Shown piece after piece: positions 1 to 64,000 of a stretch of DNA of 64,000 bases. The position numbers were made by a program, and so were the translations under genes. Position 1 is the stretch's first letter. Every line of letters starts with the position of its first letter. This stretch comes from Schmidtea nova (taxonomy: Eukaryota). The notes beneath the pieces were generated by a model that saw nothing but the letters and a program-made list of their open reading frames with translations, was not told the origin of the DNA and made no database searches. The DNA lies in NCBI GenBank assembly GCA_044892505.1, contig CM097882.1:253394001-253458000 (forward strand), given 5' to 3'.

Positions 1-2939
1 ACTACTCCCCATTTATTTTCACGGGTTCTCGTTGCCGCTAGAAGGTCTTACGCGTTATTCTCTCAATGTCTACGCTCAACTTCCTTAAAAAATAACGAAA
101 AGTCTTTTAAATAGAGATTTGATTTAACTACAAACTCCTTACGCTATATAAAACCCAAAATAATGCGCTTCACCTTAAAATTATATTTATTTATAAAAGC
201 TCTCGGAAATCTCCCTCATTAAGTATAACTCATCAAAACTCAAAATCACCGCTATGTCGTTGCATCGCCATGCGCAAAAAAATTTTTGATCTTATTCGTC
301 TTGCGAAAATTTTAATTCTGAAATTAAATCGCTACATGAGATGTAAAATTTCTGTAAAACTCCAAAATTATCGCTGAAAAATGCGCAAACCTCAAAACCT
401 ATTGTTATGTAAAACTCAAAATTATTGCTATGTAATACAAATTGTGCAACACTCAAAAATCCTATCACTGTATGAAACCCTGAAAAAACTATCGCTATTA
501 CCATAAACTATTCTCTATGTGTAACGATCAAAATTGATTATCGAAACTATTCATTATGTGCAACCTCAAAAATATCTGAAAAATCCCAAATACATAAAAA
601 GGTCTAATCACCGTGTGAAGCTACGGGGCTCCACGACGACGACTGACACCCTCACCGCGTTAGCAGCATAGGAAGCATATCTATATAAATAACAATTTTA
701 AATAATAAATCATATCAATTTTCGAAAAAAATTAGCCTCAAAACTTTATTGTGACCACTACATGACAATTGACCCAACACATCTCACTAAAATAACACAA
801 AACAATACCCGTTCAAAATCGATCCACACGACTGGTGAAATGAAAACCAAATTTTTTCTCGCAGTAAATTAATACCGAGGTAAGTTTAGATTGTGAATTT
901 TACTGACGCTTACTTATTTTGTTATTTACATAATTTATTAACGATTTTAACTTACTTATTAGTTTTAATAAGTGAGCATTTATTTATCTTTCATAAATTT
1001 AACTTTATAATTTGATTTATTTATTTTCGAAAATATTTGTTTTTTAATTCTATTAAATTAGGTGTCTATCTATTGTTTTATTGTGCATTTATTGACTAAA
1101 ACAATTTAATTTTAAATCTATTTTCATTCCTATCTCTGTTAATTTTACGATATTTCAATAGGGATTTATTCTATAATTTTTAATAAATTATTTTCTTTAT
1201 TCTGATACTGATTTTATTCTTTGATCATGCTTTTCATAATCACTTTACAAGCACTGATCTTCCCCATTCAATTCTCGTGCGGTCCTTCGTGTGTAAATCT
1301 GACCTGCACTCGAATTGTGTGTTCTCTTTTGAGATGCCTCTTTTTTATCGCTTCAACCCTATCTTGACCGACTTATTAGATGCGGTTCGTATGACTACTA
1401 TTGTACTTAACTGTTTTTATTTTTCCTTGTGTTATTTTACTGCTTAACGTCTTGTCTTGTCTTGCGTTTCTCTTTGTTTTTCTTTGTATGTATTTAATTT
1501 TTAATAAATTTTAATTAAATTTATTTTCGATTTCACCAGCCCAACAGAATATACAAAGCAGATAATATCAGCCAAATCAAATCAATTATTGCGTACCAGA
1601 AAGCCCTAACACAAGAAAAGTGCAAATAAAGAAAAGTGTTATTGACAAATTGTAGTGATCCTGTTGAACTCAGATAAAAGTTATTGTGTTGGATATTATT
1701 GGTTTTTGAAAATAAGGTCATAAGGAGTCAGAGGGCAGTACCGACTTGCATTATTAAGCCAGACACATTTATGTAGAATTTTTATATACAAAATGTTACA
1801 GGTTATGACATACTCCTAGTTCTAGTAATCACTTTAACTGGATCAGTTTATGCTAAATTTATTATAAAATATTTTAAGAAAGGCAGTTACTGTAAAGAAT
1901 TAAATTAAAGAATTAATGTAGTAAAAACACTGTAGAGTTTTTTTAATACGTTAAAAATTTTAAAAATTCAAAACAAATATTTTAAATATTCAAAACATCT
2001 GCCACATTGATAATCAATAGACATCGTCAATTTGATATAAAAATTCGAATTACGATCTGAACATATGCTACTTGACCAGGTATTCCATGGCCCACAATTT
2101 GAGTGGTAATCATGGGGAAGTTAAAATGGCTTTAGTGGACGAAATATTTTGAAAATCGGATTTTATATTTAACAAGCTGTTAGAAAGTCATTTTCCTAAT
2201 TCCCAAACAACTGCAGTGAAATATACAACTCCATTAGCAAGAGTCTAACAGCAAATAAATGTGCTCTAACAATACAAAAAGTTTTGAAATCAGAATCGAG
2301 AAATTTAACTGAGTTACGTTTATCAATTTTTTGAGTTAATCCATTGCAATTAAAAAACCGTAAAATTTTAGAATAATAATCAAAAAAACTGAAATTAAAA
2401 AATTTCACAAATATTTAAAACTTTTTATTGCAGTACGTAAATGTAATAATTTTACTGTTTAAAGTTTTTTTTAAAAAAATTCGATTATTTTTGTGAAAGA
2501 GCATTGTGTGAAGCTATGGTGAATGAATCGCAATCCTCTACAATTAGTATTCAATCAACAACAAATTTATGGAGATCATTTATTAATTCACTAAATCAGT
2601 GCAACTTTAGCATTATATGTTAACTGATTAAGAAGCAGACTGTAATATATTTAAATTATTTTTTTTTTTTAAATAGTTTTTTGTAAATATTTTTATTGCT
2701 AATAGTAGCAAGTCCTAATTGATATTGAAGGTAAGTGATTTTCTATGTCAATTAACAATTATTCATTTTACAGTTGAAATTCATGGGAAACCCCGCCTTA
2801 TTACTGTTGTCCCCTTATCCTCCGCATCATGTGTTGTTATGTTCTTATACTATCATAGTCGGTGTTATTATTTGAAAGATTACAATACAAAAAATAATAT
2901 TTATTCATACTATACAAGGGACAATAAATTTTATCAAAA

Positions 2940-3262
2940 TTATACAAATGTTGACTGTTCAGTTGGGAATGAAACGGCATATGAAGCCTTTGACAACGCA
3001 AAATTGGGATTTTGGACTTTTTCTGGAGAATTCACTGGTGCAATATTGACGGGAGTCTGTGCCGGCATCGATTTCGGGGGTTTTGGAAAGTTTGGAGAAT
3101 TTAAAGTTTCTTTAAAAACTGGATAATCGTTTAAATATTGGTGCATCGTAAGATAGCTGTCCTGGAATGTGGGTCTGATTGTATTTGCCAGGACATCGTT
3201 GTACTGATGCTCGTGCATTATTGGAATCTGACACGGGTCATGAGACAAATCCGGGGGGCATT
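2940..3262 (-). CDS. Terminal coding exon, probably the protocadherin cytoplasmic tail; ends ...EQSTFV* (class I PDZ-binding motif)
   Basis: Open frame with an acceptor (aaatttag|aa at 3263). It splices in frame to the exon at 3315-3420 across a 52-nt GTGAGT...AG intron (EVLK-CPPDLSHDPCQ). The link to the protocadherin is inferred from strand and phase. Confidence 0.7.
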
Positions 3263-3314
3263 CTAAATTTTATTAAACGCAAATCCAATTTAATATTTCA
3301 ATTAAATTACTCAC

Positions 3315-3420
3315 TGAGAACTTCATAACAATCTCGTCCTTTTTTGATGAACATTTCCGGAGTTTGGGAAAAGTTAGGCTGCGTCGCTGTCATGTATTGC
3401 TGGGCATAATAATTGCTCTG
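3315..3420 (-). CDS. Penultimate coding exon (QSNYYAQQYMTATQPNFSQTPEMFIKKGRDCYEVL)
   Basis: Acceptor ataatag| at 3421, donor GTGAGT at 3314, 106 nt with no stops. Phase-0 entry matches the phase-0 donor at 18941. Confidence 0.65.
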
Positions 3421-4239
3421 CTATTATCATAAAAAATACAATTCAATTTAAACAAAACGAAAAAAAGTCCAATTAATCAAATCGTTGATATTAAAAAATT
3501 TTGAAAATTATCCAAATTGATGAATTTTAATGAAAAGTTCAATTTATTTAATTATTGTTTTTTGTTTCCAGTTGAAGAAATATTTGAACGATCTTTTCCT
3601 GTTTTAAATTGATATTTTTCGTTGGCATACGTTTCTTCAATTAATAATTTAATTAAAATGGATTTTATTGATGTTTTGAATATTTTGTTTTAATTAGGCA
3701 TAACTTTAAATAAATGTTTAATAATCGAATGGAAAAGGAATTATTGAAAAATGCAAAATCAATATCATAAAGGAGAAATAAATTAAAAAATCGTTAAAAA
3801 ATTGTAGATAAATGTCAATAAATAAAAAAAATAATATTTTAAATAGAAATAAATATTAATATTGTTGAGGATGCCTAAATAATAAATTAAATATTGGCAC
3901 AAATAAAGAAAATGATTGGGGGAAATGAACAAGGTCAATGATGTGATGTTTAACATGAGAGATGGTAAGGTATCTAAATCATTTTCCAAATCTCGAAAAA
4001 ATGTTTTTGTGAACATTCATTTAGGTAATAACCGTTTAGTAAACGAAGAGACAAGTTGTTTCAGTTTCTTTCTGGTTCAGAAAATACTTCTAACAATCAT
4101 GGTCATATAATTGACTTTCTTCGTGATTTTTTAAAATATTTTTAAAAAAAGGGACACTCAAATTGCTGAAAATTAATAAATAAAAAAAATTTTAATTTAA
4201 TTTTAAATTTAATTTAATATATCTCAAGACCAAATCTAA

Positions 4240-4425
4240 ATTTGTTTTAATAATCAACATTAAATCAGAATTCAGGAGAAAGAAAATATCCAGAAAGAAG
4301 TGGAAAGTCAATTGGAAAGAATTTCGTATTGGAGTGATCAGAATCTTTTAAAGATCGAAATATTTCTTTTAAATAAACATTGCGGAGAAGGCTTAACATT
4401 GTAACCTTATTATTATATTTTAATA
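4240..4425 (+). repeat. Dispersed ~190-bp repeat family copy containing a hammerhead-like motif (GTGATCA-stem-GAAATATT)
   Basis: Clear similarity to 43100-43290, 52890-52990 and 53605-53750 (shared tattggagtgat...gatc...gatc(g)aaat...acattgcggagaaggctt). Confidence 0.75.
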
Positions 4426-5599
4426 AACTCNNNNNNNNNNNNNNNNNNNNNNNNNNNNNNNNNNNNNNNNNNNNNNNNNNNNNNNNNNNNNNNNNNNNNN
4501 NNNNNNNNNNNNNNNNNNNNNNNNNNNNNNNNNNNNNNNNNNNNNNNNNNNNNNNNNNNNNNNNNNNAAATTGCTAAAGATATTGACCTACGAACATTAG
4601 AAAATATTCAAAATCAAATTGGTGGAAAAATCTATCTTAACAAGAGTTGCATTATATGACTATGATTGTTAAAAGTATTTTCTAAACCAGAAAGAAACTG
4701 AAAAACAACTTATTTCTTCGTTTAATAAACGGTTATTATCTAAATACATGTTCACAAAAACATTTTTCGTGATTTGGAAAATGATTTAGAAATTTTACCA
4801 TTTCTTAACACCCATCGGTGATCATCTCGCTATAAAATTATGAATGACTGAATTCACAAACAAGTGCCCCTTAATGAAGCACGAGTTTTTATTATCCTAT
4901 GAGAGAGTACTCGCCAGCTGTAAATTACGCACAACTTTCCACGAAGATATCTCAAGCAGAGGGACGGAGCTTAGAAGGTTGCCGCAATAATTCCATATAA
5001 TGCTATTGCACAGAACATGTTAAGTTAAACACGATTATTTTCTGTAATTATATTAATAAATGAGGGTTGGGGTATTTTATCCTTTATTTTTAACTTTTAT
5101 GAAGCATGCCAGTCGTTGTGGTGGGGACCGTAATCCAACCTAATGGAAGGCACATTCATGGCATATGAAACACTACGTTGTGTATGATGTCTTGGTAGCT
5201 AACTACCTTTAATTAGCCGATATATGATAGCTATAGATAGCAAACTATTGATGCCCATGCCCTATTGACCTCATTTTGTGGATGCAGTGACGACTCTTGT
5301 GGACTCAATTACTTGTCCAGCGTGTCTTTCCGACACAGACATTTAATCACCGCTCTTTAGGACTGGCAATATTAAAGCACATGTTCTTAATCTTGTCTTC
5401 TCTTTTCTTGATATATATTAATAATAATTACTGTAATATTAACAATAAAATAAATTATAATAATAAAGATAAAATTTATAATAATACTTATGTAAATAAT
5501 TATAATTACTATAAAAATAATAATAAAATAATTATTTTTATAATTATAATTATTTCGACTTAAAGTTTTTATAAATTTAAAACAATATTTACATACTTC

Positions 5600-5900
5600 G
5601 GACCGTTTACATATAACCTACTTAATTTGTCCTTAAAAAAAGAAATGTAATTTTTTCATGTTTGATCTTATGTTGACATTAAATTATAATATTTTAGTTT
5701 TCATATATGACCTACTTAATTAGTCCTTAAAATATATACTACCTAGTTAATTTAACCTTTAAAATAAATTATATATATTAATGACCTACTTTATTTGACC
5801 TTAAATTTAACTTTAAATACCAGTAGTGTCTTTAAATTGACCTACAAAAAAGATTTTTTGGGGGGTTGACCTATATATGATGGGGACACATCCTACTACT
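5600..5900 (-). mobile_element. Maverick/Polinton-like terminus (remnant)
   Basis: Reverse complement from 5900 reads AGTAGTAGGATGTGTCCCCATC...CCCCCC, resembling AGTAGTGTGATGTGTCACATC...CCCCCCCC at 59069. Subterminal gacct-rich repeats are present. Confidence 0.55.
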
Positions 5901-7356
5901 ATATTACAAGCTGTATAAATGACCTTGTTCACTTTCAACAAAGGAGTTTTAGGCACTTCTAAGATTTAATACAATAAAAGCTATTTTTTTAAAAATTGCA
6001 TTTAATGGAAAATAAAAATTTATTTCTTTAAAGTTTTAATTTATTATGAAAGGATATTCTGGGCATGGTTTAATTTTGTATATTATAATTTTCATTTTCG
6101 CCCCCCCCCCTTACAACATTAAATATGACCAAAATTTACCTATTTGAATTTAACAAACAACCAACATTTATACTACACACATTTTTATAACGCATTAAAT
6201 CTTCCGAATTTTATTTTTAATAAATATTTATGATTGCAGTACACTAATAATTACGAAAAATAAAAAATATATAGAAAATAAATATAAATAAACATAAACT
6301 AATATTAGTAAATATAAATAAATAATAAAAACTAATAAATAAAAATTAATATTTAAAAATATTATTTTTATAATTTTAAACAAAATTGTGAATTCGATAA
6401 ATAATAAATAATTTCAATAAATGAAAATAAATTATAAAGTAACGTATAAAAAATATTCTATTTATAATTTATAATAATTTATAATAATTTATAATAATTT
6501 ATAATAATTTATAATTAACTAAACAAAACCCATAAATAATTAATAATGTCAATGAATAAAAACAAATAAATAAAAATTCAGTTTATAAAAATATTTTATT
6601 ACTAATTATCAACAAAACCAGAACTAGGTTTTTGCAATTATCCAAAAAATGTAAAACCCTCGCCCTAAAATCTTTTCTAATTTTCGACTCGCTATGCCCA
6701 GCTTTATGATTGTATCCCATCCAGCAGTTGATTAAGCCGATGCCTCACGACAGCAAATTAGCATCATTTGCACGCAATGATATCTATGTTGACAATTCAG
6801 CCTTTCCGATTCCAGTGCAATAAAAAGATAATTAATGAATTTTGTATACTTAAAACAGGAAAAAATATTTTTGATTGAATTTGTTCAGTGGAACAATTAT
6901 CGATTTTATTAATTAGTCCATGGAAATTATTGATTTGTTGTTTTTGCCATTGTTTTGTTTATATATTCGATTGATAATTTACTATTTATATTGGCGAAAA
7001 ATTAATTATTTACTCACTTAATGAAGCTTGATGATTTGAAATGTAGTGGAAAATGGATAGGAAAAAAAATTAATTTAAAAAAAAAATATTTTTTAATTTC
7101 AATTTTTTTATGGTGACATTTTTATTGTTTATTATTTTTTCCAAATTTTATTTGGATAATAAAATGATTGTGTAGGTAATTATAAAACCTGTTAAGTGCA
7201 GCTTTTTTGTTTTAATCAATTTATTTATTTGCTATATTTAAATATTTATCATGATTTAAAATTTGAAAATGATTAGAAATGATAACAACTGAAAATTCCG
7301 AAAATGTTCAAAGTTAAACCAAATTTTATATTTATATATATATATATATACATATA

Positions 7357-8439
7357 CACCAAGACCTCGCTTTGCGACGTTTCGGTATGCGTCATTTTAA
7401 TTTACGTTAAAAAAATTGCATCACTTCATTTTTTTACTTAAATTATTTCATATCGTGTTGTGAACTACAAAAAAAAATATTATGGCGACGTAGAAAATTT
7501 ATAATTTTTTTGTTTGGTTGTTAAGTTCATACATGTTTTGTTTTGTATGTTATAAGTAGTGTATAAAAAAATTGATAATTATATTGACAAATAATTGACA
7601 GCAACTAATAGTTACTAAGATAGTTACATTTTGTTTTTAATTTATTAAAAGTTCTTAAAAATAGATGTTATTTCTCTATATAAGTAAGTACAAAAAAATT
7701 TATCAAACAAAATTTATATTTTAGATTCGGTCTCTGTTTTTTTAGTTTAAAATTATTTTTTGATCGCAAGGGTAATATTCATGAGTAGAAAAGTTGAAAA
7801 AATATCAAGTAAGGCAATAATATTGCAAACTAAATTGGATATTTTAAAGCGTTTTGAAGCAGGAGAATTTAATTGAAACTCCTAAACCGAAAATTCTTAA
7901 TTCGAAACAAATTAGTAAAGCTATGGCTTTATTTGATGAAGCGATTTCTATTTTTACACAAAATGATCCGGTCGAAGAAAGAAGTTCAAAAGCTGCACGA
8001 AACTTAATTGATTGCGTAAGTTGCTACAAGGAGATTGGTTTGCAGAAAAAACAGAAAAAGATCCAGCAAACTTTAAACACTTATATGCGCCCATTACACC
8101 TTAAATTGCATTTAAATAGTATTAATACTACAACAATGCCGGATTCCGAATCTTCTTAAAAAAATTTCAAATTTTAATGAATTCTTTGTGAGATTTTTTT
8201 ACGTTTTTTTATATTGATTTTAAAGAATTTTTTATTTTACTATGATATTTCGTTAAATTAAAGATATTGATTACTTAAAATTTTAATGTTATTGATGAAA
8301 ATTTCGTTTTAATTTTAAAAAAGGAACGTATTAATAAGAATTTACTGCAATTTGACGCAAAATTTATTTTCTAATTGCGACGTTTTTATTGCGACGGCTT
8401 TTTTGGAACCAATTACCGACGCAAAGCGAGGTCTTGGTA
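7357..8439 (+). mobile_element. Internally deleted Tigger/pogo-family DNA transposon
   Basis: TIRs caccaagacctcgctttgcg / cgcaaagcgaggtcttggt with TA flanks. N-terminal CENP-B-type HTH fragment (MSRKVEKISSKAIILQTKLDILKRFEAGE, from 7781) is joined out of frame to a Tigger-like C-terminus (NDPVEERSSKAAR...CYKEI...QQTLNTY, to 8159). Confidence 0.8.
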
Positions 8440-9675
8440 TATATATATATATATATATATTAAGAAATTAAATTAAATTGGAAAATTAAATTTAAATCCA
8501 ATTTTAATTTTTTTTTTAAATAAAAATTTATTTCAAATGTTTTTTTTAATAAAATAATGTATAAATTAATTCAAAATCGAAAGATTGCAATTTTTGAAAG
8601 CGTTAATGAAAAATACTCCTTTTTACATCAAAAGTGAAAATATTTATAATTTATGTATTTTTTAATTGAAAATGTTTCAGAACTTTTTAAAAAAAATATT
8701 AGCGTTTTTCAAAAATATTTGCAGCTATGTCAACGTTTGCGTTATATATTATTGCAAAACAGTGAATAAAATATACAATTCGATTAACTATAAAATTGTG
8801 TCATTTTACTTGATGTAGACATCGAGGCTTTGGTGTAATTTTATATAGTTGTAATGGGACCACGGTAAAATCATTTTATTTCCAAGATAGAAAAGCAATG
8901 AATATTTTTTCCCCAAATTTTTTCCTGTTTGTGCAGGTTTTGTTCTACAATCATATCCAGGCCAGATGTCCACATTTGTAGATACAGTGAAAATATACTC
9001 TGTGCAAATACTCTTTCGTAAATGCTCTTCAGTGTGGAACAAGTACAGAGAGTAAATTATTATATGTAATATGGATTTATGTTTGCTAATTTTATTATTA
9101 AATTATTATTAAAAAACACAAAGAAACCCATTTTATGTAATGTTTGTAAAAGTTGCCATTGTAGGATTAATAGTACTTTTTAACATAATTTATGCTTGTT
9201 TATTTCAATTAATTATCGTAAAGAAGAACAATTAAATATTGGCTTTTATAAGTAGAGTTCTCCTTAATTTTAGAGTATTTTACCCTTTTCGTGGTAAGTG
9301 TTAAGTGATATTTAAAATTAATAATGTAATTAATGAGTGGGGAAAAATAAACTCAAACATGTATCCAATGAAATTCAAGCATACATAATGATATTGTATC
9401 AACTGTTGTGCCAAATAAAAATACCAAAAATTAATATTAATTTTTAAAAAATGTTATACATCAATAAAAACTATATATAAATTATTTTTTTTATAATTTA
9501 TAACTCATTTTATTTCTTTNNNNNNNNNNNNNNNNNNNNNNNNNNNNNNNNNNNNNNNNNNNNNNNNNNNNNNNNNNNNNNNNNNNNNNNNNNNNNNNNN
9601 NNNNNNNNNNNNNNNNNNNNNNNNNNNNNNNNNNNNNNNNNNNNNNNNNNNNNNNNNNNTTGTAGTGCCTTAGAT

Positions 9676-10368
9676 CAGTGGTTCTCAAACTTTTTGAAGT
9701 CGGGGAACACTAAACTCTGATACATTTTTAGGCGGAACATCTACAGTACAACATAAACTTTAAAACATCTTCATTATCTTTTATTCTACTAGTGCTAGCA
9801 GTAGCATTATCATTATCGTAATCAAGACGAGGTTTCTTTATGACGTACTTATCCGTTACTATAATATAAATTTTAAAAAAATTGCAATATAAATCAATAA
9901 ATAATATGGTGCAAAACTTACCTAAATTTATTTAATTAAAAAATTTCAAATTGAGAGAATTAAAAGTTGAACTGCATATGAATCACATTACCACGCGAAT
10001 ATATTGTAAAAGATTTATTTAAATTATATGTGTAGAGATCTTCGTATAAAGCCGATTCTACTATAACTGTCTTACAATTCGCAGCCGGGCAGATGTCGGG
10101 CGCTTGTGAGAAATGACATTAAATATTAATTGTAGAATTTAATAAGTTGATTTTTGATAACTGCAATAATATTTTATGTTTCCAAGAAATAATTTTAACC
10201 CCATTTGTATTTATACAAAGCCGAATGGTACGTATACCTTTTTATATTGAATTGATTTTATTTTGCGAACAATTTTTAATTGAATTGTACACTTGATTTT
10301 TTCGCGGAACACTTGAAAGTGATGGCCGGAACACCAGTGTTCCGCGGAAGATGCTTTGAGAACCACTG
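9676..10368. mobile_element. Non-autonomous hAT (Charlie-like) element
   Basis: TIRs CAGTGGTTCTCAAA / TTTGAGAACCACTG; 8-bp TSD ccttagat / cctttgat (1 mismatch). Confidence 0.85.
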
Positions 10369-10468
10369 CCTTTGATTATAAATTTCTCTTTTTAATTAAT
10401 TAATTTATTAAATAATTATTGAATGGAAGATTTAAATATCATTGTTTTAATATTTAATTTTTTCTGAG

Positions 10469-11028
10469 ATACTTTTTTTCAAATAAATCCAACATGGTCC
10501 AACAAGAACTAACTATTTTTAATTCAAAATCAAAAAAAGAAGTCAAATGAAATACTTTCAAATCCAAACGTCGTGACGAATCCGAGATTTGTGGAAATAC
10601 CGAGTGAAAAGAAGCTATCTGAATCGAAAACTTACACACTATCTGATCGTGTCAATAAAAATCATCAATCATTGAATACGACAATTCTTTCGTCTTCATC
10701 TCAATTATGTACTCCGATTGGAATAGCAAATTCTCATTTATTCAACCAATTTCAAAACAATCGTCAACATTTCTCGTTCTTAAACATTCCTAATGCGTTT
10801 TCGATTTTCAGTGGCTGCAATATGAGTCAATGTGAAACCAATAAAGAATTCAACCAAAAACCATCGAATCCCATACACAATATGTGTAATGTACAAACAA
10901 TACAGAATTCCAGCACAATCAATAAGAATCAACGGACTAGGCTGTCAAAGATGTCATTGATGTTAATGCTGAATATATGTTTTGTCTATTCGACTTATAT
11001 CAAAAATATTGTTTTTCTACAATTATAA
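10469..11028 (+). other. Candidate coding exon or ORF of unknown product (S/N/Q-rich), antisense to the protocadherin
   Basis: 151-codon open frame; no long minus-strand ORF (longest 61 aa). An upstream extension (MVQQELTIFNSKSKK) joins if one A is removed from the 7-A run near 10532-10538. Confidence 0.3.
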
Positions 11029-12324
11029 TTATAATATATTATAATAAACTATACTTATAAAATATAATAATAATAAAAAAAATAAAAATTAATATTAATA
11101 ATAAATAATATTAATTTTTGGCATTTTTATTAGGCAAAATTATTATTAGGCACCACATAATATTGTATCAACTGCTATATCAACTACATATACCAGTAAG
11201 CATTCATCTAGAATTTAAAACACTAAATAACATTTTAAATAAGTAAATTTTTGGGTAAATTTTTGAATTGGGAAAAAAAGATTTTTTGATTAATTGTCTG
11301 AAAAAGGGGAAAACAGAATTTATGAAGAAAAATATGAATTATTTATTTAACTTTAAAAACTTTATAATAAGTAGCATTAAATGAGTAAAAATTCTTTAAA
11401 AGTTTTATTCAAAGAAATTTTCGGATTATAAAATAACCCTTTACAATAAAATAGGATTCATAGCTGATGTTTTAATCTATCCGACTGAATATCTCTCTTT
11501 TTTTTTCTTTTGCAGATAACTTGAGATTTTACAAGATTTGAAACAAACATAAAACAAGCACGATTTTAACTACTTTGATCATTTTTATTGTATAATTCAT
11601 TATTAAAATTTCTGTTCCAGGAGTTTAAATATCGTAAGTTTATTTTTAAATAGATCATTGTAACTATTTCGTCAGGTAAATGTCATCTTTTATTTGTCAT
11701 TGAATTTTACATATTTAAGCCAAGATTTTTTTAAAACATTTTATTTATCTTTATTTTTATTTAAAATTAAAATAAAATAATATAAAAATAATATAAAAAT
11801 AATATTCTATAGTCTTAGAAATATTAATATGAAAATTATTGAATCAAAAATAGAGCTCAAAGGTGAAACCAGAAGATAATTTTGATTCTTTATATTTATT
11901 TTTTTAGTATTTTTAAATCATAAAGTCGCTAAATTTCAAATGTTGTTTCAAGTACATGGACCAAACCATCATCAATAAGATTCATTTCGGAAAGTTATAG
12001 GATGCCGAATCCATTTGGCATTTGCAGAATACACCCACTAAATTAAGTTTTTACAAAAAAAATTTTAAAAAAGAGAAAGTCTGATTTCAAAAACTGTGGA
12101 TTATGATTTTGCCTTTTTTATTCACTTTTCCCACTGATACTGAAATTGTTGATGATAGCTGAAAAATGGAATAAATTGAAATACAACTTGACCCTATGTT
12201 GTTATTTCAGAATTCTTACCAATGTCGGCTTACAAAAGTGTTTGTTTTTTTCATTTACGGTTATACTGTCAGAATTAACTTTTATTCTTTTTTTAATTCA
12301 ATAATTTTCATATTAATAATTGTA

Positions 12325-12460
12325 TGACTATATCAAAATATTTTGGCTGTTAGGAATTCACACACAGCGTTTATCAAGTGTGTATAATACACACTTTAAT
12401 AGAGGCTGTGCCGAAACATCGTGTATCTAACAACCAAAAAAAATATTTTTAATCTAGTCT
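12325..12460. repeat. Decayed head-to-head foldback of the Penelope 3' end/hammerhead family
   Basis: acagcgtttatcaagtgtgtat-aat-acacactttaatagaggctgtgccgaaac is homologous to the 17867-18062 palindrome. Confidence 0.7.
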
Positions 12461-13974
12461 TAGAAATAGCTTGAACCATGATGTTTGGTGCAAAACTCGT
12501 TTGACATGCCAGATCTAGCCGAGAAGTAATAAGTTACTGGAAGTATTACTGGAAACAAATATTAAATTTAAAGTAAAAGACAAAAATAAATCTTTACAAA
12601 ACATATTGCCATATTGACCCGAATATACAAAAAAATCATTGAAAATTGATAATCATCCTATATTTCTGTATTTTGCTAAGATCTGTTGTTTGATTGTATC
12701 ATTTAATCATTTTAAGAACTAATATGAAGAAAGTAAATCAAAAGTGATGCTCTCAAGTGCGGATGAATATGATGTTAAAATACTACAATGAATTTTTGAG
12801 TCATGTTTTTGTATATTTTTCATCACTTGTAGTCTTAACTAAAAGTTTAAAAGGATTTTTTAGTGTTTTTTTTAATAATAAGTCGTCTTACAATCGGGGT
12901 ATTAAATTTTTTACCAATTTTTTGCATAATCATTGGCAATCATCATATTTTTGGTGAAAAATATGAAAGAATAAATAATGTTATAAAGTTATTTGCATTA
13001 GAAGACGTATCAATGTTTGGTAATGTACTAAAAGAAATTTGTTGATCCCATTCGAGTCACCTGTAAAATATGTGTCGGGATGGTCAAGGATATATGATGT
13101 GCTTCAGTGTGTGGGTGTGTATGTGTGTCAGCTGATTTAATAATACAAACAATGAATAATTTTACGAAATTTTAATAGCGAACAACTTTTTGAAAATTAT
13201 TTTGTTTAACAATAAAAAATCTTTTTAAAAAAAAATTTGATTCTTGGCAAAAAATCTATTTCAATTTCTTTTTGTTCAATGACTTTTATTTATTTCTCCA
13301 TCTTTTTTAGATTTCACCAATTAAATATTTAACTAAATAAATCTGATTTTATTTAATTTCCTCCGCTGTTGAAGATAAAAACTCAAAAGATAATAAACAA
13401 TAATATTTTTGTAGTTATATTATCATATGGAAAATTTATGATTATAATAAATTTATATTACACGTTTTGAATTGGTAGAAATTAATAATTATTTTGAAAT
13501 AAAATTAAAATGTATTTGTGAAAACGGAAATTCGTGTAATCCATGTCTCACTAATTTCAATAAACATCATCAAGTTACATGCTGCGTCAGGTTTCCTTTC
13601 AAAATTTTATTTTTTGAAAAATTTTAATTTTGAAAAAAATTAATAAAATTATATTTTGTTTATTAATTGAAACAAAGTTTTAATTTATTTAATCTAATTT
13701 CAAATATTTAGACACATTTTTCTTAAAGCTAGAAGTCTTATTGGGAGGGGTCACATAATTTCATATAAATCAATATCTCACCTTTGTAACATTACGTTTT
13801 CTCGAATTTTACGGAAAGTAAAATAAGTGCAAAATTTTAATTATTAATTAAATCCAACTTAAAATATTTATTTTATTATTCTATTAATATATGAATTTTA
13901 AATTTTAAAAATAAAATTTATAATATTAATATCAATAATTTCTTTAAATAAGTACACAATATTTCGGCGAGTTC

Positions 13975-14400
13975 TTTGCTCTGTTCTCGTTTATATTTTC
14001 AAACGTCATGGGTGAAATGCCACATACATTGGAAAAGACTGCCCGTCTTCTCTGTATTCGAGTTTCAGAGCGGAGTCAATTAATGGGATTTAGCGTTGTT
14101 TTCAGTCATATCGTTGTTTAAGAATATGTGAGTGTGAGAGTTTTGAGTCCGTGTGTTTGCCTCATTTTTTGCGGTTTAAGTAAATTAACTGATGTGGTTG
14201 TTGATGATGTTTATTTTCTTTTTTTTATTTGAGTTCTATACTCGTTTAATTTTTCAAATGTCATGGGCGTAATGCCACATACTTTGGACAAGACTGACCG
14301 TCTTTTCTGTACTCGAGTTTTAGAGCATTTTCAATTGGGGATCATGGATTTCGTTTTCAATCATTCTGTTGTTTATAAATATGAAAATATTTATAATATA
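13975..14400 (+). pseudogene. Two tandem decayed copies of a Penelope GIY-YIG segment (~255-bp period)
   Basis: 13986-14070 and 14241-14330 both align by eye to 16215-16300 (LVYRFPCNGCNATYIGET), with frameshifts. Confidence 0.75.
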
Positions 14401-14601
14401 TTCTTAAAAAAATATTTTTTTGTATAAAAATAAAAGAATATTATATTTTTAAGATTAATTTATTTAAATTAAAAATTTTTGATCGATTTAAATTTTTTGA
14501 CTATAATAGAATTTAAAATATATATTTTATTTTAAAAATTAATACTAATTTGTTCGAAAAAATCGATTTATTTGATTTATATTTTAATGTAAGACTGGGT
14601 A

Positions 14602-14642
14602 GCACCTGATGAAGAGAATTAAGTTCTCGAAATATATTGTGC
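14602..14642 (+). ncRNA. Minimal type I hammerhead ribozyme motif (canonical C3-G8 core, one extra nt after A9)
   Basis: gcac CTGATGA a gagaa-ttaag-ttctc GAAA tatat t gtgc: stem I gcac/gtgc, 5-bp stem II, palindromic ATATAT stem III. Confidence 0.85.
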
Positions 14643-14878
14643 AAAATATATATTNNNNNNNNNNNNNNNNNNNNNNNNNNNNNNNNNNNNNNNNNNNNNN
14701 NNNNNNNNNNNNNNNNNNNNNNNNNNNNNNNNNNNNNNNNNNNNNNNNNNNNNNNNNNNNNNNNNNNNNNNNNNNNNNNNNNNNNNNNNNNNNNNNNNNN
14801 NNNNNNNNNNNNNNNNNNNNNNNNNNNNNNNNNNNNNNNNNNNNNNNNNNNNNNNNNNNNNNNNNNNNNNNNNNNNNA

Positions 14879-16507
14879 TTAATATCTTTACTTCATGACT
14901 TAATTTTAAATAAGCATATAGATAAGGATATTGTTAATTCACTTTGGCCTCGGGGATCCCAACCTGCTAAATTATATGGTCTTCCAAAAGTACATAAAGA
15001 TAATTTACCTATGAGACCTGTATTGTCAATGATTCAAACTTCACAATATAAGGTTGCGAAGTTTTTAGATAGTTTGTTGAAACCCTTGATTAAAACTGAA
15101 TATGAATGTAAAGATAGCTTTGAGTTTGCCTCTTTTATAGTAAATTTAAATAAGAGTGGGAATGATGACTTTATGGTTTCGTTTGATGTGGTTAGCCTTT
15201 TTACAAATGTTCCTTTAATAGAAACGATTGATATTTGTTGCAATTTATGGAGTGTTAACACTTCACTTCATAATATTATTGATGTTGTTGCTTTTCGTAA
15301 ACTTTTGACATTTGATACTTCTAATGTCCATTTTATCTTTGATAATCAATGGTATAAGCAAATTGGTGGTGTTGCCATGGGCTCACCTTTAGCTTCTACA
15401 CTGGCATCTATTTTTATGTCAAGTTTAGAAAATAAATTTATAAATTGTAGTGTGAATAAACCCTTAGTATATAAACGTTATGTTGATGATATTTTTCTTG
15501 TATTTAAGAATAAAGAACATGTTGAGCCTTTTTTGTATTATATGAATGATTTGCATAAAAATATTAAATTTACTTTTGAAGAAGAAATTAATTCTAAAAT
15601 ATCATTTCTTGATTTGTTGATTGAAAAGAAAGAGAAACATTTTGAAACCGAAATTTATAGGAAAATAACAGATACTGGTTTGTATACATCACCGGAAAGC
15701 TTTTGTGATTTTAAATATAAAAGAAATTTGATAAGGGGATTGGTTTATCGTTCTTGGACATTGACGTCAACTTATTGTAAATCTATAAATAGTATTGATA
15801 AATTACTTAAATTACTACAGAATAATGGATATTCAAAATGTTTCTTGCAACGAATGGTGAGTGAAACTGTTGATAAGTGTATTAATAAGTTGAATGTGAT
15901 TGATGAAAAAATTTCTCCTGGTGTTGATCCGTTTAATACCTCTGATAGTGCTCCTTTGATTGAAACAGGTGATGTTGTTATTGGAATGAATGATGGTGTT
16001 GATTGCAATAATAATAATGAAATAAATAAAAGTAACCTGAATGATTGCATTGGTTCTGTTATAGTTTTACCGTTTTCTGAAGGATTTGTAAATTTAAAAA
16101 AATCTATTATAAAATATATTGGAAATACTAATGTTAAAATAATTTCTAAGTCTTGCAAAGTTCGGGACATGTTCAGTAATAAATCTGTGACGCCATTTGG
16201 TCTGTGTTCTGATCTCGTATATCGTTTTCCTTGTAATGGGTGTAATGCCACATACATTGGAGAGACTGTCCGTCATCTCTGTACACGAGTTCAAGAACAT
16301 GCCAGAAAGAGCGGAAAGATTAACATTATTGAGCATAATAAGACTTGCAAGAAGAGCATTGATATTTCTAATTTCAAAATACTTTCTAGGGGTTTTAAAA
16401 ATTATTATGAACGTGTGAATTGTGAGGCTTTGATGATAAAATCATTTAATCCTAAAATAAATATACAAAATGCAATATCTACATGCATTTTGAGAGTGTT
16501 TAATTAA
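14879..16507 (+). CDS. Penelope-like reverse transcriptase plus GIY-YIG endonuclease (uninterrupted after the gap)
   Basis: KLYGLPKVHK, FDVVSLFTNVP, GVAMGSPLAS, RYVDDIF, thumb NNGYS, LVYRFPCNGCNATYIGET, C-terminal PKINIQ. Confidence 0.95.
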   Translation, partial: LISLLHDLILNKHIDKDIVNSLWPRGSQPAKLYGLPKVHKDNLPMRPVLSMIQTSQYKVAKFLDSLLKPLIKTEYECKDSFEFASFIVNLNKSGNDDFMVSFDVVSLFTNVPLIETIDICCNLWSVNTSLHNIIDVVAFRKLLTFDTSNVHFIFDNQWYKQIGGVAMGSPLASTLASIFMSSLENKFINCSVNKPLVYKRYVDDIFLVFKNKEHVEPFLYYMNDLHKNIKFTFEEEINSKISFLDLLIEKKEKHFETEIYRKITDTGLYTSPESFCDFKYKRNLIRGLVYRSWTLTSTYCKSINSIDKLLKLLQNNGYSKCFLQRMVSETVDKCINKLNVIDEKISPGVDPFNTSDSAPLIETGDVVIGMNDGVDCNNNNEINKSNLNDCIGSVIVLPFSEGFVNLKKSIIKYIGNTNVKIISKSCKVRDMFSNKSVTPFGLCSDLVYRFPCNGCNATYIGETVRHLCTRVQEHARKSGKINIIEHNKTCKKSIDISNFKILSRGFKNYYERVNCEALMIKSFNPKINIQNAISTCILRVFN

Positions 16508-16611
16508 TTTTATTAGGGTAAATAAAAGTTTTATTGGATTATCACGTGTAATTATGTAATCACTATTAAGCGTATAATTAAGATCAATTTTTATTTTATT
16601 GAGATTGTGGA

Positions 16612-16653
16612 AAGCCTGATGATGACAGCTAAGCTGTTGAAATATATTGCATT
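16612..16653 (+). ncRNA. Minimal hammerhead motif in the Penelope 3' UTR
   Basis: aagc CTGATGA t gacagc-taa-gctgtt GAAA tatat t gcatt; stem I is weak. Confidence 0.65.
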
Positions 16654-17866
16654 AATATATTTANNNNNNNNNNNNNNNNNNNNNNNNNNNNNNNNNNNNN
16701 NNNNNNNNNNNNNNNNNNNNNNNNNNNNNNNNNNNNNNNNNNNNNNNNNNNNNNNNNNNNNNNNNNNNNNNNNNNNNNNNNNNNNNNNNNNNNNNNNNNN
16801 NNNNNNNNNNNNNNNNNNNNCATTATCATCATTTACCATGGATATTAACAAACATTTTAGCGTAAATAAAAGAATAATATTTTAAAATAATATTTACAGC
16901 ATTCCAAAGCAAACTCTTTGTCGTCCCAGGGGTCTTGAAATCTCCAATTCTCAACTACCATTTCGTCACAAAAAAATTAAATTTAAAGTAATTTATCCTC
17001 AATAAAATTTCAGTTGAATTTTTAATCACAAAATCTAATCAAAAATTTTATTAGTTGTTTAACTTTCCAGAAAAATTAAAAAACGAAGTTTTCTCATTTA
17101 ATTAATGGTTTTAAAATAATATTGAATTTATAAAATAGCAAATATTTCAATTTTATTTTAATTTTGACATAAGATTCTTCTAATAAATAGTAAATGTTTG
17201 ACGGTCACATAAGATTCATTCTTGAGTCGGACCCGCCTTGGGTATCAACTCTTATTTTCAAAGAATTGACAATTCAACTTTTGGATTTTGTGCTTTAACT
17301 TAAAAAATCTTCAAAAAAATCTTCTTCCCACATTTTAAAACATAATTTTTTAATTAATTTTTTAAAAGAAGCTAACTTTCTATAATAAAATATCAAAATA
17401 CATGTGAAATAAAAACTAGCCCACAAAAATGAATTTAAAATCTTTTGTCAACCGATGTTCATTTAGTTTTGGTTTTAATTTTTTTGTTTCTTTTTTTATA
17501 CAGGTGGTGTGCAAAAGTTAATATATAGTTATGAATTATACAGAGTTTTTGTTATTTAGAATATTTTTAATATTATTTTCCGGTTCTAGGACAAAATCGT
17601 ACGGACAAAATCGTACNNNNNNNNNNNNNNNNNNNNNNNNNNNNNNNNNNNNNNNNNNNNNNNNNNNNNNNNNNNNNNNNNNNNNNNNNNNNNNNNNNNN
17701 NNNNNNNNNNNNNNNNNNNNNNNNNNNNNNNNNNNNNNNNNNNNNNNNNNNNNNNNNNNNNNNNNNNNNNNNNNNNNNNNNNNNNNNNNNNNNNNNNNNN
17801 NNNNNNNNNNNNNNNNNNNNNNNNNNNNNNNNNNNNNNNNNNNNNNNNNNNNNNNNNNNNNNNNNN

Positions 17867-18062
17867 CATTATTAATATCAATAATTCCCATAATGGATGA
17901 CTATAGATCAAAATTTCTATAAACAAGTACACAATATTTCGGCACAGCCTTTATCAAGTGTGTATACACACTTGATAAAGGATGTGCCGAAATATTGTGT
18001 ACTTGATTATAGAAATTTTAATCTATAGTCTTACCATTATGGGAATTATTGATATTAATAAT
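17867..18062. mobile_element. ~195-bp loopless foldback made of two inverted Penelope 3' ends, one hammerhead per strand
   Basis: Near-perfect palindrome centred between 17964 and 17965; arms are homologous to the 3' tail at 52566-52660. Confidence 0.85.
17929..17961 (-). ncRNA. Hammerhead motif, U3-A8 core variant (intact copy)
   Basis: Minus strand reads acac TTGATAA a ggc-tgt-gcc GAAA tat t gtgt. Confidence 0.7.
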
Positions 18063-18311
18063 AATAATAATTATTATTATTATTATTTCTATTATTATTA
18101 TTATTATAATTAAATAAATCAATAAATCTTTTAGTTTAGATCGAAGGTTAGATCACATGTTAAAATACTTAAAAATATTTTTTATTCTTATGTAACTATT
18201 TTGTCCTATACCATTTTGTCCGGCCACCTATTTTTCCCATATAAATCACGGATGTTAGTTTTACCAACGACCAACGAAAAGGGATAATCAAACAATATTT
18301 GGATACAGACA

Positions 18312-18509
18312 ATGCTGAGAGGGTTCTATATAATTTGGGTTAAACGATTTAATACACCTCCAACAACTAGACTAACAATATACAGTTTATGTGATAAATC
18401 TTATCAGAATGAGTCCATCAGTAATGTTTCCAAGAGTGGGCGACCAGTTAGGATCACCACTAATGAAAAGGAGCTGTTAGTTGCTTTGATATTTACTCAA
18501 AGTCCATAA
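18312..18509 (+). pseudogene. Tc1/mariner-like transposase HTH remnant
   Basis: TIYSLCDK...NESISNVSKSGRPVRITT...QSP resembles the Tc1-type (R/K)SGRP HTH linker. Confidence 0.4.
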
Positions 18510-18941
18510 AAATTATAAAAAAGCAGTCAATTTGAGATAAAATTTTCCGCAGACTTTTTAATTGTTTGATGTATTATATATAGATGTGAAAATGTTGTCA
18601 TTTTTTTATACGGGTAATTTATCAATATTTTTTTTGAAAAAGTTCACAAATTTTCATCAAAGCCTCTTTTGTGGGGATGTCACTCTTGGACTTGAAAAAT
18701 TGATCTATTGTCTGTATAAAAAATGAAAATTTATGAAAAAGAAACGAAAATATCACGGTTAAAAATAAGAGATCTTCAGTGTAGAAAGAGAAATCTGTAA
18801 TTTCCACGCATATTATCCCCTAGCAACAGGAACCAATAAATTTCACCGCTGTTAGAAAAAAAAATTTTAAAAAAATTTAAAAAATTATTTGCTAGTTTGA
18901 AAAGAAATGTGAAAATTATTACAACAAATATTGATACTTAC

Positions 18942-21584
18942 ATTTGGAAAATATTTATTCTGGGGGACTTGAATATTTTCATCTTCCGGAATGAAATTTT
19001 CTCCTTTACGATTCGTTCTTTCTTCTTTGTAATGGCATATAGAAATCAAATCCGGAAGAAATTCAAGCCAGCCTTTCATGTGTCGAACATAAACAACAAA
19101 ACATATACAAATCATGACCAAAAACAGAATCAAAACTAATGCGAACACAAAAATGCTTTCTCTGTCTGAAAAAATGTTTCCGTTTCCGTCTTGGAACTCT
19201 GATTTTGATTCATCGTGACTGTTTCTTTTATCGTTTAAATATATGGGTATGTCTTGAACTTTAATCTGGATCTGTCTCTCTGAGGACAAAACCGGAGTTC
19301 CATCGTCCTCTACTTTGATGATAATAAAATGATCACCAATGTCTGATATTCCCATTTGTCTGTGAATTCTAATTTCTCCGTTGTTTGGATCAATGTTAAA
19401 GAGATTATTTGAGTTTGAGTTAATACTGAAATATAATTTCCCATTGCCTCGAGGCAAATTGTCCTTATCATTAGCAGATGCCGTTAATACTAGATAGCCT
19501 GGCTGTTGACGATAAGGTACTTTGGGAATCGTCTCATTTCCCGGTCTTGGGAAAATGAAAATAGGTGGATTGTCATTGATGTCTAACACTGTGACATTCA
19601 CTGTCGCACTCGCTGTATGGGATCTATATCCCGCTCCGTCAGTGGCGATGATCACTAACTCATAAAAGTCTAATTCCTCTCGATCCAACGATTCAGTTGT
19701 CATCAACCAAAACCGATTTTTTTCACTCGTTATCGAAAATGGAGACCTTCGATTGTTCGATTTAACAAATGAAATACCGAGTCGAATTGATCCCTTTTCA
19801 TCGGGATCTGACACTTCAATTTGGCCCAATCTATAAATTGGGGCTTCATTTTCAGTGACAGAAAATCTAAAGGTCGACTGTGCAAATTGTGGCGCATTGT
19901 CATTTTCATCGTCAATGAGAATTTGAATAGATTTCGTAGAGAATTGTTTCGGAGTCCCCGAATCCGATACAGTAATGGAGAGATCCAATCTTGTTAAAGG
20001 TGGACTTGTAGCTTCTCTGTCAATCTTTTGAAGGGTTCGAATAATTCCTGTTAAAGAATCTATCGAAAGGTAAGCTGAAACGAGATTTTGAGAGTCCGTT
20101 ATAGCATATGTTAACTTTCCGTTCAAGCCATCATCTTTGTCGGTGGCTTCAACTTTTGTCACAATCGTTCCCGGAGGTTTGTTTTCTGATACGTGAAATA
20201 TTGAGGGGGAATTTATTTCTGGCTTATTGTCATTTTTATCGAGAATAATAACAGGAATGATAGCATCTGCAGTTAATGTCGGTGTGCCTTGATCTTTACA
20301 GACAATAGATAGGGAATATTTTGAATTGGTTTCCCGATCGAGCTGTTGCAAAGTGTGAATTTTGTATTGGTCTGGACTGGTTTGACGAAGATCAAAAAGC
20401 TCATGATGATTATCCAGTTGACATTGGACTTTTCCCGCAATTCCTATATCTTTGTCTCTGACAGTCACGAAGCAAACAAACGCCGGGGCACTTTCATATT
20501 CGGAAATGGAAGCATGCTGCCAATTGCCTAAATAATCCACAAATATCATCGGTTTTTCATCATTTATGTTGACAACGTTTACCGTCAATGTAGCCGTTGC
20601 TGTATTGACTCCGGGTATTCTATTTCTAGCCGTTATTATCAATTTATATTCCTGGTCTTTCTCATAATCGAGAGGTGAGATCATATAAACTGATCCCGAT
20701 AGTTCGTCCACGCGAAACATCCCTGAGTCGAGCTTGTAAAATATTTCTGCGTTTTCTCCAATATCTCGATCAGTTGCTTTGACCTGTATAATTGAATCGC
20801 TTGTCATTTGACTTTCTTTCACTTGGACGTTATACCGTGTGTTTTCAAATATCGGCGGGTTATCATTGACATCAAGCACGAGGACTTGCACAACAAGGAC
20901 ACCTGTCAACGGAGGATCACCACCATCGACAGCAGCAATTGTCAAACTATACTGATCCGTTTCTTCCCGATCAAGCCGGTTTTTCAATCTCAAATACACC
21001 GACATTTTCTTGTCAATAAATTGCGTCTCCAAACTAAAAACCGACAAATCGCTTTTTGAAATGAATTTGTAAGATTTTACGGAATATTTATCGGAGTCCT
21101 TGTCAATTGCCAACGGCAGCTGAAAGGTAGTGGAAACCGGACAGGATTCAGAAATCGAAAGATTATAAATCGAATATTCAAAGTTCGGTTTGTGATCGTT
21201 TCGATCGTCAATGACAATTAAAAATTTCCCAATTATTGGATCTATGACTTTGCTTGAAATTTGAGCGGTTGTCATTGCAACCGAGACTGAAATCGAGCAG
21301 ATCATGTCATTTTTGCAGCACAGCTCGATTTCGGAACACAAAGAATCGCGGTCGATTTTTCTTTTAGCGAAAAGTTTTCCATAGTTACCATCAAGATGGA
21401 GATAATCGATAAACGACCCCCCTGACAATAGCCGATATAATACTTTTCCTTCGGGTTTCTCATTGAGAAATAGAGATGTAGATGCCAAATCGGTGATAAG
21501 TGTACCAGGTTGAATTTCGTCATCAATTTTTATCTCTTCAGCTTTTAATAATTTAAACAATAAAAACAAAACAACAATTATCAT
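18942..21584 (-). CDS. Protocadherin (7 extracellular cadherin repeats, delta1-like architecture); large exon encoding signal peptide, EC1-7, TM and start of the tail
   Basis: Repeated DRE/DYE and DxNDNxPxF motifs, Cys-rich EC1 (DRDSLC..CC..C), hydrophobic TM (IFVFALVLILFLVMICICFVVYV). First ATG at 21584 (the ORF track starts at TTG 21599); acceptor at 21606; donor AAT|GTAAGT at 18941. Confidence 0.95.
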
Positions 21585-22437
21585 TTCCAATATTTTCAAT
21601 ATTATCTACAACAATTAACAATGATTAATTAATTATTTTATTAATTAATTTAAAANNNNNNNNNNNNNNNNNNNNNNNNNNNNNNNNNNNNNNNNNNNNN
21701 NNNNNNNNNNNNNNNNNNNNNNNNNNNNNNNNNNNNNNNNNNNNNNNNNNNNNNNNNNNNNNNNNNNNNNNNNNNNNNNNNNNNNNNNNNNNNNNNNNNN
21801 NNNNNNNNNNNNNNNNNNNNNNNNNNNNNNNNNNNNNNNNNNNNNNNNNNNNNNNNNNNNNNNNNNNNNNNNNNNNNNNNNNNNNNNTAAAAATAATTAT
21901 TATTATAATTATTTATAATTATTATTATAATTATAATAATAAATATACTATATATATATAACTGTTTATAAAGGTTTACCCATTATTTGTTAACGAAATG
22001 ATTAAAATAAGAAAACCAACAAATTATTTTCCATTTATTGGCATCACTATTATCAATTATTTACCAAAATTCAAAAACCGGGTTTAATATCTTCTAAAAC
22101 AAACGATGTTACTCCCTATTGCTCCCTTATACTAATTACCATCAGATAAATCTTTTGTATACCTAATGAACCTATATAACAACAATGCTAAACTTATCTC
22201 GCTCCATCTCCCCCCATAGATAGTTGAATTGTTCTACAACCCATATATAGGAAAATATATTGCATTAATCATGTAATTAATAGAAAGGATAATAAATATA
22301 TTGTTTACGATTAATTGTATGTCAATGTAAAATAGAAACATAATAAAAATATGCATAAAATTTGACTGGCAATTTAAAAATTAACAATTTTTAACTCAAA
22401 TTGGATATCAGAACTTTAGCATTATTATTATTATTAT

Positions 22438-22808
22438 CAGTCGTGAATTTGCCCTTGACGAGGCCCTAGCATGAAAATTTTATGGGCCCTTTTATCAATT
22501 TTTTTGAAAAATAAAATGGTTAATTTGTTTCTAGTTGTTATATAATTAAAATAATATTACATTTATTCAAATTACAGAAAATAAGATGGTACATAAATTA
22601 AATTAGTGCTAAATATGAATTATAATTAATAAAGAAAAAAGAAAAAAGAAAGAAACATTAAATTTTAAAAATAGATTTTCTACCAGATTCTTTCCCTGCG
22701 AAATCTAGTATTATTAAAACCTTCATGTAAATAATGTAGAATAAGGGCCCCAGCTAGTCAGGGCCCTAGGCTTCAAGCCTCGTTAGCCTAAGAGTGAATC
22801 CAGGGTTG
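22438..22808. mobile_element. hAT-type MITE
   Basis: Imperfect TIRs cagtcgtgaattt / gaatccagggttg, internal gggccc(t) repeats, flanks attattat on both sides (low complexity). Confidence 0.6.
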
Positions 22809-24539
22809 ATTATTATTATTATTATATTAATAAAATTATATTTTCCTTTTCCCAAGAATTTATATTATATTGTAAAAAATTGTCAAACTTTAAATTATAA
22901 AAATAAATTTTAATAGAAAAATCGAGAAAAATCAATTTTATATTTATAAGTATTTTCTAAAAATAATAATTTGTGAATTTCAAAATGAACTTACTTTCAA
23001 AATAAAATTTGTTGAGATTTGAAAATTAAAAAAGATACTATAATTGTTACTATGATTAATGAATAAATCAACCAATCAAAACCTGTTTATTATTTTTCTA
23101 TTAACCAATAACAATTTATAACGACGTGCTCGAATTATCAGAATATGCTTTGAATAATTTATGTAATTTTTGGTTTTGATTCAGTTTTAATTATAAAGTT
23201 ATTAATATACATATTTTATTATTATTCGATGTTGGACCTCGTTGAATATTGCTTGTTGCTTAGAATTGTCCTCTTCTTTGATCCATCTATTGGGTCTCTT
23301 CTGTTTCTCATTTTTATGACATTGCTTTCTGTAAATATCGAAGTGCTGATCTAAAATGCACAAATATTTTTATTGTTATTATTATTTTGATTGGAATTTT
23401 TTCATATGATGAAACCAATTTTTTAAATTTCTTTTTAGGAAAATTCTTTTTTATAATTGCACAATATAATATTTAGAATTATTTTGCATGAAAACTAAAA
23501 CATAAATTGTACATCTCACCTGTGTTGAATAAATATAATGCCCACGTGTTTAACTGAAACAGGTGGACAGCTTTTGTAGTTACATGAAGGCAAATGTCAT
23601 ATTTATGATCAATGTGCTTGAAAATTTCTAAAACAAAAATATTTACTGAAACAAACTTGTTTTTGCGTCACGATCTCATTACTATATCTTGAAAAAAATG
23701 AAGTCATCATATATTCCTATAAAAAACTAAATCGTTTCCGCAATTTTATATTTAAAAAATTAGAAATTCGTATTTAATAGTTTTGATTATTCTAATGATA
23801 ATTATTTTTGTTTTTCAGTGTAAACTAAGGGTGCCCAATTTCATTATGGTTGTATACCTGTAAGTAGAGTCAAATATGGTGATGTACCAGTAGGCAAATA
23901 TTTTTGGAAAAACGAATAATAAAATAAATTTCCAAAATTCTTAAATAATTACCTGTTTTTATCGCCTGTCTTTATAAACCGATAATTATTTTGGGTATAC
24001 TGCATTTATTGCCTACCACTTAGATTAGCCTTACAACACGTGACTCATTGATTTTTAAATACGAGTTATATAGACTTCCGCGCACATACAAATATACTAT
24101 AAACTTTTACGCCGAACATAAATGTAATCGACATAGAAAAAAAATATTATGCAAAATATTGTATGTATTATTAATTCATTGCTTATCGAATACCGGTAGC
24201 TCTATATACCACGGCATGCCATGTTCGATTTGTTAAAATTTGAGTGAAAAATTCATTTCTTGGAAAACTAAACCAATGCATGACATGCGTGTTTGCGTGC
24301 GACCTGACAGTGCTCGACGAAACATTATGAGAATCACGCGTTTCTATTACATCATAATCCTCATATATTTGCTTTTTTGAAGGTAGTGAAGTGCTTTTAA
24401 TTATTCTTTACAAGGAATAAGTGCAACAACAGTTTTACAGAAGTAAGAAACCTAAAAACCTTTTATAGAAAATACAGCGATTTTAATTTATTTATTGTCG
24501 CAACCCTTTGATGGAGAAGAAAGGGAATAAAAAGTGAGA

Positions 24540-24841
24540 TTAAATAATAAATGAAGTGCTAGTTTTAGTAGCCGACCCTTTCCAGACTTTTAGAGTTATT
24601 GACAAAAACAACAGATCAATGTGCATACATGTCTAGGTAGATACATCTTCATAAGAGTCAAAAAATTTCATCCGTAAATTCATCACAAACTCTACAAATT
24701 TACCATCAGTAAATTCCTCATAGCTCACTCCAAAGCTTAGCATGTAAAAGCGCTCAATGAAGGAGAATTTGTTAGAGAAATACTTTTAAAGTTTGCACCA
24801 CTTCTATTTCACGATACACCAAATAAAGATGTTATTATGAG
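24540..24841 (+). pseudogene. hAT (Buster/Charlie-like) transposase N-terminal remnant
   Basis: FRVIDKNNRSMCIH... and ...LNEGEFVREILLKFAPLLFHDTPNKDVIM, in broken frames. Confidence 0.55.
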
Positions 24842-25368
24842 CAGTGCCGTTCCTACGTTGCTACCGCTCAGGTGCAAAAACAATATTGCCGCCCTATTAA
24901 TTTAATTTTTTAATTAGAATTTGCTGATGTGCGGATCACCCGATGGGGGATTATTACCTTGTAAATATTAACCATTATGGAATTGAATACAGAATATGAA
25001 AACGTAATAAAAAGGAGTGAATAGAAAGTTTTCATTTATTTACGACAACATTTTAATTATAAAAAAGAAAAGTTTTTTTTTATTTTTTTTATAAAATGAT
25101 ACTAAAATTTGTAAATCAATAAAAATGGTTTAATATTTTTTCCAATAAACACAAAAAAAATTATTAGTTTTATATAAAACAAAATATTAAGTGTAAGTAC
25201 CAAAAAAAGATTTCACAATTATACTCTTCTTGCTTTTTTTACAGTTTAGTACTCCAAATTAAAATCAATTTTTTTAATTTAATTTTCTTTAAATATAATA
25301 ATAGTTGGTTGGCGGCCGCCCTTCGACTTGGCCGCTCACTTTATGCACACCCGCCAGGAACGGGCCTG
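24842..25368. mobile_element. hAT-type MITE
   Basis: TIRs cagtgccgttcct / aggaacgggcctg; TSD attatgag / attattag (7/8). Confidence 0.75.
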
Positions 25369-25414
25369 ATTATTAGGGGAATTTCTGTGGAGTCGGTCCT
25401 AAAATTTGTAACTC

Positions 25415-25560
25415 AAAAAATATTGAAATCTAAATTGGTAGGTAAAGATAAACAATATTATGTCAAGTGGCATAGATATAAAGAACTATCATGGATATCA
25501 TCAAAAACCTCGTAAAATGAATTTTCATACTATTTTTCCAAGCAATAGTTGTCCCAATAT
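25415..25560 (+). pseudogene. Maverick integrase chromodomain plus start of the next gene (minor-capsid-like), remnant
   Basis: KILKSKLVGKDKQYYVKWHRYKELSWI* followed by MNFHTIFPSNSCP; same gene order as 45240-45400. Confidence 0.55.
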
Positions 25561-26573
25561 AAAAGCACACTATTTTGTACCAACATTTGGATTAGAACAT
25601 GTTTAAATGTTTCTGAAGTAATTATTAGTTTTACTTTGTCTCCAACGAAAAACTCCGATAATGATGCTTGTTGAAGTGTATCATGTTCTGTTTTATTTTT
25701 TAATCCTGAAGGAGAAGCAGAGATAATATTAGAATTCGTGACAGTGTTGCAATCCTTTTCCTTTATATTTTTTTTAAAAACTTTAGGATGACAATGCACT
25801 AAGTGTCTTTTCCAAATTGCAACTCCTAGAAAACCAGCAGAACTTTACAAAATGAAACGGAAACCCCTGCATATAAAGTACAAGCATATTGTAAACTTGT
25901 TACTCCTTGACAATCCTTAATAAATTCTTATTTAAATGATAAAAAAGCATTTGAAATTTTATACGGAATTNNNNNNNNNNNNNNNNNNNNNNNNNNNNNN
26001 NNNNNNNNNNNNNNNNNNNNNNNNNNNNNNNNNNNNNNNNNNNNNNNNNNNNNNNNNNNNNNNNNNNNNNNNNNNNNNNNNNNNNNNNNNNNNNNNNNNN
26101 NNNNNNNNNNNNNNNNNNNNNNNNNNNNNNNNNNNNNNNNNNNNNNNNNNNNNNNNNNNNNNNNNNNNNNNNNNNNNNNNNNNNNNNNNNNNNNNNNNNN
26201 NNNNNNNNNNNNNNNNNNNNNNNNNNNNNNNNNNNNNNNNNTATGTGTGTGTGTGCATATAAATTCAACGTATCAAATTCCGTATAAAATTTCAAATGCT
26301 TTTTTATCATTTAAATAAGAATTTATTAAGGATTGTCAAGGAGTTTTTATTAATGTATGAGAATGCATGTTATATAATTATCCCATTTTGTTGAGTATAG
26401 AATTGCTTGCTTATTAAAACTTTTTGTTGCTCAAGGAATTCCTGTGTAAAATTTTTTGTTCAAAAAATGTTTAATTTAAAATGAAATTCGTGTTTAGACT
26501 TATGTTTTTATTAATATTTTTATGACATTGTTTAAATATGTTATAAGTTTTGATTATTTAGATACGAAAAATG

Positions 26574-29116
<2,543 letters not shown>

Positions 29117-29812
29117 TACTTTTTTCGTTGTTAAACAAGTGAGAAAATTCTAGAAAAAAATGTAATTATAGTTGGGTGGTTTTATATTATTACTACTAAC
29201 TTAAATGATCTATAAATGTAGAAAGGTGTTACAAGGTGCCCAACTATTCGATTGCCAAGTTTCATTGAAGTAACGGGTACCATTTATGTTTTCAATGTAA
29301 ACTTATAGTGACTTCATTAAAAATGCAAATAATTAACAAAACAACATATTACATTTAAAATATATTACATTTATTCATTATGTATGCATGTACATTAGAC
29401 CAGGGGTGGGCTGGAGCCGGCTCGGTCCGGCTCGCGCGAGCCGGTTGTTAAAATTTTTGAAACTCGGCGAGCCACTTGTTAAATTAACCCTAAAATCAAA
29501 AATAAGCCATTTTAATAGTATGTTTATGCAAAATATGCACATCGCGCCGATGTGCCACACACTCGCAAACATATCATGTGCGCAACACAATACACACATC
29601 ATGTGCGTACGTAAAATACGAAGTGCTTCGCTCTTGCTTGTGAGTGAGTCACAAGTTGTGAAGCTTCGGCACACTGCACATGTTATCGCCCGCTTTATTA
29701 TTTCATTCGTCACTTGTTGCAACTTTATTATTTTTATAATTTGTTCGTTTTCTACAAATTATATTTACTATAAAAACTTACTTTGTTTACTGAATTGACA
29801 ATACAAAATACA

Positions 29813-30115
29813 ATTAATTAGACTAATTGCTAAGGAAAGTAATATATGTAAAATTAAATTTTTAATTTACATAAATAAACAATTGTAAATTATTATCTGT
29901 AAATAATATAAATTCATTCATTTAAAAATTGTGTGAATATAAATTATATTATATAATTTATATAATATAAATTATATAATATAATTTATATTCACACAAT
30001 TTTTAAATGAATGAATTTATATTATTTACAAATAATAATTTACAATTGTTTATTTATGTAAATTAAAAATTTAATTTTACATATATTAGTTACCTTAGCA
30101 ATTAGACTAATTAAT
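29813..30115. repeat. ~300-bp AT-rich near-perfect palindrome inside the hAT 5' region
   Basis: The left arm (attaattagactaattgctaagg...gtgtgaatataaattatatt) is mirrored by the right arm; centre near 29964. Confidence 0.9.
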
Positions 30116-30178
30116 AATGGCAGTATTTAAATTTTAGATTTTTTTTATTAAAAAATGAAGAGAGTGTAAGGAAATTTA

Positions 30179-32354
30179 TTGTCCTTTGTAAATGTCAAAC
30201 AAACAAAACTCAATGAAGAAATACTAGAGAAAACAATAAATTCTGCAGATATTGAACCTATACAATCAACTTCAAATGAAACATCAGCTTCATGTTCATC
30301 AGCATCATCTACACTATCATTGGAATCATGCACAGTACGCAATAGTCAACTACCAGATTGTTGGACAGAAAAGCAAGTGAGTTTGTTCACAGAACATTAT
30401 AAATGGTTAGTGGTAAAAGTGGCAAATTAGGTTGTAAAGACTGTTGAAAAATAAAAACTTTAGGAATAGAAAACAAAAAACATATTCACGTATCAAATGA
30501 GTGGATTTTATGTTCAATAATTCCTAATGGAACTAAAAAAGACACAAGGCAAGCTTCTCTACGCAAAAAAATAAAAGAACATTCCACTTCATGCTCACAT
30601 TTAAAAATTCAAGAAACAATTATTCAATCTAACAAACAAGTTTTACCAAATGTAATTAAAACATTAAATTCTGAAGCAATTAACATTACTGTAAAAATTT
30701 TCAACACAGTTTATAGTCTTGTTAAACGAAACAGACCATTGTCTGATATAGAAGCAGCTTTGGAATTACAAGAAAAAATGGTGTTAATATAGGAAATTGT
30801 TTACATTCCAGGCGCACTGCCACTAGACTTGTCGAACATATTGCGATGTAGATTAAAAAAACTGTTTTTAAAAACATTATCAATCAAAATTCAAAAATTT
30901 GTATCATACAATTGCTACAAAAAGTACTTTGGTAATATATTTACTGTGTGAAGTACAGTCTGCAATTGAACCTCTCATGATTTTCGTAGATTTAAAAGAA
31001 TTGACGTCAACAACTGCCGAAAATATTTTTATGACCTTAATGGACTGTCTTACTTACTATGGATTTGATAAAAATTATTTACAAAGAAATCTCATAGGAT
31101 TCTGTTCAGATGGTGCTTCTACAATGTTAGGAAGAAAATCTGGAGTAGCCACAAAATTAACTGAAATGTGTCTAAATATAATCGTGTGGCATTGTTTGAA
31201 TCATCGATTGCAATTGGCACTAGATGATTCCATAAGCGACATTAAACAAGAAAATCATTTAGAAATATTTTTAGACAAAATATATGCGATATATCATCAG
31301 TCAAATAAAAACCAAGCCGAATCGGAAACTATTTCTAGTGATTTGAACCTAGAAATAATAAAAATTGGTCACGTTTTTGGACTTCGTTTGGCATTCTGTA
31401 TCTTACGAGCAGCTACTGCTGTGTGGAGAGCATACCCAGCGTTGTATAAACATTTTATCCAGTCCAAATCAAATTCAGGAATGGCCAAAAGATTAGCTAA
31501 TACACATTTTATTGAAGATTTAGCTTTAATGATAGATATCTTAGAAGAATTGTCAATACTATCCAATGCGCTACAATCAAGAAAAATTACCATATCTAAA
31601 GCTGATCAATTAATTAAGCGTTCAATAAGAGCTATAGAACTACACAAGAATAATAATTTTGGTGTCTATGAAAAAAAAGTTCAAAATATAATTTCATCAA
31701 ATGAGTTCAAATGCATACCATTTGATTACAATAATAAATTTGTAGCTCTTCCCAGAGAGCAATTATTAGATAGTGTGGCAAAGAATATGAAAGCAAGACT
31801 TTTATCGGCTAGTCATATAAATATGGATGAGGATAAGAATGAGAACAATGACACTGATAACTATGAAAAATTTGTGCAGCTCTTCGAGATTTTAGATCCT
31901 TCTACCTGGTCATTAGATAAAATTATGTCACCATGGCTAGAAGGTGAAGACATGGTTAGAAAATTATGTGAAATTTTAAAGTTTAAAGTAAATAATAATG
32001 ATTTTCGTGACTTTGTAGACGCAAACATACAGCTGAAAAATGTTCAGTTACCTAATTCAATTTTAAGGGCTAAAAAATAGCAAGCACAATTGCTATTAGC
32101 AGTTCAGAAGCTGAGAGAGGTTTTAGCCTTATGAATTTAATTGCATCAAAATTAAGAACCAGCCTTACTGTGGAACATATATCCAATTGAATGACAATAA
32201 ATTTATTGGGGAAACCAATAGCAAATTTCGATGCCATTCCTTTTGTTACATCTTGGATGAACCAGAATCACAGGTTAGCAACAGAACTAAGGGTAAGAAG
32301 AGGGCACAATAATGATGTTTCTGCAAATGAACAAGGCATATGGACTCTACATTA
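30179..32354 (+). pseudogene. Disrupted hAT transposase
   Basis: LPDCWTEKQ, FCSDGASTMLGRKSGV, WHCLNHRLQLA, and [13 protein letters not shown] after a frameshift near 32080. Confidence 0.9.
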
Positions 32355-32587
32355 ATTAATTAATTAATTAATTAGGCATATACATAGCATAGTATGTTAA
32401 ATTTGAAATTTATCAGTTTTTTTGTGCAATAAATATTTTGTTTAGTTATTTTGTGCAATAAATGTTTTGTTTTGTTATATATATTTTATACTGTACAAAA
32501 ATAAATGAAGACAATGTACGCATTTACCGTTTTTTTTTGAAATAATAGCGAGCCGGTTGTTCAAAATTTGGCAGCCCACCCCTGCAT

Positions 32588-35156
32588 TAGACCAATGACA
32601 TTTTTTAATCTTTTGAGAAACCCATTGCAATCGATGAGCTTTTGGGTGTGTATAACTAATTTGAAAACGATTTTTAAAAATATTTGAAAAAGGTTCCGCA
32701 CCAAAAAGAATTTCGGATACACCATTTAATCAGCTTTTACAAGAAAGTCCATTTTTCCATGATATTCAGTATTGACTGATGTAACAGGAATATATGAGGA
32801 ATAATTTTATTTTCAGTGTAATTGTTATAAGTTATTGCTGGCGAGAAATTTCAAGTGCAAATATTAGTGTTGGTTTGAGAAAGCACTTAATTCTTCCATC
32901 TTTTTCACTCCTCTTTCAGCCACGATATTCGTTCTGCGAATGTCAAGCAAGGATTTCTCTGTGCTCCAATGTCTTTTGAGACAGTCAATAGAAGGATTGC
33001 TCTGAAAGAGATAATTTAGACAGTTATACAAAAGTCTGTCATAAAACGGTGACGCTGAGGACCCCAGGTCCCGGGTGCTTACCTTAGTCTTCTTCAGTCC
33101 TTGCAGCAAATTACTGAATGTGTCTTCTTCAAACTTCTGATTGGAAAACCAGGCTTGCTGCCACTCATGAAATGAAATTACCGGCTCCACGCAGCTTTTT
33201 TTTCCATGCAAGCAGAAGAAAGAAGGCAAGAAGCACATAGATGGCACGAGAATTCCATCTTGATTGGTGTAAGCTGGGCAGCTTGTGCCACACAATGACA
33301 GGAAGTACACCAGATTCCTGAACAAGTGAAAAGCATATGTCATTGGGATTACTGCATACAGATTTAAAAACTCACCTTATAATGTCGATATGATTGACAG
33401 AGTTCGTACAAAAATTTAAAATCGGCTCTCCAACCAGGATTTGATGAACGGTCGATTTCCTGCTCCCCTTTATAAATTATGTTGAAACGCTTCATAATCC
33501 TTTAGCAATGTATCGATAAAGGAGTAGTTGACCGAAGGTTTAGTGGATGGTGTTTCGAAGAAGTCCAGTACGTGTTTTAAAATAAGGTCAAGAATATGGT
33601 GCTGGCAACCTATGTATTGCGGTTCTGGATAACCTTTCTGAACCACTTAGCTTTTTAACTTCTTCACTATTTCATTGCGGTGACCACTATTGACAGCAGT
33701 GGTATCACAAATAATCATCGTAATATGTCGTCAAGCATCAAATTCATCAATTAAAGATTTCAATTCTCTGTAAATATCTTCCGCTTTGGCATTTCAGTAT
33801 TCCCTAATTTATTTGCCGTTCTTCATTCTGCAGTATCACAACTTCATATTCTTGTTGGGAAATCTTTGTACCATCAAAATGTAAGCAATAACTGGTTCCG
33901 TCTCGAAGCATTGCTTTTATTTTTTTATTTTTTTTCTCCCCGGCTCTAATAACACTGCGCCATACACCACTTTGTGATGGAATAGGCAAAGTAAACCCTT
34001 CGGCAGATAAATTCTTGCAGACTTTCGATGCCTGGTGCGTTGACAACGATTTTTGAGTTACAAGTTTGCTCGCAGATGAAGTGATGTTGTATATTAATTG
34101 TGACGAGCTGCAGCTTGAAGAGGTATTTGAATATGCACTTTGTGATTGACTGTCAGTGTCACTGGTATCGCTATTGCTTGTTTCAGGAACTGCATCTGAA
34201 GTAGTAGCTTTAGATTGTTTAAGACATGATCTCTTTGATGGATGAATACTTGAGAGTGGTGCTGGTTTTCCTGTGGCATACCCTACTTGTCCTCCAGATT
34301 CTATTTGGCTTTTGTAAAATAGTTTATCCTCACTACTGAGCCATAAGCCATCTGTCTTTATAATATTAAAAACTGTTCTCATCTTATTTTGAAACTTTGA
34401 TGATTTTTTTCGGCTATTGTTTTCGTATTCTGCAACAATTTTATTAACTTTTTTTAAAATCAAAGGCTTAGACACAGTAGGAAAGCTAAACTTATTCCAT
34501 AAATGCTGCAGTTCCTCGGTTATAAACGAGATCCGTTTGCCTCTCTCTTTCAAATCCGTTCTTAGTTTTACAAATCTTCCAAGGATATCTCGGTTTCTTT
34601 GCATTTGTACTAACTCCATCAAATTGTCGACTAAAGGAATACTCGAATTGCGCTTTATTTTCATGGAGGTAGACAGATTTTCCGACCAGATACTTGTATT
34701 TTTTTCTACTGAATTTAAGGACTCCTTGAACGACATTGCTACAATATAAGAGGTAAATTTAACATTTTTATAGTTTTCTGTAACATAAAAATCTTGACAA
34801 AAGCAAACTTACATTCTTTAAAAAACACAAAAGCTTATACAGGTCTCTGTGATTAGCTAAAACAAAGTATTAAATCTGCTGATTTCCTTTTATGATAAAT
34901 GTAAAAGTTTTTTAATGTAACAGTGATAATAAACATAATATTTCACAAATACTAATGAGTATTTATGAAATCTCGATTTTATCATTCACGTACTGTAATA
35001 CATAGAAACCGAGATATCAATTATAGCTTTGGTGCGGAACCTTTTTATCAGTTTCATTCAAATAAACTCGATTTTTTGTATGTTTATAAGAAAGTTCATC
35101 ATTTTTTCGGGGTTTCAAATTAAAATCTCAAAAAAAGTTAAAATGTCATTGGTCTA
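32588..35156 (-). mobile_element. hAT-superfamily (hATm-like) transposon with a disrupted transposase (~32790-34736)
   Basis: TIRs TAGACCAATGACATTTT / AAAATGTCATTGGTCTA; original TSD ATGTACAT at 29388-29395 and 35157-35164; motifs LHFDG, CDTTAVNSG, GCQHHILD, AERGVK. Subfamily label is from memory of these motifs. Confidence 0.85.
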
Positions 35157-35220
35157 ATGTACATATATCTATAAAAATCAAAAATACCGTACCAAGCAAT
35201 ACTTATTAAAAGTATTATAA

Positions 35221-37434
35221 GTCAATGTGATCTTTGGCACTGAGTATCATTTGCCAACGCCTCATAATTAGAGTTATAGGCCGATGTTCCTTTCCGCAGA
35301 CATTCGTCAAGATGCTCGTCGGTAATTCGGGATCTGTATTTTGATTTTATTACGTTTATGGTTGGAAACAATGATTCGCATAAATATGTGGAACCGAAGA
35401 ACGATTTTATCTTGTATGCTGCTATTTTTAAGAATGAAAACTTTTTTTGTCAACCAAGTTCCAAAAGTTATCATCCGTTATATAGGATTTCAGCACAATG
35501 TCATTTATTAAATCCAATATCTCAAGTTCCACCTGCTCCGATCTTTTTTCAATAAGTATACTAATTTATGACGCTAATGTTGTTACATTTTCATGGCTAG
35601 TAAATGGATTTACAAAAAAGATGACCATTGACTCTATATTAGTAAATTGTTCAAATCTTTTTTCAAACTGTTTTGTGAGTGTTTCAAGGTGTATAATAAA
35701 TGATGAAGGGTCAGCATTATCACCTGTTACCAGCTTATTCATATTTGGGAAATGCACGAGGGATTTAATTTTCAAATGAGATATCCATAAATGCAACTTT
35801 GATTTAAATGAGTTTACAGAGCCTGTCATTGTAGTAATATGTTTCTCTTTTCCTTGCAGTTCCAAGTTTAAAGTATTCAATTTATCCATGATGTCGGTGA
35901 GAAACCCCGAATCCAATATCCACAAAGGGTCGCTCAATTGATCAAAGTGTTGATTTTTAGATTCGATAAATTTTTTAATATCTTCAATCAAACTTAAAAA
36001 TTTTATGAGCACTTTGCCTTTAATGAGCCATTGTACTTCTGCATGCAAGATAAGATTGGAATTTTCATTTTAAGTACCTTCTATTAAGGCCTTGAATAGT
36101 AGGTGTTGTAAAGGCGCTTCTAGAATAGAGTTAACAATTTTCATTAAAGTGTTTTACTGCACAAAACTTCCTGATGGATAATACAATGGTACGCTATAAA
36201 GTTAGGAAAGCATTCATCTTTCTTGCACAGGGCAAAAGATCCATTGATACTACAGGCCATTGCTGATGCTACGTCAGTTGTGATAACAGATAGCTTGTGG
36301 AGAGGCATATCTATTGATGTTGCATACGTTTTGAATATGTTGAAGATATCCTGACCTGATGTTCGGGCTTTAATTGGCAATATTTTCAGATGTGAAGTCA
36401 CAGTGAAGTCAATAAAAGCCATTCTCACCATGACTGCCAACTGTGCGGTATCTGATATTCCAGTTGACTTGTCAAATTGCAAAGCAAACCAATCACATAT
36501 TTCTAAGTCATTTTTAGTTGAGTTTGCATGTTATTTGAAATTGCATGTATTCTTCTTGTAACCGTATTGTCTGACAACTGTAAATCTTGTATTGCTGACA
36601 TACATATTTCACGCTTGTAGGAAAATATTTCAAATAAGCAGTCACCGCCAGTAGAAAATGCTTCTTTTATCAGCTCACCATTTTGGTACGGTTTTTTCTT
36701 CTTTGCAAGCATGTGAGAAATTTTAAAAGAAGCAATGGTGGCATTTTTAGATTTTACCACCTGTCGTGTGAAAACTGCCTGCTGAACAGATAACTTTAAT
36801 TTGAGGTCTTTTATTTTTTTTCTTTCTAATTTCAGATTTAATTGAATAATTGGTATCAAATAAGCCATGGTTAGAATAGAAGTGACGTTTAACATTATGT
36901 TTTTTGTCACTGCAACTGTACTACCGAACAATAGACAAACATATTTATCTTTAACATTGATGGAACAATAGGATACTTCCCAATCTGTGTTAAAATTATA
37001 CGTTCGAGGTCTTTTACTGGGCGCACCCATTTTAGACTTTAAAAATATTTATATTAAAATATACCAATGAAACGAAAAATAGGAAGCTAATAGTTTTAAA
37101 ACAGACTGATATATTGGAATTTCAATTTATAAATACGTAATTTGAACATGAGTAAATTCCAAAAGCAAAATTCAAACAAACCGGCATCTGTACATATATA
37201 GTTTATCATCCATGGTATTGGTTAATTTAATAAATATATAATAAACTTTATTTTAAATTTCCAAGTAACTAGCCTACTATGAAAAAATATATTTTTTCGG
37301 ATTTTAAAATTTCAGAATCTAATAATTTAGTTTTTTCTAATATAAAATAAGATCTTTGCTTTTTTTCATGGTAGCACACATAAAGCAGCCGGAGGGCGCA
37401 ATGGTGCCTGCGGGCATATGGTTGGAAACCACTG
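35221..37434 (-). mobile_element. hAT Buster/Charlie (GTF2IRD2/ZBED8-like) transposon; transposase broken, distal end not found
   Basis: TIR GGTTGGAAACCACTG ending at 37434. Fragments: KRPRTYNFNTDWE, DLQLSDNTVTRRI, STGISDTAQLAV, YHCIIHQEVLCSK, FGSTYLCESLF. Confidence 0.9.
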
Positions 37435-37875
37435 GGTTAGGTAGTTTTAAATTGAAATTTACAATGAATGCCTTTAACTTAATCGCTGCAGACTTACAAG
37501 TATTGTTAATTTAAAGATTCTGTCAGGTAGTATAATATTATTCAATTCACTTTTTTACAAAAGATAAATATCAGTCTATTGATGGTTCATTAAAAAGTAC
37601 TGTTCACTGTGCTACAGCAAAATATTAATTAATAAATAATTATAAATTCAAACTTGTAACAATTATTAAATACAGAAAAATAAAGTTCATTTTTGAAATT
37701 ATAAAAAATTTGAAGATTAAATTTGTAAGGGGTTTTTGGAATAATAATACAGTAATTAGACAATGTATAAGTAAAAGCTTTTATATTGATAATCGCTATT
37801 TCTAAAATATTAATATAAAAAAATATTTTAATTATTGCTAATTTGACCCTTTTGCCACGAATTCCCAGTGTAGTA

Positions 37876-38381
37876 TTAGGTTAATCCCAAGATCCTGGAT
37901 AATTTTTAATTTTCATTGATCTTTTTATTTTAAGAACAAGAAAAGACGCATGAAAAGTCACCATTAGTCACCTTGCAATCATTAATAAAAAAGGTCTAAT
38001 TATCATGCACGATAACGTCAGGCCTCACGTATCGAAAGTCACTGTAAAAGAATTACACGACTTAGGATTTGAAGTTCTACCGCATCCACCTTACTCACCC
38101 GATCTATCACCAACTGATTTCCACTTATTTAGACATTTAAGTCTTTATATCAAGGGAAGGAAGTTCAAAGATCTGGAGGAGAGAAAATTGACAGTTATCA
38201 CTTTCTTGGACTTGAAACATGAGACTTCTTTTAAAAAAGGTATAGAAAAATTCCCTCATCGATAGCAAGAGTGTATAATGTTGATGTATTATATTTTGAT
38301 TAAATAATAAAAGTTTAAATATATTTGTATGACTTTTAAATTATAATCCTTTTAGCGGACATTTCATTCCTGACAACCTAA
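37876..38381 (+). mobile_element. Deleted mariner element (transposase C-terminus at 38005-38265)
   Basis: HDNVRPH, HPPYSPDLSPTDFHLF. Right TIR ...tcctgacaacctaa-TA; the left TIR matches only ttaggtt. Confidence 0.85.
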
Positions 38382-38771
38382 TAGAAGTTGATTACAAATA
38401 GATAAATTATGAAATGGTGATTTCTTGGTAGCACCATTAATTAAATATAAAATAATTAATAAATAACAAAATAAAAATACACGAGTCAATGGGAAACCCG
38501 GACAAATTGAAAAGGTGAACCAAAAGAAGCCCCAATACAAAATTAGATTATCAGGATTGCAAAACGAAATAAATTAAATTAGAAGGAGTAATAATCGTTT
38601 CAGATCTGCGAAAATTGAATTAGAACCTAAAAGAAGAAAAATAGTCATATTATTTTTCCATTTCATGAAAATTTAATTATAGTAGTTTTGCAGTGAAAAC
38701 TCTAAAAGAAACATCAAACAACAGCCAATTGCCATTTTTGGCAAATTGGAAACCACATTTAGTAAGTAAGG

Positions 38772-39127
38772 TCATTCTCTCAAGAAAAGATTTAGAGTAA
38801 CCATTTTAAATTTCAACTTAACTAGAGCGTCGATAATTTTTACATAATAAACAAATGTAGAAGATATTGACCCAGCACGAAACAATGATCCTCTCACCAT
38901 ATTCCTATTATATTTAGATTCACAAAAACTCTCAGGCTTAGAATATAGACCAGTATCAGTCGACTTCCTATATATTTCAGTGTTATAATATTTTGCCTTG
39001 TGTTGAATGAGTAAATCTAAAAACGGAATAGATGGCATTCTTTCTTCGTCAAAAATGAATTTAATGTTTCTTTGTAAACCATTTATGTAATTCAAAAAAC
39101 CCTCACATGCTCATGACTTTCAAAAGC

Positions 39128-39179
<52 letters not shown>

Positions 39180-39541
39180 AACATAACGTTTGTACACAGT
39201 TGGTTTAATAAGTTAGTATGATGAGATTTTCCTTTCCAAACTAGATATAAAAATTGTAGACATGGCGCTAAGACAGAACTTATTGAGATACCAATCACTT
39301 ATTTGTACCATTCACTCTTAAAAAGAAAATATAACATATGACGTTGTAAATTCAAGTAATTTACGAAAAGCTTTTTCATCCACATTCTTATGTTCAAACT
39401 CATTTTCATTCCACATTTTACAACATAAATCAATCGTTTCCAATAATGAAACATTAGTAAAAGACTGCGAATATCAAAAGAAGCCATAATTTTATCTTCA
39501 TTATTAGGTTTCAATTGTGCAAATAAAAAAGCAAATTCCAA
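38772..39541 (-). pseudogene. Decayed Penelope-like RT, related to the 14.9-16.5 kb element
   Basis: MASFDIRSLL, IPFLDLLI, IYRKSTDTGLYSKPESFCESKY vs IYRKITDTGLYTSPESFCDFKY; interrupted by (TA)n. Confidence 0.85.
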
Positions 39542-41015
39542 GCTATCTTTACATTANNNNNNNNNNNNNNNNNNNNNNNNNNNNNNNNNNNNNNNNNNNN
39601 NNNNNNNNNNNNNNNNNNNNNNNNNNNNNNNNNNNNNNNNNNNNNNNNNNNNNNNNNNNNNNNNNNNNNNNNNNNNNNNNNNNNNNNNNNNNNNNNNNNN
39701 NNNNNNNNNNNNNNNNNNNNNNNNNNNNNNNNNNNNNNNNNNNNNNNNNNNNNNNNNNNNNNNNNNNNNNNNNNNNNNNNNNNNNNNNNNNNNNNNNNNN
39801 NNNNNNNNNNNNNNAATAAAAGTTATCAAAAGTCAGTAAATATTTTCAATTATTCCAGGCCACATATGCTTAACATTGAAATTCTAAATGAATTTATGGA
39901 AAAGCAAAGCGATGAAATTATTAATATAAAATGGAATAAAATTAAATTAAAAATTTCATATAAATAAGAAATAATAATATTTTAAATATAAAATGGGAAT
40001 ATTTTAATTGTATTCCCATAGCTTAACTCTACAAATTTAAATTGAATTTTAATTTTTAACATTCTTTTATATTTTTAAAATTCCAAGTCGAATTTTTAAT
40101 TATCATCACTTTTAAAAGATTATTTTCATTACAAAAATTAAAACACTATTTTTAAATATATTTAACAAAAATTATCCGCACAGTGCTGCGAATTCTGATT
40201 GGTACATTGTTTCCTGTCTAAAAAAATTCGATATTTTGACAAACTCCAAAAATACTCTCACTAGTTCAAACCATATTTCGATAATTAATGAATTAATTTT
40301 CTATTTTTATTCATTACAAAAGAAAACGTCTAATAAAACTAAAAGGAGCTCTTGATACTTAAGTCAAAAATAATCGACTGAAAACAATCTCAAAATTTTC
40401 AAGATGAATGAAATTTGTTTTAATTGAAAAGTGCTGTCGCCATTAGATAATATACAAATTGATATTTTCAAGTAATATAAAGTGGATTTCTATTGAAAGG
40501 CGGAATAAATAGACTTACTGTTGTCGCCAAACTCTTGGTTGCGATGGTTCGTGGAATACCCGTCAGAGAGATAGGTGTATTGTATTTACATTTGCACATG
40601 GTCAGATATACGATAAATCGGTTTATGAAAATTTTGTTTAAAAAGTCAATCGATTGTGAAAATTCTTACACAATTGATTTTACCAGTCATAGAAAATTTT
40701 GCATTGATTACTTTTCAATTGAATTTGTTCCTGGAAGCTGAATTTTGATTTATTCCACGGGCTCCCATAAATCATTGGCCGTACTTACTGATGAGACAGT
40801 TAAATTGTCAAAGAAATTTTTTAATGCTTTTTTTGAGTTGAGCATAAAAAATCTTTAAATTTTTTTTAAATTGTACTTTTTTTGGATAATTATTTTTGAT
40901 TTCATATCTGGTAAATTTGTTGAGATTCATAAGGCTTTTTAAAGTTTATTTGTTTTTATTTATTTTCTTTCCGTCTCAGCTATAGATCAGTGTTTAACAT
41001 AATAATAGTCTACAA

Positions 41016-41251
41016 CAGGGGTCGCAACCTTTTAGCTGTGGTGTACCAAGCCACTACGCCAATTAATTCAGAATGCCACCTTATTTCTTTTTACAAATAA
41101 GTAATGGTACATGTCTGTCGCTTTAAATAATACAGTTCTTTATGAAAATAATTTGATCCCGAAATTATCTTTTAAATATATTTAATTGAAAAACAAACAG
41201 CATATAATGCCATTGACAACTCCACCGCGTGCCATAGGTTGTCGACCCCTG
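41016..41251. mobile_element. hAT MITE
   Basis: TIRs caggggtcgcaacct / aggttgtcgacccctg; perfect TSD GTCTACAA. Confidence 0.9.
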
Positions 41252-43099
41252 GTCTACAACAAAAAATATTGAAGCTAATTCTAGAGCTTTTTTTGATTAA
41301 TGATAGCGTAAAAATATTATTGAGGTTCATCGAATCTCAACTTGATGATCTTATATAAATAACAAAGTTAAGCCTGGTTAAAAATGTTATTTGATGTTAT
41401 TAAGACAAAAGGGTTACGTGATAAATTCAAATACAAATTAAACAACAATACATGCATGTATGCAATGTAATATGTGCATTCGCGTAATTGTATATATTGC
41501 AGTTCTGAGCTCGATATACTGTATATTTGATTTTAAAATTTCAGAAGTCGATTAACATCTTTGAAATTCTTCTGGCACGCAAGAATGTTTATGGTGATTT
41601 GATTAAAATTTCAGACCATTGGTATACTAAATTTTAACTTCTTTTACCTTTTGGGTGGTATTGCTTATTTTTTATTATTATTACAGCACTTATGGTGTTC
41701 ATAAATTTATTATTAATTTTAAAATGATCATTTCTTGGTAGCACCATTAATTTATTAATTAGTTAATATTATTATTATTAAAAGGTAAAGCTTTGTGATA
41801 CCCAGTTTCAAGCTAGACGGGAGACGCGAGCAGTGCTCTTCGCGCCAGGTAAGTATAAAACAAAGCTGGAACAACTTTATTAAATACTTTTCCTGGTACA
41901 TCACATCACTTGAAAATGCAAGGTCTTTCAGATAATTTGTAAACTTGCAATCGCGGTGTATGAATGTCATATTCGCCTCTGCGCACTAAACGTTATTCAC
42001 GGAAACTGTTTGCAAACGCACCCGACTGTCTTAGCTTTATTTATTATTTCAATCACTTGAAATACCTTTTGCAAAATATTTGCCGGCTGGCTGTTTGTTT
42101 TTAAATAAGTAATAAAAGGTAAAACTTAATAATAACAACAAATAATAAACAAATAATAACATCATAAGTTTACCAGAGGATAGATGTTTGCATCTGTAAA
42201 AAATGGTTCTCTTTCATAATATTGGAAACGTTCATTGGAATCGCAACTTTATTCCTACTGTATCCAGTGCTCTAAGGGTTATTTGTAAACATTTTTAGAA
42301 TAAGCAATAAATTCGTATATTTGCTTTTCGGTTCTTTCGCGCTAATTTGATAATGAATTCTTCTAGATTTTAATTTCTAATAATTTTTCCTTATTTTTCA
42401 CAACAAATCTAACAGTGAGTCTGAATATCAATTAAATTATTTTGTTAAAATAATTTGTGAAAAAATTTGGTAAAAATTTATATAAAAAATAAAATAATGT
42501 CGATATAGTAAATAAAACATTCTCGCAAGTCTACTAACAACAATCAGTAGATAGCTGGCTAATAANNNNNNNNNNNNNNNNNNNNNNNNNNNNNNNNNNN
42601 NNNNNNNNNNNNNNNNNNNNNNNNNNNNNNNNNNNNNNNNNNNNNNNNNNNNNNNNNNNNNNNNNNNNNNNNNNNNNNNNNNNNNNNNNNNNNNNNNNNN
42701 NNNNNNNNNNNNNNNNNNNNNNNNNNNNNNNNNNNNNNNNNNNNNNNNNNNNNNNNNNNNNNNNNNNNNNNCAAACGAAAAAACAATTTATTTTATAATT
42801 TCAATCCTAGCCAAATTAACGTTGTCTTTGAAATGGCTGCAAAAAAAATTGAAATTCAAAAATGAGATTTATTTTCGAGAAATTTATAACGAGACCATTT
42901 TATTAATAAAAGATTTTTATTTTGTGTATTGAAAAATTTTATAATTTTTTAAAATGTTCTAATTAAAATGAACATTTTATTAAAAAAAATTTTATTTTGT
43001 ATATAATTTTTTAATCTTTTAAAATGTTTTAATTTATTGAAAATCAATAAAAAAAATTTATTTGTCAAATAAAATTTTATCTCGAGAAATTTATCCCCA

Positions 43100-43290
43100 A
43101 ATCTTAGTTTGTTTTAATAACTTATATTAAATCAGAATTGAGGAGAGAGAAAATATTCAGCAAGAAGTAAGAGGTCATTTAGGAAAAAATAATTATTGGA
43201 GTGATTAGGATCATTTTAAGATCGAAATCTTTTATCAAATAAACATTGCGGAGAAGGCTTACTATTGTTACCTTATTATTATATTTTGCA
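43100..43290 (+). repeat. Second copy of the ~190-bp dispersed family (see 4240-4425)
   Basis: aaatcagaattgaggagagagaaaatattcag...ttggagtgattaggatcattttaagatcgaaat...acattgcggagaaggctt. Confidence 0.75.
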
Positions 43291-44777
43291 AATAGTAAAT
43301 GTTATCAAGAATTTCTATAGTCTCATCAGAACATTTTACAGTTGTCACTTAAATTATGTATTTAGGTAAATTATAAATTTATACGTTATGCCTATGTAAA
43401 CATCACCTCTGGTATCGAAGCCCACAATTCAAGCCCATTTTAAAATACAAAATATTCCAATTTAAGGCTTACATACGAAAAATATTGATAGTTTTTGAAA
43501 TAAGTCACTAAGAAATACTTAAATGGAATTTAGCGTACAATATGACCAGAAGGAAATAACATACAAAAAATTGGAAATTAATTCATTCAGATAGCCCAAT
43601 CAACAAGTTTCAAAAATGTCAATGAAGAGAATGTTAGAAGGTTGACGGTTTTTAAGTGGGAGATTTTGTAAACGTTTTTAGGAACGAAGACAAAGAAATT
43701 GAAGATGAAGTTAAAGAAGTTATTGTCGAAGTGTTAACAATCAAAAATTTAAAATGGTTAATAAATGAAATTGGAAATGTTTTAAATTTTCGAATGAAAA
43801 TGATCCTGATAAATAAAGAATTGTTAGTGTTAAATACAATAAATCCATATAGGCAATTGTTAAATTACAGAAGAAAATGCGTAAACAATCAAAATTATCT
43901 TTTGATTTCACCTTTGATCTCTTTGTTTATATCAATAATTTTCATAATTGTAAGAATATAGATCAAAACTTTTATACAATTATGGAAGTTATTGATATAA
44001 ACAATCAACTAGTAGGAAGAAATGTGGACGGTGGAATAAAGGAAGTTACATAATCAATGAGTTATAACCTATAAAAATCTCCTTTTTTACACCCCTAATT
44101 TTTACACACATGCACGATAACGTTATCAAAATTTTCTTTAAACTTTTTTTAAATATTTTCGTAATCGATGACACAATATAATATTTTATTTAAGGTCAAT
44201 TTAAGGACAAAGGTCAAGGTCAAACTTTTTAAGGTCAACTTATTAAAAAACTTCAAAAATTCAAAAAACTTTAAATTTTCAGAAACTTTCAAAAACTTTA
44301 AAAACAAAAAATTTTGAAAAACAAAAAATTTCAAAAAATTCAAAAACTGATTGTCAACATTTATTAAAAAATACATTAAGCGATTCTAGCACTGTTAATT
44401 TTCCAAATCAGAGATACTTCTTCTTTTATAGCCTTGAATCGATACATCAACATCAATATTGATTGTAACAACATCTTCTTTTTAAAGCTGACCAATTAAG
44501 TTGGAATATTGCGAAGTCAAGAGCCTTACTAGATATGAGAACTTGAATGGTAATTCATTTACTAAGAGAAACATTTGATAACTGTCAAACATTTGAACCG
44601 CTCTGAAATAGTTTTTCAAGATACAACTGAAATCACAATTGGTTATGTTTTTCTTGATTTTACTAAACAATGTAGTATTGATACTTTTAATAAAAAATAA
44701 GCCATGGTTTCTAAACAAAGTTAAAATTTGTTTTGAAATTGATCATGAAACTTAAACCATGTGCCAAACATTATAGT

Positions 44778-44778
<1 letters not shown>

Positions 44779-44858
<80 letters not shown>
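44779..44858. repeat. (TA)n microsatellite; others near 7332, 8439, 39129, 45878, 57608, 58210, 59718; (TAA/TTA)n near 53920-53993
   Basis: Seen directly in the sequence. Confidence 0.95.
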
Positions 44859-44862
<4 letters not shown>

Positions 44863-44948
44863 TCAAAACTTAATTATCTCTATTTGTGTGTTAGTTTTAA
44901 CATTTCCTCGTTGATCCTAACAATTCTATTACTAAAATACTACATAGT

Positions 44949-45874
44949 TATAATCATTCGACACATAAAGGTTTAACTGGATTGAGTCATTTTGATGTTT
45001 TAGCGGAAAATACTGGTATTCGTCAATTGAAAACTATTATAAATAATTTGAAATATAAGATTGGTGATCATGTTCGAATTAGTAAAATTAGCGCTTCGCC
45101 ATTCATCAAAGATTTTTGATAGCAATTGGAGTGATGAGGAATTTCAGATCTCAAAAACTAATACTAGTCAAAATTTTGTCATGTATGTTATTTCTGACTC
45201 TGGCAATAATAAAGCGGGAGGGAAATTATATGTTATTCCCCCGCCTACAGTATTTAGAATAAAAAAAATCTAAAATGGTGGGTAATGATAAACAATACTA
45301 TGTAAAGTTATATGGATATTAAAACCGATCATGGTTATCAGCAAAAGACATAGTAAAGTGAATTCTTATACTATTCTATCAAGTAATAGCTGTCTATTAA
45401 TTCATCCAGATAATCAAGCCAATAAATTCATGGTCAATCTTCAAAATCCGATTTATTTAAATGATAATTGGGAAGTTGAATTACAAGATTTTAGGTTTGT
45501 GTACAACACATCTCTATTTTATAGTCAATGTAAGATTGATTACAAAAGAATTGAATCTGTAACATGCAGCGGTCTATTTATTATCAACAATTTTGATAAA
45601 TACTATAAAATTTGGCTGCTCAATAAAATATGTTTTTCAATAATGGATGTTTAAATATTAATTGTTATTTTACTTCATACACAATTACATTTGAGAATAT
45701 TGAAGAAATAATCAACTTAAAATTGTAAGTATGATGAAAGAATATCAATTAAAGTTATTGTCATTGAACCAAATTGTTATTTGAAAGAAGATATTAAATT
45801 GACTATATCGTATGATTCAGAAATTGAAGAAACATTTACATTTGCAATGTATATTTTACAACTTGAAAATTTGT

Positions 45875-45944
<70 letters not shown>

Positions 45945-46070
45945 CAACTAATTATTCTCATATTTTAAAAACTATGGAAATTAATAAATTGGTCAAATTC
46001 AGTCAATGTTAATATTAGTGAAGTTACATTCGATAAAAATTTGGCCAATACTTTAGGATATTCAAAACAT
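44949..46070 (+). pseudogene. Maverick remnant: integrase C-terminus with chromodomain, followed by a minor-capsid-like gene
   Basis: YNHSTHKG...KYKIGDHVRISK...NWSDEEFQI...FRIKKI..YYVK, then YTILSSNSCLLIHPDNQANKFMVNLQNPIYLNDNWEVEL. Confidence 0.75.
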
Positions 46071-46089
46071 TAAGTGATAAAAACATTAG

Positions 46090-47280
46090 GCAAGTTCTTG
46101 AAGGGCCTTGCTGCTCAGGCTCGTAGGAATTGAGACGAATTTAATAATATTAAGCCCATTCCATTGAATTCGTCGATGGGGATGTGGCAGAAATAGATGA
46201 CTCACTTTGGAAGGCTAGCCGCATCCCGGATGAAGATGAACCATTTTGCACAATTCCTGAATGAGTTGATTTCTGACGAGACGTGCCGTCAGGGGCCTAC
46301 CCTCTACCACATCTCTTCTTTTGGGTCTATGTACTAGATAGAAAAGGGGCCTTTCTTATCGTTTCGTATATCCATTTTCGCATTTGCTCATCCACCTATC
46401 GAAGAAAGTCGTGTAGTAGAGGTTTATTGGGACCGAGGGCTTGGAGCCGTTTATGATACTCTTGGTCTGATTGCGTCCTCATTGATCCTTTATGGATGGA
46501 TTAATCAAGATTGTTGGATAACTAGGTAAGGGTGATTTCAATGATTGTTTCGGACATTTCGGATTATTTATTTTCATAATGCTGGTCAACGGATTTGAAT
46601 CCGTGGTGATCGAATATAAGTGAAGAGTAATACTGTGGCTAAACAATTTCCTGTATCATTGTGAACTTGGGTCTCTCGTGGTTACATCAATAGTTATGCC
46701 AATTCTCGTTGCAGTGTGCAGTTATGTCCTTATGGTTTGTCGCATCTCTACCGTCTTGGTGAATTGAAGTGGAGGGTACAATAATTTCCGCAGTACATTA
46801 ATTTCTGATCAACTATGGGTTCGTAATCTATAGTTTGGTAATGGTGCATTGACTTAATCGCACTATCTATATAGTGTAAATTGGTTTACCCCGCCGTCAA
46901 CAATTATGGCTCTGTCGTACGAAATCGAGTGCACGTTATTGACTATTTATCGCGAAAAGAACCCATTGGGGCCTTATTCAGAACCTAAGTTATGTGATCA
47001 ACAATTATTTCGGTGAATAAAAGTGATTGGGTGATTAAAATGACTGATTTGATTCAAACTAATTTAAATGATTAAAAATGCTTGTTAAAAATAATGACCT
47101 ATGTGATGGAGTAATACAATTAAAATGCTTCGAATACTGAAAAATAGTGACCTATGTAAAACCCCTTTCTATCGCATATTTGACGCATCTCACCGCATGG
47201 GCGTATTCCGAAGGATCACGACCGAGAGGTTGACAACCCTGGGGTCAGAAACCACGAAAGGTCAATCCTAAAATGAGTTT
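46090..47280. other. Unclassified, relatively GC-richer decayed sequence, possibly a retroelement internal region (gag-like on minus)
   Basis: Composition shift without a long ORF; the minus-strand fragment SMRTQSDQEYHKRLQAL is only suggestive. Confidence 0.25.
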
Positions 47281-47930
47281 AATTGTCATTGAAAATTAGA
47301 TGAGGGTTTACCCAAATGAAATGAAAAAAAATAATGAGGGTTTACCCAAATGAAATGAATGAAATAATGAAATAAGACAAATACTTTTTATTGTCAAAGT
47401 TGATTACAGAATATGCTCGTAAGCTAATATAATGATAACGACTCTATTTCACTGATCTAACACTGGTATTTATACAAATTCAGGTCTTCGATTCGACCGA
47501 TCAAATTCGAGCTATCGTCCAATGTATGGTAACTTGTTGATTTATTTAATCTTGTTTATTCGTTTTAATTTTAGAAAGTCCATCGGCTGAATCAAGGTAC
47601 ATTTAGTAAATCAGTTAATTGTACTTTTATTGATATCTTTTCTTTCTTAATTTATCTAATTTTTGTTTTAGATCTACATGTAGCCTCCAGTTTGCAATTA
47701 TCCGATGAATTTTTGGAGAATGGTAATTTATTTTTATCTACTCTTACCATTTATGCCATTTATTTTAGACCAATTCATATTAAACTTACAGGTTATTTAT
47801 TTTTTTGTTTTGGATTTTTTCTCTATCTTTTAATTTTATTTATTTTTTCAGATTGGTCAGTCCAGCAGTATAAAATCTTGTCGCAAACTTTCGATAGAGT
47901 CAAATATAGTTTTGTATTAGGATAGGAAGT

Positions 47931-48526
47931 TTAAAGTCTATCCGTATTCAAGTGAAAAGGGAACTTATTCTGGTTATCGATCTCAGATATGAAGTCATAC
48001 CATTTGATTTGGTATGAAGTTCGACCTAGAGCGGCTTTGAAATCAAGCACAGTATCATAAGTAAATTTGCTGTTTAAAATGAATTTTGGACCGATTGATA
48101 GCAACCTTTTGTGGGTAAAGCTATTTGTGAGATCGGTTACTAATTCATTTTTATCGTTATTAATAGAAATATTCTTGTCTGGTTTATGTATGTACGCATT
48201 GGGGCCTGTTTTCATTTCCTTCTTTCTTAAGAGGTTCATGAATTTAATAATTAGTCTGAGAAAATGATTTGTTTTCCCTTTGACGAACGCGTGTCTATGT
48301 ACCACGTATTTTAAGTCTCTTGGATGATTAAGTATATATGCATGCATGATATTTTACTGTTTCTTGTTGAGCTTCTCTTTACAAGATTCTGATTAAACTT
48401 GATATGTTCATTTTTTATTTTGTTTGTATTGTTGTTTTTATTTAGCTTGAGATGTGGTAGATGGATTCTGTCAATAGTCGTTGGATTCACGTTTGATTTT
48501 TTACAATGATGTAGTTTTCTTACCAT
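47931..48526 (-). pseudogene. Penelope-like ORF N-terminal remnant
   Basis: Basic N-terminus and KRLLSIGPKF motif; split over two frames. Confidence 0.6.
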
Positions 48527-48749
48527 ATTTTCATTGATTCCAGCTGGATTTTGAATCCAAAGTTTAAGCGTGAATCAAGCTTTTTTTTAAAGTAAAAATG
48601 TATGGTTTCTTGGTAGCAGCATTAATTAAATATTAAATTAGAAACAAATTAAGTATTTGCTGCAAATTTTTTTTATTTATGGAAATTGAATAATTATTAC
48701 CACAACATCATTTACATTAGTCTTAAAGCTAATCAATTAAAATTTTTTT

Positions 48750-49260
48750 GTAATAAAATTTTAAAGTTTAATTTCTAATTTAACATTGTTTGGCATAATT
48801 TGAAGAGACTTGATTTTAATGGAACTGATAAACTTAGTTTCGAACACTGAATAATTTTTAATAGTTTCTTTTATGAACTGATCCATTAACTCTTATTGAT
48901 TATCTTTATTCTTGGTGCATGACTCTTCACTCAAAATGTTCACGTTCCAATAGCCTAGAAAATAATTTTACTTAAGCTCAAAATTTTTAGAGAGTTAATG
49001 CCTCTGCATTTTAGCATGATCGTGATAATAGAAGTTTTTATAAATCCCAAATAAACGTCAAATGTATCGTTTCTATCTGATATAATCATTCAAGTTTTTC
49101 TTTCAACCGTTAGGATGATATGTAACCCAATTTCATTTTAATATCACGGATATCCGTACATATTTTGACATTAGAATATTCTCAGGAGATCCATATTATT
49201 TATAAGCACCCATAGAGCTGTGGAGTATAAATTTTATAAAGTTTGCTCCATGAAGACGAA
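48750..49260 (-). pseudogene. Highly decayed Penelope-like RT core
   Basis: Traces of SMG..GSP..NILM and a DDTF-like motif in broken frames. Confidence 0.4.
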
Positions 49261-50967
49261 ATTGTCAGTTAAATAAACATTGAAATAGAAATAGAGAAAA
49301 GACACTACAACTAAAATTCACTTTCGAATTGAAATAATGTCAACTGAAAAGATTTGTCAAATTGAACAAATTTCGTCACAAAATAATATTAAACAATTAA
49401 TATATAATTTAAATTAGTGCTTTAAACAAGTGTGAAGGAACATTTATTTTTATAAAAGAAATGAGACACTGTAAACAGCTTGGTTACCATTAAAACACAA
49501 CAACCCCAACAAGCTATCTAGCTAAACAAACACTACAAAAATAAAACTGAACACAACCATTGAAGCAATATAGGGAGACACGATAAACACGAAGAACTGT
49601 GTCCATAGTAATAGTAAAAAATGAAATTATTTGTTCATTATAATTATTATTATTAAATTAATCGACAAAAAACAAATCAAAGCCAGATAATAGTAATAAT
49701 AATAACGATAATAATAATAAGAAGAATAATAAGAATCAACACCGTAACAAAAAGGAGCAGTTTCGAGTACTGATAAGTGTTTTATTGGTTATAAATAAAA
49801 AACAACGTAAATAAAATTGCGACAAGATATAACCAGTAATAATATTTAATAATAACACTCCCAATCGTAGATAAAAAAACACAATTTGATCACTGAGTCC
49901 TGTCAAACAAATTCGCATCTTCATTGAATTATTTTCCGGGTATTACAATAAAATGAAGAAAATCACCAATAACTAACAATAAAAAACGAGCAATAAAAAT
50001 CAAATGAAAAATAAAAACAAATATTTAATAATATATAAAAACACACCAAAAATATATTTTTTTCGACAATTTTTTTCTCCAATATATAAGCAAAACTACT
50101 GACAATTATATAACACAAGCAAATCAGTAAATGAACAACAATCGAATAAAAATAGAGAAATCTAACAGTGTAGCAAATTTATAATATAATATACACATAA
50201 ATAAATTATATAACTGATGAAGAAACATAACTCGGCAAGCAAAGAATCTAAAAAGCTTAGCACTAATTGACTCAAACAACACATCGTTCTTCCTTGTGAG
50301 AGAACCATTAAATGCTAATTCGACTGAAATGAGAAGAAAATGTTTTTTGAGGTAAACCAGATAAGTAGGCAAAATAAAAGAAATGTGTCGTCAAAAAATG
50401 AGATATTGATAAATTGTGTAATAGTCGACATAATAATATTACCGAAATTATAATATATAACAGCAGTGATGAGGAGAGTAATAAAAACAAACAATCGAAT
50501 CTAAATTATTGTTTAACAGATTTATAAGGTAAAAACTTTTGAAATTGAAAAAAATTAAATAGCAACATAAATGTGTGAAATTAAAACCAGATGAACACAA
50601 CACGAACACTTCTGTTANNNNNNNNNNNNNNNNNNNNNNNNNNNNNNNNNNNNNNNNNNNNNNNNNNNNNNNNNNNNNNNNNNNNNNNNNNNNNNNNNNN
50701 NNNNNNNNNNNNNNNNNNNNNNNNNNNNNNNNNNNNNNNNNNNNNNNNNNNNNNNNNNNNNNNNNNNNNNNNNNNNNNNNNNNNNNNNNNNNNNNNNNNN
50801 NNNNNNNAACAATAGCAGTTGGCCACTAATAAAAATTAATAAAAGAGAAAGTATAAAATATGATAATACGAGCACCAAGTGCATGCACTAATATAAGATC
50901 AGTCAACACTGAACAACTAAAGCTAATTAATAATAATAATTCTGATATCTACTTTAGCTAATATCTG

Positions 50968-51027
50968 TTACTGTTTGTGATTAGATAAGCCTGCATCTGA
51001 ACGGCACAGTGGACAAGTGCGATTTAT
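50968..51027 (-). CDS. RING-H2 E3 ligase (RNF38/RNF44-like), last coding exon INRTCPLCRSDAGLSNHKQ*
   Basis: Acceptor ttcag| at 51028; completes the RING begun in exon 57071-57484. Confidence 0.88.
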   Translation of the reverse strand: MNRTCPLCRSDAGLSNHKQ

Positions 51028-51206
51028 CTGAATNNNNNNNNNNNNNNNNNNNNNNNNNNNNNNNNNNNNNNNNNNNNNNNNNNNNNNNNNNNNNNNNNNN
51101 NNNNNNNNNNNNNNNNNNNNNNNNNNNNNNNNNNNNNNNNNNNNNNNNNNNNNNNNNNNNNNNNNNNNNNNNTGACTATAGATCAAATTTTTTTTTATAA
51201 ACAATA

Positions 51207-51239
51207 ACACAATATTTCGGCACAGCCTTTATCAAGTGT
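51207..51239 (-). ncRNA. Hammerhead motif, U3-A8 variant (intact)
   Basis: Reverse complement is identical to 52568-52600. Confidence 0.7.
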
Positions 51240-51729
51240 GTATTTCTATCGTTATATTTACTTAATCCTAAATAGTAGCCTCAATTATTTTTTTAATATT
51301 TTATAATGATTTTATTGGATGAAAAAATTTATTTTAATTTTTTTGTGCGAATTGAATGTTGATGGACGGTTTGTATTTTTTTATGAAAAAAGTCTCGGAA
51401 GCTAATCTTTGTAATGAATTTTTGAATCCCTCTTGTAGAATCTGGCATTTTGTTTCTTCTATAGATGGAGTTGTTTTATGTACTTTCTCCCAGTGTTCGT
51501 AATAATTACTGGTTTTGATTTTAGTGTGTTCATTAAGTCGGGTGCGAAAAGTTCTATGTGTTTCTCCTATGTAAGTAGCGTCACATTTTTGGCAAGAAAG
51601 TTTATATACTATATTTTTGGAAAAGCAGAAGCATCGGGTTGTGGAACGGCAAAGACATTTAAAAGACATTACAAAAGGCCAAGATACACTAAATGCAAAC
51701 ACCGAGCTATATTCTAAAAGTTTACATAG

Positions 51730-52473
51730 CGGTCATATCCTCCATGGAAAAGCCACGTTCCACTTCAACGCAAAATCGCATTACTAATAGGAGAAAGAAA
51801 AAGAGCCATAAGAAACTGTTCAGACGCAAACAAAATACAAGAAACATTAGAAAACTTCAAAATACGATTCCTCCAAAATGGATACCCTGAAGACTTTGTA
51901 AAGAAACACTTCCTTAACGAACCATACCACAATAAACGCAACAATAGAAAACGCCAGAAACACAATAACAATAACAAACACATAACATATCTAAGATTAC
52001 CTTTCCTAAATGACACTACAGCCAACAAAATCACCAACATTTTTAATCAAACAGATTTGCCTATCCACATCCGTCCAACGTTCATAACCTCCGCACCGTT
52101 AAAATCACAACTCCGAAAGCCACCAATTTACAACATCTCCAAACATAAATGTCTTTGCCGTTCCACAACCCAATGCTTCTGCTTTTCCAAAAATATAGTA
52201 TATAAACTTTCTTGCCAAAAATGTGACGCAACTTACATAGGAGAAACACATAGAACTTTTCGCACCCGACTTAATGAACACACTAAAATCAAAACCAGTA
52301 ATTATTACGAACACTGGGAGAAAGTACATAAAACAACTCCATCTATAGAAGAAACAAAATGCCAGATTCTACAAGAGGGATTCAAAAATTCATTACAAAG
52401 ATTAGCTTCCGAGACTTTTTTCATAAAAAAATACAAACCGTCCATCAACATTCAATTCGCACAAAAAAATTAA
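51730..52473 (+). CDS. Penelope RT thumb, linker and GIY-YIG endonuclease (open 247 codons, no 5' end)
   Basis: SHVPLQRKIALL..RAIRNCS, QNGYPE, LRLPFL, IVYKLSCQKCDATYIGET, KPSINIQ. The frame is open upstream of the track's TTG start at 52057. Confidence 0.9.
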   Translation, partial: RSYPPWKSHVPLQRKIALLIGERKRAIRNCSDANKIQETLENFKIRFLQNGYPEDFVKKHFLNEPYHNKRNNRKRQKHNNNNKHITYLRLPFLNDTTANKITNIFNQTDLPIHIRPTFITSAPLKSQLRKPPIYNISKHKCLCRSTTQCFCFSKNIVYKLSCQKCDATYIGETHRTFRTRLNEHTKIKTSNYYEHWEKVHKTTPSIEETKCQILQEGFKNSLQRLASETFFIKKYKPSINIQFAQKN

Positions 52474-52567
52474 AATAAATTTTTTCATCCAATAAAATCA
52501 TTATAAAATATTAAAAAAATAATTAAGGCTACTATTTAGGATTAAGTAAATATAACGATAGAAATAC

Positions 52568-52600
52568 ACACTTGATAAAGGCTGTGCCGAAATATTGTGT
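52568..52600 (+). ncRNA. Hammerhead motif, U3-A8 variant, ~95 nt after the Penelope stop codon
   Basis: acac TTGATAA a ggc-tgt-gcc GAAA tat t gtgt. Confidence 0.72.
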
Positions 52601-53210
52601 TATTGTTTATAAAAAAAAATTTGATCTATAGTCATTATGAGAATTATTGATAATAATAATAAAAAAAGATCAAANNNNNNNNNNNNNNNNNNNNNNNNNN
52701 NNNNNNNNNNNNNNNNNNNNNNNNNNNNNNNNNNNNNNNNNNNNNNNNNNNNNNNNNNNNNNNNNNNNNNNNNNNNNNNNNNNNNNNNNNNNNNNNNNNN
52801 NNNNNNNNNNNNNNNNNNNNNNNNNNNNNNNNNNNNNNNNNNNNNNNNNNNNNNNNNNNNNNNNNNNNNNNNNNNNNNNNNNNNNNNAAGAATCAAATGA
52901 AAAAAAATCCATGGGAAAGTATCAGGATCTTTAAAAGATCAAAAACACTTGGCGAAGAAAGGCTAATAATAACAAAACAATAAAAATATTTTGTATTTTT
53001 ATTTACTTTACATATTTACAATAATTTTGACCAAATTCAAACGACGTCATCGAAAATGATGTTAAAAATTTAAAAATATTAAGATTTGTCTTCAAGATGA
53101 TATAAAAATATATAAAAAATATACATAAAATATACATAAAATTTATAAAAAATTTATAAAAATTATTAAAAATATAAAAATAAAAAATATAAATATAAAA
53201 AATATATATA

Positions 53211-53409
53211 CAGTGGATTTCGGTTAATTGGGACACTGTATAATTAGGACAACTGTCTTATTGGGACATTTTCTTAAGTCCCGAAAAAAATATGCAGTAT
53301 ACATTCTTATAAATTTGCTATAAGATGCACATTTTGTATATTTGGGACACCTGTATATTTGGGACAAATTTTCCTGTCCCATTGTGTCCCAATTAACCGG
53401 AATCCACTG
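53211..53409. mobile_element. Tigger/pogo-type MITE
   Basis: TIRs CAGTGGATTTCGGTTAATTGGGACAC / GTGTCCCAATTAACCGGAATCCACTG; TA TSD. Confidence 0.9.
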
Positions 53410-53938
53410 TATATAAAAATGTATATAAAAATGTATATAAAAATGTATATAAAAATATATATAAAAATATATATAAAAATATATATAAAATTTAATATAA
53501 AAACTTATATCCTAGTAATAAGTTTGAAAAATTTTAATTTATAAAGATAAATCAATTTAATTTAATTTAAAATGTTTATACAAATTATTTATCTCAACAA
53601 TGGATCTTAATCGACTAAATAATCAATATTAAATCATATTTCAGGAAAGGAAAATACGCAGAAGGAAGTGATAAGTGAAAGAATTTCGTATTGGAGTGAT
53701 GGGGATCTTCTTAAGATCAAAATAAACTTATAACTTCCTTATTATATTGTAGTAATATCTGCAAACACCAAATAATAAAAGTTAAGGATTCAATATTAAA
53801 AAAAATATTCTTTCAATTATATATATAATTTTATAAATAATTTTCAATTTATATATTTTAAAATATTTTGTTCAAGGTTGATAATTTGTTTAAAAATTAT
53901 ATAATATTTTATAAAATAAAATAATAATAATAATAATA

Positions 53939-53993
<55 letters not shown>

Positions 53994-53994
<1 letters not shown>

Positions 53995-54824
53995 AGTCTT
54001 ATTAATATTTATAGACAAACCTATTAATATTTATAGACAAAAATATTAATAATTATAGACAAAAATATTAATAATTATATATAAGCCTAATTGATATAAA
54101 AGTTTCAATGTTAATATTTCTAAAATATTACTTAAAACTATGACTCAAAACTTAAATATATTAAATATAAGCTGTTTCATAGGCCGTTTCGAATAATAGA
54201 TAAAAGCAATACCACAAACAGTAGTCATTTAATTAATTAATTCTTTAAAAACTAGTTCCACCAAATGCCCTATTCGTATAGGATCGCATATTCGTATAAA
54301 ATCTACTAAAATCAAGGTCATTATTCATCTCATTAATAACTTCTTCAACATATACTTTCAAAGTATTTGCATTGGTTGCTCGTAGTCTCTTTTCGTAAAA
54401 CCTATTTTTCATAACGCTAAATATTTCTTCAATTGGATTGAGCTCTGGACTGTAAGGTGGAATTTAGTCAAATGACACACGAAAGAAAGAAGAAAGATTT
54501 AGATCTTCCGTGATGGTCTTGGCTGTTTTACCACGTAGAAGAATGTTACGCATGTTTCTCAGTGTTTCTACCGTTACTGTTGTTCTCCTTTTGGACTATC
54601 CTGGCTTGTTTCAGAGTTTTCAATGTTTGTGTGAAAAAATGTCATGTGATTGTTTTTTATTGAAAATAAAATTTAAAAAATCCAATTATTCATACGCAGA
54701 TATTAATATTTTTATCTATAGTTATTAATATTTTTATCTATAGTTATTAATATTTTTATCTATAGATATTAATATTTTTGTCTATAAATATTAATATTTT
54801 TGTCCATAATTATTAATAAGTCTA
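53994..54824 (-). mobile_element. Deleted IS630-Tc1-like element with tandem subterminal repeats
   Basis: Minus-strand fragment IPPYSPELNPIEEIFSVMK (~54400-54465); inverted arrays of tattaatatttatagacaaa-like units at both ends. Confidence 0.7.
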
Positions 54825-55774
54825 TTATAATTATACAAATAAAATATTTAAAAATTATTCTTTTGAAATATTATAAATTTAACCAAAATATTTTTTTATA
54901 ATTAATATTATAAATTAGCTATTAATAATATCTCTGACACCTACGCAGAATTGCTGATACATTTAACTGAAAACAAATATATAAATATGAGAATGAATAA
55001 CGCACTTTATCAAATTACTAATATACTTGAATATCTCTGTGTTAATTAATGCGAACATTTAATGTTTTCTTATTGATGTCATTACAATTTCCATAACTTG
55101 TTCTTTTCGAAATTTCATTGAATTTAAAGGAGGAAAATGAAATCCAATTTAACAAGGTATTGGCACCAAAGTAAAAATATGCTTAGTAAATGTCAATAAA
55201 AAATCTAAAAATAGTCTACTGATGATACATTAGTCGATTGGTAGCAATAATAGATTATCGATTGATATATTAAGAAAACCGATAAATATGATGCGAACAA
55301 GAGCATTATAAAAGAAAAGAAATGTTGTTATCGACAACATATACTCTAATTAGCATTATCTCTACAACAGCAATCTCCCACAATAAATATATCTCGGACT
55401 TGATTAACCAGTTAGCAATAGGAATTAATAGATAAGAATAACTCGTCNNNNNNNNNNNNNNNNNNNNNNNNNNNNNNNNNNNNNNNNNNNNNNNNNNNNN
55501 NNNNNNNNNNNNNNNNNNNNNNNNNNNNNNNNNNNNNNNNNNNNNNNNNNNNNNNNNNNNNNNNNNNNNNNNNNNNNNNNNNNNNNNNNNNNNNNNNNNT
55601 TCTAACTATATCTAATCTCACCGGAAATAAAATAAATCCATCAAATCAAAAACGACAAAATAATAATATTTCAAAATGATAGTGATAGGAGAAATATAAC
55701 GAATTGTGCCTAATTTGTATCATTATGAATACTCTTATCATAATTATCTTTTTGTTTCACCTTTGATCTTTTTT

Positions 55775-55948
55775 AATATTTATATCAATAATTCCCATAA
55801 TGGATGACTATAGATCAAAATTTCTTTAAATAAGTACACAATATTTCGGCATAGCCTTTATCAATTGTGTATTACACATTTGATAAAGTCTGTGCCGAAA
55901 TATTGTGTTATTGTTTATAAAAAAAATTTGATCTATAGTCATTATGAG
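55775..55948. mobile_element. Foldback of two inverted Penelope 3' ends, hammerhead on each strand (slightly decayed)
   Basis: acacaatatttcggcatagcctttatcaattgtgt-att-acacatttgataaagtctgtgccgaaatattgtgt. Confidence 0.85.
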
Positions 55949-57070
55949 NNNNNNNNNNNNNNNNNNNNNNNNNNNNNNNNNNNNNNNNNNNNNNNNNNNN
56001 NNNNNNNNNNNNNNNNNNNNNNNNNNNNNNNNNNNNNNNNNNNNNNNNNNNNNNNNNNNNNNNNNNNNNNNNNNNNNNNNNNNNNNNNNNNNNNNNNNNN
56101 NNNNNNNNNNNNNNNNNNNNNNNNNNNNNNNNNNNNNNNNNNNNNNNNNNNNNNNNNNNNNNNNNNNNNNNNNNNNNNNNNNNNGTGTTATTTCATATAG
56201 ACAAAAGTAAATTCGATTCCGAATGCTTGGAGTTTTTTCAGTGTTTATTATCAATATTCCATATAGGAACCGAACCCTATCCTATCTTCCTCTAGCGATC
56301 AGTAAAGGAGTAACTGTTCAGTTCATTATTAACCTACTAAGATGCATGCTCCACCAATGATTTGTAAACTAGTAAAAGAAGATCGTACGTTTATAGCATA
56401 TCTATAATCAATCTTTGTTAGAAATTCTTCATTGTTACCACAAATGGTGGATCAAAATTACTTAGGCAGCAGTTCAACGTAAAATTTGTGAACAAAAAGA
56501 GACAATATACAACATGTTTATAGTATGATTTAAATAAAATTGTCAATAATCACAAAGACAAACTACTGCGATTCTAAAAACCCCATTCAATCTCGAAGAA
56601 GTCTCACGTAATAACAACGATTCTTTATCCGACAATCAAAGAGTTTCGGAATCATCCAAAGAAATTGCCCACTTTCAATATTAATATTCATATTATGTTT
56701 AATTTTAATATAAATTTGGTCTAAATTAACTAACTCAACACCTTCAGATGTTTTTGACGCTCCCTATTTCTTCACATTCTAAAATATTTTTCCTTAGCAC
56801 CATGTGCTACTTGATTATAAAGATTTCGTAATAAATTCAGTAATTCCTTACTGGATATTGCCTGGACATAATAAAAATAGCATCTATCTATATTAAGCAA
56901 TAGTAAATGACTTATATTTTCGAATTTTTAATAGTCCCCCCTACAATCTTCTCTAGTAAATGATAAACTTTATAACTTTATCTTAAATGTTCTTTCGGCC
57001 ATTTGAAAAGGTTGGCTGATATTAGGAAAAACAGAGTATTTATTATGGGAAATAACCATTAAAGACATAC

Positions 57071-57484
57071 TTTCAGCCACTTTTCTACACAAAGAGAATG
57101 AAAATCGTGTGAACATCTTAGCATACGGATGATCTCGTCAGGCATGAAATCTTCTAGACAAATCATACATCGATCTTTATCATCATCAGTAATTTTATAA
57201 TTCAATTCATTGTCAGTTTTAATGAATTTTCTTGTCGGAATTGTGTCAAGTTCTTGTCGGGTTATTCCAGGTTTTGGTTGATCAATCAACGGCAAATGGT
57301 CAAGAGTAGGCAGATAACGGGATACTGTGATCGGAGAAATGGAATCCGTTCGTGGCAATGGATAAATGTGATGTCTGATTTGTGAATGATCATTGCTTGA
57401 ACCAACTACCGACGAGGGAGCAAGCATTACTAGCTGTACACCCAAATTTGCAGATCCCGATAACATTCGTTGAGCCAACTGATC
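57071..57484 (-). CDS. RING-H2 E3 ubiquitin ligase (RNF38/RNF44-like), penultimate coding exon
   Basis: GITRQELDTIPTRKF...CMICLEDF...LRCSHDFHSLCVEKWLK; donor AAA|GTATGT at 57070; acceptor at 57485 (or slightly upstream). Confidence 0.9.
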
Positions 57485-57602
57485 CTTAAACAATAGACTA
57501 AGTAAAAAGAATGAAACTTTAAAATGCATACGAATTTTGATAGTGAAATATCAATTCATAAAAATAAATTAAATATGGACTGAATTCAGAAATTGAATGG
57601 GA

Positions 57603-57669
<67 letters not shown>

Positions 57670-58011
57670 TAAATTGTAAAACAAAATGTCATTTTTTATA
57701 TTAATTTAGGATTAATTTAGGCGTACTCAGTTGATGGAGTTAAATGCTATATAAATATTAGGAATATTGGTCCATAATCCATAAATTCAGAAACGGCTAA
57801 TAAAAAATTTTGTTTGGAAAAAAATTAATTAAATTAGCAAACTCAATAATAATAAAAATGTTAATTGTTTTTATTTTTATTCCTATATAAAAGATATAAA
57901 ACTTTTTCTACAATGCCAAAAATTTGATTTTTAAAAAAATTAATTTTTTGATATTTTGTCTAAAAAATGAAAACATCAAAGTTTGAGATTAAAAATTGTA
58001 ATAATATGTAT

Positions 58012-58192
58012 CAGTGATGCCCAGTATTTATTTCAACAGATCTAGTTTTGAATTGTAAAAGTAATTGCGATCTACCGAAATCAAATATCTTTGTGATATT
58101 ATAAAAATACAAACAAAATCATTTTGAGTTTATCTTATAACTACAAAAATAATTTTTGAATTACTATGCGATCGACCTAATGGGCGCCTTTG
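58012..58192. mobile_element. Small hAT-type MITE
   Basis: cagtgatgccca...gcgatctacc...gcgatcgacc..tgggcgcctttg; flanks atatgtat / atataaat (6/8). Confidence 0.5.
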
Positions 58193-58221
58193 ATATAAAT
58201 ATAAAATAGTATATATATATA

Positions 58222-58256
<35 letters not shown>

Positions 58257-59140
58257 GATAAATATACGATAAATATATGCAAACGTCTAAGTTACAATGT
58301 CCAATACAAACTCAGTGTATATCGCAGTGATATATGTCAGAATATATTGTGCTATCCCCTAAAATCGGCATTACACAGGGGATTGCACACACGTTTAAAA
58401 ATTGTAATTCGTGAAACCCTTTGAAGTAATTCTGATCACTATATAAATCTAAGTTGTCATTCTGTGTATATTTGAACAATTTTTACAAACAATGTAAAAC
58501 TCTACCTAAAAACTCTACTGAAATCGGGTTAAAAATAAAAATAAATTTATTTTTATAAAAATATATTTTCTCAACTTAAATACCAGTAAATGGAACCCCA
58601 ACAAATCCAATAATGGATTAAATCAAACCTGTTTAAAAAATCATTTTCAAATCATTGAATCTAATAGGACGATTCTTAAATATATGAAAATACAATTTTA
58701 ACTTTAATTTCCGGTAAACAGAAAAAGAGACAGCCATATAAAATGGGATTTCTTTTTGTCTTCCGTCAAAACGTAATAACAATTTGGATTATTTGACAAT
58801 TTCACCATAATTTCAATAGGAAATTGAATTTATAAATTAAATTTACATTTTTAAGATCTCATTTTTCTTAATCCTAATTACCGATTAAAATTTTCTTAAT
58901 CTTCCATAATTAGCAGTAGATCAAGGGATAACTTTCCATGTTTATTAAAAATAGTTTTAATTGAAATATTATTTACGGAAAATTGATATTTTACAAAAGG
59001 GTAACAGAATCGTTTGAATTTTAATTTCTGGAAACTGACTGATTAAAATAAAATTTTAATGTGATATCAGTAGTGTGATGTGTCACATCTAGACCACTTA
59101 CCCCCCCCTCCCCCCTAACATTTACGATAGAATGATTATA

Positions 59141-59394
59141 GTGTGCGTAAATAAACTTTGATGGTAATTAGGTGTGCGTAAATCAACTTTGATGGTAATT
59201 AGGTGTGCGTAAATCAACTTTGATGGTAATTAGGTGTGCGTAAACCAACTTTGGTGGTAATAAAGTGTGTGTGTACATGTACTTTGGTGGTAATAAAGTG
59301 TGTGTGTGTGTACACGGACTTTGGTGGGAATTAGGTGTGTGTACATGGACTTTGGTGGGAATTAGGTGTGTACACATGAACTTTGGCGGTAATT
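59141..59394. repeat. Minisatellite, ~8 units of 31-35 bp, in the Maverick terminal region
   Basis: gtgtgcgtaaatcaactttgatggtaattag-type x4, then gtgtgtgtacatggactttggtgggaattag-type x4. Confidence 0.95.
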
Positions 59395-59714
59395 AAATGT
59401 GTGTAAAAGAACATTATATTGACTTTTAATTATGTATAGTACGTATAGAATAATTAGTGTGTTTAAACAAAAGTGGTTTTCTAAATATTTTGTATAAATA
59501 AAATTTGGTGGGGATTTCAAAATAACTTTTATTTTCAATTGATTGACGGAGATTTTGGAAGATAAAGTAGGTTTAAATCTTAAAATATATTTAGTTAAAA
59601 TTTTGGCACAATGCTTTAACTACTTATTAGTTTTATATTACCAATAGGTTAATAAAGTCTTTTGTTTAAATAATACTAAAAACTCGTTTTAAATCACTAA
59701 TAAATAAACACTCA

Positions 59715-59770
<56 letters not shown>

Positions 59771-59881
59771 ATAATCTTGAGTATCCAGATTACAAGAAAA
59801 AAAAATATTATAAATTTCATTTAAACATAATAAAAACTAAGACATTTTCTAATTATTTTTATTAATCATAACATAATTTCT

Positions 59882-62800
59882 TTATAAACTATTTTCTTCG
59901 TAAATTGTTTTCATTTTTCTTTCATCACCATAGTACCCATATGCATGACTTTTATTCTTTTCAATCCAAATTCTTTTATCATCGGCATTTGTTAAAGCAA
60001 CTTTCGACTGCTGGAAACTAAATAATTGATGATTTTGTGTACCAATTCGACATTGTGGTACTATAAACCTTTTGCTGTTATTATAACAATCCAGGTACGA
60101 CTGATGATTCAGTTTAGTATCCTTCAATGTTATACTCTTAGCTTTAATGCACTCTTTTTCCCCTAACAAACTGTAACATTTTGGTCTTAAAAAGACCCAT
60201 TCTTTATATCCATCGCCTTTACTTTCATCCTTGAACTTTCCGATAACTGAATCCAATTTTCTGGAAAAGAGTGGATGTTCCGAAGGATAATTAGACGTAT
60301 CCAAGAGATTATCATTAACCATTGCCAGTAATAATGTATCTAATTTAACATTTTTACATTCCAAGAAAAAACTATCGGTATCTCCAGCAACAATATTTAT
60401 TTCGCAACCGAATTGTGCTCGATATTTAGCTAACTCCAGATATTGTAACTGATACATCCTAAGTTTAGATAAATCCAGTACAGTTTGACCAATGTAACTG
60501 GGTCTATCCAAACAAATAGAGTCTTTATTTAGTAAGGCAGCTATTAAATCATCATCAATCTTGATACTTCTTTGAAAAGTTGGCTTGGAAGCATATGTTA
60601 TCATTTTCTGTTCAGTATTACATAATCTCAAATTCATTCTTTTCTTCAAATTTTCGACTGTTTTTCCGTACAGACTATTATTAAAAAGCTTATAATAATT
60701 CTTATCGAGACTATTATTCGACTCAGCTCTTAACTTAGTATTTGCATCAATATACTTCTTGAAAATAGCAGCCTGTTTAAATTTAACAGCTCTATGTATA
60801 TTGATTACTTTTACACCTAATGATAAAAACATTTGAAGTAACCGCCAATGAATTACATAGTTGAACTTTGGATAATGTGTCAACATTAACTTTTCTACTT
60901 TAGATCCTGGAGCACACATCTTTTCTGCTGCTACAGGTAGATCATCCAAGAAATCATGAATTTCTGAAGAGATCTCTAAATCAACTTCTACGGTATAGCC
61001 ATACGGAAGCGTTTCTAATTCTAAATTCTTGCATTCGTCTAAGATTTTATCTAGATCTGAATGAATCCAACTAAAGTCTCCACACGGCAAGCTTTGACTT
61101 AAAGCCCATCCATAAAGGTTATTGATATCTATGTACAATAGCTCTGTAGTTGCATCTGATTTAACATAATGTTTGTTCACAAATGTCAAACCACCACGGA
61201 TCCCCCCTTCGAAAAAATTATACATTTCCATTTCTCGTATCAGTTCAATTGGTTCATCTAAAGTCATAAGTGATGATGCCCAAGACATTCCAGGGATTCC
61301 ATAAAAGTTCAATGGTTCCAATCGATTATGAGCTATAGATTTGGCTCGAAACTGTTGAAAGAAATCAGCCAATAGAAACACGTCTAGTTTCAAATAAATT
61401 AACTGATAATCCATCAATGTTTCACAACGTGTTTCTTTCCATATATGTTGGGCTTTTTCATATTCTTCTTTTGAAACCCCATCCCAGATTGGGGGTAATT
61501 CTTTTGTTGTTTCCAGAACTTCTTGACTAGTGGCAAAGTTATATGGAAATATTCCTTTTGATTCTACTATAATCCCATTAAATTCTGATTTTGTAATGGG
61601 TAAGTGGTTCAATGTTTTGATGGCTTTAGCTAAGGAGTCATTGACAAACTGATAAGAATCAATAAATTTAATTGAAATTCCACCGATGTATGCAATAAGC
61701 GATAAAAACTTTTCAGTTGTAAGAGGAATACAGCTTAAATTCCAATCCGGAAAACGATTTAACCCATGCTTAAGAATATGGTGTAAATCATAACCCTTCA
61801 AATTGTGAAACACAACGGGCAATATTTCATTAATTTTCCTTGAAATATTACATTTATTACATGCGGAACCCATATATTTTCCTGTAAAATAATCGTGATC
61901 TCTGACCTTTTCTATTATCTGTTTCATGCACAAGTAACAAATTGTTGAATTTTCAAATGATTGGTTTTCATCTGGCGAAAGTGGTGACATTGGCTTTTCC
62001 CCTTCTTTGATGTAATATGGAAGAACAATTTCTGTTGCTATAATCTTTACTTTCTTCAAAAATTGATAAACACAATCATCACCTACAAATTGATAATAAC
62101 TTGATATTCCGGTAAAATTGTTGATTAATAAGAGTCCGCCTGAAATTGGTAAATGTTTTTGAAAATAAGTGTCATCTTTGGGTAAAATCGACTCAAAATC
62201 TGCATAAATAACAAATGGAGGTGTTATTATCTTTGACCAGTTTTTGAATTCCAAATTTTTATCTATTGGCATAGTATATAAAGTTGTACCCAATTGATTT
62301 TTCTTGCACAATGCTTGATGCTTTTCAAAAGCCTTTTTCTTTCTGAATCCATTCAAACAATTTTTACACCACTTGCAACAGATCTGAACTCTACAATTTA
62401 CGCTTTTATGGCAATTCATCAAACGATCGATGTTAATTACTGCAGTATAATGAAAGTGATCTTTATTTTCTAACAATAATAAGTAAATCTGCTTCCCATC
62501 TATGACTTTTGATCGATGAATTATATCCAAATACGGGTGTTTCATTACAACATTATCCATATCATATAACTGATTATCATTATAAGTTAACACATTGATT
62601 GCCAAACCAGGATTTTTTCGTTCAAAGGTTGGGATATCACACAGTTTCATAGGCATATCACCATAATCAAATACTAGTTCTGACAGATATGGTAAATATT
62701 TTGTGGGTCTATCTCTATGTTCTTTGATTTCATCATATTTCAATATTGATAAAATACTATAGATGAAACACAAATCATCTGAATTCTGAACATTGACAAT

Positions 62801-63514
62801 AGCTTTTTTACCAATTAATCCTTTAGGAGTAAATAATTTACTATGCCCCGATAATCTTGAGATATTGGAGACCTTTACCACTTTAAAATTTACTTCTAAA
62901 ATCCGAGTTAATATCCATCCACTTCCTAAATGAGTCAATAACTCAATTTTTTCATTTAACCTTTTAATGCCTTCGTCAAGAAAAGTTGGATTAATATAGA
63001 CAGCGCGATTGGATAAGCATACAATTTGATTTTCTCCTTTCTTTTCAAGTTCTGCTTGAATACCAAATTGAATTTTTGATTGTTTCATTTTAGATATGGC
63101 TATTTTTAATTTATCCAACAACGAATTTGGCAATTCTATTTCCATGACATTATATCTTGAAATATTCATTTTGATAAATTGGTGAGACCTTTTTAAATCA
63201 TATTCTATCTCAGGTTTATCATTAATTTGAGAAACATTTACACCTTCTCCAAACATAAGGTTATCTTCATGGTATTTTGAAAGATTTTCAGAGATTGTTT
63301 CTTTTCTTATTTTAGTAGGTCTTGAGTCTTGTGAAACCAATGCTTTCCTTTTAACATTATTTCTCATAATAGATTGTTTGGTATTTTTGAAAATATTTAA
63401 ATGATCACTATGACGATCATAAAACTTAGTATAGGATATAGATTCGAATGTTTGACATATTGGGCAAACATAATATTTCTGTCCACAAAGCGTCAATTTA
63501 TAATATTTTCTCAT
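59882..63514 (-). CDS. Protein-primed family B DNA polymerase (Maverick/Polinton type), 1210 aa, intact
   Basis: GSGW and VNVQNSDDLCF N-terminal motifs; ExoI YADFES, ExoII FHNLKGYD, ExoIII YLKLD; pol motifs YIDINNLYG, KLFNNSLYGK, GDTDS; Cys/His endonuclease-VII-like insert. Confidence 0.95.
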   Translation of the reverse strand: MRKYYKLTLCGQKYYVCPICQTFESISYTKFYDRHSDHLNIFKNTKQSIMRNNVKRKALVSQDSRPTKIRKETISENLSKYHEDNLMFGEGVNVSQINDKPEIEYDLKRSHQFIKMNISRYNVMEIELPNSLLDKLKIAISKMKQSKIQFGIQAELEKKGENQIVCLSNRAVYINPTFLDEGIKRLNEKIELLTHLGSGWILTRILEVNFKVVKVSNISRLSGHSKLFTPKGLIGKKAIVNVQNSDDLCFIYSILSILKYDEIKEHRDRPTKYLPYLSELVFDYGDMPMKLCDIPTFERKNPGLAINVLTYNDNQLYDMDNVVMKHPYLDIIHRSKVIDGKQIYLLLLENKDHFHYTAVINIDRLMNCHKSVNCRVQICCKWCKNCLNGFRKKKAFEKHQALCKKNQLGTTLYTMPIDKNLEFKNWSKIITPPFVIYADFESILPKDDTYFQKHLPISGGLLLINNFTGISSYYQFVGDDCVYQFLKKVKIIATEIVLPYYIKEGEKPMSPLSPDENQSFENSTICYLCMKQIIEKVRDHDYFTGKYMGSACNKCNISRKINEILPVVFHNLKGYDLHHILKHGLNRFPDWNLSCIPLTTEKFLSLIAYIGGISIKFIDSYQFVNDSLAKAIKTLNHLPITKSEFNGIIVESKGIFPYNFATSQEVLETTKELPPIWDGVSKEEYEKAQHIWKETRCETLMDYQLIYLKLDVFLLADFFQQFRAKSIAHNRLEPLNFYGIPGMSWASSLMTLDEPIELIREMEMYNFFEGGIRGGLTFVNKHYVKSDATTELLYIDINNLYGWALSQSLPCGDFSWIHSDLDKILDECKNLELETLPYGYTVEVDLEISSEIHDFLDDLPVAAEKMCAPGSKVEKLMLTHYPKFNYVIHWRLLQMFLSLGVKVINIHRAVKFKQAAIFKKYIDANTKLRAESNNSLDKNYYKLFNNSLYGKTVENLKKRMNLRLCNTEQKMITYASKPTFQRSIKIDDDLIAALLNKDSICLDRPSYIGQTVLDLSKLRMYQLQYLELAKYRAQFGCEINIVAGDTDSFFLECKNVKLDTLLLAMVNDNLLDTSNYPSEHPLFSRKLDSVIGKFKDESKGDGYKEWVFLRPKCYSLLGEKECIKAKSITLKDTKLNHQSYLDCYNNSKRFIVPQCRIGTQNHQLFSFQQSKVALTNADDKRIWIEKNKSHAYGYYGDERKMKTIYEENSL

Positions 63515-64000
63515 AGTATTGTGACAGTTAATACTGTGGTTCGATTCATTACAATATTTTGGATAAAGAGTACCTTAAAAAAATAATAATAATAATTAAA
63601 AATTTGCACAATAAATGTCAAGTATTTTAATATTAAAATTAATATCATTATACAATAATTAATATAAATTAATTAATAATTACAATAATAAAAATTTAAT
63701 TAAATAATTTAAATATTATGAAAAATAATATTAATTAATTTCAATTATTATATTCTTAATTAGAATTGTTTTAATAATTAGTTTCACTCAAAGATGTAAA
63801 ATTTAAATTATTTACAAGTAATATAAAAATATTAATTTAATATAATAATTTTCATATCGAATATTTTATTTACTATGATAGAAAATAAGTTATTTATTAA
63901 AAATTAATTTATAAAAACTTTAATTACTAGAAAATTATTAAAAATAAAGCAATAAGTAATATTATTCTATATTCAAATTAATTTTATATTCAAATTAATT

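Follow-up and report, generated by a model that had tools for sequence, protein, structure and literature searches.

The window, a 64,000-nucleotide stretch of Schmidtea nova, is eukaryotic DNA with a GC content of 28% and 14 runs of N. At 17.9 kb it contains a palindrome of 195 nt (positions 17868–18062), which is 94.9% identical to its own reverse complement over 196 columns (blastn) and whose RNA is predicted to fold as a single rod (−128.8 kcal/mol, z = −27.4; 0 of 200 shuffled sequences equally stable). A preliminary description had reported a palindrome of about 200 bp lacking any coding sequence, and both points are confirmed, no open reading frame being present. When the whole window was scanned for palindromes with 40-nt arms of at least 85% identity, the only others found were at 55.9 kb, at 29.96 kb and in three (TA)n runs. 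The palindrome at 29.96 kb (29813–30115) is unrelated: it is 303 nt long, AT-rich and MITE-like, with 151-nt arms (97%) and TTAATTA at both ends, and has no hammerhead motif. Three further coding features were observed, all on the minus strand. A single-exon protocadherin-like ORF with six cadherin domains (18885–21605) lies 800 nt from the 17.9 kb palindrome, a Pogo/Tigger-type transposase (CENP-B_N, HTH_Tnp_Tc5, DDE_1) occupies two frames at 27305–28906, and an intact ORF of 1230 aa (59882–63574), without a match in Pfam or PHROGs, encodes what we take from its motifs to be a protein-primed family B DNA polymerase of the Polinton type. The 17.9 kb locus is made up as follows.

17868–18062, no strand: fold-back of two Penelope-type element (PLE) 3′ ends, head to head; the left end meets an N run.
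17929–17961, minus strand: putative minimal type I hammerhead motif with U3–A8 core, extra A after position 9, 3-bp stem II, AUAU helix III and 4-bp stem I (motif scan; features as in Cervera 2014).
17958–17971, no strand: centre, with 14 nt between the cores; both arms stop 7–8 nt upstream of the core, where microhomology is 2 nt at most (comparison with the parent at 52560–52571).
17968–18000, plus strand: minimal type I hammerhead motif, stem II of only 2 bp, predicted cut after 17996 (motif scan and folding).
18001–18062, plus strand: right arm downstream of the hammerhead, to the family's short, tail-less end; the left arms at 55.9 and 43.9 kb and the copies at 11.8 and 52.6 kb extend 30–40 nt further.
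18063–18112, no strand: (AAT/ATT)n microsatellite flank, the likely target, given the ATT cleavage preference reported by Frangieh 2024 (PMC11167929).

The centre, at 17964/17965, lies 3 nt upstream of the 4-bp stem I, and the arms are 87% identical to the PLE 3′ end at 52564–52660, which bears out the claim that two Penelope 3′ ends are fused head to head close to this stem. The right end is the short, tail-less one. An N run (17617–17866) conceals the left end and makes a TSD invisible there, so the status of this copy was inferred from its sister copies. The (AAT/ATT)n flank agrees with an AT-rich or microsatellite target, a weak sign at the GC content of the window.

One hammerhead motif is located on each strand, with cores that start at 17972 (plus) and 17957 (minus) in the motif scan. 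The motifs consist of a 4-bp stem I, the U3–A8 core, an extra A, a short stem II, GAAA, an AUAU helix III and UU before the cut. At the motif level they contain all the elements of the PLE minimal type I hammerhead, namely the core, GAAA, UH, an extra base after position 9, G10.1–C11.1 and a palindromic helix III. Since Rfam detects no hammerhead in the palindrome, the call rests on this anatomy as compared with Cervera 2014; the only Rfam matches, sub-threshold ones to microRNA hairpins and sRNAs, were rejected as hairpin matches. The minimal hammerheads of metazoan PLEs described there combine the U3–A8 variant, an extra base between positions 9 and 10.1, G10.1–C11.1, a palindromic 15.2–16.2 and a 4-bp helix I, and all of these are shared by the present motifs, whereas helix II has 2–3 bp at 17.9 kb as against 7–8 bp in Schistosoma (PMC4209133). 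According to the same source, the type with an AUAU helix III is inactive as a monomer, and minimal motifs are weak as dimers (Cervera 2014, PMC4209133).

Other members of the family and its parent element are distributed along the window as follows.

11792–11892, plus strand: single 5′-truncated family end with tail, without hammerhead (sequence comparison).
12280–12468, no strand: the third fold-back, diverged and from a sister subfamily, with both hammerhead motifs broken and without a recognisable TSD.
13924–13968, minus strand: internally deleted family end, cut within hammerhead stem II and adjoining a second PLE family (sequence comparison).
43882–44008, no strand: same-family fold-back that turns downstream of the hammerhead and so lacks a ribozyme; 11-nt TSD, tail confined to the left end.
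51173–52674, no strand: parent-type PLE insertion, a 5′-truncated direct copy plus an inverted 5′-truncated copy (489-nt arms, 99%), with N at both ends.
51207–51239, minus strand: hammerhead motif in the inverted arm of the 51–52 kb insertion (motif scan).
51730–52473, plus strand: C-terminal 247 aa of the PLE protein, comprising the end of the RT region and the GIY-YIG nuclease (homology).
52568–52600, plus strand: hammerhead motif of the parent pLTR, with the 3′ end and tail beyond it (motif scan).
55737–55948, no strand: second double-hammerhead fold-back, with a tail on the left arm and arms like different subfamilies; the right end is under N and a TSD is invisible.

In the parent-type insertion the direct copy retains about 910 nt upstream of the core and the inverted copy 426 nt. 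Its protein fragment is 45% identical to an 877-aa RT protein (P0004) and 34–36% identical to P0035 and P0029, both of which contain RVT_1 and GIY-YIG; Pfam gave no match on the fragment itself, and protein searches for a named parent returned nothing useful. The linker is of the CxCX5C type, as in Hydra, yet it has the CxxC that is absent in Hydra. A second PLE family is found at 13973–16663, with an RT ORF (RVT_1) that has a GIY-YIG-like end, a C3–G8 hammerhead motif at 14606 and, near 16617, another related to it; it is preceded by two decayed partial repeats, and its two pLTRs are only 74% alike. Another PLE reverse transcriptase fragment, 46% identical to the 14.9 kb protein, is on the minus strand at 38814–39553. 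At least 7 of the 14 N runs (14655, 16664, 17617, 39557, 51034, 52675 and 55949) adjoin PLE ends or hammerheads, and most PLE boundaries and TSDs in the window are therefore hidden.

The three double-hammerhead copies first reported, at 12.4, 17.9 and 55.9 kb, were all recovered, the 55.9 kb copy matching at 89.6% and the 12.4 kb copy at 84% over 63 nt. A ribozyme motif on each strand, claimed for this arrangement, holds at the motif level at 17.9 kb only; both hammerheads carry a helix-breaking change at 55.9 kb, and both motifs are broken at 12.4 kb. The core-to-core spacers are close but not identical (14 nt at 17.9 kb, 15 nt at 55.9 kb and 17 nt at 12.4 kb). Altogether, this one family has five head-to-head insertions in 64 kb, whose centres are widely spread, the extremes lying downstream of the ribozyme and hundreds of bases upstream of it, three of the five being situated 7–9 nt upstream of the core. 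At 43.9 kb, where the 30–40 nt extension is restricted to the left end, the fold-back is flanked by an 11-nt direct repeat (43882–43892 and 43998–44008), matched by chance in 4 of 1586 comparable window pairs, although part of the repeat may be derived from the element. The 55.9 kb arms differ from each other by 8 substitutions and 2 gaps; relative to the 52.6 kb parent the right arm has 1 substitution and 1 gap, and relative to its counterpart at 17.9 kb the left arm has 3 substitutions and no gaps. This resemblance to different subfamilies points to two templates or to later conversion.

Contigs of runs X1, X2, X3 and X6 (three of organism A, one of organism C) were aligned to the parent, X1 possibly deriving from the source of the window, and the ends and joints given here come from 24 of 2106 loose-end rows and 15 of 166 joints. 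Among these rows, upstream loose ends cluster at 52561–52563, 9–11 nt upstream of the core (152, 239 and 127 contigs in X1 at the three positions; 84 and 127 in X2, and 80 and 58 in X3, within the same interval; 21 and 35 in X6 at 52561–52562). The letters upstream of these ends agree at 0.41–0.43 in X1, close to the random-flank baseline of 0.38–0.39, so that most of the ends have no common upstream sequence, and we read them as numerous copies of one arm each, whose preferred 5′ end is near the point where the fold-backs turn. Diverged sister families that have only the ribozyme in common could make a minority contribution to the cluster. A splice or spliced-leader junction at 52561–52563, considered on account of the AG before 52562, is unsupported, the observed agreement being below the 0.49 expected if 30% of the ends shared their upstream sequence. 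Overall, the 5′ ends of the family accumulate in a zone 7–11 nt before the ribozyme core, away from the cut site.

The opposite-strand joints among the 15 of 166 considered are scattered (52154/52355, 52480/52536 and 52568/52603). The last of these, found in three runs, has a depth of 1134 in X1, about 20 times the typical value (26–63 for the listed pieces), and unites one arm that has the whole hammerhead with another that begins just past stem I; it could be the product of self-priming on the stem I of the cDNA, or a multiplied unit. Summed contig depth, which is no copy number, rises 3–5 fold over the hammerhead and tail. Fold-back centres are uncountable from these contigs, because perfect centres likely break short-read contigs. 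At 52600, among the rows considered, 465 X1 contigs part from the parent beyond the hammerhead and continue as sequence resembling the arms at 12.4 kb, and the 12.4 kb type is therefore an abundant sister subfamily. A related family is also present in organism C.

A pattern for two facing hammerheads, which permitted spacers of 4–34 nt and demanded most of one motif, matched at least 119 loci in metagenome contigs. Among the 119 loci listed, 85 are fold-backs, 76 of them closed on both sides and 62 distinct, with a median arm length of 86 nt from the core. Excluded from the TSD test were the 34 listed loci below the arm threshold (chance matches, contig ends and deleted arms), as well as 9 open-ended loci, 14 duplicates and 3 with too little flank; one merged pair (L059/L105) probably represents two loci. 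A TSD score of at least 10 was obtained for 30 of the 59 listed fold-backs tested, as compared with 3 of 400 mismatched pairs. These duplications are 11–18 nt long in the listed loci, and in 30 of the 30 loci that have one it is located 22–55 nt further out on one arm, in a search that allowed symmetric ends. Consistent with this asymmetry, the tail marker of the family was found on exactly one arm in 23 of the 26 listed loci that are fully seen, on neither arm in 3 and on both in none. An exception may be L093, in which the tail-start sequence occurs on both arms and one side is cut off. A near-identical tail accompanies different hammerheads and arms across families (L030, L079, L094, L106, L015, L057, L064, L080, L092 and L095), which suggests that the tail may be a conserved protein-recognition element.

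The spacers of the listed metagenome fold-backs fill the entire permitted range, and a universal stop 3–4 nt before stem I is ruled out by this spread in other families. Centres were compared for 54 listed loci in 16 hand-grouped families: 10 of the 88 within-family pairs, from 4 of the 16 families, have a like centre at different flanks, and the other 78 are unlike. In the largest group with a shared centre, 4 loci can be oriented by their asymmetric central base, and one of these has its tail on the opposite side from the rest. Of the 62 distinct listed loci, 24 retain two intact cores, 27 retain one and 11 have none intact. In several listed families (e.g., F10 and F15) the two arms of one locus have locus-specific bases in common. 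A tblastn search with the two PLE proteins of the window as reference matched in 1 of the 119 listed loci (more than 500 nt was available on both sides in 38 of the 62), and the metagenome loci are therefore tied to PLEs only by their anatomy.

The 17.9, 55.9 and 51–52 kb copies all adjoin N runs, as would be expected if the palindromes were assembly or amplification artefacts produced by hairpin read-through at contig ends. Such an origin is highly improbable. About 5% of positions distinguish the two 17.9 kb arms, one difference being an indel variant that recurs in 53 X1 contigs; the copies at 12.4 and 43.9 kb both lie in the interior and have diverged, and the second has a TSD; and the 62 distinct listed loci have the same anatomy in unrelated assemblies. 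Even less credible, and largely refuted, is the reading of the palindromes as MITEs or foldback DNA transposons that captured a PLE end. They are indeed short, non-coding and almost entirely inverted repeat, and DDE transposase remnants are present in the window, but their ends are made asymmetric by the tail, at 43.9 kb just as in every TSD-bearing locus listed, the TSDs are long and variable, and the termini are the PLE's own 3′ ends. Hairpins of this kind are nevertheless easily mis-annotated as MITEs or as microRNA precursors.

The preliminary description had proposed a discrete, non-autonomous ambisense unit, which would be transcribed and re-inserted whole by the PLE protein and whose transcript, with ribozymes on both strands, would fold either as a rod or as an active ribozyme. 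The switch itself is opposed by the predicted energetics. For the full palindrome RNA the predicted energy needed to force the hammerhead helices is 49.9 and 49.0 kcal/mol, as compared with 2.7 and 0.6 kcal/mol for the half units, and the pair probabilities of these helices in the full RNA are predicted to be below 1e-12. Whichever strand of a head-to-head pair is transcribed, the antisense arm emerges before the ribozyme, and as the RNA grows beyond the centre, 44 of the first 48 bases are predicted to pair with that arm. There is no same-strand partner hammerhead for a dimer fold, the window contains neither multimers nor a tandem array over the fold-back loci, and in the predicted co-fold of two halves the copies pair through the AUAU region and not as a complete double-hammerhead fold. 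Of the two states proposed, the long double-stranded rod is thus the one predicted, and a viroid-like switch operating in both polarities is unlikely. An active hammerhead might still be reached if protein assists the fold or if transcription diverges from the centre; a PLE hammerhead was reported to cut only with the protein present, and insertion in vitro was independent of it (Frangieh 2024, PMC11167929).

Copying of the whole unit, considered apart from the switch, would account for the presence in 64 kb of three copies whose centres agree to within 3 nt, for the centres that recur in 4 of the 16 listed families and for the multi-copy joint 52568/52603, and pLTRs are reported to suffice for mobilisation in trans (Arkhipova 2013, PMC3846280). 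However, centres proved largely heterogeneous, the outcome named beforehand as evidence against a unit: at 43.9 kb the centre is downstream of the hammerhead, at 51–52 kb the arms reach 426 and about 910 nt upstream, and in other genomes the unlike pairs among the listed loci greatly outnumber the like ones. Centres are still non-random in the window family, and a minority recur at different loci elsewhere. The flipping tail in the family that most shares its centre, the arms of the window copies, which do not sort cleanly into left and right lineages, the decay of the hammerheads in the copies and the predicted rod, which would form first in transcription and block the ribozyme by about 50 kcal/mol, also argue against a unit, and we regard its propagation as a whole as distinctly unlikely. 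What stands of the proposed mobilisation by the Penelope RT is that Penelope machinery most likely made the palindrome.

The main rival for the origin of the second arm is self-priming during a de novo PLE insertion, in which the 3′ end of the cDNA folds back and is copied, and resolution by a nuclease trims one tail. Such a step was proposed for junction palindromes (Arkhipova 2013, PMC3846280; the idea also in Craig 2021, PMC8557442), and it would suit the locus-specific bases common to both arms in listed families such as F10 and F15, the perfectly palindromic centre at 17.9 kb, and the joint at 52568/52603, where the antisense stem I of the cDNA could fold back. Conversely, the zero-base loop at 17.9 kb is not foldable as a hairpin tip, the differences between the 55.9 kb arms favour two templates or later conversion, and the short end corresponds to a measured second RT start site (Frangieh 2024, PMC11167929). 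We consider self-priming unlikely.

The structure is best explained, and probably so, as two hammerhead-bearing PLE 3′ ends joined head to head, likely in one insertion event into AT-rich DNA. Among the known PLE inverted insertions it is best classed as the shortest form, one that lacks an ORF, and it was likely assembled de novo, with both nicked strands serving as primers. The GIY-YIG nuclease of the element would nick both strands 10–18 nt apart, and each free 3′ end would prime reverse transcription, one cDNA starting from the short start site of the family and the other from a start 30–40 nt downstream, which adds the tail. Both cDNAs would stop 7–9 nt upstream of the ribozyme core, at the preferred 5′ end of the family, which may be the start of the template RNA. 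The two cDNA ends would then be joined with little or no microhomology and filled in. Priming on both strands in this manner should give exactly a head-to-head pair with a TSD, and the strict pairing of a long with a short end would imply coupled use of the two RT start sites. Each fold-back would be mostly made anew and not copied as a unit, with the two ribozymes as passengers. Since the read-through rod is predicted to block the hammerhead, the likely effect, if any, would be dsRNA against the parent family.

Several published observations are relevant to this mechanism. In experiments with a purified PLE protein, both strands were cleaved and extended, ATT was preferred, and synthesis started at two sites, which bound the tail (Frangieh 2024, PMC11167929). 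An inverted 5′-truncated copy with a one-ended tail is a standard PLE structure (Craig 2021, PMC8557442), and de novo PLE insertions in Chlamydomonas have a median length of 128 bp (PMC9977147). Against priming on both strands, the near-equal centres of the three double-hammerhead copies would also be expected from a copied unit, and the recurring centres (10 of 88 listed pairs) and the high-depth joint 52568/52603 weigh in the same direction. Evidence on the number of templates is mixed, with arms sharing locus-specific bases in the metagenome loci versus arms of different subfamilies at 55.9 kb.

A broader scenario, which we put forward as a speculation with a low chance of being correct in full, would be that PLEs produce a short template RNA whose start is about 10 nt upstream of the hammerhead and not at the cut site, that a dimeric PLE complex uses both RT starts on opposite strands, and that ORF-less double-hammerhead hairpins are a main insertion product across animals. 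Some would spread as units while the hairpin RNA silences the parent, which would make them a self-limiting, previously unnamed class of PLE-derived fold-backs. As a system the fold-back is ordinary, and its value is as a record of PLE insertion, bearing on the formation of inverted pLTRs and on the role of the hammerhead (PMC8557442; PMC11167929). Two regularities can be tested in the existing in vitro system: the pairing of long and short ends, seen in all 30 TSD-bearing loci listed, and the 5′ ends 7–11 nt upstream of the core. Such hairpins could also feed small-RNA silencing.

The preliminary description had left open whether the arrangement was known, and it has already been described: inverted pLTRs with junction palindromes, a 31-bp tail, TSDs of 8–10 bp and solo pLTRs (Arkhipova 2013, PMC3846280), and dual minimal hammerheads on opposite strands (Cervera 2014, PMC4209133). 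In the latter the two motifs are about 100–700 bp apart, as compared with a core-to-core gap of 14 nt at 17.9 kb. With the inverted-pLTR insertions of EN+ PLEs the fold-back has in common the head-to-head inverted 3′ end, the palindrome at the junction and AT-rich targets, and the one-ended 30–40 bp tail and variable TSD of these elements are matched by the 43.9 kb sister copy and the related listed loci (PMC3846280; PMC8557442). The inverted copies presented in the available text of these two papers adjoin a unit with an ORF or cargo, whereas the 17.9 kb arms stop just upstream of the hammerhead and are ORF-less. A literature search, whose scope excluded most subscription papers and all supplements, found no paper devoted to ORF-less double-hammerhead fold-backs and none on 5′ ends clustering upstream of the ribozyme; the available portions of PMC8969392, PMC2997562 and PMC2377424 contain nothing decisive on the fold-back question.

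Non-LTR retrozymes resemble the fold-back in being short, non-coding and PLE-derived, in having a type I hammerhead and in their probable mobilisation by PLEs; their hammerheads are tandem and on the same strand, and they release circular RNAs (PMC7229834; 10.64898/2026.07.22.740005). They are arranged head to tail, whereas the 17.9 kb locus is head to head with one motif per strand (PMC7229834). No tandem units occur at the fold-back loci, and the motifs are on opposite strands, which places these loci outside the retrozymes. Viroids and viroid-like circles have ribozymes in both polarities, masked by a rod-like fold. The 17.9 kb palindrome is similar to them in having a hammerhead motif per strand (at the motif level) and a masking rod, but its rod is a perfect antisense duplex, its motifs are mirror copies of one ribozyme and not two evolved ones, and any circular or RNA-to-RNA replicating form of it would be hypothetical. 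In the twin priming of LINE-1 both nicked strands prime cDNA, the products are joined and a TSD flanks the insertion, and the inverted part is a non-overlapping upstream segment. In the fold-back, by contrast, one and the same segment is represented in both arms, which would start at two neighbouring sites.
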